The notes: generated by a model from the letters alone, not told the origin. A DNA stretch of 64,000 nucleotides from Mytilus californianus (GCF_021869535.1 NW_026262701.1:104594001-104658000); one strand, 5' to 3'. Positions 1 to 64,000 are shown, numbered from the stretch's first letter. Numbers and translations are program-made.

Positions 1-401
1 TACTACTTACATAATATAATGTCAAACATCGTCGGAATAATTCACAAAAGTTTGAAAAAAGCAGTTAATCTTACTTTCAATTAAAAAAAATGCAAGTGAG
101 TTCACAAACTTTCTGATTGTGAGACCTAATGAGGAGAACCACATTGGTATCTTGTCAAACTCAAGAGTAAAATGCCCAAAAAATTAATTGAAGTAATTTA
201 ATAACTTTCAATAACACTTCATTTTATAATGTATGAGAAAATATTTTTTCATATGGCAATCATAAGCATTTGACTAACAAGAAGCAGTGTCTTTGGAAAG
301 GTTTTTGTAAAAATAAATGCCACAAGTTTCACACAATTAGGTCCAAAATGGTCCAGCCCTTTCAAAGCACTTTTTCAAAAAAATGGATGACAGATGACTT
401 C

Positions 402-928
402 GGGCGTATGACATTTGCGCCGATTTTATAAATGTTCAATCTTTCATTTGCGCCAATTTGGTTGTTTCATTTGCGCCGATTTGGTTGTTTCATTTGCGCC
501 GATTCAATAGTTTCAAGTTCCATTTGCTCCTTTTTGTATTTTAGTGCTGTGCTTTTTCATGGCGTAAAGAGGTTTTATTGTCCTTTGATCATGTTGATAT
601 TTTAAAGGCTGTAAATAGATTTTTATATCATTTGATATTTTATTGCTATACTCAGTTATTTTAGTGGATATAAAGAGAGTGCTTTTAACCTTAAAATTGA
701 TTTTTTTTTGCTCGAAATCCTACTTCCACCTCCCCATTGTGGGCAGGGGGCAACAGTTATATGTTTTAATTGATGATTCATAACATATGCATAACTGGCT
801 AGCGGAAGAGGTATTTAATGATAAATAAAAATAGTTTTCACCTGTAATTTACCTGTAAAACAATCGGCGCAAATGAAAGAAATAATCAGCGCAAGTGAAA
901 GAAAAAATCGGCGCAAATGCAAAACGCC
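402..928. mobile_element. Mutator/foldback-like MITE with 9-bp TSD
   Basis: Direct repeat GATGACTTC at 393-401 and 929-937. Termini GGGCGT...ACGCC. The TIRs are built from tandem CATTTGCGCCGATT units (left) and AATCGGCGCAAATG units (right). Confidence 0.75.
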
Positions 929-2487
929 GATGACTTCAAATAATTGCAAAAATTGACATGGCCCTCTGGGCCTGTTAAGCAAGTAAGGTTTATACAATTT
1001 ATAAAGATTACAGAAATAATATTGGAAACAATATTTTTAAATATTACACAGCACTACTAGTTCCAGCACAAAGATGGCCATTCATTTCAAACATATAAAT
1101 AGGAGCACACATCATGGTGATGGATGAAGGAGGATGATGGAATAAAACAATATCTGCACATTTACTGACTAGTGTAAAGCACTTGATCTGTACTACCAGG
1201 AATGCCTTCATTATATACTGAGCCATTTTTATCCAAACCTACAAAAAGAAAAGTATTCACAAATAGTATTACATGTTTATGGTTATCTTGATGATAAATG
1301 GCTGTAAACTGTTCAGTGGCAAATAAAATACATATTTAGGACAAATGTATTATTTGGTATTATCTGTTTAATTTCTAACACATTGTCTATTTTGTTTTTA
1401 TTATCTGTTTAATTTCTAACACATTGTCTATTTTGTTTTCTTTTTTGTATTCAAAATATATTTTGTTCCCATACATATCAGCACATATGTAAAAGTATAA
1501 TACACTTTTGTAATCTTACAGCAGCATCAGTAAGCATACACTTGAAAAAAAATCAAAACTTTAAATAGGAAGGGGATATTGCAATAATATACAACAGGTA
1601 TAAGTTTGAACTAAATATGATGTTGGAATTTTTCTGTTTAATAGTTCCCAACTTGTCTGTACCTTGAGACATTTAGAACATGACACATGGTTTAGATATC
1701 GATCTAGAGTTCATATGGTGATTGTCTTTTGTGGAGTTCTGTTGTTGATGTGCTGTTACATTGACATATACCCTAAATCACCTGTTATTCAATTCAAACA
1801 GTTATTTAGACACACACCTTAATAAAAAAACTTAATGTGAATCCCTGAATTGTGAAGTTAAAGTAAAAGTTAGATGACCTTTTTAGATGACATGTACACT
1901 TTCCAAAATAGATTACCTAACAATGTTTCTATTGACAAAACAGCTGTGAAACTAACAGTATCACCAATGGAATATTCATATGAATCAAAATTGTCAAAAT
2001 AAGGTGATGATCTGACGAGAACCTGTCAAATAGCATATCCATCAATGCAAAAAAAATTTACCTATAAAAAAATGTAAGGTGAAAACAGTTGGACATTAAT
2101 GAAAATGATGTCAATCTCAGGTGACACATACCATGCAAACCTAAATTAGACCAAATATATTTTACCTTATAATTTGAGAAAACTGAATGCAAATATTGGA
2201 GATAATGTCAACCCTGAAAATTGGGTACACATTCAGTGTGCTTTCTACTGTATTTTCTGAAATGTGAGCTTTGTATAACTAGCTAACAATGATACTGCTG
2301 CTGCCTAAATAGGATACACATTTTTCACCTTCAGCAATATTTGTCATAATTCATTATGAATTTCTTCCAAGTGCTATTCAATTCATGCATCATACACTGA
2401 TGTTTCAACTTGAATGGTCAATTTCATACAAAGTTCCAATAGTCTACCTAAATGAAAACATTCTAAATAAACATACCCAATACTGTG

Positions 2488-5400
2488 TCAACGTCTTCCA
2501 TCTTGCATGTTAAAGAGATCACCAGCTGAAGGCAATGGTGCAAGACCACCAGTTAAACGAGGTAAAAGATCAAAATCTGGTAAATTTTTTATATGAGATT
2601 CCAATTCTACTCGCACTTCAGTAACTTTATCAAGTCGTTTCTTGTACTCCTAAAACATACAAAAATTATGCAATGAAACTAGTCAAAACTAAACCTAGTA
2701 TAAACTAGAAACTTGTCTCAACCAGTATCTTGTTTTAGAACCAAGTGAATATTATCTAGTAATTAAACCTGTGTAAACCTAACACTGGTCTAATCCAAGA
2801 AAAATCTTCTATCCTATAATGAGGTTTGGTTTAGGAAGTTTTAGCTGTATATTGCAAAACATATAAAATATAATGATTATGTGATCTAGTCTGATGTATG
2901 TAGTTGTAATGATATAAATAAATTCCTATCGCGACAGAGGTTGGAGGATATTTTTTATATTGATGTGTTTATTGGATTTTTACTACTGTGGATTCATTAT
3001 TATTTGTGAGAAACCAATGTTCATGGATTTTGTTATTAAAGGTGAACTGCAAATTTGAATGTTCAATGAAGTACAAATTTTTTATAAGCTAATGTGCAAA
3101 CTTTGTCAAAACCATGAAATTAAGTCTGCATGAAAATACAATTTTTCCTTAATCCATGAAAATTGGTATCCACGAAAATATGGGAATCCATATTATTCCA
3201 TTTCATTTCCTGTAAACTGATCAAATAGTGATCCTATTAAAAAGAGTATAACAGCTAAGGGAGATAACTCTTTATAAGCTATATGTATCATGTTTGAGTT
3301 TAAAAGGTACCTGATTTCCTTATTTCTTAATAGTCTACATTTGGTTGTTTTTCTAAACTTAAATTCATCTCAGATTATGAAAAAAGACAAAAATAGGTCG
3401 AAAGAATATCTGTAGGTCATGCAGAAGTAAATGACCAAGGGACTTTTTTTTTAAATCTTCAGTTCAGTATTTCCCACCTGTTCATTCAAGCTTAAGATTA
3501 ATCAATGAGTTAATAGTACACAAGTAAAAAAAATGGTTTTATTTCAAAATTTTGCTCCAGATGCTGTCTCTTGAATATAATGAAGCTTTTGTCTAATTTT
3601 TTCAAAATTCTGTGAACAATGGTGAATGAGTAACAAAACTATTGATGTCTACAAAAATTTTTAACTACAGACTAGACCTTAATGTTTAGGACGCCTATAC
3701 CGACAATGGAATCTATCTGTCTTGCAAAAATAAAGAAAACAAACAGTTTATATTTCTCTATACATTTGTTATATTAGTCAAAGTTAAGCTGAAGTAACTG
3801 TGGAAGGGAAATAAAAATATTTTTACAAAGCCACAAAAATTTAGTGTTTCTATAAGTAAAATTTTATAACATTTTAAAAACATTCATAACAAGTCCATGA
3901 CATTTACCTCTATTTTTTTCTCTGCAGACATTAATTGTTCTTTTTGGCAAGCTATGAAATCTTTTAACATTTTCCCGACCATTTTTCTTTCTTCTAACTC
4001 TGCATTCAATCGAAAGTTATATTCAGACAACAATATACAAGCATCTTCTACTTTTCTTGACAATTTCACACCAGATTCTTTGTCTGAAACACAAAACAAC
4101 AAACTTTGTTAGTCATGACATTTATATACAGAAATTTTATTCAAGGAAGAGCACATTTATATACAGTAATTTTATTCCAGGAAGAGCAACAATATAAACA
4201 ATCTACAAACCAAAGCATGAAATGACCACAGCGTGTAAACAACAGAAAAGTGAACAATTAGATTGAGTGTGGACACACTATCCTACTTGTAACAGTCTCC
4301 TGTAATCTCTCAGCATACCCTTTTAGAACATTGATTTGCTGATTAATTGGTTGATTAGCAGGAAATGAGTTTGATACATCTGCCACAATTAATTTGGACC
4401 CTAAAGAGGCTTTTATTGACAGTCACAGCCTAAGTTTAATACATAGCACTGTTGAATATGTTGTCTTTCATCCAAAGGTATGATGAGTATTTTAAACAGC
4501 AAAAAATGTTTTTCATATTAAATTCAGAGTGAGTTATTCCCCTTATTTTTGCCATTTTTTAAAATCCTAGTGCTGAAAACTATGATTATTTATCAAAATA
4601 TTTATAACTTTAAAAAATTGATTACAAAATATTAAAATGGATTGCATTTTAATAAAAATAAAATTCTGTATACATACAGAAATAATTCTTTGTAAATGAG
4701 AGATAATATCTTCAATACTTCTAATGATTTCAAACCATAGAAATATAGAAAAGATTGTTCATAACAATTCCTTGAATAAAATTTGATTGATACTGATGGG
4801 CAGGGTGGGACCTTCCACAGGTATCATCAGTATCAATCATACTTGAGTTTTTAGAATTATTGAGTTGATACTAATCAACCCATTAAAGTCAAATTGTAAT
4901 ACTGTATTACAACACAATATTAAATTAGTATTCAAATAATACTATTATAGTATTCAAATAATACTAATATAGTAATCAAATAATACTGTTAAGCCTTGAA
5001 AATAATAAGTAAAATATTTTCTTTTTTCAATGACTAGCACAACCAGTCAGATCATAAAACTTATAACAAATTATTAGCCCAATCTTTAATAAGGAAATAT
5101 GAAGATCAAAACACTCAAGTATCACTAAATATGTGAAATATCATGCCACAAGAGACATTTATGACAGAAATCATCAAACACAATCACTCACTCCATCCTA
5201 AATCAAATTGGGGACACAATTAGAACAAACAACTGCATGTGTATATCAAATCCTGCTGAAGGGAGAACAAAAAACGTTTGCCAGTGCAAATTTTCACATC
5301 TTACATTGTTGGACTAAATTTGAGACGAATAATATATATATTATGGTATTAGCCCTGTATAACCACTGGTTATCCGATGGAGAATGTCTCTCATAAAGTT

Positions 5401-8400
5401 GTCACATAATGCGACGTATATAATAATATTATAATTTGATGTGGAGGCATGGTAAGTAACAATAACATCCTTTACGGCTGACAAAACATAGCTGATCTGA
5501 AAGGTACACCTTCTACTTGCCAATATACATCATGTACTGTGTTACAATTCTGGATAAAGACGACAAGAAAAGGCATTACTTGTCTAATAAAAGATGTATT
5601 TTTATAACCTTGTTGGTAGAGTGGTCTAGGGCACTGAACACCGTGCAGCTGGTGTTGCCACGATGTGACAGAAGCAAGGGTTCAAATCCCACTGAGGTGA
5701 GAACAAAAAATTTGCTAGTACAAATTTGTAGATCTAAAAGTAGTTAATGCCAGAGTAACTAATAAATTGTCAGGGTAAAATAAGATCTAATATCGGTTGA
5801 ATAATCCTTCATTTAGACGCAAAGATGCTAGTAAACAATCTCTTTAAAACTATACAAGATTATAGTAGTCAGCACATGTCGGATGGACAGCTGCCAACTC
5901 AGTTGCACGTTTGACAGAAGTATAAGGGAAACAACTTGACTCTTAACTTTTACATTTATCTATTTTATTGACTATTTCATTTTTTTAGTAATAATTCATA
6001 GTCAATCATACCACATCTTCTTATTTTCATAGAACATTAGAGAAAGAAACATAAACAGTAGCATTTAATCACATAACAACACAGAAATCAGACATTTCTG
6101 TATTATATGAACACAGAAACTATATACATTTTTTAAAATCTCTGATTCAAATGAAATACTCCACAGGGCACAGCTTGCTACAACTGCAGAGGTCAAACCC
6201 TGAACAGTTGGGGCAAGTATGGACAAAACTTTCAAGCTTGATGACTTTTCAATATAGGTTTCTGACACAGAATGAATGTGGTCTAAGAACTTAAAATTTT
6301 TAAATTGGACATTTAACTATTATTGTCCAATATCCAAAATCTAAATACATGGTTACATTCAGCATATCAAAGAACCCCAAGGTTTCAATTTTTGTTAAAA
6401 TCAAACAAAGTTTAATTTTGGACCCTTTAGACCTTAATGTGGACAAATTTGAAAACCATGCCTAAAATCAAAAATCTAAATACTGTGAAAGTACTTTTAT
6501 TCGTGGGTATCAATTTCGTGGTTTTAGCTAAAGTTATATATTCGTGGGTTCATAAATTCATGGATTTTAGTTTTCTGAAAATACAAAGATTCTTGAAAAT
6601 AATAATATGCAAGCTGTTTTATAATAATCTGATGGACATTGCAAAATAAGGTGTTTATTTTCACGTCCGTGTTCGTCTGTCATTACTGACAACATTCATC
6701 ATTTTTTTTAGAAAATAATTCCTTTCGGAAATAAGCTAATTTTTCTATGCTTACAAATTGTCTCGATTGAAGGAAATTGCAAAGTAAACATTTTAATTGT
6801 TGCACATGTGTAATAAGAAGTGATGACACTAATAAACTGAGATTGAATGATCAACAGATTAACAATCATCAAAGGTGTTAATTGGACAACAATCATGTCA
6901 CTTAAAGATAACCGTTACATATAACAAATGCTACAAATGTATTTGATTGTAGAATTAATTCTTATGGAATAAAAAAAGCAAGCCCAATATAAAAGTATTA
7001 TTTATTTATTTTATGAGAATTATGAGGAGACAAAATGAACACTTTATCATCACATATCATCACCGGTAGTCTTGCTATCATTGATAAAAAATAATTTTTC
7101 ATGAGAATTAAAAGGTTGAAAGTCATTGTTTTTTTTTTTTAAAGATTAAATGGGTAAAACCTGTCTGAAGTTGTGTATATAGCTCAATGTACATTTGCTG
7201 ATATATATGTATTCTCTGGAATATAAATCAAATCAAATAATTCATTGGTGTAAATTCCAATACAGGAATGATGTCAGCTGACACATAATAAGTGTCGTTC
7301 ATATATTTGCCTGTATCCATGCAGTTGAACCTACATCGGGATCTTTCCATGTCTTGATTTTGACAACAGTAGTTACATTTCGTTGGACACTTAAATTCTT
7401 GGAAAGAAAACCATGAAAATTGGAACCCAACGAAAAATTTCTTGTTTTAGGCCCCTACTTATACTGGTACTCAAGTTATTGTATTGTAACCAAATGTCTT
7501 CAGATGAAGATGACAACGATGACACCAATGTCATACCATTATACAGCCGCAACAATTTTGATGTCGTATAAAAAAGTCTTCACATATATAAATGAATTTT
7601 TACCATGAATTTTGGCAAGGTGGTTAACATCAGACACTTCTGGTGGTAGAGCAGCAATCTTCTCTCTGACAGCAGCATCACTAGATGCTGAATGTTCAAG
7701 GTCTGATAAACGTTTTACTAATTCTTCTGCCTGTACATACAAAACAATGAAAACTTTTTAAAAAATTTGGCATAGCAAATACATACAACATAAACGTGCA
7801 CTTTGATTTGTCAATTAATCCTTTCAAATCTACCGGTATTCACAGCGATTATCACACGAGAAGTACAACAGTCACTGATTCAGAGTTGGGTTTTTTTTTT
7901 TGTTTCTTTGTGTTATTTTTCAGACCCTCAATGCTATTATTTTACAATTACAAATATATGTATTCTATGCTTTATTTTCATACTCTTTCACAATTGGCTT
8001 TCTTGGGTTACAACAATTATCTTTTTCTTAAAGATATGTTTAAAAACGTATTACAGTTATAGATTTACAAATAATACATTTGAAACAACACATGATTTTT
8101 CTGGTCATTGCATTTCCAATTTTATCAAGACTTATTCAATAAATGTTAGTCATTGAATTTAAAGCTAAGGCCATTTTACTTCAGATTTTAATACCTGAGT
8201 GTCACATGAGTATTTCCATATTTACATTAAGGTCTCAAATATGAATATGAATATGAAATTGGATTCAATATAATATCTTTTTACAGAAACTTTAGAAGCA
8301 TCAAGTTCAAATCAGTCAAAATTACTGACTGCAAATCATAATGCATTCTTATTCTAGAAGGTGGAGCATAACAAACTGGATATAGAATAAAAAATAGATC

Positions 8401-11400
8401 AAAGCCAAAAAGTTAAACAAAAGTGTTTCAATGTCCCCCTCCTATACACATATTGAATATGTCAAGGACAAAAACTCAAAATATTTGTTGTTTTTTTTAA
8501 AAACCTGACATGAAATGTAAACCTGAAAGGACTTACAATTCAATTTTCCATATAAATAACATGACAAAGAAACATAGTAACTGTAAACATATGTAAATGT
8601 GCACTGATTTTCCAACTCGTATAAGACATTACTAATTTAAATCTTTGATATTAATTTCATAAAAATCAAACAAGTAGACCTGAGAAGTTGAGATGGTGGT
8701 TTTTACATTTCTTTATTCAATTATTAAGAGAGAACACCAAAACATTTTAAAAGAATTGTATATTCATGCAAATATTACAAGAGAAGGCATATGAGAGGGA
8801 GGTACCAAACATGTACAGTAAGATCTTACATCTGGTGGGCCACTTGTATCATCTTTTGACATAAGCTCTATTTCTTCCCTCAGTGACAACATTTCTTCTT
8901 TCTTCTTTTTCTTATTAGGAGGTGCTGCATCAACTGGCTGATGATCTAATAAAACAAAATTGGAGTTCCCTTGTAAAGGCTAAATTCCTTATGACATTCT
9001 CAAAATACAGCAGTATACAAGATAACTAACTTACATTAGGCCAAACTAACAAAATTGTGTTTATGGCTTCCTGCTTTAAGAAAATGGGGTAGGAAGTTGG
9101 AAGTTATTTAATTTTGCTCAATTTTTTACCTTGAGTATATTAGGACCACATGCAAATTTGTCACAATTCACTTCCAAAAGTGGACTGTTGGTTTACAGAT
9201 GCTAACATGTGCTTTCAATTTCAGAATTATGTCTGTTTTCTAAAAAAAAATCTAAAGTACAGCTTTATTATTATCATACAGATCTACCCTTGCAATAAAA
9301 TTAACGACAGCCCAGCATGTTCTTAGATTACCTAATTGCATAAATACTGCGGATTCATTTATTTTGGTGGGCACCAATTTTCTGGATATTATTGGAAATT
9401 ATCATTCTGTTGAACCCTTGAATTCATGGCTCACCCCATACAAACAATATCCATGAAAATAAGCCTCCAACTAATCTTTGATGAAAGCACAGTCAGTGAA
9501 AAGGGTATGATTGTACACAATAAAAAGTTTATGATATCACAAAAACCCTGTGAATTTTCCATAGAATGTTAGAATCATTTCATATTGAATGATGTTAAGT
9601 AAGTTACTTCCCCTGGTTAATTTTTTGAAGTGCATCGTATTGACCAGATTTGTACCGATTTTGTTACTTGAGGAATATTTTCTTTATTGCTTTATCTTGA
9701 TGTCAGTGCCCTAGACACAGAAATGTGTCTATTTAAAGCAGTGATCCCTTGAGTGTTGTGGTTATAAGTGTCTCTACATTTTTCTACATATGCAAACTAA
9801 TAAAACTAAGTTTGTTTATTAGCAATCTAACAATAAATGTCCATGATCTGGGGAGTTTTGAGTTTTTGAGATGAATTACAAAGCATGAATCCAACAAAAT
9901 CTCCAACTAAGTGACCTCTGATAGTACTAACCTTTGACCTTATTTACAGGTACATATGCCCCTACTTTTTTCGGTACTAACCTTTAACCTTATTGACAGT
10001 TACATATTCCTCTACTTTTTTCGGTACTAACCTTTAACCTTATTTACAGGTACATATTCCTCTACTTTTTTCTTATCTCTTCCTCTCTTCAAGTTTATTT
10101 CAGCTGCTATATCTGATATAGCTGTAAAAATAAAATATTTGTTCTAGAAATCTTCTGAAAATATAAAACTGACCATACAACATATAACATTTAAAATGGA
10201 TGATTTTGATGTTATTAAAGATGAAAATGACTTATAAGTTATATCAGGTTCCCTCCCCCTTGACCCTCTCAACACACTACACAAATTTCACCTTTTTTAT
10301 AGGTAGGTATATATTCTTCAATCTTTTTCTTCCTTCTCTCTGTAATGTCTTGAAGGGCTACAATAGAAAGACACACCACAACATACATCAATTGCAAGCA
10401 AGCATGTAAGTGCAAACACCACACAGTAACTGTATTTCTCAATTTGAGTAGCCAAATGAGGATTTTTTTCAGGCTTGAAATCTTACAACAATTTATTTTC
10501 TTTTATTCTTTACTTTCTATCCAGCAGTGGCAATAAAAAATAAAAGAACATGCAATGCTTTTATAAAATTAAATAATTATTAATTTTTTATTACATCTTA
10601 TCTTTAATAATATTTTCAAAACCAATATTTTAAAGGAATTTAGAGATTTTTTTTATGTTTTATTAGATTGCAAATTTGAGAAATACAGTTCAATCACCAG
10701 AAATCTTATGTGCCAAGGCATCCAAATACCATTTCTACTTATAACTTACCGTAAAGAGCACTCAACAGTATATTAATTCTCTTGCTCATGTTGCTAATGA
10801 TCAATTTAATTATAGAAAGATTAAAAAAAAAATTGTCAGCTCTTGAAATATAATTTTTGAAATGACACATCTTGATTAAGGCGACTTTAACTTAGTTCAA
10901 TTTTGAAATTGCAAAAGGCTATCATTTTCTTAAATGGCTACTGTAACAATTGCAAGGTATTTTGTTTACCATAGAATGCTCTTTATATTCAAAACACTGA
11001 AACAATAATGTTGCTGCTTCAAACACATACAATATGGAAGATGGTACATACAGAGTTCCAGACAAGAAAAGAGTGAAATCGATAGGGTACTCACCACTTT
11101 TGTGAATAATTTGGTTTCCTGAAAATTAAATATGTAATTAAGCTTATACACCCATGAGAGTATTATATATTTTTCTTTGTATACATGACCATAACGTTTT
11201 TCTACAAACAATATTTTTTTAGAAAACAACTGAAAAACTAAAAATTGTCTCCTAGATGTACCACTGGTTTTTGTCCCTAATAGTCCTTTTATAATGCCCT
11301 GTTAGTTGTAAAAGGCACTGTTTCGATTTAAGTAAAAACTTGGCATTTTAACAATAATTTACTTAGTTGGTTAAACAAATATTTCCTCTGTTTACTTGGT

Positions 11401-14400
11401 CAATAAATGATATCAGTAATATGAGTTTTCGTAATGGCCCTGTTATATGTCCCGAGAAGGTTTCTTATTTAACAATTACAAAAATGAAAATATAAGAACT
11501 TACAGCATTTTAATCAAAGTTTATAAATGATGCTTTCAAATAAAAAACAGAACTAAATTTATCATTCCAAAATTTGTTTTTTATTCTGAAAAAAAACAAC
11601 CCATAAAAGTAGCTTTGAAGTTTCAGCTGAATAAATTAGTGCAAACATTTTGCAATGTAACATGAAATTACAAAAGTACTTAAATTATCTCCCTTTTATA
11701 GTCAAAATAAAATATGTGTAAAAATATGATTGATTGATTACTGTTGGATTAACGTCTGTAAAAATATGAGATGAGATAAAATGATAAACATTTTTAAAAC
11801 AATGTTATATAAAAGTTTCATATGAACTGCATCTACTATTGTGAGGACAGTACTAGTTGAACCTGGCTATCTAGGAATTAAACTCATGTGCATGAATGCT
11901 AATATAATGATTCTTTTAATATATTTCATTTAACATCCTATCACTTCAGCAGCCACCATAGGATCTGTGTTCCTGATTGCCGTCTAAAACAATTGTTTCT
12001 GCTATCATGAACATCAGATTTTTTTTGCTGTTCTAATTGCCATTGCAATACAATGGATTTCGCCATCAAGTATATAAAGCAAATTTTGATCTATATTACC
12101 TATATTGCTTCTGCAGTACCAATACCTGATAATAAGATTTGCATATCAAACCAAACAAATTTAGCCTATTTTCTTCGACTGGTGAGAATAATCAAAATCT
12201 TATCATGAACTAATTTTTAAACTATGAGGAGTAGAAATTTATTGCTAATGAGATGCAGCATGATTCAAGTGACTATTTCTTAAATATACACTGGTTCTGT
12301 CAGAAAAAACTTCAGGTTTCGACATCTAATATCATTTTATATGCCTCTTGACAAAATAAAATTATATGACGGTGCAGCTTTGAGTTAATTTCATACTGCA
12401 CGCAAGGAAGTAAAGTTTAACTCGCTTCAAAATTTAAGTATTTCTAAATTTATAGGATTAAAAAAAGAACATTTAAGATATATGTCTATTATGAAAATTA
12501 AATTTTTTTTTTAAAACAACCATAAAATTGAATTATCAGCATACGCATGATTGCTTGAACAATTGCAGGTATAAAAATGCAAAATTAAACTCAATAATGT
12601 AGGATAATAACTTCTTTTATGAATGCAATTTGTTTATATAAATTAAATAGGTACAATAAAAAGAAAAAAACTCTCTCTATGAAAAATTAATGCAGTCCAT
12701 CAAGACTACCAAAAACATTGTTTGGGGATGTGAGGAATATTTCAATAAGACAGCAAACCAAAGACATCTAGATGCCAACAAAGTCATTAAAAAGGTCAAT
12801 CAAAACCACTAAAATAAAACCTTCCTTCCTTTTGTGCCAAATAATAGTATTAAAATTTCATATAGAAATTAAAAAAAAACATTGTGTATATAGAGGAACA
12901 GCAACAACGTGGATGCCAAAAGCCAACAACACAATTGCAACCATACAGTATTAGAACCACAAAATTTGTTCATATCAAAAGAAATCAACTGTCAGGGTTC
13001 TCACTAAGGACTTTTGAAAGCCAGTTCAGGGACTCGTCATTTTTTGCCAAGACAATTCAAACAAAGAGAAGATGATATTTTTTTGCTATACAATTTATTA
13101 TTTCAGTCTCCATGACAAAAAACAACATAGAAATGACATCAACTTTACTTTATTTTAAAACTTTTTATATAGAACGATGCTCTATGTGCTCAGTTGTTAC
13201 AACACTTTACAATCTTGATGCATCTTTGGACTGACCAGTTTTTAAAATGACAAGTCCAGACAAATTTGTAATGACCCTGAACTGTATGAAAAAAGGAATG
13301 TATCTGATGGGATTTGTACTGCCTTATCAAAACCCTTTTATTAATCTTCACATCTCATTACCTGCCTGGGAAGTTAACAGTACAAAATTTATAAACTTCG
13401 ATAGAAGCATATGTCATGTATGTAGTGACTAGGTCAGGAGGACATGCATGTAACTTCCGTAGGAGACTGTTAAGATCCAATAAATTCATGCATACACCAA
13501 GTTTTATGGCTATAGGTCACTTGGTATCTGAATGTACAATGTGCAAATGATGCTTAATGAAAATATTTACTGCAATTTGTGAGACTCAAGTCATAATAAA
13601 CTTCCACATATTCAAAGACATATATGCCTAAATTCACTAACTGACATTTTGACTGAAATTATATCTCTTCTTTCTGTAAGATAATTCTATACCTGTGTTT
13701 GTTGCATATAAGTAGGACCCATTTGTTTTCACTCACCTGTGCCACTTTTGATTTTATCAATTGTATTTTTACTATAGACACCTCGTTCCTGCCATATATT
13801 CAATATTCTATCCACTGATTTCTTGGTCTTTTCTTCAGCATCTCTACAATTTAAAAACAAATCATTTCCTCAAACCCCTAATTTTTTTCAGAACTAATCC
13901 ATAAATATTTACAACATAATTATTTCAAATAATAAAATGTGTGTTCTTTCTACACATGCACACTTAAATTACATGTATATAATCAAAGTGTACTCTCAAG
14001 TATTGAACTGTAAAAACATCTTCTAAAATACAACTAGAAGGTACTTTAAATATGTTAGAAGACACATATTATTTCATATACATTATTCTGATTATTTTTT
14101 TTTTTAATATCTATTTTCTGTGCAACTGGTATTCATGTATAACCCAATTTTCTATGAATGGTATTCCTGTGCTATATCAATTTTCTGTTAATGTTATTCA
14201 GGTGTAATATCAATTTCCTGTCAATGTCATTCATGTGTTATATCAATTTTCTGTTAATGGTATTCATGTTTAATATCAATTTTATGTTAGTTATTCATGT
14301 GTAATACATGTATCAAATTTTCTGTTAATAACAAGGAATTATTTGAATCTGGAATAATTTTGAATTCTGGAAAATTGATGAGAAATATATGATGAAAACT

Positions 14401-17400
14401 AACCCAACTAAATAGGGTTAGCCATGCGCGCATGGCTAAGGTGGGTTAGTTAGTTCATACTGAAATGATAGTGAAAGTAAAATTAACTTTAGCCATGCAC
14501 GCATGGCTAACCCTATTTAGTTGGGTTAGTTTTTATCATACATTTCTAATCAATTTTCCAGAATTCAAAATTATTCCAGATTCAAATAATTCCTTGTTTA
14601 ATGGTATTCCTGTGCTATATCTATTTTCTGTTAATGTTATTCATGTGTAATATAAACTTTGTGATAATGTTTTTCATGTGTAATAATATTAATATCAATT
14701 TTTCTGATAATGTTATTCATGTGTAATATCAATTTTGTGTTAATGGTATTTCTAATCTTTCAATCAGTTTAATTAAGGTCTGGAGCTGGCATGTCAGTAA
14801 CTGCTAGCTATATATATATATAGTAGTCCTTTGTTAATTTATGTTATTGTTGTCATTTTGCTTAGTTTCTTCTGTTACCTATTCTAACATCGGACTCAGA
14901 CTTCTTTTAAACTGAATGTTTACTGTGCATATTGCTGTGTGTTTGTTTAGTCCACATTGGCTAGAGGTATAGGGGGAAGGTTGAGATCTCACAAAACATG
15001 TTTAACCCCGCCGCATTTTTGCGCCTGTCCCAAAGCAGGAACCTCTGGCCTGTATGTTTTTTTTTAAATTTTGGTTCATTTATATGTTTCGTAGTTTAGT
15101 GTGACGTCCATTTTCGCTGAACAAGTATACATTATTGATTAGGGGCCAGCTGAAGCCCGCCTCCGGGTGCTGGATTTTCTCGCTGTGTTGAAGACCCATT
15201 AGTGGACTTGGGCTGTTTTCTGCTCTTTGGTAGGGTTGTTGTCTCTTAGACGCATTCCCCATTTCCATTCTCAATTTTATTTCTGTGTTATATCAATTGT
15301 CTGTTAATGTTATTTAAGGAATGACAGTAATATTTTTTCTGTCTATGAAGAAATAACATAAAAAATATGGTGCACACTAAATAACCCGCGTAGCTGGTTA
15401 TCTAAAAGTTTGCACCACATTTTTTATTTCAGCTTTCAGCCAATCAGAAGACGTGTTACATCCAAAATTAAATTATTCATGTGTAATATCAATTTTCTGA
15501 TAATGTTATTCATGTGTAATATCAATTTTCTGTTAATGGACTAAATGATATTCCTAAGTAATATTAATTTCTTTATAATGGTATTCCTATGTAATTCTAT
15601 ATAATTTTGGTATGTAAAGTGAAAATACCAAATCACTCACTTATATGGACTAGATATTAGTATAATAAGTTATGTTCAAATTTGTAAACTCAACCGAACA
15701 TAAAACATTTATCAATATAATATAAAACTCTCACATGGGAGTAGCCACTTGCAAAAGTCAATGCAAAAACAGACCTATCTATAAATACCATAAACACATG
15801 TACTTTAAAACACAACAGACTTGTATAGATAAATGTACAACTTTGATGAATATAATAAATGTGATCATAGTCATAAATACATTTAAAGAATCAATACATA
15901 ATAAAATGCTCCGCAGGGCGCAGCTTGATACGACCGCAGAGGTCGAACCCTGAACAGTTGGGGCAAGTATGGACACAACATTCAAGCTTGATACAGCTCT
16001 GAATTTGGATTGATTAAATATTTGACACAGCATAGGTTTCTGACACAGAATGAATGTGGTCTAAGAACTTAAAAATTTTAAATTGGACCTTCACCTATTA
16101 TGGTCCAATATCCAAAATCTAAATACATGGTTAGATTCAGCATATCAAAGAACCCCAAGAATTTAATTTTTGATGAAATCAAACAAAGTTTAATTTTGGA
16201 CCCTTTTGATCTCAATGTGGACAAAGTTGATAACGGGGCCCAAAAATCAAAAATCTAAATACATGGTTAGATTCAGCATATCAAAGAACCCCATATATTC
16301 AATTTTTGTTGAAATCAAACAAAGTTTAATTTTGGACCCCGATTTGGACCAACTTGAAAACTGGGCCCATAATCAAAAATCTAAACACATGTTTAGATTC
16401 AGCATATCAAAGAACCCTAAAAATTCAATTTTTGTTAAAATCAAACTAAGTTTAATTTTGGACCCTTTGGACCTTTATGTAGACCAATTTGAAAACGGAA
16501 CCAAAAATTAAGAATCTAAATACACGGTTAGATTCGGCATATCAAAGAACCCTAATAATTCGATTTTTGATGAAATCAAACAAAGTTAAATTATGGACCC
16601 TTTGGACCTCAATGTGGACAAATTTAAAAATGGGGCCCAAAATCCAAAAACTTAATACACGGTTAGATTCAGCATATGAAAGAACCCCATATATTCAATT
16701 TTTGTTGAAATCAAACAAAGTTTAATTTTGGACCCCGATTTGGACCAACTTGAAAACTGGGCCCATAATCAAAAATCTAAATACATGGTTAGATTCAGCA
16801 TATCAAAGAACCCCATATATTCAATTTTTGTTGAAATCAAACAAAGTTTAATTTTGGACCCCGATTTGGACCAACTTGAAAACTGGGCCCATAATCAAAA
16901 ATCTAAATGCATGGTTAGATTCAGCATATCAAAGAACCCCATATATTCAATTTTTGTTGAAATTAAACTAAGTTTAATTTTGGACCCTTTGGACCTTTAT
17001 AGAGACCAATTTGAAAACGGAACCAAAAATTAAGAATCTAAATACACGGTTAGATTCGGCATATCAAAGAACCCCAATAATTCAATTTTTGATGAAATCA
17101 AACAAAGTTAAATTTTGGACCCTTTGGACCTCAATGTGGACCAATTTAAAAACGGGCCCCAAAATCCAAAAACTTAATACATGGTTAGATTCAGCATATT
17201 AAAGAACCCCAAGAATTCAAGAATAAAACCCCATTGAAATTGATCAAGAAATAAGCAATTTATACGAAGTATATTCTTTTGCACAATACTGTGCAATTGA
17301 ATATTTCTTGCTATTGCGCAATACTGTACAATTGACAATTTCTTGCTATTGCGCAATATTGTGCTATTGGATATTTCTTGCTATTGCGCAATACTGTGCA

Positions 17401-20400
17401 ATTGAAGATTTCTTGCTATTGCGCAATACTGTGCAATTGAAGATTTCTTGCTATTGTGCAATACTGTGCAATTGAAAATTTCTTGCTATTGCACAATACT
17501 TATTGTATAATAATTTACACATCCTGTTTGGTGTGTATCTCCTACCATATCATTATTATTTGCTTTTAAATATAAATCAGAAATAACCAACTTAAAATGG
17601 AAAATTTTAAAAGAAAAAAAAAAATCCCCCCCCCCCAAATTTTTTGAACCCCCTTATGATTCATCACCCCCAAACTCAATCCCAGCCTTCCCTTTGTGGT
17701 ATGGTACCTTGCAGTACAATTTCAGAGAGATCCATACACTTGAACACAAGTTATTGTCTGGAAACTAGAAAAATGCTTATTTTTGGCCCCTTTTTGGCCC
17801 CCAATTCCTAAACGTTTCGGGCAATTACCCCCAAACTCAATTCCAGCTTTCCCTTTGTGATATGGAACCTTGTAGTACAATTTAAGAAATATCCAAACAC
17901 TTACACACAAGTAATTGTCATGAAACTAGAAAAATGCTTGTTTTTTGCCCCTTTTTTGGCCCCTAATTCCTAAAATTTTGAGGCAATTACCCCCAAAATC
18001 AATTACAGCCTTCCCTATGTGATATGGAACCTTGTGGTACAATGTCAGAGAGATCCATACACTTACACACAAGTTATTGTCTGGAAGTTAAAAAATGCTT
18101 ATTTTTGGCCCCTTTTTGGCCCCTAATTCCTTAACTGTTGGTACCATAACCCCCAAAATCAATCCCAACCTTCCTTTCGTGGTATTGAACCTTATGGTAA
18201 AATTTCATGGAGATCCATTCACTTAAACTAAAGTTAGAGTGCGAAAACCAATGTGTCTTCGGACGACGCCGGATGACGACGACGACGACGACGCCAACGT
18301 CATACCAATATACGACCAAAAAATTTTTAATTTTTGCGGTCGTATAAAAATATATGAGATATTAAAACATGTAAACATGGTAAAAGAAGTTCAAAGATAG
18401 AGTTGTTTTTAGATTTTTTTTTTATCCTGGGCACAAGATAATTGTATACTGTATATGTACTATGTATACAAATAAGGTGATCTGCAATATAGATCATTTG
18501 ATATTACTTGCTTTAAAAATAATTATCATCATAATTACTATAAAAATCAATATTAATACCCTTAAAACATTTATTTTGTGGAATCTTATTAAAATCAAAC
18601 ATCTGACATGTTTTCAATGAGGATGTACAATATAAATTACTCTTGTCAATTTTGACCTTAAGGGTGAAAATATACTGTATATGCATATATGTACATGTAG
18701 CAGAATTTTTCTTATCATTATTTAATTTATTGACATGTTTTTTGGGGGAATTACTTTGCTTAAACTCAAGTTTGCTATAAGAAAAATCCAAAGTTGCTTG
18801 TCAAACTAGTGCTTAAGGCCATTGTTGTTTCCATCCCAGACCAAAATAGGTCAATATTTATTTGAATTACATCTTCCCTTCAATTTGCATAATTTTTCTG
18901 TCCCTTACATGTGTAGCTGTGTGTTGTTTCAGTTCAGGTATTTTGCACTATATATTTTTTTTCTAAAAGAACATATAAAAGGCTAAGGAATAATTTTTTA
19001 CTCTAAAAAATCTAACTCTTGTAGAGTGCTTGTGTGGTTACAGGCACACACACTCTACCTAGAAAAATAAATGCAGAATGTGTTCATGGGACCCTCGCTT
19101 GCATTTTTAAAAATGTTATAAAAGGACACAACTAGAGAACTGTAAAAGTGATGCCACCCGAATTCAAATTTGATCTGTGTTTTATGGTAATAAGCATTGT
19201 GTGTAAGTTACATAACATTTGGTTGAGTCAAACTAAAGTTAAAGAACGGAAACAAAAAATTCAGCAATTTTTCCATTTATAAAGGGGCATAACTCTAGAA
19301 TAGTATAAGTGACACCACCCAAATTCAAACTTGATCTGTGTTTTGTGGTAATAAGCATGGTGTATAAGTTTCATAACATTTGTTTGGGGCAAACTAAAGA
19401 AAGGGAAAGGAAGCTAATTTTGGGATGTACGTAAGGACGTACAGACAGACAAGGGTAACACTTAATGCCCCTCCACCGCGGCAGGGGCATAAAAATCTAC
19501 AGTAAGAAACAGAAATTGATCAGACCTTTTGTATGAGTATGTACAAAACTCCTGTTTAAAACTTATTTTTAGACTATAATACAAGGCTATGAAAGTCCTT
19601 CTAGTAAAACAACTTCTTGTATAATGTAATAGCACAGGTTTATATTTAGTTGTTTCTTATATGTAAATTACTTTGTAGCCGAAGCAAAGGCATCTGTCAT
19701 TACAGTAGCAAAGTCTCTGGTGAACTCAGGTCCTTTCTTCTTACTGTTTTGTATAACATCATTAGCAAGGTACATATATATCAGTCTCATGGAAGGACGA
19801 ACTGAAAACAATTAAGCAAAGCATCATTGAATAGGTGTGTACGTATACACATACAAGATCAATGCATACATGTACATGCAGTAAGCAAAATCAACAATGG
19901 TCCTAAGGCCTGTCACCTGTGGCCAATAATATTTTGTTACGATCAGTAATTTTTAGAGCACATGTCCAGTTAGTTTTCAGAATATTCATGAAAGATAGAA
20001 AACTTTTCTACATGATATTATTAATCATATAGCTTGTTTTGGAAATATAAATATTCCTAATAAATTCACTTTGCAAAAAAATATTTTGTACTATGGGTCA
20101 GTTTCATGAAGTGATTACCAAAGTTGTTAGCATCCACGACCCTGGGGGTCTCTTCCTATATCAAGGTATTCACAGATGTGCCGCTGGTATGGGTAACTTT
20201 TTAGGAATGTCAAATATTTCAACGGGGACAGGTGCAATTTCACAGAGGTAACATAACAATGGGTAGAAATTTATATGTGAATGGGTAAAAATTATATATA
20301 AATGTTCATCTTCTGTTAAAAACTGTGTACAGGTGTACTGATCTTTTATTGTATAATATATTTACATGCATGATCCCACATGGTCAACATCTTAATATAT

Positions 20401-23319
20401 ATAAGATTATTTGTTTGATACCTGGGAAATATATTTTCCTACTTATGTACATGTAAGAGTTTGGATTTTTCGCAAAAATCAATATATGAATTGGGGTGAT
20501 TTTAAAAACCCAGCCAGACGTCTGTACCGAAAATTGTAACGGTTATGTTGATCTAAATAAACACACCTTTAACTGGTCTGAATATTTTCACTGAAATTAT
20601 TCAGATATTTTTTTGGCACTGCTTGAACTGGTAAAGAGCAAATTGATCACCTGAACAGGTTATCATGATGATCATATGATGATTATATAAATTAAGTTAA
20701 CAGTGCAAAAAAATTGTTTTGAATGTTAGAGAGAACATGAATATTACAAACATAACAAAGTGTAATTGATCTTATAAAAGGCAAGAACTGTTGGTTGAAA
20801 AAATAAGTTATTAATCTTTTTGGATACCAGATTTATTAAGAAATTGATCCCTCAAGAGATGAAGATTTTCAAAGGGATCAATCAAGCAACTTAACCATTT
20901 TTTTAAATACAGTTTTTAACTTCTACCGTTGAGTTACCATGGTTACCACTGTCAGATATCAGGTTGACTATTCTGTCACTTTAGGGTGTACACATGAATA
21001 ATTTTGAAATAAAGAACAAAATAAAGATGCTCTTTCACGTCATTTAAAGTCAAAGATCTAAACAAATGCCATTTTCAACATTTACCATAGTTATCCGGGT
21101 CATTATCAAAAAAACATGCAAAACTATGTTATTTGGTCTTTTCAAGTCAAAAGACATGAAACTATATCAAAATGTATCAAAATAACTATTGCATATGAAA
21201 GATATGAATGTTTTGTGATACACTATACACAGTTTACAGTATGAAATGTTATAAAAACATCCTTAGTTTTTTCTCAAACCCTTGGATATAGCCAGAATCA
21301 ACTGTTATTTTTTACTATAAATCCCTTCAGACCTGAAATAGGGCTATTATTCATATCATTTGTTATTAAAAATTATCACTTTTTATTGCATTTGATACAT
21401 ACAAACATTTTTTTAATGATTTGGAAGGTGTATGTTGGTTTTATGATAAAAAATTTAACCAAAAGGAAAAGTCTCATTTTTTAAGTCAATGGTGTAACCA
21501 AAAGACAAATTGGTAGGGTAAGAGTTATCTTTCTCAATATTTCAGCATTTACAATAGTTTCTCCCTTAGCAATGTTACCTGTAAGCATGTTATGCAAAAG
21601 AAAACAAACATTTATGTTGAAAATTTAGTAAAAAAATATTAAAAGTAAGTACAAACTATATCATAATTGAAAATAGTGTCCATGGTGTACCCTTATATAT
21701 AAAATTTTTTTTTTTTTTAAATTCATGAACTTTGAATTATGAAATATATTGATTGTAGAAACATGCACCAGGAACACCATATAAAAAAGGGGAATGGAGC
21801 CCTTATTTTGTAACTAAATCTTAAAATACACCTGAAAATCAATGGTGTTACTGTCAATGGTGAGACCATTTTAATAAAATAACACCATTGACCAGCTTAG
21901 TAACACCACTGAATATATTATGACAATCAGCATTTTTTGGTGTTTCTTTCGTGTTTAACAAGCGAAACATCATATTATTTATAACAAACAATACTTATTT
22001 AACAATGTTTTAACAATATCATGTATTACATATACAAAGTTTTCAAAAAACTGGTGTATGCTGGTAACACCAATGACACTATTTAGTAACACTACTGACA
22101 TTTTTAGTTATTGATATTATGTTATATAATTTGAGATTTTTCAGCCTAAGAATTATTTTTTCTTCTTTTTCTTTTGCTCATCGATCAGTGTTTTCTGTTT
22201 TGTGTTCAGTACTTAATAAAAGTAAAATTTGAAATGTGTTGTCAATGGTGATACTTTTGTGTCATTGGAGTTACTGAAGAGTCAGTGGTGTTACTATATA
22301 AAAATGCGATACTTTTTAATTTTTATTCATAAATGAAAGTGTTTTTAGGTTGTATACGAAGGATTAAGCATATTCTTATCATTTCATCTTATACATTATA
22401 CATATAATCAACTTAAGTGTATTTTTTAGTATTTACAACAGCCATAATTAGGACAGCCAACTTTTTTACGACAATGTATTCTGAAATTTATGTTTAAAAA
22501 GAATGTATAGCTAGAGGAATAATGTCAATAAGTAGTAATTTAAACCTTAACAACAAATTGGAACAGTTGTTTGATGTTTAACAATAATATTTAGTACCTA
22601 AATGCATGTTTTAAATTGGTAACACCATTGACACGATTCTATCAAAGGATGACCTGATGACCTAAAATTGTTAAAATTGAAGGAACCCTTCATTTTTCCC
22701 ATTGCATATTTCTGAAAATAGTTGCTACCATACTATAGAATAGAGGGACACATTTAAATGTTTTAAACAATGACATCATTTTTCCAAATATTACTTCATC
22801 GAAATTTGCATGTTTTTTTATAATGACCCATCCTCAAATCAAAACTTTTTGCATTTAAAACGTATATCCTATTCGGTTATTAAAATGTATATCGAAGTTC
22901 AGATAAATATGTAACTCATTTGGATAGCTGACCAGTCCTAACCTGAATAACAGAATAACTGAATAAGGCAAACCATTTTTGTGACATGTAATGATGTATT
23001 AAAGTACACCTTTACCAGTTTACAGAATATGACAGTTCCTAGCTAACATTGCAGAATGTCACCTCAATGTTGGAAGTTTTATCTCCATCAAAGATACCCA
23101 ACATCGACATTTAAGACACGTTACACGTGCTGTACTGTGCAGGAGATGTTGTGGACTGTTGTACTGACCTTTTTGCAATTCTCTCAACCATACTTGGGTG
23201 ATGGTTTTTGAATGCTTTCTGTGATGAATCAGCCATAATGATAACGTCTGAATACTCTGCTGTGTGTTATTCAGTTCGCTTAATTTCTTTACGAAGTTGC
23301 TATCTGTAAATGAAGACAT
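2488..23319 (-). CDS. RPRD1B: Regulation of nuclear pre-mRNA domain-containing protein 1 (RPRD1A/B, CREPT-like); CID plus coiled-coil, 352 aa, 8 coding exons
   Basis: Exons (minus): 23169-23319, 19672-19801, 13737-13843, 10032-10121, 8830-8945, 7604-7730, 3908-4083, 2488-2649. Total 1059 nt, all GT-AG, phases consistent. N-terminus MSSFTDSNFVKKLSELNNTQQSIQTLSLWLIHHRKH...YLANDVIQNSKKKGPEF is a CID domain. Contains SASSDAAVREKIAALPPEVSD. C-terminus LPDFDLLPRLTGGLAPLPSAGDLF matches the RPRD1 family signature. The single invertebrate gene is probably co-orthologous to RPRD1A and RPRD1B. Confidence 0.96.
2985..3192. mobile_element. Small TA-flanked MITE family (TACTGTGGATTC... ends); related copies at about 6481-6570, 9345-9493 and 36990-37130
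   Basis: Recurrent 5' end TACTGYGGATTCATT-ATT-GTGGG-ACCAATT and a degenerate inverted end. Confidence 0.45.
5612..5745 (+). mobile_element. tRNA-derived SINE (degenerate)
   Basis: A-box-like TGGTAGAGTGGTCTA and B-box-like GGGTTCAAATCCC, followed by a non-tRNA tail. No complete cloverleaf. Confidence 0.55.
6151..6480 (+). mobile_element. Partial 5' copy of Helentron-associated-like family B, truncated where a MITE begins at 6481
   Basis: Matches the start of 15899-18350 (GCAGAGGTCRAACCCTGAACAGTTGGGGCAAGTATGGAC) plus one to two satellite monomers. Confidence 0.7.
9921..10070 (-). repeat. 50-bp tandem triplication covering the 3' end and splice donor of RPRD1B exon 4
   Basis: GTACTAACCTTTRACCTTATT-ACAG-TACATAT-CC-CTACTTTTT repeats with a period of 50 nt. 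Confidence 0.9.
14330..14598. mobile_element. 269-bp foldback MITE with long TIRs and TAAT target-site duplication
   Basis: Termini AACAAGGAATTATTTGAATCTGGAATAATTTTGAATTCTGGAAAATTGAT and its reverse complement, with arms of about 110 bp. TAAT at 14326-14329 and 14599-14602. Confidence 0.85.
14755..15279 (+). mobile_element. 5'-truncated copy of retroposon tail family P (reverse complement of 51455-51965)
   Basis: Collinear with 51455-51965 and ends in CATTCCCCATTTCCATTCTCAATTTTA. Confidence 0.8.
15899..18350 (+). mobile_element. Non-autonomous Helentron-associated-like (HINE/DINE-type) element, family B, about 2.45 kb, with three internal tandem arrays
   Basis: 5' subterminal TACGACCGCA is inverted to the 3' TGCGGTCGTA. 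3' hairpin TATACGACC...GGTCGTATA. (GAC)n microsatellite near the 3' end. Arrays: 122-141-bp monomers (16080-17220), 35-bp units (17275-17500), about 160-bp units (17660-18230). The Helentron link is inferred from architecture only. Confidence 0.7.
19064..19495 (-). mobile_element. Non-autonomous HINE-like family C copy (reverse orientation)
   Basis: Reverse complement of the 31255-32436 element. Ends GGGGCATAAAAA, with a (GTAC/GGAC/AGAC)n microsatellite and about 2.5 internal monomers. Confidence 0.75.
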
Positions 23320-23647
23320 GTCTATGCTGTTTGTTTCTCAGGACCACAGCTGTCCCAAAAAACGGAAGTAAACAAGATTGTCAAATAAAATGCTTTAGGG
23401 TATGCTTGATATTTGTATCATACAAAATATGTTTAATACCTGACAATATCATTCTTAAAGTATTTCATTGTTTAAGGAGGACAGTTTCTTTATTCATAAA
23501 GGAGTATTGATTAAGATCTCGACAAGAAACCGATTCCAAAGTTTTTTTGTAACTTGCCCACCCCTAAAAATTTCAATGGGAGAGTACGGTATTATTTCCG
23601 GTTTAAGATTTCTAGTGTGGGTTCATTGCAAAAGCACAAGCAAGAAA
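23320..23647. promoter_or_regulatory. Bidirectional promoter region shared by RPRD1B and POLR2C
   Basis: The divergent ATGs are only 328 bp apart. ETS/GABP-type cores are present: CGGAAGT at 23363-23369 and TTCCGG at 23596-23601. The TSSs cannot be read from sequence. Confidence 0.75.
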
Positions 23648-26600
23648 ATGCCCTACGCTAATCAACCTACTGTAACTTTAACAGAATTAACAGACGAGAA
23701 TCTTAAATTTACCCTTGAAGATACTGATTTGAGGTTACTAAAACACTAAATTAATATACATGTACAATGTATCTGCTATGATTCTAAAATTCAGATTCTG
23801 ATACAGGTGAACAGTTCAAAAGAGGATGAATTCAAGTGATTTAATAAAAAAAAAAAGCAAAACTTTTTTTTTCCTTCAAATTAGATCATTTGGAATCTTA
23901 TCATACTGGCAACATAGATTTTTACATGGTGTAATGACATTGCTAAAGTAAAAATTATCAAATAATCATAATATAATGCTTTATTATCCATCTACAGTAG
24001 TGTCTGGTAAATATTCCGTCCGTCCGGTTAACCTGCCCACTCCCATTCACTTACGTAATTGTCACTTCCGTGAATATTTCGTCTGCTATTTTATTCATAG
24101 GAACTGTGCTTATCATCACTATATGTCAAATTTTAAAGAAAAATCCTTTATTTCGAAAATATCTAGTGATATATCATGTACATATAATACAGTTCCTAAA
24201 GCTAACAATAATCCAATTAAAATTAAAATAAAAACACAGGGGACCCACTTGTTTTGTTGATTTTAAAATTTATTTCAGATATTTTCGGGCAAATGAGATA
24301 AACTACTCAAAATTGATTTGTGGGTGAACTGATTTACATTAAATTTGATACAATTTGTATATAATTAAGCAGAAATACAAACAATCAAAGCCTTGTGTGG
24401 GCGGCTTTACCAGACTGCATCATACATATTTCTGTACTCGGTCACAACTTTGACTATTACGTGCAATTGCATGCGTGACTTATGTACATTTAAAAAGAGA
24501 AGGAAATTTTAAGCCTTATAACAATACAATAAGTAACATTGGTGAAAAGTAAAACATTGAAAAATAAAAATATATTACAGTGATTTTTTTCTTTTATTTT
24601 GTGTCGATTGTTATCCTATGTATATTTCTTGGTAAAACTATGTACATGTTATGCAGTGTTTAAAATATTTGTGAAAGAGCAGATATAGAAATGTACTCTT
24701 TGAAGGGGTCAACTGTTGTACAAAGGATTGCTGATGTTGGTAGTAGGTTCATTTGTACTATGTGTGCGAATAAAATGAGAATTTGTAAGAATCTTTATTG
24801 GTTTGAATTTGTTTACAGTGGTTAGAATGTTTATGTCTTGTTCAGCTGTCTGATGTAATAAGAAGATCTTTAGAGTAAATTGCTAAATGTTGGTGTATAA
24901 TTGTATAGAATACTACTAGTCTGGTTTGTATACATCTTATTTGCAGTGTAGGCCACACTGTAAGTGTTCAATATGAATAAGAAGCATGGTATGAGTGCCA
25001 ATGAGACAACTCTCCATCCAAGTCACAATGTATAAAAAGTAAACAATTATAGGTCAAAGTACCTAAACTGAAAGGTCATAGACCAAAATGGAAGATTGGG
25101 ATTTAGGTCCAAAAGTTTTTTTACAGAAATAATTTTGGTCATTTTTTTTGGATCAGTTGCTTAATCGCCATTTTGCACTTGTTTCTGGATCCTTGCTTAT
25201 ATCCCTATTTTGGAATCTGCGACACTTGAACTGTTGACATCATTCAACGATCACTTTTCCTTTGTGGATTCATTCATTTTCTCTTGTGACATCAAAATTT
25301 ATGGCAACTTCTGTGATGTCAATCAATGAAGGACGAATATATAGTGATAGAGGGTAGGAATGCCTTTTACCATCAGGCATCAAAAGATCATTTTCGGCTA
25401 CCGTTAGCATCAAATTGGTTAAAATTTTATTGTGATTTGTCAAAATATCTTTATCCTGATTTGTCAGAGGTTTCAAATAATTAACCGTTACCGTTATTTT
25501 TGGAAAGAATTTAACGTGACTCGTCAAAATCAGTCGATTTTTTATCGTCATAAAGAAAGTGTCCTTTTTATCGTCATGCACCAAAAATTACTGTTAACGT
25601 CATTTGGCAAGATTTTTTACCTTTATTCGTCATGGAGGTACCCCTATTAAGACCCTCGTGATAACGTGTATGGTGTATTGCTTTACAAAAAAAACAAAAA
25701 AAATTATTAACATGATTAAATTCTCATCCTTATTCTGCTGAAATGTCATCTGGCACTGCAATGCTGAATCATTCCCATGTAGGTCATGGTATTTTGCTAT
25801 TATTATATGAAGTTATTTTGATGTAAACAAATGACTTGTCCAATGTTTTCAGGTAACTTCATACTCACATTAAAGTATTTTTTTGGATAAAGAATAAGAT
25901 ATATATATAAAAAACAAATGGTGTTCGGAAAGATATACACAGACATGTGAAATTTACATTGGTTGAAATTTCTGGCAGAAAATAATAGTACAATCTTACT
26001 TTCAAAATCAGAATTCTTTACTGACTGTGACGAGGATGGAAATGTTTTGTTTTTTAATGAAAAAAGCATTTAAAGTTTCTATACATGAGCCTTTACGATA
26101 AAACTTTTTGTCTAGGAATGAACTTGTGCAGTTGACGACTGATTATATTTCATTTTATTCGTTTTACAGTGTTGCAAATGCTGTTAGAAGAGTATGCATA
26201 GCTGAAGTTCCAACCATGGGTAAATATGATATGAAATTATGTAGCATTTATATATATGTTATTTTAAATTTTTTTGAAAAAGACATGGTAACTTATATGT
26301 TTATCTTTCACAAAAACTATAAAGAAAGAAACCTCAGTGAAATTTCCATAATGATATGAAAAAAATTAAGAAACAAAGATTTGAATTTCATTTTACAGTC
26401 TGTTGCAAGTCAGAGAGAGGGTTGAAACACGTATAACTCTGCCACACAGTTTAATGTTCCTGTCTGAAGCCAAGGCTTGTAGTGCAGGGGCTTTTTTTCA
26501 TTTATATTATTTACCTAACCTGTTAGATATATATACTTGAATATATTGTTCCTTAGCAAATAAATTTTTTTTGAAGTATTACTATTTATGTGAAAAGGTA

Positions 26601-29600
26601 AGATATCAAATATAAGCAGTGAATAAGAGTATTTAAGTATTTTTTCAATATCTTATGCTTGTGTAAGATATTGAATAATATTTGGTACAAGCTATAAAAA
26701 TAAGAAGATGTGGTATGTTTGCCAATGAGACAACTCTCCACAAGAGACCAAATGACACAGAAATTATGTATTGATATCAAAGTGGATTCCCACACATTTT
26801 TCAATAACTATTGTTCCAATTCTTTCCTATGGCATCTAACCTCACCAACAACAATGAAGTTGGGTAAGTCACTAAATCTATACTCACTGAATTGTATGTC
26901 AATTAATACCTCTCATGGCTATGTAAATACATGAAATATGCACAAATGAACTAATTTGACAGTATGATTGACAACTGTCATGATTTACAAATAAATACTC
27001 AAAGGTTTGGTCATTTAATGGAATTATCTTTACTTAAATGCCAATCATAATTGACCACAGTTAAAATATCTTGTCTAACATAATTGGACAGACAATGTAT
27101 TACACAACTCAATACACAACTTAAAACACAATTCTTGACCTCAATATTGTATGTAAGATGGTTGGTATAATATAGAATGATAGATTGAGTTATTTAAATG
27201 TATAAATAATTTTGATCTACACTACATGAAATCATATTGTAAATTATGTGTCGAGGATGAATGAATTAGTGTAAGTAACATGTATTATTTTCAAAGAATC
27301 ACTCTCATTTGATATAAATATTCACAATTTAAATTGTTTGATAAAAAAAAAAAATGTATGCAACATGGTTGGACTGAAAAAATCAATGTTTGTCTCGCCT
27401 CTGCTAGTTTGAAGAAGTGAGACTTATGCATACTGTTTCCATTGGGGATGGCGTCAACAATGTTTTAGTTTATGATTAGGTATATGTTTAACATTATTTT
27501 TCTACAATTGTCCTATTATTTGAATACAGTTAGAATTAAACATGGTGAATTAGTAAAATTGAGATTTGATTTTCCTACGTTTATGATTTTTATGTAAGAT
27601 GAGGTTTGTTTTCAGCAATAGATTGGGTACAGATAGAATCCAATTCTACTGTGTTATTTGACGAGTTTCTGTCCCACAGAATTGGTTTGATACCGCTGAC
27701 CAGTGACGAAATAGTGGACAGGATGCAGTATTCTAGAGTAAGATCTAAAGGTCTTATACCAATGTTGCTTTTTTTTAACATGTATTGTAAATGTCAGCAG
27801 ACATAAAATAAAAAGTAAAAAGAGGCATATACTGGTGTGAAGGCAAGATTAGTTTAAATGAAATACTTATCTTAATCGTTTTAAACATTTGATTATATAT
27901 CATAGTAGAAGAGAGTAAAGTTTAAAAGATGAATATATAATTTAAATAATGTTTAGAGTACACAGTGACACAAGGTGTTCACTTTATTATTACTCTTGTG
28001 GTGAATTTTCACAATTAATGCTGATGATTTTATAAAATAAGGAGATGTGGTATGGTTGCCAATGAGACAACCATCCACCAAAGTTTAAATGAAGTGGATG
28101 TTAGCAATTATAAGCCTCAGTACAGCCTTCAACATTAAGAAAAGTGTATAATTCACTTTGAAATATCTGTCTGTTTATTCATTAGATATTATCAGAGTGT
28201 TGTCACCCTTAATCAACACCAATCATCCTGTTTCAATCAGATTCACTATTCACCAGCTGTGGTGAATTTTAACAAATCACCTTGTGTGTACAAGAAGTGT
28301 ATTTCTCGACTTTTCATTAAAACATATCAGCCGATTTGTTAACAACCCATAGCTACTAAAAGATTTTACATATATAATATTTTTTATCAGGTACATTTTT
28401 TGTACAAAAAAAAACTGGGAAAAAGGAGGATATGGTTTGATTAATTTATCAGAAAGTTTTGCCTTTGATATGACTGTCAAAAGAAAGTCTACACAAACAG
28501 AACATTCAACCTTTAGGCTAACTGTAAATTTAAAAAAAAATTGCAAAGTTTTTATTATTGAGCAAGATAGATTTTGCAAAAATAGAAATTCACATTTAAA
28601 ATTTTTGATAGCCTTATTTGTATGCACATTTCCTAAAATTGCAATTTTTAACAATCTTCATTATAAATACATGTGAAAATTTCTGAATTTACTTTATATA
28701 ACTAATTATTTTCACATTTGTTATCAGGATTGTACATGTGAAGAGTTTTGCCCAGAGTGTTCAGTAGAGTTCACATTGGATATGAAATGTAACGACGACC
28801 AGACCACCCACGTAACTAGTGCACATCTCATTTCCAGTAATCCTAAATGTGTTCCTGTAAGTAATTACACCCATGCAACTTATTGTTCAAGGTATTTTGT
28901 TCTTGGTCCGTCTGTTATCACTTTGCTGTTGCTAAAATAACACTTTCATTTCAAGTTTGAACACTTCTAAAATCTTGAATGTGGTCCACTTTTCTAAAAA
29001 TGGAAGATGGAAATATTTTTTGGGGTGGGAGTAGGGTGTGTATATTTTCATTGAACTAAGGTATGTACATTTTATCACATCTTCCTTGATGAAATTAGTC
29101 CTAAGTGAAGTTTTTTTTTCTCATCTACTGTCACAGAATGGTCGTGTAAAGTTGTTTTGACTATACCAAATTTCTAGCTTTTGGAATATTTTCCCTATAT
29201 TGTTCTTAAAATAATAAACAAGTTGCTTTTTTTAAAAAAAAGACAATACGTGAACCTTAGAACTTTTTTATTCTAATTATTAATTCAACTGAATAAGAAA
29301 TTATATATCAGTGTTTAGATATAAGAAGATGTGGTATGAGTGCCAATGAGACAACTCTCCATCCAAGTAAAAATTTATAAAAGTAAACCATTATAGGTCA
29401 CAGTACGGTCTTCAACACGGAGCCTTGGCTCACACCGAACAGTAAGCTATAAAGGGCCCCAAAAAATTACTAGTGTAAAACCATTCAAACGGGAAAACTA
29501 ACGGTCTAATCTATATTTAAAAAAAATGGTTATGTGTGTGGAAGATAATATTTTCTTTTTATTGTAAATCATTACAATTTTGGCATGTTGAGAGAAGTGT

Positions 29601-32600
29601 TAAATATAAAGCAATGAGGAAAAAAATAGATTCCCAGACGTATAATTTCTTAAAGAATAATAATGATTCAAAACATGGGGGACACATGTACCTTCTTCCA
29701 AAAATTCATAAAGTTAATCTAGAAATAAGTAATAAGGCATTGCGAACTGGTCAGCTAGCAGGACACATTAATGTTTGTTACCGACCAATCATCAATAAAT
29801 GCAACTCTCCTGCGAGAGATACTTATACTTGATCTAATTATAAAACCATTATTGAAGAGGCATAACTTTTACATTCAAGATAAAAATATTCCATTAATAA
29901 AATAGAGTCACACGAGGTCAAAAAAGAATGCATTCTTATTGCCTATGATGTACGTCAAGGTACACAAATATGATCATTGATAATTTAGAAGAAACTGTTA
30001 TCAATGCATTAGAATTAATTGACACACAGGACAATATACTTTAAAGATTCTCAACAAAATAGATTTAACTGCATTTGTTAAATTAATTTTTAGAAACAAT
30101 GAATTTGAGTTTAATGGACTGTTATAAACACATTATAGGAGCGCCCATGGGTGGTATATTTTCACCAACATGCACAGATCTGCATCTGTCTGTCCTATTC
30201 ATTAAAACCTTAGATAAGTTCCAATGGAGAGAAAACATCAAATTACACTGTCAATAGGGATGATGGTTTTATGGTCTTCACAGGCAAATTAGAGCAAGTT
30301 GAAGATTTCTTTAACCTAGCAAACGAAATTGACCATCTACTTTAGTTCTAATATGAGGTGTCGACATCTAGTATGACCTATATAGAGGGTGGTAAAAGGT
30401 TATTTTCGTGCAACGTTTTCGGCCTTTTTATTTCACGTGATTTCGTGTTTCGACATTTTATTTCTTGTTTTCTCGTGTTTGGTTCGACATGCGTGCTTCG
30501 TGTATCTTTCCTTAATTATTTTCCGTGTTTCGTGTCGGTACTCTTATTTTTTCGTGCTTGTCCCGCATTTGATTAAAAAGTAAACCGGGGCTAATTCAAA
30601 GTCAGCCTAGATATTGTTTTAAAATATAAAGTAATTAACTGGTCCCAAGATATTTATTAATAGCCTATTGTATTACTATGACAAATCGTATGCAACTAGA
30701 GGACGCTAAAAAGTGACCACATGCAGGGTCGCCATGTCAATTTATAATGACTGCATGATCTCCAAGAACGGCTGAGTAATAACTTTTGGTACTTTTTTCC
30801 TAAATATTTTTATTCCTTGGCTTCGTTTTTCCAGTGTGTTTTTTTCCGTGCAACGTTTTTGCAATTTGTTATTTCATGTGTTTCCGTGTTCAGACCCCTC
30901 CCCCCTTTTTTTACCACCCTCTATTTAGATACCGAAGTGTACAAAGGTGATCGATTCCATAATAATGGAATTCTTGATGTTAAGTCACGTATATTAAAAA
31001 CGCAGAAACGTATGGTCAATATTTACCAATCACTAGTGCACATCCAAAACACACATAAATTTAATAGTATTAATTTACAGTGTGTGAATAATATAAGAAA
31101 TAATAGTGACATACATGAATTAATTAAATAAATTTAATTAGCTTACAAGATTGATAGAGAATACTGTAAAAAGGAAACAGTAAAAGTTGTAAAAAATGTA
31201 TATTAACGAATAGTCTTTTAATATTTTACGTGTTTTATTTTCATTTGAAACAGATTTTTATGCCCCCGCCGTACCGGTCGGGGCATTAAGTTTTACCCTT
31301 GTCCGTCTGTACGTACGTACGTCCGTACGTCCCGAAATTGGTTTCCGTTCTCTAACTTGAGTTTGCCTCAACCAAATGTTATGAAACTTATACACAATGC
31401 TTATTACCACAAAACACAGATAAAGTTTGAATTTTGGTGGCGTCACTTTAACCGATCTAGAGTTATGCCCCTTTATAAAAGGAAATATTGCAAAATTTTT
31501 AGTTTCTGTTCTCTAACTTAAGTTTGCCTCAACCAAATGTTATGAAACTTATACACAATGCTTATTACCACAAAACACAGATCAAGTTTGAATTTTGGTG
31601 GTGTCACTTTAACCGATCTAGAGTTATGCCCCTTTATAAAAGGAAAAATTGCAAAATTTTTATTTTCTTCTAAATATCAAGTTTATATAATATATTTTTA
31701 AAATTGGAGTTATCTTCCTTTGACCATGATTATAGTTGAATCAACTACAATCAATGCTTTATACAATGCAATGTTTAATTTTGACTACCACTGATAAAAC
31801 ACAGATCAAGTTGAATTTGGGTAGTGTCACTTTAACCATTATTGAGTTATGCCCCTTTATAAATAGAAAGATTGCAAAATTTTTTAGTTTCCATTCTGTA
31901 ACTGAAGTTTTACCCAGCCAAACATTGTGAAACCTATACACAATATTCATTCCAACAAAACTCAGTAAAGATCAAGTACATTTTTTTTGTTTCAGTTCTC
32001 TAACTTGAGTTTGCCTCAACCAAATGTTATGAAACTTATACACAATGCTAATTACTACATAATACAGATTAAGTACGAAATTAGGTGGCAACACTTTTAC
32101 CATTCTAGAGTTATGTCCCATTATAAACATAAAAATTGCTGAATTTTTTAGTTTGTCTCAACCAAATGTTGTAAAACTTATACACAACCATTCTAGAGTT
32201 ATGCGTCATTACAAATAGAAAAATTGCTGAATTTTTAGTTTCTGTTCTCTACTTAAGTTAGCCTCAACCAAATGTTATGAGACTTACACACAATGCTTAT
32301 TACCACAAAACTCAGATCAAGTTCAAATTTGGGTAGTGTCACTTTTACCGTTCTTCAGTTATGTCCCTTTATAACTATATGATATGCAAGCAGGGGCATC
32401 ATCTGTGTCCACATGTGGACACTATCCACATTTATATTTATCTGATTTGTCAAAATGACAAGTATGCATAATGATTTTATTGTTACAAATAAAATCCCAA
32501 AGCCCACTATAACTCATTATGTAGAAGCCTTAGCACTATTTTAAAATATCTCTCTGTGAATATCTAGACACAGATGTTTGATACCATATGCATAGGTCGT

Positions 32601-35600
32601 TATAATTAAATCTTGACCATTTATCTTTTACTTGTTTATCAAAGGGTACAACTGTCAACTTTGCTCAAGTCAGTAAACCCTTGCAATGCATAAAATGTAG
32701 CTTTACAATAAATATACATGTTTGAAAAGGATCTATAGATTGCTTATTATCATATATCAGATAAGTGAATTAGCGATCTGTGAAAATTCTTTATTGTCAT
32801 GTTTTAAATATCTTAGATACCCCGTATGGAGGTGCTCTTAATTGCAGGAAGCTAATACAGATAAGATGAATAGGTGTTCCGAATGAACAATAATTTAGCT
32901 TCCGAATATTCCTCCATAGACTATATTTCTAACTAATTTATATGCGTGAACCAAAAATGATCTATTCCCAATTTTCAGTCAATGATACCTTCATCAATGC
33001 AGCAATTTGAGAAAGCATTCAATTTAATGAATCCACAATAGTGGAGCCAAAACACATCCACTTGTGGCAAAGTGGTCTTAGTATAAAGATAAGGAGATGT
33101 GGTATGATTGCCAATAACTATCCACCAAAGCTCAAATGAAGTGGATGTACATGTTTCCAGGACACCAACTTATGTACCATCAACGTCAAGAGATTGTAAG
33201 CAATTATAGGCAACCGTACGGCCTTCAACAATGAGAAAAATTCATACCATATAGTCAGCTATTAAAGGCCCCAGCATGAAAAATATGAAACAACTCAATT
33301 GAGAAAAGTAGCTCATCTACAGTAAACACTAGCCTGTCAACACTAAGGTTGTGAGATTCAAAACCCAGCTCATGGCAAGATGGGTTTGACTCCGATTTTA
33401 ATTGACTAGTCTTTCCAGTTTTACTGCTGAAAGGTCAGTGGTTCTTCCCAGGTAATCTAGCTTCTTCCAATTATAAAAACTGACCACCATGAAGTAGCCA
33501 AGTCTGTTGAAAGTTGTGTTACATTGAATTGAATATATTATTAATTATGATAAAACTTTATTGATAAAACATACAATATGTATAAAGTATTGATGAGGAT
33601 TAAAATTAGTCAGTGTTTATTTTACATTTAAAAGAAAGATTTCTTAGCATCTAAAATTTGGCATTTAACTTTGACATTTGTTTTTCAAAAAAAGGTAGCA
33701 CATAAGTATCTGGATAAAATAAATCACTTGAAAAAGTAACATAACAAATTAATAGGAAAAAAAAGGTAATCAAATAGAGATTCTTAACAAGATAAGCAAA
33801 CAGTTTCCGAGCTAAACGTTTGACATTAAATAAAAGAAGCTTTATTCTGAATGGTCTATTGCGAATCGAAGCAAATCTTCTGGAGGAATTCTTTGTGCAG
33901 GATTTGTTTTAAAACAGTGCCACATTATTTCTATTATTTCTGGACTACCCTCTGTAGGTTCAGGTGGTAATTGGCCTTGCATCATGTCCATAAATACTTG
34001 AAATGGATTAGTACCAGTTCTGTCAAAAAAGGCTGGTTCCAATGCCAACATTTCATAAATGATACACCCAACAGTCCATGAAAACGCTTGGTTATTTGGT
34101 TCTTCTTGTCTTAATACTTCAGGAGCCTCGTAGATTGCTGAATCTGCTCCCATCATCTCAGTCATCGGGTTATCATCTTCTTCAAGAAAAATTATTCCCT
34201 TTGGACCGTAAAAATGTATCATACTACTGTTTACTTTTGTAGAGGTAGTTATCTTTCCGTTTAGTGCAAATTCCAACAGAGTCTTGGTAATACGCCATAT
34301 AAAAACTTCTTGGAATCTAGTGTTTTGAAGTTTGCATTGTACAATTCTATCTTTAAGAGTATCTGTCGCTTCATAAACACAACAGACAGAGTTCTTGTCT
34401 TCAAAAGAGGTCATGAAGCTTGGATTATCCAATTCTGGCTTGATACCTATAGGATAAAGGCAAAATATTTATTAATATAAAAAAACGATATGTGGTATGA
34501 TTGCCAATGAGACAACTATCAACCAGAGACCAAAAGAGGAGGATGTAAATAACTATAAGACATTGTATGGCCTTCAACATGGAGCAATACCCATATTATA
34601 TAGTGAGCTATATAAAGAACCGAGCATGACAAAATGTGAAACAATTCAAAAGAGAAAAACAATGGCTGGATTTATGCTAAAACAATAAAAAAAACAACAT
34701 TAAGGCAAAAAGTAAGTAATGACAACCACTGAGAAAGGTGGCTGGGTATGACAACTTTGCTTTTACAAATATTATAGCTATAGCTGACCTACTAGACTAT
34801 TTTACAGTGTCTGTAGTATTCAAAAATATTAACAAAATAAACTCTTTGTCCATGGGAATTTAAAAAGATTTTGTATTCTGCTATATTTGGATATATGGTT
34901 CAGTGATAAAGAGTAAGTATTGATTCTTGTTTACTTATGTCTAGTGGCAAATATTTCATGGATTTTCAGGATTATATCAACAACTATAGTGTGTATTAAT
35001 TAAATAAGTAGATTCCGCAAAAATGATGGATGTTGATAAAGGGTAGGAAATTTGTACTGCCATTTATAAAGGAGGATAGGGGCAGAAATTAAGCAATGCA
35101 CAAGCTACTTTAAGGATGTCTCTTAGAGTTGTTGTAAGTTTTCTTTTACTCGTAAAGAGTTTTGGCTTCTTCAAACACTTCCCCTTTCGTCTAGACAAGG
35201 GTGCATATTTATTCATCCTGCACTGCTAGATATTCAATACTTAACATAGGCTTTACTAGTACTGTTGACAGTCAGCCATATTAAGTATTAGGCAATAAGT
35301 CAGGAAAGATTAAAAAAATATGGTTTATAAAGCCTTAAACATGTTTAACAATCTTATTTAACTGCAAAAAAGATGCAGATAATAAATACATTTTGCAATG
35401 CAGTTTATGGAATCAAGGATTTGTATCGTGAGATCTCACGATAAAAATCCTTGAAGAAATTTTTAAAAAACCAGGAAATTGGTGGTTTTTTTTGGTACCA
35501 CAGTGTTAAAATTGAAAATTTATCAATATAGGTTTGAAAAAATTTCAATGCAGTCAATGTTGTAGTCATAGTGGATATATATGGACAAGGTACACATCTA

Positions 35601-38600
35601 GGATTGTGTGCTGCATATGGTCATGAAGAATTGCCCCAGTCACTGAATTCCCATCATGTCAAAAGAATAAAAATCAAGATTCAGTGAAAAATATGTTTAA
35701 ATGGAAAAAGTAAATTTGTATGCAATACCTTTAGATTTGACTTTGATGATACAGGGGATCCCATCAAAGATACATGTAGCTGGGTAGGTTTGTTTCTGAT
35801 GATTTATGCCTTCTATTTTTTCTGCATCAATAACAAAATCCTTCAAGTTGAGAACACTGACTGTTCTCATTAGAGGTTTAGGTAGGGGAAGTGACTCATC
35901 TGCCTAGAAATGACAAAAAGTATGTTCAATGAAATTAAAATAAGAAATGATGATACAGAAAAAAATGTGCATTATTATATGTATGATTTAAATTTCTAAT
36001 AATGAAATGAAATACAAAAAAAGTATAATTTGTGTCTGGATATAAATATATCACACTTGCTTCTTCTTACTATTATTTTTTCATATACAGGTTAATGAGG
36101 TTCGGTACATTTTTTTTTTTAATTCGAAATAAAATCCTGTGTGACAGAACTATAAAATAAGAACATTCAACAAAATATGTATCCAACTACCCAGTATACA
36201 AATGTGGCATTTTGCACAACATAATTGTGTATGTTAGATGTGTGTTGATGTCACTGTGTTGCTGTGCCATTGACGTATATCCCACATCTCCTTTTATTCA
36301 TTTATCCAGTTGAGGAGAAGTTAAAAGGAGAAATTGATATTTGTTTTATTGATCAGTGAATTTGACTATGTTAGTTTGATGGGTGGATCATGAAATCAGC
36401 AATCCTTCGTGTCCAAGATAAAACCCTTTCTTTGTATGGTAACTTCACCCGCCTTTTATTTTTTCAAGACATTTTGGAGAATGAAAAGAATTGAAAACAA
36501 TTTTGTTTTGTTGAAGTGGGAAAATTCTTAGGAAAAAATTTACTACGCTGTTTGTTCCTGATTATTTTTAGTACTGAAATTTCTAAGATAAAGTACTTTC
36601 TAGAGATTGTGAAATTTCCAGTAGCTTTGTGTTGTACATCCATTGATGCCAAACAAACCAACTTACAGAAAAACTTTATAAAAGGAATTTGGGTTGATTA
36701 ATTTTGATCATCAAAACCTCTGAGATATGCTGTAATATTTACCTGCTTGATCCTTTTGAGTGTAATCGCATGTAGAATAGTGTTCCTGCATATACTCTGT
36801 AAACTTGGTGGATTAGTCACTGGAACAGTTCTACTAAATGTCTTTGTTAAGGGGTTAAATTGTTCCGACATGATGTGTTAATTCAAAGGTTTTCCATTTT
36901 TCTGTAAACAGAAAGTAAAAATGTGAATCTGTAATCAGTAATATGAAATGTGAACTTAAACAGAAAGTAGAAATGTGAAACAGGGTACATCAAAATTTGC
37001 TATATGGATTCTTTTATTTTCATGGGTACCGATTTTCATGAATTGAAAAATATTTGTATCTTGTGAATATTTGATTTCCTGGTTTTGCAAAAGTTTGTAT
37101 GCAGCCTTTACAAAATTTATACTTGGTGGCACATTTAAATTCTTCTCCCTGTACCCACATAATCTATAAAAGTTGTTACTCAACATTTGTTCATGAGAGG
37201 ACAGTTTTCATACAGTTCCTCTAGACTCAGTTCCTGCGTTATAACTTACAGTGGTGAAGTGGGTGCACCCCTCTGTTTGAGAGAAATTTTTTTTGTAATG
37301 TATATTTTAATCATGATATACTATGGATTGTGAAGATATGTTTTTTTTTTAAACTCTTTATTTAATTTTTTTTTAACGACCGCAAAAAATTTTGTGGTCG
37401 TATATTGGTATCACGTCGTCTTTGTCAGTGTCAGCGTCGTCCGAAGACATTTGGTTTCTGGACAATAACTTTAGTATAAGTAAATAGAAATCTATAAAAT
37501 TTAAACACAAGGTTTATAACCACAAAAGGAAGGTTGGGATTGATTTTAGGGGTTATGGTCCTAACAGTTTATGAATTAGGGGCCAAAATAAGCATTTTTC
37601 TAGTTTCCAGACAATACTTTGTGGAACGGTGTATGGATCTCTCTGAAATTATACCACAAGTTTCCATACCACATAGGAATGATTAGGATTGGCTTTGGGG
37701 GGTAATGGCTCAAACCGTTTAGGAATTAGGGGGAAAAACAAGGGTTTCCTTGTTAATGGACAATTACTTTTAAGTACAATGTTAAGTTCGGATTACCTCC
37801 CTTACACTGCTTTTAAATTATGTATAAAGAAATGTTGTACTGTCTTGAAGTGATTAGCTGTCAATTTATTTTTAGAAGTTACTATTAAAAATGCTGATTA
37901 AGGAATATTAATTTTAGACATGATTATGTATGTCATTTTCTATTTTAAGACTTTTATGATGTATTTAAATAGGTAATTATGGTTGCAAACTCCATTGAAA
38001 TTTGAATTGAGATAATGACCATATCTTGAAGGAAAGATTTTTTTTTTGGAAAAAGGGGAGGGGGAGGTGAAAAAAATTGGGGGGGGGGGTAACCAAGAAA
38101 TTGGGGGGGGGAACAATTTTTTTTTCTCATTTCTCATTTCTCAGAAATTAAAAAGAAAATTTCTTCAAATATTTTTTTTTTTTTTTATGCAAAAAAAAAA
38201 GGGGGTAAACATTTATTTTTTTTTTTTGGGGGGGGGGGGGGCGGGTGTCAATTTCGCAACAGCATAGTGTATTGCACAAAAGCAAAAAAATTGAATATAA
38301 ATTCAAATCATATAACCAATTCTAAGTTCTTTGACTACAGTTATTCTGTGTCAGAAACCTATTATGTGTCAAATATTTAATTACAATCCAAATTCAGACC
38401 TGTATCAAGTGCGAATACTGTGTCCTTTTTTGCCCCAACTGTTCAGGGTTGGACCTCTGCGGTCGTTATCAGCTGCGCTCGGCGAAGCAATTTATTAAGT
38501 TTTTTACTCCTTTTAATAGGTTTTGACCTGGATTTATTCTTATTCCATTTATATTTGTTGTTGAAAAAAGAACAAAGTTGTCTTGAAATGCAAAGTTGTT

Positions 38601-41600
38601 CCACAGTTATCAAGTTTTAAGTAATTTAGTAGTAATCTGCGTAGAAATTCCTTGCAGATATGAACTGATTATTACATAAACATAACTAAAATCCTAGTTC
38701 AAGGCTAGATTTAAAATCAGTTTATATATCACTCTTCAATAGGCCTGTAGTTTGCAAACACCACATCTGTTTTATTTATTCTATTTATAGTCTGTATAAT
38801 GATTTCAAGATAATGTGATAGTGTTTGATAAACAGTTTAAATCATTTGATCTGGATAATATAATTATTATAAACTGGTGTTATATTGTTGTTATATCCAT
38901 AGGTTACATCTAAAAGAAAAGAAGAAGCAAGCGAATATGAAGAAACAGACGGTAAGTTTAAAGTGCATATAAACTTGATAAAAAGTAACAAATAGTGTCC
39001 CCAATCCCAATTAATATGGCATAGTTATTGTGCATTTCCAGCCTATCTGGCCTTTTATAGCTGACTGTGCGGTATGGGCTTTGCTCATTGTTGAAGGCCG
39101 TATGGTGACCTATAGTTGTTAATTTCTGTGTCATTTGGTCTCTTGTGGAGAGTTGTCCCATTGGCAATCATATCACATCTTCTTTTTTATAAATACATGT
39201 ACCTACAAATCTTAATGAGTATCTTGATGTTTAAATCTTTGTTATTTTGTAAACAGTAACACTGATCTAATTTATATTTTGAAGCAATTAAAGGCTGTCT
39301 TTATATGGAAATTTTAATGTCTAAGTTCATAAAACATATAATTTATAAATACAAAATTCAAAATACCGCAAAATTGGCTGCACATGAATTCATTGGCAAT
39401 TCCTATTTTGTGAAAATTATTTTATTTGTACAAAAATATCTGACTTCTTACTACAGTATGTAACGAGCACAATCATTGATTTTACTTAAAGTTATGTTGG
39501 AAGGACAAAAAAGTTACTGTTTCCATTGATAATTCATGCATATTGTTCAAAAAATTATAAAGAAATTGTGCCTCAGGTTAATCTGACAGCCAACATATAA
39601 CTTATGAAAACACAAAAATAACATGGCAGGACTGGTTACATGAAATATAATGAGATTAAAACTACTTTGTCAATCAAAACAATACACAATCAAGTGAGTG
39701 CAAAAATGGAAATATAACATAAAGTATAAATTACACACAGACTTATTCAGGTGTTAGCTTTCTTGTAGCTGGTCAGTTTCATGTTGAATTTAACTTGCAG
39801 CTTTGTAAATATCTGTTTAGTGGTATTGAAATCAATATTGGTTTTGGAGAAACAGCATACTTTAATTGACTTTATCTTGGATATAACAAAGTTCACCTAA
39901 GCTATTTTTCATCAACTGGAATTGTTTATTTTTTTGTAGATATCTTAATAGTAAAATTAAGAAAAGGGCAGGAATTGAAAGTTAGAGCTTTTGCAAGGAA
40001 AGGATTTGCCAAGGAGCATGCTAAGTGGAACCCAACCTGTGGCGTAGCATTTGAGTATGATCCAGATAATGCACTGAGACACACAGTCTACCCCAAACCA
40101 GAAGAATGGTATGTATTTTCAAGTAACAGTATTTCAATTCAAATCTTGTGTCATAAGACTATCAATTACTATACCGCAATATTCATATGATTTTGTAAAA
40201 AATTAACCTTATAAGGTCCTTCATGAACCTCTTTTAGATTAGGACCGAAATCTTTCATACAAAAATGTTAGATACTCTTAATCCAAGTAATTAAGTTTAA
40301 ACATATAGATATCTTACCCAAAAATATATAATGTAATGATAAATATGATACACTATAAAAATAAGATGTGGTATGATTGCCAATGAGACAACTCTCCACA
40401 AGAAACCAAGTGACACAGAAATTAACAACTATAGGTCACCATATGGCCTTCAACAATGAGCAAAGCCCATACCTCATAGTCAGCTTTAAAAGGCCTGAAA
40501 TGACAAATGTAAAACAATTCAAACGAGAAAACTAACGGCCTAATTTATGTACAAACTAATAAACGAAAAACAAGTATGTTACACAGCAACAAACAACAAC
40601 CACTCAATTACGAGGCTCCTGACTTGGGACAGGCACATACTGAATGTGGTGGGGTTAAATTTGTTTGAAGGGACCAACCCTCCCCCTAACCTGGGACAGT
40701 GGTGTAACAGTACAACATAAGTATAAACTATAAAAATCAGTTGAAAAAGGCTTAACTCATCAGACAGATACAAATAGAAATACATCTAACAAAAACACAG
40801 AGTGGACGTGGCAGGGTACTTATTCATCCCCACAACAAAAAGACACTAAGTACAGATCTGAGAGTACTCACAGTTACTGACAACTAGTTCAAAGCCAATA
40901 ATAACTTGTGCAGTGCCAAGATACAGGTATCGACACTGCTTGTTTGGGATATAGTATCCAGTTTTAAGAAAAGGCTTTTACCTGTTCAAATAAAAGTTCA
41001 TAGCATATTTGCAACAAATACTTTCATATATTCTCCTTAAATGAATCCCTATGATCATTACAGGCCAAAGAGTGAGTACACAGAACTTGAAGAAGAAGAA
41101 AGTATGTATGATAAACAATTACATTATACAGTCATTAATTTGAATCACCAAACTCACATCTCAAAAATTCGTTTCTCTTCCTTGTCACTCAAAATCAAAT
41201 ATTAGAAATTCAAAAGTATTAAACACTGAAGAGTAATAAACCAATATAAGACCGAAAAAGAAATAAGGAGTAACGCACAGTTGATGTCTGCGTTACCGCT
41301 TTTTGGTAAATTTCTCCTAGTGTGACATACTTGTGGATATTCTTCTAATTAGAAATACATACAAGTTAGACCTTGATGTATTCTAATCCACAACTTTAAG
41401 ATAAGATTTCTAGAGTTACTGTCTAACAAAGCACCTGTACAAAACCTATCACCTTCATGAGATCAATAACATTTCCACCGCAGGCTTGATGTTTTGGCCC
41501 TCTGGTCAACAACTAACTGTACAGCTCACTTTATGTTATAACTATATCAGTAGGTATATCAAGTACCATGGTTCATCTGAATTTTAATACCTCCATGCAA

Positions 41601-42395
41601 AAGTTGTCGTCTTTGAACAAAAGGTTAGGGGTTTGATTCACTAGAAGGTCTCACCAAAGACATAATTATTTGTATTTAATGTTTTCTGCCAAACACACAG
41701 GAGTAAGAGCAAAGACTGACTCGCCTGGATTTAGAATATTTTTTTTCAATATTTTCAGAGAATTTAATTAAATCTGGAGTCTGTTTATGACTCTTTTAAA
41801 CTGAAACTAAAATAGGACTAAAACAAACAACAGATCTGAACAATGATGCACTAGAGCATACTTAAATGAAGCAAAACTTGACCAAAATCAAATCAAAATG
41901 TCCACACATCATACCTAAATGTACTAAAATCAAAATTAAACTGGTATGAGACTTCAAATTTATTTTTTTTAGAAATGGGGATAGCATTATTGCACTTGTT
42001 TCTTCTTGTATAAATTACTGACATGTACAAGATCAGTTGGCAATGCAAATCAAAAATAAATATAATTTTTTTTATTCATGTACCCTCTGGTGTTTTCTAG
42101 TATGTATAAAAAAAAGTGGCATGAAACCCTATATAAATCAATAAGAATCTTTATTTTTCTCTTTCCCTCCCAACTAGTACATATCTATTAATCTGAATAT
42201 TTTATTTCTTTTTCAGCACAAGCAGAACCAAATCCACTTGGAAAAGCTAACAAATTTTTCTACAATGTTGAATCATGTGGTTCATTGAGACCTGAAAATA
42301 TTATGTTTTCAACGTTATCTGTGCTGAAGAAAAAACTTAGTGATTTACAAACTCAACTCAGTCATGAAATACAAAGTGATGCACTGGCTATTTGA
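23648..42395 (+). CDS. POLR2C: DNA-directed RNA polymerase II subunit RPB3, 273 aa, 8 coding exons
   Basis: Exons (plus): 23648-23733, 26170-26219, 27616-27737, 28728-28856, 38903-38951, 39940-40108, 41064-41101, 42217-42395. Total 822 nt, all GT-AG. Reads MPYANQPTV..., [44 protein letters not shown], the Zn motif [41 protein letters not shown], and ends [22 protein letters not shown]. Confidence 0.98.
29580..31060 (+). pseudogene. Degenerate Penelope-like element reverse transcriptase, split by a MITE
   Basis: Peptide remnants [25 protein letters not shown] and RDDGFMV. SMTY|[11 protein letters not shown] is interrupted at 30382-30924. Many stops and frameshifts. Confidence 0.7.
30382..30924. 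mobile_element. MITE with 16-bp TIR inserted in the Penelope-like RT relic
   Basis: ATAGAGGGTGGTAAAA at 30382-30397 and TTTTACCACCCTCTAT at 30909-30924. The TSD is not cleanly resolvable. Confidence 0.7.
31255..32436 (+). mobile_element. Non-autonomous HINE-like family C element with internal array of about 130-150-bp monomers
   Basis: 5' ATGCCCC is inverted to the 3' GGGGCAT. (GTAC/GTCC)n microsatellite. Repeated monomer AAACTTATACACAATGCTTATTACCACAAAACACAGATCAAG. Perfect 18-bp palindrome GTGTCCACATGTGGACAC at 32405-32422. Confidence 0.75.
33325..33525 (+). mobile_element. tRNA-derived SINE with a V-domain-like central core (degenerate)
   Basis: B-box-like GGTTGTGAGATTCAAAACCC, then GTGGTTCTTCCCAGGTAATCTAGCTTCTTCC, which resembles a conserved SINE core as recalled. 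Confidence 0.45.
33842..36871 (-). CDS. Nested antisense gene: N-terminal BC-box/SOCS-box-like motif fused to a NEK-like pseudokinase domain, 302 aa
   Basis: Exons (minus): 36743-36871 (ATG, preceded by an acceptor at 36901), 35729-35903, 33842-34446 (TAA). Total 909 nt, phases 0 and 1, canonical GT-AG, no internal stops. [12 protein letters not shown] is a BC-box; LPLPKPL is Cul5-box-like. Kinase-like motifs: [32 protein letters not shown]. No HRD and no DFG. AATAAA (tttatt on plus) lies about 33556-33561. Confidence 0.85.
37375..38496 (-). mobile_element. HINE-like family B copy (reverse orientation) just upstream of the nested gene
   Basis: Hairpin end ACGACCGCAAAAAATTTTGTGGTCGTATA at the left, and TGCCCCAACTGTTCAGGGTTGGACCTCTGCGGTCG at the right. 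Internal G/A homopolymer tract at 38040-38240. Confidence 0.75.
40357..40908 (-). mobile_element. Retroposon-tail family A, long copy; others at about 6001, 24977, 26699, 28036, 29321, 33085, 34483, 39047-39190 and 43108-43670
   Basis: All copies share one fixed end (ATAAGAAGATGTGGTATGATTGCCAATGAGACAACTCTCC) and extend for variable lengths (about 30-560 bp), consistent with 5' truncation. Confidence 0.75.
41605..41740 (+). mobile_element. Degenerate tRNA-derived SINE; a related reverse copy lies at about 58990-59200
   Basis: GGTTAGGGGTTTGATTC (B-box-like) followed by CAAAGAC...TTGTATT...GGAGTAAGAGCAAAGACTG. The reverse copy contains GAAAAGCAGCAAATACCAATTTTAGTCTT. Confidence 0.4.
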
Positions 42396-42598
42396 TTCTG
42401 TTTGCACATTATGTAGAATTATTGTCAGCAGTCATGAAAACAAGAAAAATATCTTTTTTATACATGTGCTTCTATTGACTTTCAGCTAGGCAGCTTTGAT
42501 TTTTAAACATGAACTTAGGAATGTCCATGAAGACACATTTGATTTGTTGAACCACAAGTTATGTGAAAAAAAAATCTGTTGTAACTTGTAAATATAGT

Positions 42599-42604
42599 AA
42601 TAAA
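42599..42604 (+). terminator. Candidate polyadenylation signal of POLR2C
   Basis: AATAAA about 200 nt after the stop codon, followed by T/GT-rich sequence. Confidence 0.4.
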
Positions 42605-43107
42605 GGACAGTGTTCATTTTGTAAATTTTTGTTTTTCCACACAACTTCTGGAAGAAAACAAAAATGTATAACAGTATGTGTAATGATATATACAATCACT
42701 TAGTCTATCTGTCTGGTATTTGTCTAGGCAATACATATAATTATATAGTACCTGCTGTCATATAAGCTATTCTCCATATGATGTTTGGCAATGACCTAAA
42801 AGCATATCCTGACCTTGATTGATAAGTAATAAGATGGATCTAATATATGAAATTCAGATACTTATTTTGGTAAAAGTGAACCTTGTCCTTTGCTTGTCTG
42901 GTATCTCATTAATCATGTTAATGGTACTTTGTTTCATATTGGGTATATCACTATTATAAATTTTATCCATAATATGTGTACTTCTTGTGGAAGTATGATC
43001 ACTATAACAGGAACTAAAAGGAAAACTAAAATCCATTTTTTAAAGTATTATGTTGATAAATACAACCAGTTAAAGAGAATCTTGAAATCTGATATGTCTT
43101 ACTTATG

Positions 43108-43670
43108 AAAATAAGAAGATGTGGTATGATTGTCAATGAGACAACTCTCCACCAGAGACCAAAAGAAATAGAAGATTACGACTATAGGTCACTGTACGGC
43201 CTTCAACAATGAGTAAAACCCATACTGCATAGTCAGCTATAAAAGGCCCAAGAATGACAAATGTATAACAATTCAAACGAGAAAACTAACGGCCTAATTT
43301 ATGTACAAAACAGTGAACAAAAAACAAATATGATATACAGCAACAAACGACAACCACTGAATTACAGGCTCCTGACTTGAGGCAGGCACATACAGAATGT
43401 GGCTGGGTTAAACTAGTTTTTGGGGCCAAACCCTCCCCTAACCTGGGACTGGTGTAACAGTACAACATAAGAACAAACTATAAAAATTCAGTTGAAAAAG
43501 GCTTAACTCATCAGATCAATACAAAGCAGAGAAACACAGACTGCATGTGGCAGGATATTTATACATCCCCACAACAAAAAAGACATTAAGTACAGATCTG
43601 AGAGTACTCGTAGTTACTGACAGCTAGTTCAAAGCCAATAACAACTAATAAAAAAATCATGCATCTAAGA
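43108..43670 (-). mobile_element. Retroposon-tail family A, long copy
   Basis: Collinear with 40357-40908 over about 550 bp. Confidence 0.8.
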
Positions 43671-46555
43671 CTATTATTCAAAATAATTTTAGAATGGGCA
43701 TTGCAAAATGGTAGTGTTTTGCATGGCTCCTTTCTGAAATCTGAAAAGCAGAGCTCCCAATATAATAGCAAGAAGAATGCATGATTTCTGTTTTAGGAAA
43801 CAAAGCCTTCTTTGGTAGATTATTATTATCTTTAATCATTTTCCCTTAACTATGTTTTGTTGGGTCCACCTAGGTAAGAGGTAATATTTAAAAAAAATCA
43901 TATAAAACATTCAAGCTTAAACTAACAAATGCCAAAAAGTAATCTCTAAAGACTTATTTTGCTGCCTGTAAAAAAAAGATTGATTACTGATTGCTTAATG
44001 TCCAAGCATGTTTAGTACAAGAACAAATTAATAATTAATGCCAATAAAAACACACACAACAAAATTATGAGTGGTAAATAAATTATTGTTTTGGCTTCAC
44101 ACATAATTCTTTTGTTAGATAGACATGGAACATGTATATTAGAATAATATATAAAGATGCATTATATCAATACTGAACAATCTCTGCTGCTCAAAATGTT
44201 TTTTAATTGTAGCGTGCTTTACATCCAGTGGCAAATATTTCAAACATATTCATGACGAGAACGAAATGACAAGTGAAAAGTAGGTAAGTTCTGCATAGAA
44301 GGTTAATAGAGAGGATGGACTGCCAATGGAAAATGAGGGGATCCTGTAATTACATATTTTTTGGTTTTTCTTGGAAGCTCCCATGATACTAAGGAGAAAA
44401 TCCTTGACAATCATAGGATCAAAGAGCTGTTTTATGTTCCTTTGGAATTGTAACAAACGATGAAGAATTTGATCTTTTTTTCAATTCTACTGGATGCCAA
44501 TATTATATAAATGTCATTACAAACAATATTATATTGCTGTGTCTGCAAATGTTCCAAGAAACCTCTTTCCAAATTATTAACATTTATTTTATCAGTAATC
44601 AAAATCGTGCTTCAGAGTTACTGTGAAACTGCATACTAGTACTCTTATATTGGTGGTGTGAATCCAATATTTTTTTTAATCGAAATCCGCGATCGATATC
44701 GTATTCATTCAGAGTATTTCTACACTTGTTACACTCCCGTTTCTTTAGTCTGCGTATATATTAGACACCTATCTATGAAGGCATACAGCCTACCTATGCA
44801 AAACAAAGATGATCTAGTACCAAACCTTATTACTTTTATCTGTTATCTAACTTTTTATTTTTTTTTCTTATTATTATTATTATTGTTCGTTCTAGCAGCA
44901 ATATTTGATATTAACATGTTCATGACTAATTTTTGGGAATGGGTATGTATTTTTCATGCAAAATTTCAGTCCTGTCTTTTTATTTCAAAATTCTTCTTTT
45001 ACACCTAAAATAATTTTCTCTAAGTGAGAGTTCTGTTTAGTGTTGTGTCCTCCTTTCTTTTTAAAACCGTTTGTATTATTTTTCTATTTTTTTGCACTGG
45101 TATTGTTAGAAACTTCTAATGAAAGGTTTCGATCTTTACGAAATCTATACGTGAAACTGCAATTCATGTGAGAAAAAAAACAACCAAATAGTTTTCTGAC
45201 AGTTTCATTTTCTTTCTTTTTTTTTATCTGAACGACTACAACCGGAATTGCCACACCCAAATTAATAAAAAATAAAGTTCATAAATTAAATTACAGATAA
45301 TATTCTTTAAAGATTATAAGAAATCGCTATCAACAAATAAACCTATCCTCAAAATTAAAAAAGAACCGACATACGAAAATCTTTTTTCTTACTATAGCTA
45401 TCAAGAAATAATAAATAAGGTTTATACAACGATTTACAACACCAAAGTTGATTTGTATGCCTTCAATAAAATCTACGAAAAAATTAGGGTTAAATTACCC
45501 TTTTTCAAACACATTTCTGTCCATGTCTACTTTTTTGAAGATGAGCACCCCTTTAAAATCCCATTGTAATGTCGTTTCATCGATTCAAACTTCGAAAATA
45601 TCGGCACAAATTAGGATCCATCCTCTTTCCCATATGTAACTCCTAGAACCTCTTGTCAAAACTTATGAATAAGCGTCCGGCGGTTGATTAATTGTTTAAA
45701 AAAGCACTAAACTTTGCTACATATGAAGAGAGGAAATATAGGGTATTGTAAATCACTGCGACAGCAACCCAACAATGGGAAATAAAAAAAACCTTAGGTC
45801 AACATATTAGGTAATATATTATATTTTCTAGTTTTGTCAAACTTCATCTTTTTTTTCCTGTCTCAAACCCGTTAATATATTATCTCATCAAATACAAAAT
45901 ATCGATTATCTATAATATTGTCTAAGTAAGTGCGTATAAAATCAATGTAATTGGGAAAAGGGTTTTCTTTAATTTCAATTGCTTTTTAGGGCTATGATCC
46001 GGAAATCGTAATCTGTATATGGTGTTGGGTTCTATAAACGCAACAGCGTATAAAAAAATAGAAAAAGAAAGACATTACTCACAAGTTGAAAAACGTTCGA
46101 CAGAAGCTTCCTCTCACATCCAAATGTAGAGTTAACGTCAAGGCGACAGTACGACACAATCATAGACTCGACAACGTCACAATCCGCTGGGTGTAATGCA
46201 AGTATTGTTATACATTGTGGCGAGGACGTGATTAACAGTATCCTTCGCCTCTCTTTTAAAACATCATAAATATGATAAACAGTCAAAAGCATATGGATTC
46301 TTTAATTATTAACATATGCCCTCTATTTTAAGTGTTCTTAAGTGTTATCCATTTAATTTTACAATAATTGTGCTTTATAAGGGCTGTCTTTTTATCTTAT
46401 TTTTCACAGTATAAGTTAGAGAAAAGAGGCGGCACACCTAAATGCAGTTATTGCAAGATTATATTAACGAGAGTAAGAACACATACAAGAGAAAATAAAA
46501 TGAAATATTAAAAACAAATTAATAGAAAAAAAAATCAAACATCAAATAAAAGGGA

Positions 46556-47735
46556 GGTTCTATGTAAGGGAATGGTCTCTCCTGGATTAAACATAGTTTT
46601 CATTTTCAAAATAACACATGCTAAAGTTCTATGTACGGGAATGGTTTCTCCTGGGGTAAACAGAGTTTTCATTTTCAAAATAAGATATGCCAAAGTTCTA
46701 TGTACGGGAATGGTTTCTCTTGGGTTAAACATAATTTTCATTTTCAAAATAACACATGCCAAAGTTCTATGTACTGGAATGGTTTCTCCTGGGGTAAACA
46801 TAGTTTTCATTTTCAAAATAACACATGCCAAATTTCTATGAACGGGAATGGTCTTTCCTGGGTTAAACATAATTTTCATTTTCAAAATAACACATGCCAA
46901 AGTTCTATGTACGGGAATGGTCTCTCCTGGTTAAACATAGTTTTCATTTTCAAAATAAAACATGCCAAAGTTCTATGTACGGGAATGGTCTATCCTGGGT
47001 TAAACATAATTTCATCATTCAAAATAACGCATGCCAAAGTTCTATGAACTGGAATGGTTTCTCCTGGGGTAAACATAGTTTTCATTTTCAAAATAACACA
47101 TGCCAAAGTTCTATGTACGGGAATGGTCTCTCCTAGGTTAAACATAATTTTCATTTTCAAAATAACACATGCCAAAGTTGTATGTACGGGAATGGTCTAT
47201 CCTGGGTTAAACATAATTTTCATTTTCAAAATAACACATGCCAAAGTTCTATGTACGGGAATGGTCTCTCCTGTGGTAAACATAGTTTTCATTTTCAAAA
47301 TAACACATGCCAAAGTTCTATGTACGGGAATGGTCTATCCTGGGTTAAACATAATTTTCATTTTCAAAATAACATATGCTAAAGTTCTATGTACGGGAGT
47401 GGTGTCTCTTGGGTTAAACATAGTTTTCATTTTCAAAATAACACATGCCAAAGTTCTATGTACGGGAATGGTTTCTCCTGGGGTATTACATAGTTTTCAT
47501 TTTCAAAATAACACATGCCAAAGTGCTATAGGTACTGGAATCGTCTCTCCTGGGGTAAACATAGTTTTCGTTTTCAAAATAAGATATGCCTAAGTTCTAT
47601 GTACGGGAGTATTCTCTCCTGGGGTAAACATAGTTTTTCATTTTCAAAATAACACGTGCAAAAGTTCTATGTACGGGAATGCATGGTCTCTCCTGGGGTA
47701 AACATAGTTTTTCCTTTTCAAAATAACACATGCCA
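46556..47735. repeat. 69-bp tandem array, about 17 copies
   Basis: Unit GCCAAAGTTCTATGTACGGGAATGGTCTCTCCTGGGGTAAACATAGTTTTCATTTTCAAAATAACACAT. The period was measured as 69 (46689 to 46758). Confidence 0.95.
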
Positions 47736-48332
47736 AACATTTCATTACTATGTGTTCGTTGCTTGTCCGCCGTAAGAAGTTGACAACAGCTGATCAATTT
47801 CTATGAATTCGCTCCTTGAAACTTCAGTTGAACCAATATTTTAAATGTTTCTTTTTTTTTCGTTAATTGGTCTGGGCATGGCAAAAGATCATGTTTTCCT
47901 GTACTATTTATGGCATTACTGTAAGAAATCTTCAGACTATGAAAATACAACAAAATCTGTTTCTTTAAAGATATGTGATTTCCTGTGCCGTTTTTATTGT
48001 ATGGTCTTTTATGTACGTTTTACCTAATAGATATATTCAGTGTCTTCTTCACAAATAATACAAGATGGTCTTGAGATAAAGATTCTAGGTGCCGAAGTTG
48101 TGTATCTTGTTATTTACTTTACAGTTTTCCCTTTGTCTATGTGCTATTATGTTCCTTTTGATTGTTTGACTCTTGACGTGAGTTGGTATTTCTGTATCCA
48201 GCTATCAGGTTTTTTGCTTTGTGTTTTCCTGGTGCAGCCAGGTGGGTTCAGAAGTACGATTCGGACGAAAGAGTTTTTACAGTCACGGTTGTTTACCATT
48301 GTATATCAATATTTTACTTCATTTGTACTTAA

Positions 48333-48725
48333 AGATGTACTTAGGTGAAATTAAAAACATCAAGAATTTAAAATTGATACTGTAAGTCAGAAGAGCATAT
48401 TAAGTTAAGGAACAAAATAAGCTAAAAATATTGATAGGTTATGCAGCTCCTTTCCGAGATATTTAATTTCCAAAACATGGCGGGAAAAGGCTGACTCGGA
48501 CTTTTACCTTGTATTTGCATTGGTATTATTTGGATATTTAATCGAAAGAAAAGAAATCTAGAATCTGCTCAAATTTTGATAATGACCTTTTATGAGCTAT
48601 TGAAGTCTTTATGAAAAGAAAAATGGTTGATATGGGGCAAAATATTTTACCCTGTATTGTAGAGAAAAAAACAAGGAGTCCGAACGTCTGACAAAAATTC
48701 CTAAACCTGACTTAAGTATACATCC
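48333..48725. mobile_element. Kolobok-like MITE with TTAA TSD
   Basis: TTAA at 48329-48332 and 48726-48729. Imperfect TIR AGATGTACTT / AAGTATACATCC with purine-purine termini. Confidence 0.55.
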
Positions 48726-49204
48726 TTAATCGGGAAAGTGTGTACTAGTACGGAATCATGTTTTAATTTACTGTATTAACTATCATTTACAAAAGCTTTA
48801 TTGTTGGCTTCTTTTAACTAACAATAACTTTTTTGTTGGTGTCTTTGTGAGATTTATTTGTATGTTTGTTTGAATTCTTTAGTCAGTTCTGTTGTATGTC
48901 TGTGATGTATGTTCTGCTGAATCCCAATTATTGAAACATTAACCATTTATGTCTGTTTTGGGTTGCTCACCTAAATTGTCAACACAACGGAACGACATTG
49001 TATAAACAACTGTCATTCATGTGGGAGGCCAGGTAAGCTAGCTATAAAACCAGGTATAACCCACCCAAAATTCCTGTACCAAATCAGGAACAGTTGGTTT
49101 CCATTCATTCCGTTAGTTGGTATAGTCTAACGTTTCATCTTGTCAGTTTTTATGGACTTCTCCCTTTTTGAATTTAACCTTGGAGTTCGGTTTGTTAATA
49201 CTTT

Positions 49205-50568
49205 TTTTAGCTCACCTGGCCCAAAGGGCCAAGTGAGCTTTTCTCATCACTTGGCGTCCGTCGTCCGTCGTCGTCGTCCGTCGTTAACTTTTAAAAAAAA
49301 TTTCTCCTCTGAAACTACTGGGCCAATTTTAACTAAACTTGACCACAATCATCATTGAGGTAGGTATCTAGTTTCAAAAATGTGTCCGATGACCCGGCCA
49401 GCCAACCAAGATGGCCGCCATGGCTAAAAATAGATCATAGGGGTAAAATGTAGATTTGGCTTGTATCTCTAAAACCAAAGCATTTAGAACAAATCTGACA
49501 GGGGTAAAATTGTTCATCAGGTCAAGATCTATCTGCCCGGAAATTTTCAGACAAATAAGACAACCCGTTGTTGGGTTGCTGCCCCTGAATTGGTAATTTT
49601 AAGGAAATTTGCAGTTTTTGGTTATTATCTTGAATATTATTATAGATAGAGATAAACTGTAAACAGCAATAATGTTCAGCAAAGTAAGATCTACACATAA
49701 GGCAACAAGACCAAAATGGTCAATTGACCCCTTAAGGAGTTATTGCCCTTTAAAGTAAATTTTTAACAATTTTTCTAAAATTTTTGTAATCTCGTACAAA
49801 AATCTTCTTCTCTGAAACTCCATAGACAAATTCAACCAAACTTGGCCATAATCATCATTATATGGTATCTAATTTTAAAAATGTGTCCAATGACCCTGCC
49901 TTCCAACCAACATGGCCACCATGGCTAAAAATAGAACATAGTGGTAAAATGCAGTTTTTGGCTTATATCTCTGAAACTAAAGCATTTAGAGCATCTAATA
50001 AGTAAAAATGTTCAGCAGGTTAAGATCGATCTGCCCTGAAATTTTCAGACAAATCAGACAACCCGTTGTTGGGTTGTTTCCCCTGAATTGGTTATTTTAA
50101 GAAAATTTGCAGTTTTTGGTTATTATCTTGAATATTATTATAGATAGAGATAAACTGTAAACGGAAATAATATTCAGCAAAGTAAGATCTTCTTATTAGT
50201 CAACATGACCAAAATGGTCAATTGACCCCTTAAGGAGTTATTGCCCTTTAAAGTCAAATTTTAACAATTTTTCGTAAATTTTTGTAATCTTTTGCAAAAA
50301 TCTTCTCCTCTGAAACTACTGAGACAAATTTAACCAAACTTGGCCGCAATCATCATTAGGGTATCTATTTTAAAAAATATGTCCGATGACCCCGCCTGCC
50401 AACCAACATGGCCGACATGGCTAACAATAGAAAATATGGGTAAAATGCAGTAGTTTTTGGCTTATATCTCTGAAACTAAAGCAAAAGTATAATGGTTGCA
50501 TTATTTCATGCATCAATTGTAAACAAAAATATCAGGTGAGCGACACAGGCTCCTTGGAGCCTCTAGTT
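49205..50568 (+). mobile_element. Non-autonomous HINE-like family D element with about 500-bp internal repeats (about 2.3 copies)
   Basis: 5' GCTCACCTG is inverted to the 3' CAGGTGAGC (50533-50541). (GTC/GTCC)n microsatellite. 3' hairpin AGGCTCCTTGGAGCCT. Monomer starts at about 49302, 49806 and 50302. Confidence 0.8.
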
Positions 50569-51454
50569 ATAGTAAATCTACTTATCGAGACTAAAAACGG
50601 GGGAACAATAAATTTCAAATACCACTTTAACCCCCACAACATTTTTACGTGCCAGACCCAAGCCAGGAACTTCGCTAGATAGGATGAGGATTGGATGTCA
50701 AACAATTTTATGTCTTTATGACTTGGGGAAATTTTTAATTTGACATATTGTACAGTCTGTATGATGTCCTTTAGTTGTTGCAATTCTGTCTAAGTTCAAC
50801 CAAATGGGCCCTGGTTATTTTTGTTGCAGTCTTTTTGATGTTTACCCAACATTCTCTTTATTTTTATTCTTGGTTACAGCTACTGGGATTGATACGAGTT
50901 AAAGCAAGGATTGTGCTTTTGTGCTTTTTTTTTATTGTGTGAATTTGATTCCGATAATCGGCTCTATTCACAATTTTTGTTCAAAGAGTGAACAGCTGGC
51001 AAGTCATTTACATTTCAATATTCAATATACGATTACTTTCGATAATATATGATTGTTTGTGTAAACAGTCGATGGGTTTCTAAGGTGTAAATAACAAATT
51101 CGACCCTATCAGAAATACATGTATAAGCTGCATTTGATCGTATTTGGAAAGCGGTCTTCAGACAGTAGTAACGTTATAAGATATGTACGTAAACATTTGT
51201 GTTTTTCGCGTAAAATCCTAGATTGCAAGGTCTTGGAAAAGTGTTTCACAAAGACCCGATTGGAAATAAATCATGGCTTGATGTTTGCTTAACACCCATT
51301 AGCAAATATTTCATGCATGTACAAGACGACGGAAATACTGTGACATGGAAACACTCATGATAGTTTGACTCTGAAATGTCTCGCCTGATATACTGAGTGT
51401 AATCAAATTAATTTTATTTAAATCTTTGAGATCAAAGTTTTAACTACACAACGT

Positions 51455-52350
51455 AAAATTGAGAATGGAAATGGGGAATGTGTCAAAGAGACAACAACAC
51501 GACCATAGAGCAGACAACAGCCGAAGGCCACCAATGGGTCTTCAATGCAGCGAGAAACTCCCGCACCCGGAGGCGTCCTTCAGCTGGCCCCTAAACAAAT
51601 ATGTATACTAGTTCAGTGATAATGGACGTCATACTAAACTCCAAATTATACACAAGAAACTAAAATTAAAAATGATACAAGACTAACAAAGGCCAGAGGC
51701 TCCTGACTTGGGACAGGCGCAAAAATGCGGCGGGGTTAAACATGTTTTTTGAGATCTCAACCCTCCCCCTATACCTCTAGCCAATGTAGAAAAAACAAAC
51801 GCACAACAGTACGCACAGTAAAACTCAGTTTAAGAGAAGTCCGAGTCCGATGTCAGAATAGGAAACAAAAGAAAATAAACAAAATGACAATAATACATAA
51901 ATAACAAAAGACTACTAGCAGTTACTGACATGCCAGCTCCAGACCTCAATTAAACTGATTGAAAGATTATGTCTTCATCATATGAATATCAGGCACAATC
52001 CCTCCTGTTAGGGGTTTAGTATTATACCATCATAAAATATGAGAAAAACATAACCCGTGTCATGCCAACAATTGGTTTTAGAATAAATATGTTTAATTCC
52101 GATGCAAAGACCCTATACGTGAATCAATATTAAAGCCAAAATATGCAATCTTTAATGACCTGACAACAGTATCTTAACTATATCCCTTCTTAATAAGTCT
52201 GTTTAAAGGTTTTGTTAGCCTTTGAGGTGAATACTGACATTTTTGTGCTTTGTAAAGAATATTACCATAAAAGATTGGATGTGAAATACCCGAACGTATA
52301 AGATGTCTGCATGTTGAGTTATATTTACGAATGATGTCCTTATACCGATG
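51455..52350 (-). mobile_element. Retroposon family P: ORF C-terminal remnant plus 3' tail; a short tail copy lies at 63437-63489
   Basis: Minus-strand frame HRYKDIIRKYNSTCRHLIRSGISHPIFYGNILYKAQKCQYSPQRLTKPLNRLIKKGYS*DTVVRSLKIAYFGFNIDSRIGSLHRN* (stop at 52093-52095), followed by about 640 bp ending in CCCCATTTCCATTCTCAATTTT. Confidence 0.7.
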
Positions 52351-53756
52351 TGTAATTCGTTTTTTATAGTTTCATTCAATTTACCATGCAATATCTTTTC
52401 ATTTCGTATGAAGCTATCGCTATACAAAGGTTAACGGGTTCTTTAGTAAATTCACGAATTAAACCTAATTTTTGAATACATCTTTATTTCCATAGCATGC
52501 TATTGCACTATAAACATGCATGACTTGCTGGAAGAAAGACAGCAAATGGTATTCATAGAGGAGCCGTGTGAGACTCTAATAACAGGTTACATCATTAGTT
52601 TGTATGGTTTGCTCATTATCAGATTAAGACTTTGATTGGCTTGCTTGCTTTGTTTGTATAAACGTTTGCTCAAGCATTGTAATGAAGATTGACGCCTGCA
52701 AACAATATAGATTGGGCGGAGTTAAACTTTGTTAACATTGTCTTGTAATGTTTACATGTACAATTGGGTGTTCTTAACCTCCAGGATAACATCCAATCAA
52801 ATGTAAGTATAATGTATACAGGTTTAACTCCGTCTATTTTATACTGTTTGCAGATGTCAATCTTTATTACAATGCTTGAGCAAACATTAATACAAACCAA
52901 GCAAGCACGCCAACCAAATTCTTAATCTACAAGCATTAGGAAATTAGCTCTAATTACCTCCCAAACTTTATATCATCAAAATTTGCGCGACAATGCAGAT
53001 TATTGCGTTACATACCACCAAATAACTTGTCAGTTAAGTTTGAAAGAATGACAAGAGAAGGATAGAAAATCCTAATATTCATTTTCGATTTTGCTAGGAC
53101 TTATTTAATATAACTGTAGAAAATGTGTCTTCTAATCCCCAACTTCCTCTCCTGGATGTGCAATTTTTATGTGTGAGAAGCACTCAATAGTGGACAAACT
53201 TGTTCCACACTGAAATTAATTCTGAAAACTTGTGTGATATTATGTATGAGTCAGCATTTTCAGTAATACTAATATGTGTTTCGCCTCGAGACTGGAATCC
53301 GTTGTTTAAACGAAAACAGCCAGGTTTTTTTTACCGATTACATATATATTCCGTAGTGTGACATCTTTGACACAACACTACATTGGAAATGATATAGTAA
53401 ATTAGAACATTTCATAATAAATAATATTTACCTCAGAACATGGCCTGATTGCAGCAAGCACAAATCCCGAAATATTGTTTTATGGAAAAAGAGTTTAGAT
53501 TCCAGTCTAATTTTGTTAATATTTACACAACTTGGCCCAAACTTCGGAATTCTTCCTCTATATTTGCCAATGTTGCTGTACACATAATTCAAGAGGTTTG
53601 CAAGTATGATTCCTAGTTATATATATTCAAAAACAGATGATTACCGCCACTTTTCTTCCCATAGGCCAGACAATAGAAACTGGAGTGAGCAGCAAATTTT
53701 GAATTATTTAGTGAGAGAACATCTATATAGCGGAAAGTGAAGTTAAAAGGATACTG

Positions 53757-54050
53757 CTAACTTCTTTTCTTCTGCATAAGAAGTTCCTGTATGAAGTCAG
53801 CATCATATGAATAAAGGGACAAGTCGACAAGAAGAGGAGCACAGTTGGTTCCCATGGGAATGCCGATTGTTTGTTGAAAAACACGTCCTCCAAACGTAAA
53901 AAAATATGTTGTCATCAAGAAATTAAGCATCTTGATAATGTCAGTTTCAGAAATTTTTTGTTTGTTTGAATCAGAGTGATTTTGTACAAAGTACGATCTA
54001 TCCCTCACTAAGACAAGATACTTGTATCTACGTTGGCCATTCGGGTCAAG
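53757..54050 (-). pseudogene. Penelope-like RT fragment
   Basis: SETDIIKMLNF...FGGRVFQQTIGIPMGTNCAPLLVDLSLYSY contains the QxxGxPMG RT motif. Truncated before the YxDD motif. Confidence 0.75.
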
Positions 54051-54129
54051 TAGGATAAACGGTGCTGTAGTTCCATCGGAAGAACAGAGGAGTAAATCGG
54101 TTTAACTTAAGAAGTAAATCGGTTTATAT

Positions 54130-54870
54130 GTACATAAGTTGACAGACTAACATGTCGACAGGTTGACACTAGAAAGGTTGACAAGTGTAAAAGTCGACAT
54201 GTTGACAAGTGTTAAGGTCGACAAGTAAATGGACAGGTCGACAAGTGTATATATCGACATGTTGACAAGTGTAAAGGTTAACAGGTTGACAGGTTTAATT
54301 TTACAATTAAACAAGTAAATAGGTTTAAAAATATACGAAATTAATAAGTTGACAATCTGATAAAAATAAACTGCTTACTATTGCGTTGTTTTCTTTTGGA
54401 ATAATATTTATTTGAAACTCGTTCTGAACCTGCATGGAATATCTGTCATTTAGCAAACAAATTTATGCCGAATTTAGCGCCATAGGCTATCTAATAGCTG
54501 TTTGTTTTGTACATTAGCCATTGACCATTAACTATTTATTTGAATACAAAACTAAATTGTAATTAAGTAAAATAAAATTAACTTCAGTTTTTTAACCTTT
54601 GTATTAAGTCTTGACTTATTACTGTCTACTTGTCGACCTGTCAACTGTCAACCTGTTAACCATTATTAGTTTTCATTTCTCACCGTCAAATTGTCAACCT
54701 GTCGACTTGTCAACCATAACTTCAATTTTAACTATATTAAATTGTCAACTTGTCAACCTGTCAACATGTCGACCAGTCAACCATAAAAATATTTTCATTT
54801 TTAACATTGTCAACCATTCAACCATAAAAATATTTACATTTTTAACACAATGTCAACCTGTCTACCAGTC
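54130..54870. repeat. Inverted pair of GTYRAC-motif arrays (foldback-like)
   Basis: The left array (54137-54345) reads GTTGACA/GTCGACA. The right array (54611-54865) reads TGTCAAC/TGTCGAC. An AT-rich spacer of about 270 bp separates them. Confidence 0.7.
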
Positions 54871-56045
54871 ATTTATTTTTTTTCATTGTATAATTAAATA
54901 CCTTTATTGCCCATGAATACATACGCGTATAAATTTATTTTAAAAGCCGGAACTATAGTACCGTATATCCTACTATTTTTATATGAAACAAAGCAGGACC
55001 AACTCTTTCAATTTGTCTTTTAGTTTGGTATTGGGAATACTTGTGTAAAGTCAAATGTTTTAATACTATTGCTAATGAAAGAGTCTTAGATTGTATGTAC
55101 TCTAAAAGACCTTTGGAATTTTGTAGTATCCACATCTGATTTACACCACCTATAGAATAGGTAGTTTCACAATTACTTTGAAGCCCGGCTTTGATTGCTA
55201 ATACAATTGATATTCATAATTTAAAAACAGGTTTCATGAAGTGGATTTAAAGTTTTGTAGGATTGTAAATATGCTTTGTTTTAACACCTAGCACTTTCAT
55301 AATTTTACTATGGTTTTCTACAGCAGTTGGTAAAAATTTTTGACCAGTTGATAAATTTGGTTTGATCAAACAAATTGCAATTTGGTAAGAATTTTGAATG
55401 AACTGCATTAGGTGAAAAGCAACAATTACCGTCAAGTCACTGTAATATAACAAAGATGTTTACCTAATTTACTATCAATAGTAATTAAGTGGTCCTGCAT
55501 AATGGTGGTGAGGGTCATTAACCACAATTCGTACTGGGGATCATAAATTTATCATTTACTCACAGTGGTAGCAACATACTGGCTCTAAAGAAAATTTTCA
55601 AAGATTTTTTTTTAATTCATTTTACCTCAATGTTGTATTTATAGAAAAAGTTGCCATGTCAATTGTTTGTCAGATAACTTAAATTATTTTATTTTTCATT
55701 ACCACTTTACCAGTACTATGTGCAATAATTATTTAAGTTATTATGCAATTACTAGTGAACCTTACTCAAATTAGGGCTTCTCCATCAAAACATACCCCAT
55801 TTGACTAGTTAACAGATAAATTTTGCACTTCTTGTCCTTGCACACATAAATTTTTTCCTTGCGCTATATATATGGTTAATGCATGATAGATTTTTTCCCA
55901 CTCCTAACATTGTCTTGACGGTGGTCCCCTTTTCAAAATCCTGGATCAGCACATGAAAATGTTCCATACAAATAATGCTATCAAAATTAAAAATGTTAGT
56001 ATTTTTGTGTGCAAAACCTGTCCTGTAACAATTTTGCAATAACTC

Positions 56046-57337
56046 AATAAAATGCTCCGCTGGGCACAGCTTGATACGACCGCAGAGGTCGAACCCTGAA
56101 CAGTTGGGGCAAGTATGGACACAACATTCAAGCTTGATACAGCACTGAATTTGGATTGTGATTAAATATTTGACACAGCATAGGTTTCTGACACAGAATG
56201 AATGTGATCTTAAGAACTTTAAAATTTTTAAGTTACCTATTCAAACCATATCATTATTATTTGCTTTTATATATAGATCAGAAATAACCAATGTAAAATG
56301 GAAAATTTTAAAGAAAAAAAAAGGAAAAAAGGAAAAAAAAATCCCCCCAATTTGTTGAACCCCCTTATGATTCATCACCCCCAAACTCAATCCCAGCCTT
56401 CCCTTTGTGGTATGGTACCTTGCAGTACAATTTCAGAGAGATCCATACACTTGAACACAAGTTATTGTCTGGAAACTAAAAAAATGCTCGTTTTTTTTCC
56501 CCTTTTTGGCCCCAAATTCCTTAACGTTAAGGGCAATTACCACCAAACTCAAACCCAGCTTTCCCTGTGTGATATAGAACCTTGTAGTACAGTTTCATAA
56601 AGATCCATACACTTACACACAAGTTATTGTCCTGAAACTAGAAAAATGCTCGTTTTTTGTCCCTTTTTGGCCCCTAATTCCTAAAATTTTGAGGAAATTA
56701 CCCCCAAAATCAATCCCAGCCTTCCCTTTGTGGTATGGTATCTTGCAGTACAATTTCAGAGAGATCCATGCACTTGAACACAAGTTATTGTCTGGAAACT
56801 AGAAAAATGTTTTTTTTTTGCCCCTTATTCCTTAATGTTTTGGGCAATTACCCCCAAACTCAATTCCAGCTTTACCTTTGTGATATGGAACCTTGTAGTA
56901 CAATTTCAGAAAGATCCATACACTTACACACAAGGTATTGTCATGAAACTAGAAAAATGCTTGTTTTTTGCCACTTTTTTTGCCCCTAATTCCTAAAATT
57001 TGGAGGCAATTACCCCCAAAATCAATCCCAGCATTCCCTTAGTGATATGGAACATTGTGGTACAATGTCAGAGAGATCAATACACTAACACTCAAGTTAT
57101 GTCTGGAAGTTACAAAAATGCTTAATTTTGGCCCCTAATTCCTTAACTGTTGGTACCATAACCCCCAAAATCAATCCCAACCTTCCTTTTGTGGTATTGA
57201 ACCTTATGGTAAAATTTCATATAGATCCATTCACTTAAACTAAAGTAAGAGTGCGAAAACCAATGTGTCTTCGGACGCCAACGACGACGCCAACGTCATA
57301 CCAATATACGACCGCAAAATTTTTTTGCGGTCGTATA
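56046..57337 (+). mobile_element. HINE-like family B copy, about 1.3 kb, lacking the first two internal arrays
   Basis: Same 5' end and 3' hairpin as 15899-18350. Carries only the about 160-bp array (about 5 monomers). Confidence 0.8.
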
Positions 57338-57948
57338 GAAATTGCAAAATATCTGGATTTAGTATTTTTCTCTCATGCTTATCCTTACAAAGTCAGGTAG
57401 TCTACAAATACCTTATATGCATCTCTCAAATATTTGTTACTGTTGCAACTTGATTTGGTCTTTTATTACAAATGCAGAAATATATATGTGCTAACAGTTG
57501 CTTTAACATCCATATTTTTGTTTACTCAATTTCTTAATTATACGTTTTAACTAAAAGAATTTTTTTTATCTGTACATAGGTTACCTTTCTATATTATTAG
57601 AAACTTTTTTTAAAGACCTTCATATGTTACAATCTTAATTTAAATCCAATCGCAACAATAAAACAATTTATATTCAATTATCACTTATATAATAGCCTTA
57701 TTCAGAAAAAAAAAACATGCCTTTATCACACTATCCTATGTCCATGTTCAGTAGATGCATAGACCATGTAGACCAGAAAACATAATGTCGCTCTACTACA
57801 TGTATCATAGACGGAACATAATTAAAAAGATTTCATTTATTATCTGGTGTTGGTAAGGTTATAGTAAATAACAAATATAAGGGTTTGCACTCATGTCTTT
57901 AAAATAATATAAATGCTGTTAATAATAATCTTATTTTATTAAAAATTG

Positions 57949-60061
57949 TCAAGAAAACCATTTTCCAGATTCATTTTCTATTTTGGATTGAACAGAGTCC
58001 CTGAATTCTTCATCTACGTATTTCATGCCTCGACACCTTTTTCCAGTAACAGGATCTCTGATTTCTCCCGTTTTAAACACATGTTCATGCACTTGATGAG
58101 TAATTGTTGGACTAGCTCTTTCTTCAAGTTCTTGTATTTTAACTATATCCCCAACTTTACTTTGTGTTTCTGGAGTTTCTGCTGCCCAAAACTGGTCAGG
58201 ATGATTAAAATACTGGAAAGAACAAAAAAAAAAATATAAATTTATATTTGACTGAAAAAAAATCACATGTTCATGTTTAGGAGACAACCATTTAGTTTTC
58301 TTCCCAAGACAGGATAAAATTTATTATTCTTCTCAACAAAATGCAGCAAAAAATTGTGTACAAAAGTGAAAATACATTTTGGTACGTCTTTGCCTCACTA
58401 AATAAGCCAGCCATCTTAGCAACTGGAGATGTTGGGATATGACAATAACGAAAGATATTGTCGGTAGGTCAGCAAAACTCAATATTTTTTTATGGGCAAA
58501 CCTGTAAATTATCCGGTTCAAGAATGAAATCAGGATTTACCTATACTACTGGTTACAAGACATTTGTTGAAGTTATTTTTGTCAGTCAGATATTTTTTAA
58601 CTCGGTTTTACATAATACTTGTTGACTATATTCAGCTTTGTAGTGGTTGAACAAAAAGAAACTTGATGTCTAGAAAACTACTGGTGAAAATATAATTTGC
58701 ACAATTTTTAGTGGAAAAAGTTAGGGTTAGCTCTGTCTAAAAAAATAGGGTTAGACAGGGATTGAAGTTAAAATTTTGGCATGGTAGCCCACAACTTAAA
58801 TTTTGTAGCCAATGTATATATATAATGTAGTTCTATACAAGAAAAGCAGAAATTTTAGGGGCCATTGGCAAGTGGGCACTTGCTAATTTCAAACCCTGTT
58901 AGACAGTGCATTGTTAACAAACACATTTTTTCTTCAGCCTTAGCATGCATGAATAGATTGAGATCTATACACTGACATTGAAGCTCACAAGTAAGTTAGT
59001 CTGAAGACATTTCACCTACTCAAAATCATTTTTCAGAAACATGTAGCCAGCTGACCATTTATTGCTCCTTCTACTAAATGCCAAATGCCATGTGCTTGAC
59101 AGAAAAGCAGCAAATACCAATTTTAGTCTTCGGTAAGCCTAGGGATAGTACACAAACTTCCACACAGAACTTGAGTGGAGCCCCTTACTACAAGATAGTC
59201 CTCAATCCGTTTGGCTTCAATATGCTTCCAAAGGTATCATGAATGGTAGAAGGATCGACTTGGATCTATACACTATGGCCCTGAAAAACCAACAACATTG
59301 TTGCGATATAACATGTTACTTTTTTGTAGAACTCTTTTGTTCTTTTCTGTGTTCTTCCTAAAATATTATGACAGCATACATACATGTAGGAGCATATATA
59401 TGATCAATAGTCTGCAACTTTTGAATTTGTGCACTTTCCCATAAATTTCCTACATCACCACATAAACAATGCTTATGTTATTACCTCATAGTAAGAACTG
59501 ACTATTCGATGACGTCATTTACCCTGATTGACTTCGGATCAAACGGTGTAAATCATTCATAAAAAACCAACTTGAGATGGGTGTATTTTTTGCAAATTTG
59601 TATATCAGATTACCCAAAGTATGACGATAAGTAAACAAACATGCAGAATCCGTAATTTGAGTTACTTTACTGGTCTGCCATTAAGAAGGGGTAAATAGTG
59701 ATTATCATATTTGACTACCAAATCGAAAACATGCACTACTTACAAACAAGTCCGATAAGAGATCCTTACTAGATCAAAGTAATGGATCAATTAAGGTTAA
59801 AAGAAATTAAAATTGTTCAAAATCAACTTTTTCTACAGTCTAGCGGTCAGTATAACAAGATGAATGTGGCTGATTTATGTCTTATGAAGTAATTTCTGCA
59901 CATTGTCATTGATCTCCAACATTACCCCAAAAAATATTTACCATTAACAGATATTTATCTAGGACCATTTTTGGTACTCGGACTTGAACTGAGGGTATCC
60001 TTTCTGAACCCTTTGCAACTACTTGACCAACCAAGAATTTCCTAATGTTCGATGATGCCAT
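57949..60061 (-). CDS. MRPS17: Mitochondrial small ribosomal subunit protein uS17m, 127 aa, 2 coding exons
   Basis: Exons (minus): 59942-60061 (MASSNIRKFLVGQVVAKGSERIPSVQVRVPKMVLDKYLLM) and 57949-58212 (YFNHPDQFWAAETPETQSKVGDIV...VFKTGEIRDPVTGKRCRG...). GT-AG, phase 0. VGDIV and DPVTGK.C.G are recalled MRPS17 motifs. The start codon and the extreme C-terminus are slightly less certain. Confidence 0.9.
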
Positions 60062-62267
60062 TATTTGATTTTCAAAGTCACCACATTTTTTATTTATTTT
60101 TATTTTGAGTCAATGTTACTTGCATGCTTAATTTCTATTTATATCATACCGTATTCTTAAACGTTCATGTGATCAATCAAAGTTACCTTAGTCAGATACG
60201 GAATAGACACAACTTATTCCCGTAAAGTTATTTTGTCCGTCCGTAAAACCATCTAACCTAGTTTTAATACATCCGGTTGGCTAATCCACGTAAATACATA
60301 GATTACTAGCCTGGCAACACCTTCGTTTTAGTGTTTTGTTCTAAAAAAAAGGCGAAATTAACATAAATATCACCATGAGGTCTTAATGACTGGCTTTCGC
60401 CGCTCGCACAGCTAGTATACAACTGAAACTAATGTTAAAGAGTTAAACTTCCGTATGTCTGTTGGGCTTATTAATGGATAATTGTATGGCTTCGTTTGGT
60501 AAGTGACACTGAGACTTCTATAACGTTATAGTGGTAAGCGAATAACAGGTCATCGACGGTAAGAAAAAACTTGAAATCCGGGCATAGCTAGGTCAATGCC
60601 ATGCAATCCTACAAGACGCCCATTTAGGTTTAATTGACAGACGACGGTAGCAGCCAAAACTGAACAGTAAGACAAGTACTGGTGTCGACAGTCTTCTATT
60701 CAAGCACTGATGAATGGACAGATGCTTTGGGACCTTATTGTTCAAGTTCTAGCTGCAACTTTCACATCTGCAAGTTTTAAAGAGGCTGAGTGGTTTTTAA
60801 GGGGCATTCGTAATTAGGCGTCAAACCCATTGGCATGTTCACCGTTTTGACCCAAATTCTCATAGTATGTGATTTATATCTACTAAAACGTATATCCAAA
60901 TTACAAAAAGTCCGAGCAAAAGAAACAACAACGCATGGGCTCGCTGCAATTAATGTATCAGCATTTCGTACGTATTTTAGATCAGACTCCATATCTAATA
61001 ATTATCCATCCAGATGATCCCGAAGACTGCCGACGATCATATACACCGATATAAACATACGTATAAATAGATAGCGAGCACGTGCAATCATATTTTTCTA
61101 GGTCTGTTTGATTTTTTGTTACATGTAAAAATATATGTAAATCATCGGTTTACCTGTATAAGGATGATTTTTTTGTGGGCCGGATCAGTCAAGGGAATGG
61201 TTATTTCCTTGTTTCACTTTTCAATGTTGACATACAAATGTATTTTTATTTTTAATGAATGAACATGTTGACCACAACTTGCTGAATACATGCGCAAAAA
61301 GGACAATATAAAGGTTGCATGAATACGAATTTAAATCAGGAATTATTGACTTGCAAGTCAATTATGCACCAGTGATGTTTTTTTAGCTTATTTGGACGAA
61401 ATTTATTGTACCAAACTGACTGCTTATAGCGGGATATTATTTCTTTAATCCACTTTATAAATGTTTGCAACAACAAAAATCGTAGTTTATTTTTGTTCAA
61501 ATTCGTAGCTAATGCCCCCTTAACAGTAGATTACAGTTAAGACTACTATGTACATCTCATATGTAGTAGTCTCAGATCATACCAAGCTTGGAACTGCTTG
61601 TAATCGTTAAATGTTTAAAAATGACATATACATTTGGCAACATTTTATTGATGTGTTTTACTGACATAGTTTAAGCCATGTAAGAACAAAACTATTGTTA
61701 AACTCCATAATATGATTACAAAAGTTGGATTTTCAAACATAATTCGGGTTTTCAATTCTTGTTTTAATTTTTAACGGAATATACTGAACTTGCTTGTTTT
61801 ACTGCTTCAACTTTGTACTGACACTGAATTTTTTAGTCCCGTTCCATGATTCAAACGAGATATCAATGCAGTCACCTACAGTGATATAGTTGTCATTGGT
61901 TGTAGAAAAGAAGTAGTAGCAGATTCGACGAATATTACGTTATCCAATTCAATACAGCAAGAGGATGGTCAAAGTTTGAGAATCTAGACACATAATATGG
62001 CAATGTTTGTACAATTATATTTTGTATACTGACTTGCACGTGCGCAACTCAGTCAGTATTAAAACAAGATCGCATTACACCGTACATAAATGAAACAAGA
62101 TTGGATCGAACTCCAACTAGAATTTCAAGCATAAATGCATTACAACATCCTTAAATAAAAATGAATTCGTCTTAGACATGAAACTTGAGCACATGCTAAC
62201 GGAATAAAGATATTGAACTTTACCAAAAAATACATCTACCCCTTTCAACGTTAGTAATTACTTATAT

Positions 62268-62595
62268 GAGGGTCTGCATGGATGGGGGATGGGGGTCTAA
62301 ATACCTGTATTCTTTTTTTTATTTTTTTATTTTTCTTTATCTTTAAAAATAACGCTTCTTCTGTAAAATTCTCATGAAAATGATTTTACTATTAATTTTG
62401 TCTGCTATTATATGATTTCTTTAGTCTGTATGATATCGTTCATTTCTGTAATCAGTATTATATTACCCAATTCTTTATTTTCAACAGTTATTCTTCATAC
62501 CGTTGGACCCCTCTCTATTCATTTTTTTGTCATTTTTCTCTTTTCATTATATTAATTGGCCATTATTCTCTATTCTGTGAACCCCATCCAGACCA
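62268..62595. mobile_element. Degenerate MITE
   Basis: Left GAGGGTCTGCATGGATGGGG and right CCCCATCCAGACC are imperfect inverted ends. Confidence 0.4.
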
Positions 62596-62775
62596 ACTTA
62601 TATGCTTGCAGTTGCAATGCGAATTTTGAAGATATAGATTTGGTAATCAAATTTACATGTACGTGATTTTGCCGCGGATTAACACAAAATTAAAAATCGA
62701 GAAAATGTGAAACCCATTAAAATTATATGAATATGTTTCCGTCAAAATGATTGTTGAACTTTACTTTTTATCTAG

Positions 62776-64000
62776 ACGAATTGAAAGTATCCAAGGATGA
62801 AAAGAATGTTAGATTTAAAGATGTGACTGTGTATTATTTCCCGAGAGAACAAGGATTTGGATGTGTACCACACGAAGGAGGTTCAACATTAGGTAAGGTA
62901 GATAACCCATCACACAGCTTTTATCATGAAACATGGGAAATTTTTATTCTAGTAAATTATACTTCGAAAGAATTTTTCATTCTTGCAATATATTATTCTA
63001 CTTTGTTCATATTTTTTTCGCATACAATGCATTAAATGTGTTATTTTTACTTCATATTTTGTTAACCCATTTCAGAGACATGCATATATAATATTATATC
63101 TCTACCTTCGTTTTGTTATAACTTTCTAATTGAATCATAATTAATTTTAATTCACAACTTCTTGAATTTAAAAGTAATTTAAAACCAAAAAAATACTGCA
63201 TATCAAAACCAATACAAGCACTGCTTTCAAAAACTAAAACTATTTAAAGTTTCAACATATAGTGTCCAAAATTTAGTATATAAACGAAATTCCAAACTCA
63301 AATTCTTATTTCACATCATCACAAGGCGGTAAAACACAATAATAAAAATCCAACAAAAAGTATTAGAACAGCTTTGGAGACAAGATCATAGAGTCTCTTG
63401 GGCGAATTTCAAACGAGTCAACGGTAAAGGAACAGGGTGGTCGGGTTGTTGTCTCTTTGACACATTCCCCATTTCCATTCTCAATTTTATATTTCATAGG
63501 TATAGATTATTTAATTGTATAACGACATGTATTTTTGTGAGGTTTGCTACCCTTCTTTTATTTATTTGCTCCTACAAAACTTTTTATACGCAGGAATGTC
63601 TTATGGCCATACTGACTTTGATACATATTCTTTGGTCGATCATGCCAAAATGAGAAAAAGGTCATACCACATGGCATTAGGAGATTCGATTGAAGCTAAT
63701 CAAAGAAGTGAAACACTTACTCAAAACGTGTCTGATGAAACAAACAAACTAGAAGAGGAAGATTGGTATTATTCTACCAAACGTTTTAAACCCGAACACA
63801 GACTGACACCTGCTCAGCGACGTTTACTTCTACGGCAATCAAGTTTAATAAACGTAGATCGAAATGAAGCGGACGATTGTAAGGAAATTCGAGATTCAAG
63901 GAGAAAAATTGGCTGTAACTGCAAGCGCATGTGCGACCCAGACACATGTTCATGTAGTGTGGCTGGTATCGAATGCTTTGTGGAGGACGGCTCATTTCCT
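62776..64000 (+). CDS. CSRNP: Cysteine/serine-rich nuclear protein (CSRNP/AXUD1 family), partial
   Basis: Exon 62776-62892 ([29 protein letters not shown]) splices in phase 1 to exon 63594-64000+ (GMSYGH...QRRLLLRQS...[39 protein letters not shown]). This matches the CSRNP conserved domain. The first coding exon is unresolved and the gene runs off the end of the window. Confidence 0.88.

Follow-up and report, generated by a model that had tools for sequence, protein, structure and literature searches.

A gene of the mussel Mytilus californianus lies antisense between exons of RPB3 (POLR2C) and is named in the databases as a NEK kinase, and the question it raises is whether its product is a kinase at all and, if not, what such a protein does. 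The question was addressed in the window, the whole 64,000-nucleotide stretch of DNA that was analysed, and with relatives of the protein in other animals.

A spliced gene interleaved with RPB3

The locus contains a functional, expressed gene. Three coding exons on the minus strand (36871-36743, 35903-35729 and 34446-33842) join in frame into 909 nt, encoding 302 amino acids and a stop, and a non-coding first exon brings the total to four; all introns are GT-AG. The product shows 0 differences from XP_052059857.1 (P0195) of M. californianus, which RefSeq names "serine/threonine-protein kinase Nek6-like". The parts of the gene and of its neighbor are as follows.

46083..46113, minus strand: first exon, 5' UTR, at least 31 nt (transcript contig L001 matches it at 100% over its bases 14-44 and then runs straight into 36900)
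46082-46081, minus strand: GT donor of the first exon, read from the sequence
36901..46082, minus strand: intron 1, 9.2 kb, holding, on the opposite strand, the two RPB3 coding segments that come last among those identified
36743..36900, minus strand: exon 2, residues 1-43 including the BC box, main ATG at 36871 (translation and transcript contigs)
35729..35903, minus strand: exon 3, residues 44-101 and base 1 of codon 102 (translation and contigs)
33842..34446, minus strand: last coding exon, residues 102-302 and the stop, the remaining pseudokinase domain (translation and contigs)
33700..33841, minus strand: 3' UTR (contigs reach at least 33759 in L001 and 33700 in X1)
23648..42395, plus strand: RPB3 (POLR2C) coding span, opposite to the pseudokinase gene
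~23648-23731, 26168-26218, 27615-27737, 28728-28859, 39939-40109 and 42252-42392, plus strand: RPB3 coding segments, as mapped

Sixteen recorded transcripts or proteins are nearly identical to it. The junctions 34446|35729 and 35903|36743 both occur in contigs from two runs of different studies, and the Logan transcript contig L001, whose bases 1-13 are adapter sequence, also spans them. The loose end of contig X2 past 36901 matches the 5' UTR exon at 46083..46113. Exon 2 carries a uORF of four codons with its ATG at 36896, and exon 3 encodes the Cul5-box LPLP, a linker and the N-lobe strands as far as the beta3 lysine, Lys97. The strand of the transcript was taken mainly from the orientation of splice sites in the contigs, given that the single stranded raw-read RNA run yielded merely 1-2 reads, on the last exon. 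No paralogue of the pseudokinase gene was found within the 64-kb window.

A sequence-only reading of this DNA had proposed three exons splicing into a 302-residue ORF without stops, hidden antisense inside RPB3, with only the last exon visible in the ORF track. The exon structure was borne out, and the mechanical ORF list does contain the last exon only, as an ORF of 196 aa. The two splice junctions it predicted stand on the assembled contigs; the stranded reads fall on the last exon. The gene is not hidden, as RefSeq already models exactly the same protein, and models named Nek6/7-like are present in four Mytilus species. The gene is thus already annotated but misnamed. The placement inside RPB3 was partly correct: the gene lies antisense between RPB3 exons, but its first exon is past the RPB3 3' end, so that the two genes interleave and only part of this one is enclosed by RPB3. 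About 26 RPB3 residues fall outside the six mapped segments, and a small (acidic) exon flanking the pseudokinase gene on one side or the other may have been missed.

A SOCS box joined to a dead kinase fold

The N-terminus of the protein is a complete ASB-like SOCS box, composed of a BC-box helix and an LPLP Cul5 box, and the remainder is a NEK-like kinase fold that has lost its catalytic motifs. The relevant features are listed here.

36776..36805, minus strand: BC box, residues 23-32, from the translation; predicted Elongin C-binding helix
35880..35891, minus strand: Cul5-box core LPLP, residues 48-51, from the translation; directly after a phase-0 intron
35742..35744, minus strand: Lys97, the beta3 lysine equivalent (CIIK), aligned to the lysine in VAVK of P0098, a canonical NEK6/7-like protein
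34223..34249, minus strand: degenerate catalytic loop TTSTKVNSS, residues 168-176, where HRDLKPxN is expected (alignment and translation)
33869..34141, minus strand: C-lobe, Pfam Pkinase match, residues 204-294, the most conserved part of the family
34118-34126, minus strand: APE, residues 209-211, within the Pkinase match

Residues 23-32 conform to the BC-box consensus (S/T/P)-L-x3-C-x3-(V/I/L). Conservation across 21 aligned family members is at least 90% at L24 and at C28, alignment A2 shows no variation at L48 or P51, and all four residues are invariant or nearly so from cnidarians through molluscs. Every full-length member has the BC-box motif except P0031 (RLQDLCRTVI) and the allele P0202, in both of which the first residue falls outside the [STPA] set of the pattern. 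The aromatic-Leu that trails the Cul5 box is missing in the mollusc clade and kept in cnidarian-type relatives. The Pfam SOCS_box profile (PF07525) matches residues 20-55 of the exact product at 26.0 bits, just ~2.5 bits over the gathering threshold of 23.5, and scores 29.7 bits on residues 1-70 alone. Most relatives exceed the threshold, and a few fall below it (Owenia at 13.4, Rhopilema at 18.3). When the N-terminal profile of the family was compared with solved structures, only SOCS boxes were matched (ASB7, ASB9, ASB8, SOCS4 and SOCS2), with E-values down to 1e-6. The AF2 model places helices at residues 24-36, 41-47 and 52-59. The top Foldseek matches of the 70-residue module are solved SOCS boxes on Elongin BC, among them ASB7 (rmsd 1.1 A over 41 columns, probability 0.98), at E-values of 0.3-4, which do not reach significance for a domain of this length. 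In every family member the box is N-terminal, and not in the classical position C-terminal to the substrate-binding domain.

The AF2 model has a pLDDT of 93 and a pTM of 0.88, and lacks the alphaC helix. Its best structural match by Foldseek is NEK7 (E 2e-13, TM 0.58-0.66, ~21% identity), and the best PDB sequence matches are NEK1 and NEK7. NEK2 is also among the closest sequences and folds, ULK and MAPKAPK are among the best matches, and TRIB1 (5cem) appears among the structural matches. Alignment to canonical NEK6/7-like kinases indicates that the Gly loop is replaced by YPATC, that alphaC and its Glu are deleted, that HRD has become TTSTK with a two-residue deletion, and that the DFG/DLG segment is deleted. 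Among the catalytic motifs GxGxxG, VAIK Lys with alphaC Glu, HRDxKxxN and DFG/DLG, only Lys97 is left, and this lysine is itself swapped for R, E or Q in several relatives. The APE and the C-lobe arginine R287 are retained. The Pfam Pkinase score is above threshold, with a match that spans profile positions 160-258 only. The regions around APE, alphaF and alphaG are near-invariant, and conservation of the C-lobe far exceeds that of the N-lobe. The protein opens with a short conserved hairpin (FNPxT motif) and ends in RFAIDHSE right after the last kinase helix (290-301), without a C-terminal tail.

The family and its constraint

The protein is under strong purifying selection. Against M. galloprovincialis (dS 0.40) dN/dS is 0.11 overall and 0.033 over residues 1-60, which makes the SOCS-box region the most constrained part of the protein. 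Two maximum-likelihood estimates against the distant transcript L002 were unstable, at ~0.88-0.89 with dS saturated, and were disregarded in favor of NG86 values and closer Mytilus pairs. Constraint of this strength indicates that the protein itself matters.

The same SOCS box and pseudokinase occur together in bivalves, gastropods, the annelid Owenia and the cnidarians Nematostella (LOC5509730), Actinia, Hydractinia and Rhopilema, as defined by an exhaustive representative search and cluster look-ups. A word-indexed profile search with alignment A2 returned 6 proteins only and did not widen this range, and no vertebrate or ecdysozoan member was found among named database records. Orthologues are intact across phyla. 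Catalytic degeneracy extends to every member: all proteins with the SOCS motifs are without HRD, DFG and Gly loop, whereas canonical NEK-like hits retain them. The family is unnamed, and its architecture is not described in the literature searched (SOCS box with pseudokinase, NEK or kinome; N-terminal SOCS box), an absence that is not proof of novelty.

In six other mollusc species the gene is antisense within or overlapping RPB3, an arrangement recorded in Mytilus, Pinctada, Dreissena, Patella, Bradybaena and Elysia, and the same two RPB3 coding segments flank it in 4/4 loci in which RPB3 exons were mapped. Orthologous RPB3 loci are annotated with RNA_pol_L and RNA_pol_A_bac. Nothing relevant to a nested POLR2C gene was found in the literature searched. 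The non-mollusc genes are intronless and have other locations: Owenia carries its copy within a DCN1-like gene and Rhopilema within an ankyrin gene, and that of Actinia lies between genes. On balance, these proteins appear to form an ancient, unnamed SOCS-box subfamily with an N-terminal box and a NEK6/7-derived pseudokinase as substrate-recognition module. The subfamily would predate the cnidarian-bilaterian split and survive in cnidarians, annelids and molluscs, with the mollusc genes having gained introns and kept their antisense position between RPB3 exons from a time before the split of bivalves and gastropods.

Much of what had been read from the sequence about the protein is upheld by these results. 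This holds for the N-terminal BC box and the Cul5-box-like LPLP after a phase-0 intron without its aromatic-Leu, with the SOCS_box profile and the solved boxes agreeing; for the NEK-like fold that keeps the CIIK lysine and lacks HRDxKxxN, DFG and the alphaC segment; for purifying selection; and, as far as the literature searched extends, for the view that this architecture belongs to no named family. The fusion, for which a search in molluscs and other lophotrochozoans had been suggested, was found there and also in cnidarians.

Proposed function and precedents

It seems most likely, with a probability of about two in three, that the protein is a substrate receptor of a CRL5 (Cullin-5/Elongin BC) ubiquitin ligase that uses a dead NEK-like fold. 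The BC box would dock on Elongin C (with Elongin B), the LPLP box would recruit Cullin-5/Rbx2, and the dead kinase domain, chiefly the C-lobe around APE, alphaF and alphaG, would bind a putative substrate protein so that it is ubiquitinated. A ligase-recruiting role fits with the SOCS-box region being the most constrained and with both binding motifs being conserved from cnidarians to molluscs. Points that weigh against the proposal are the N-terminal position of the box, the loss of the aromatic-Leu from the mollusc Cul5 box, the narrow margin of the Pfam score with a few relatives under the threshold, the non-significant Foldseek E-values of the module and the low read depth in the stranded RNA run.

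The CRL5 receptors ASB7, ASB8 and ASB9 share the spacing between BC box and LPxP Cul5 box with the mussel protein, their boxes are the best solved matches of the family profile, and the predicted three-helix module superposes on ASB boxes at 1.1-2.3 A. Unlike the ASB proteins, the mussel protein has its box at the N-terminus instead of the C-terminus, has a dead kinase fold in place of ankyrin repeats and, as in other molluscs, has a Cul5 box without the trailing aromatic-Leu.

NRBP1 and Tribbles are conceptual precedents for the mussel pseudokinase. NRBP1 has a bare BC box and is not known to carry a full SOCS box. Like the mussel protein it combines a dead kinase fold with an Elongin BC-binding motif, which in the mussel is predicted, but the BC box of NRBP1/2 is in the C-terminal half. 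NRBP chains were absent from the best sequence and structure matches of the mussel pseudokinase. Tribbles recruit COP1 by a C-terminal tail motif. TRIB1-3, as adaptors of the COP1 ligase, deliver substrates to an E3 by means of a degenerate kinase fold, as the mussel protein may do; the mussel protein, in contrast, lacks such a tail and would recruit Elongin BC and Cul5 through its N-terminal SOCS box. NRBP1, a BC-box pseudokinase, serves as substrate receptor of an Elongin BC-cullin ligase (PMC12254500, PMC3365428), so a pseudokinase in this role is already on record (PMC12254500). NRBP1 is described in PMC12266122 as a close relative of the WNK kinases, whereas the mussel protein is NEK-like.

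An unlikely alternative, yet the one that survives best, is that the protein is a scaffold or decoy in a NEK6/7-type pathway that binds active NEK6/7 partners allosterically, with the SOCS box mainly setting its own stability or turnover. The nearness to NEK7, NEK1 and NEK2 in sequence and fold would suit such a role, as would the much greater conservation of the C-lobe; transcript ORFs without a SOCS box occur in M. galloprovincialis-type runs (P0197 and P0200), and by language-model features the nearest cluster is Tribbles-like (a lead only). However, the protein has lost the parts of alphaC and the N-lobe through which regulated NEK7 dimerisation takes place, and it is the SOCS-box region that evolves under the lowest omega, 0.033, with both its binding motifs kept from cnidarians to molluscs.

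It is also conceivable, at long odds, that the interleaved antisense arrangement has a function of its own, with convergent or overlapping transcription coupling expression and the protein having a secondary role. The recurrence of the arrangement across molluscs, with the same flanking RPB3 segments, is consistent with this. The protein is conserved, however, where the gene sits elsewhere (Owenia, Rhopilema and Actinia), the dN/dS constraint falls on the protein, and nested pairs are hard to split by rearrangement, so that persistence alone is no proof of function.

That the protein is an active atypical NEK kinase, as the name Nek6-like implies, is very improbable. NEK6 and NEK7 have C-lobe motifs in common with it, and retention of Lys97, APE and R287 together with a Pkinase score above threshold could be read this way. 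Against this, the protein has neither a Gly loop nor alphaC and its Glu, it lacks the Asp and Asn of the HRD motif, and DFG is gone as an entire segment; the Pkinase match is confined to the profile positions noted above, and the beta3 lysine is replaced in several relatives. The mussel protein also differs from NEK6/NEK7 in its added N-terminal SOCS box, and the SOCS-box family is a separate group in which no member has the catalytic motifs. A decaying or chance ORF, for which low read depth in one RNA run is the sole argument, is refuted by spliced transcripts in several runs, dN/dS of ~0.1, intact orthologues across phyla and the confident AF2 model.

SOCS-box proteins are grouped by substrate-binding domain, such as SH2, ankyrin, WD40, SPRY and Rab, and an N-terminal box on a kinase fold would add another class. 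If the receptor function is correct, the family would be a class of CRL5 receptor of a new type and, after NRBP1, a second and independent case of an Elongin BC adaptor derived from a dead kinase. The labels Nek6-like and Nek7-like inflate NEK counts in invertebrate kinomes and mask a probable ubiquitin-ligase component. Interleaved with RPB3 on the antisense strand in all molluscs checked, the gene forms with it an overlapping pair of unusual age, which might find use as a rare genomic marker or as an example of how nested genes persist. Finally, the family has members in the tractable cnidarian Nematostella, which makes the proposed role as a CRL5 substrate receptor directly testable.

Gene structure, expression and interleaving with RPB3

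The three minus-strand coding exons of the SOCS-box pseudokinase gene join in frame to 909 nt, encoding 302 aa and a stop. The open reading frame proposed in the sequence-only reading is thus confirmed, as are its visibility through the last exon alone (196 aa in a mechanical ORF list) and the phase-0 first coding intron, which separates the BC box from the LPLP motif. The gene had also been described as hidden, but the spliced product is identical at every residue to a Mytilus californianus RefSeq protein (XP_052059857.1, our P0195) named "serine/threonine-protein kinase Nek6-like", and M. galloprovincialis, M. edulis and M. trossulus have the 302-aa model in their annotations too. The gene is not hidden; the annotation gives it the wrong name. 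The 64,000-nt window contains no assembly gaps (N).

Coding segments of RPB3 and of the pseudokinase gene
~23648-23731, plus strand, RPB3 coding segment
~26168-26218, plus strand, RPB3 coding segment
~27615-27737, plus strand, RPB3 coding segment
~28728-28859, plus strand, RPB3 coding segment
36871..36743, minus strand, pseudokinase coding exon, GT..AG borders
35903..35729, minus strand, pseudokinase coding exon, GT..AG borders
34446..33842, minus strand, pseudokinase coding exon, GT..AG borders
~39939-40109, plus strand, RPB3 coding segment
~42252-42392, plus strand, RPB3 coding segment

The RPB3 segments match RNA_pol_L and RNA_pol_A_bac fragmentarily; since about 26 RPB3 residues are unaccounted for, a small exon may have been overlooked. 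The original placement of the pseudokinase gene inside RPB3 holds for its coding exons, which are flanked by the zinc-loop exon of RPB3 on one side and its next segment, at 39.9 kb, on the other, but not for its first intron (46082..36901), within which the last two coding segments of RPB3 lie. The genes are therefore convergent and interleaved, not simply nested.

A Logan transcript contig (L001; 1061 nt, ~97% identity, first 13 bases adapter sequence) is colinear with the three coding exons and carries exactly the two predicted coding junctions. A further 31 nt of L001 match 46113..46083 and reveal an upstream exon, which ends at a GT donor and is joined to the acceptor at 36901/36900. Both coding junctions are present in contigs of two runs from different studies, one with a depth of 22 and the other from a marine metatranscriptome, as CT..AC on the plus strand, that is, GT..AG on the minus strand. 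Raw reads of the stranded RNA run (n=1) number just 1-2, on the last exon. The gene is expressed; because the stranded reads are so few, its level and strand are supported mainly by contigs. Very deep short stretches with many variants in intron 3 (34477-34698 and 34921-35031), found in RNA contigs of three of four runs, were rejected as part of the transcript; they appear to be dispersed repeats, with copies expressed elsewhere in the genome. Six Logan transcripts of M. galloprovincialis type (P0197, P0200, P0203-P0206) have ORFs of 190-208 aa without the SOCS box that start either in intron 3 sequence or shortly after the last exon begins; these may represent unspliced or alternative-start transcripts encoding a box-less pseudokinase.

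Several other features lie nearby. Exon 2 contains a four-codon uORF (ATG GAA AAC CTT TGA, 36882-36896, minus strand) whose stop codon ends 10 nt upstream of the main ATG, and a tandem repeat (27 bp x 3, 36901-36979) adjoins the exon-2 acceptor. About 450 bp upstream of the first exon is a minisatellite (46557-47737; 69-bp unit, 17 copies, 89% matches), which accounts for long repetitive ORFs on both strands there. One RPB3 intron holds an ORF of 98 aa (29536-29832, plus strand) that contains YLLPKIHK, reminiscent in sequence of retroelement polymerases. An RPRD1/CREPT-like CID-domain gene (23062-23319, minus strand; Pfam CID, 47 bits) lies head-to-head with RPB3 (23648-23731, plus strand), ~330 bp apart, which suggests a bidirectional promoter common to a Pol II CTD-binding factor and a Pol II subunit gene. 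RPB3 has the CID and CREPT neighbour in M. galloprovincialis (L003) and Patella caerulea (L006) as well.

The SOCS box and the kinase-like domain

As anticipated, Pfam SOCS_box matches the exact product, at residues 20-55, with 26.0 bits (gathering cut-off 23.5); residues 1-70 alone score 29.7 bits and exon 2 alone 21.1 bits. A family profile of N-terminal regions only (20 members), searched against all PDB sequences, matched ASB7 (E 1e-6), ASB9, ASB8, SOCS4 and SOCS2, every match falling on the SOCS box of that chain. AlphaFold2 predicts helices at 24-36, 41-47 and 52-59 in the full-length model (pLDDT 93.1, pTM 0.88) and the isolated module (pLDDT 78.5) alike. For the isolated module, the top Foldseek ranks go to SOCS- and BC-box chains whose structures include Elongin BC; the module superposes on ASB7 (rmsd 1.1 A over 41 columns), ASB9 (1.7 A) and ASB8 (2.3 A), with E-values that lack significance at this short query length. 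A comparison of 21 relatives that range from cnidarians to molluscs shows no variation at L48 and P51 of the LPLP motif, and at least 90% conservation of the BC-box residues L24 and C28. The aromatic-Leu that normally trails the Cul5 box is retained in cnidarian-type members; its absence after LPLP, noted earlier, is a loss shared across the mollusc clade.

The remainder of the protein has the NEK-like fold that had been proposed. The closest solved sequences are the C-lobes of NEK1 and NEK7, and the best structural matches in Foldseek are NEK7 (E 2e-13, TM 0.58-0.66, ~21% identity) and NEK2, with the pseudokinase TRIB1 also listed. Alignment with two canonical NEK6/7-like kinases from the same search (P0098 and P0153) indicates that the beta3 lysine (Lys97), APE (209-211) and the C-lobe arginine (R287) are retained, and that YPATC occupies the glycine-loop position. 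The alphaC segment, first described as shortened, is wholly absent, in agreement with the AlphaFold2 secondary structure. The losses of HRD and DFG also stand: HRDLK is replaced by TTSTK and a two-residue deletion, and a deletion falls at the DLG/DFG position. Among 206 proteins compared, none with the SOCS-box motif pair has HRD or DFG, and a Gly-loop-like match is missing from all but two of them; the single exception is due to chance, in a protein of 1579 aa. The canonical NEK-like matches among the 206 keep the catalytic motifs and have no SOCS motif. Catalytic degeneration is therefore a family-wide property.

Selection, range and genomic arrangement

Purifying selection, as first suggested, is evident from the Nei-Gojobori dN/dS of 0.11 against M. 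galloprovincialis (dS 0.40); the value is also 0.11 against L001, an allele or sister, and ~0.13 against a 68%-identical transcript from a relative, where dS is saturated. Codons 1-60, the N-terminal and SOCS region, are the most constrained (omega 0.033). A decaying ORF is refuted. Two maximum-likelihood values of 0.88-0.89, from the saturated pair, were set aside as unstable.

An exhaustive profile search returned 27 representatives at E<1e-30, with more full-length members below that. Named members occur in bivalves (Mytilus, Pinctada, Tegillarca, Saccostrea, Dreissena), gastropods (Patella, Elysia, Plakobranchus, Bradybaena), the annelid Owenia and cnidarians (Nematostella, Actinia, Hydractinia, Rhopilema). 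Names, where any, are automatic (Nek6/7-like, hypothetical or uncharacterized). Among the named records there is no vertebrate or ecdysozoan member, which is not proof of absence. In cnidarian-type proteins (~340-380 aa) an alphaC-like segment persists; it is deleted in the clade of molluscs and annelids.

The same two RPB3 coding segments bracket the antisense gene in M. galloprovincialis, Pinctada imbricata, Dreissena polymorpha and Patella caerulea, and the antisense overlap also occurs in Bradybaena and Elysia. Coding introns fall after residue ~43 and after the beta3 strand (~101); Mytilus, Dreissena and Bradybaena yielded both positions; the one near residue 43 was also recovered from Pinctada and Elysia, and the one near 101 from Patella, and the exon starts match. 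The gene of Owenia, Rhopilema and Actinia has a single exon and is located away from RPB3. The interleaving is therefore older than the bivalve-gastropod split and, among the taxa seen, mollusc-specific; it is a separate, modestly interesting observation. The intronless Owenia fusiformis orthologue (L008:6499-12634) is nested in antisense orientation within a DCN1-like gene (UBA_4 and Cullin_binding) encoding a cullin-neddylation factor, which is striking for a putative cullin-ligase receptor and may be coincidence.

A putative Elongin BC substrate receptor

In view of what SOCS boxes are established to do, the protein is most economically read as a Cullin-5/Elongin BC substrate receptor. NRBP1, a BC-box pseudokinase and substrate receptor for an Elongin BC ligase, is a conceptual precedent (PMC12254500; PMC3365428). 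In the Mytilus protein, the recognition module would be the dead NEK-like kinase fold, with the near-invariant C-lobe as the likely binding surface. The pseudokinase-ligase pairing of Tribbles and COP1 is a second conceptual precedent. Alternatively, the protein may be a NEK-pathway scaffold whose SOCS box controls its own turnover, or the antisense overlap may itself be regulatory. An atypical active kinase is very unlikely, as the catalytic motifs are missing.

The sequence itself is not new, since gene models and Pfam hits are already in public databases. The literature searched yielded no account of a SOCS-box/NEK-like pseudokinase family or of such an N-terminal SOCS box, and the family is classed here as a new SOCS-box subfamily.
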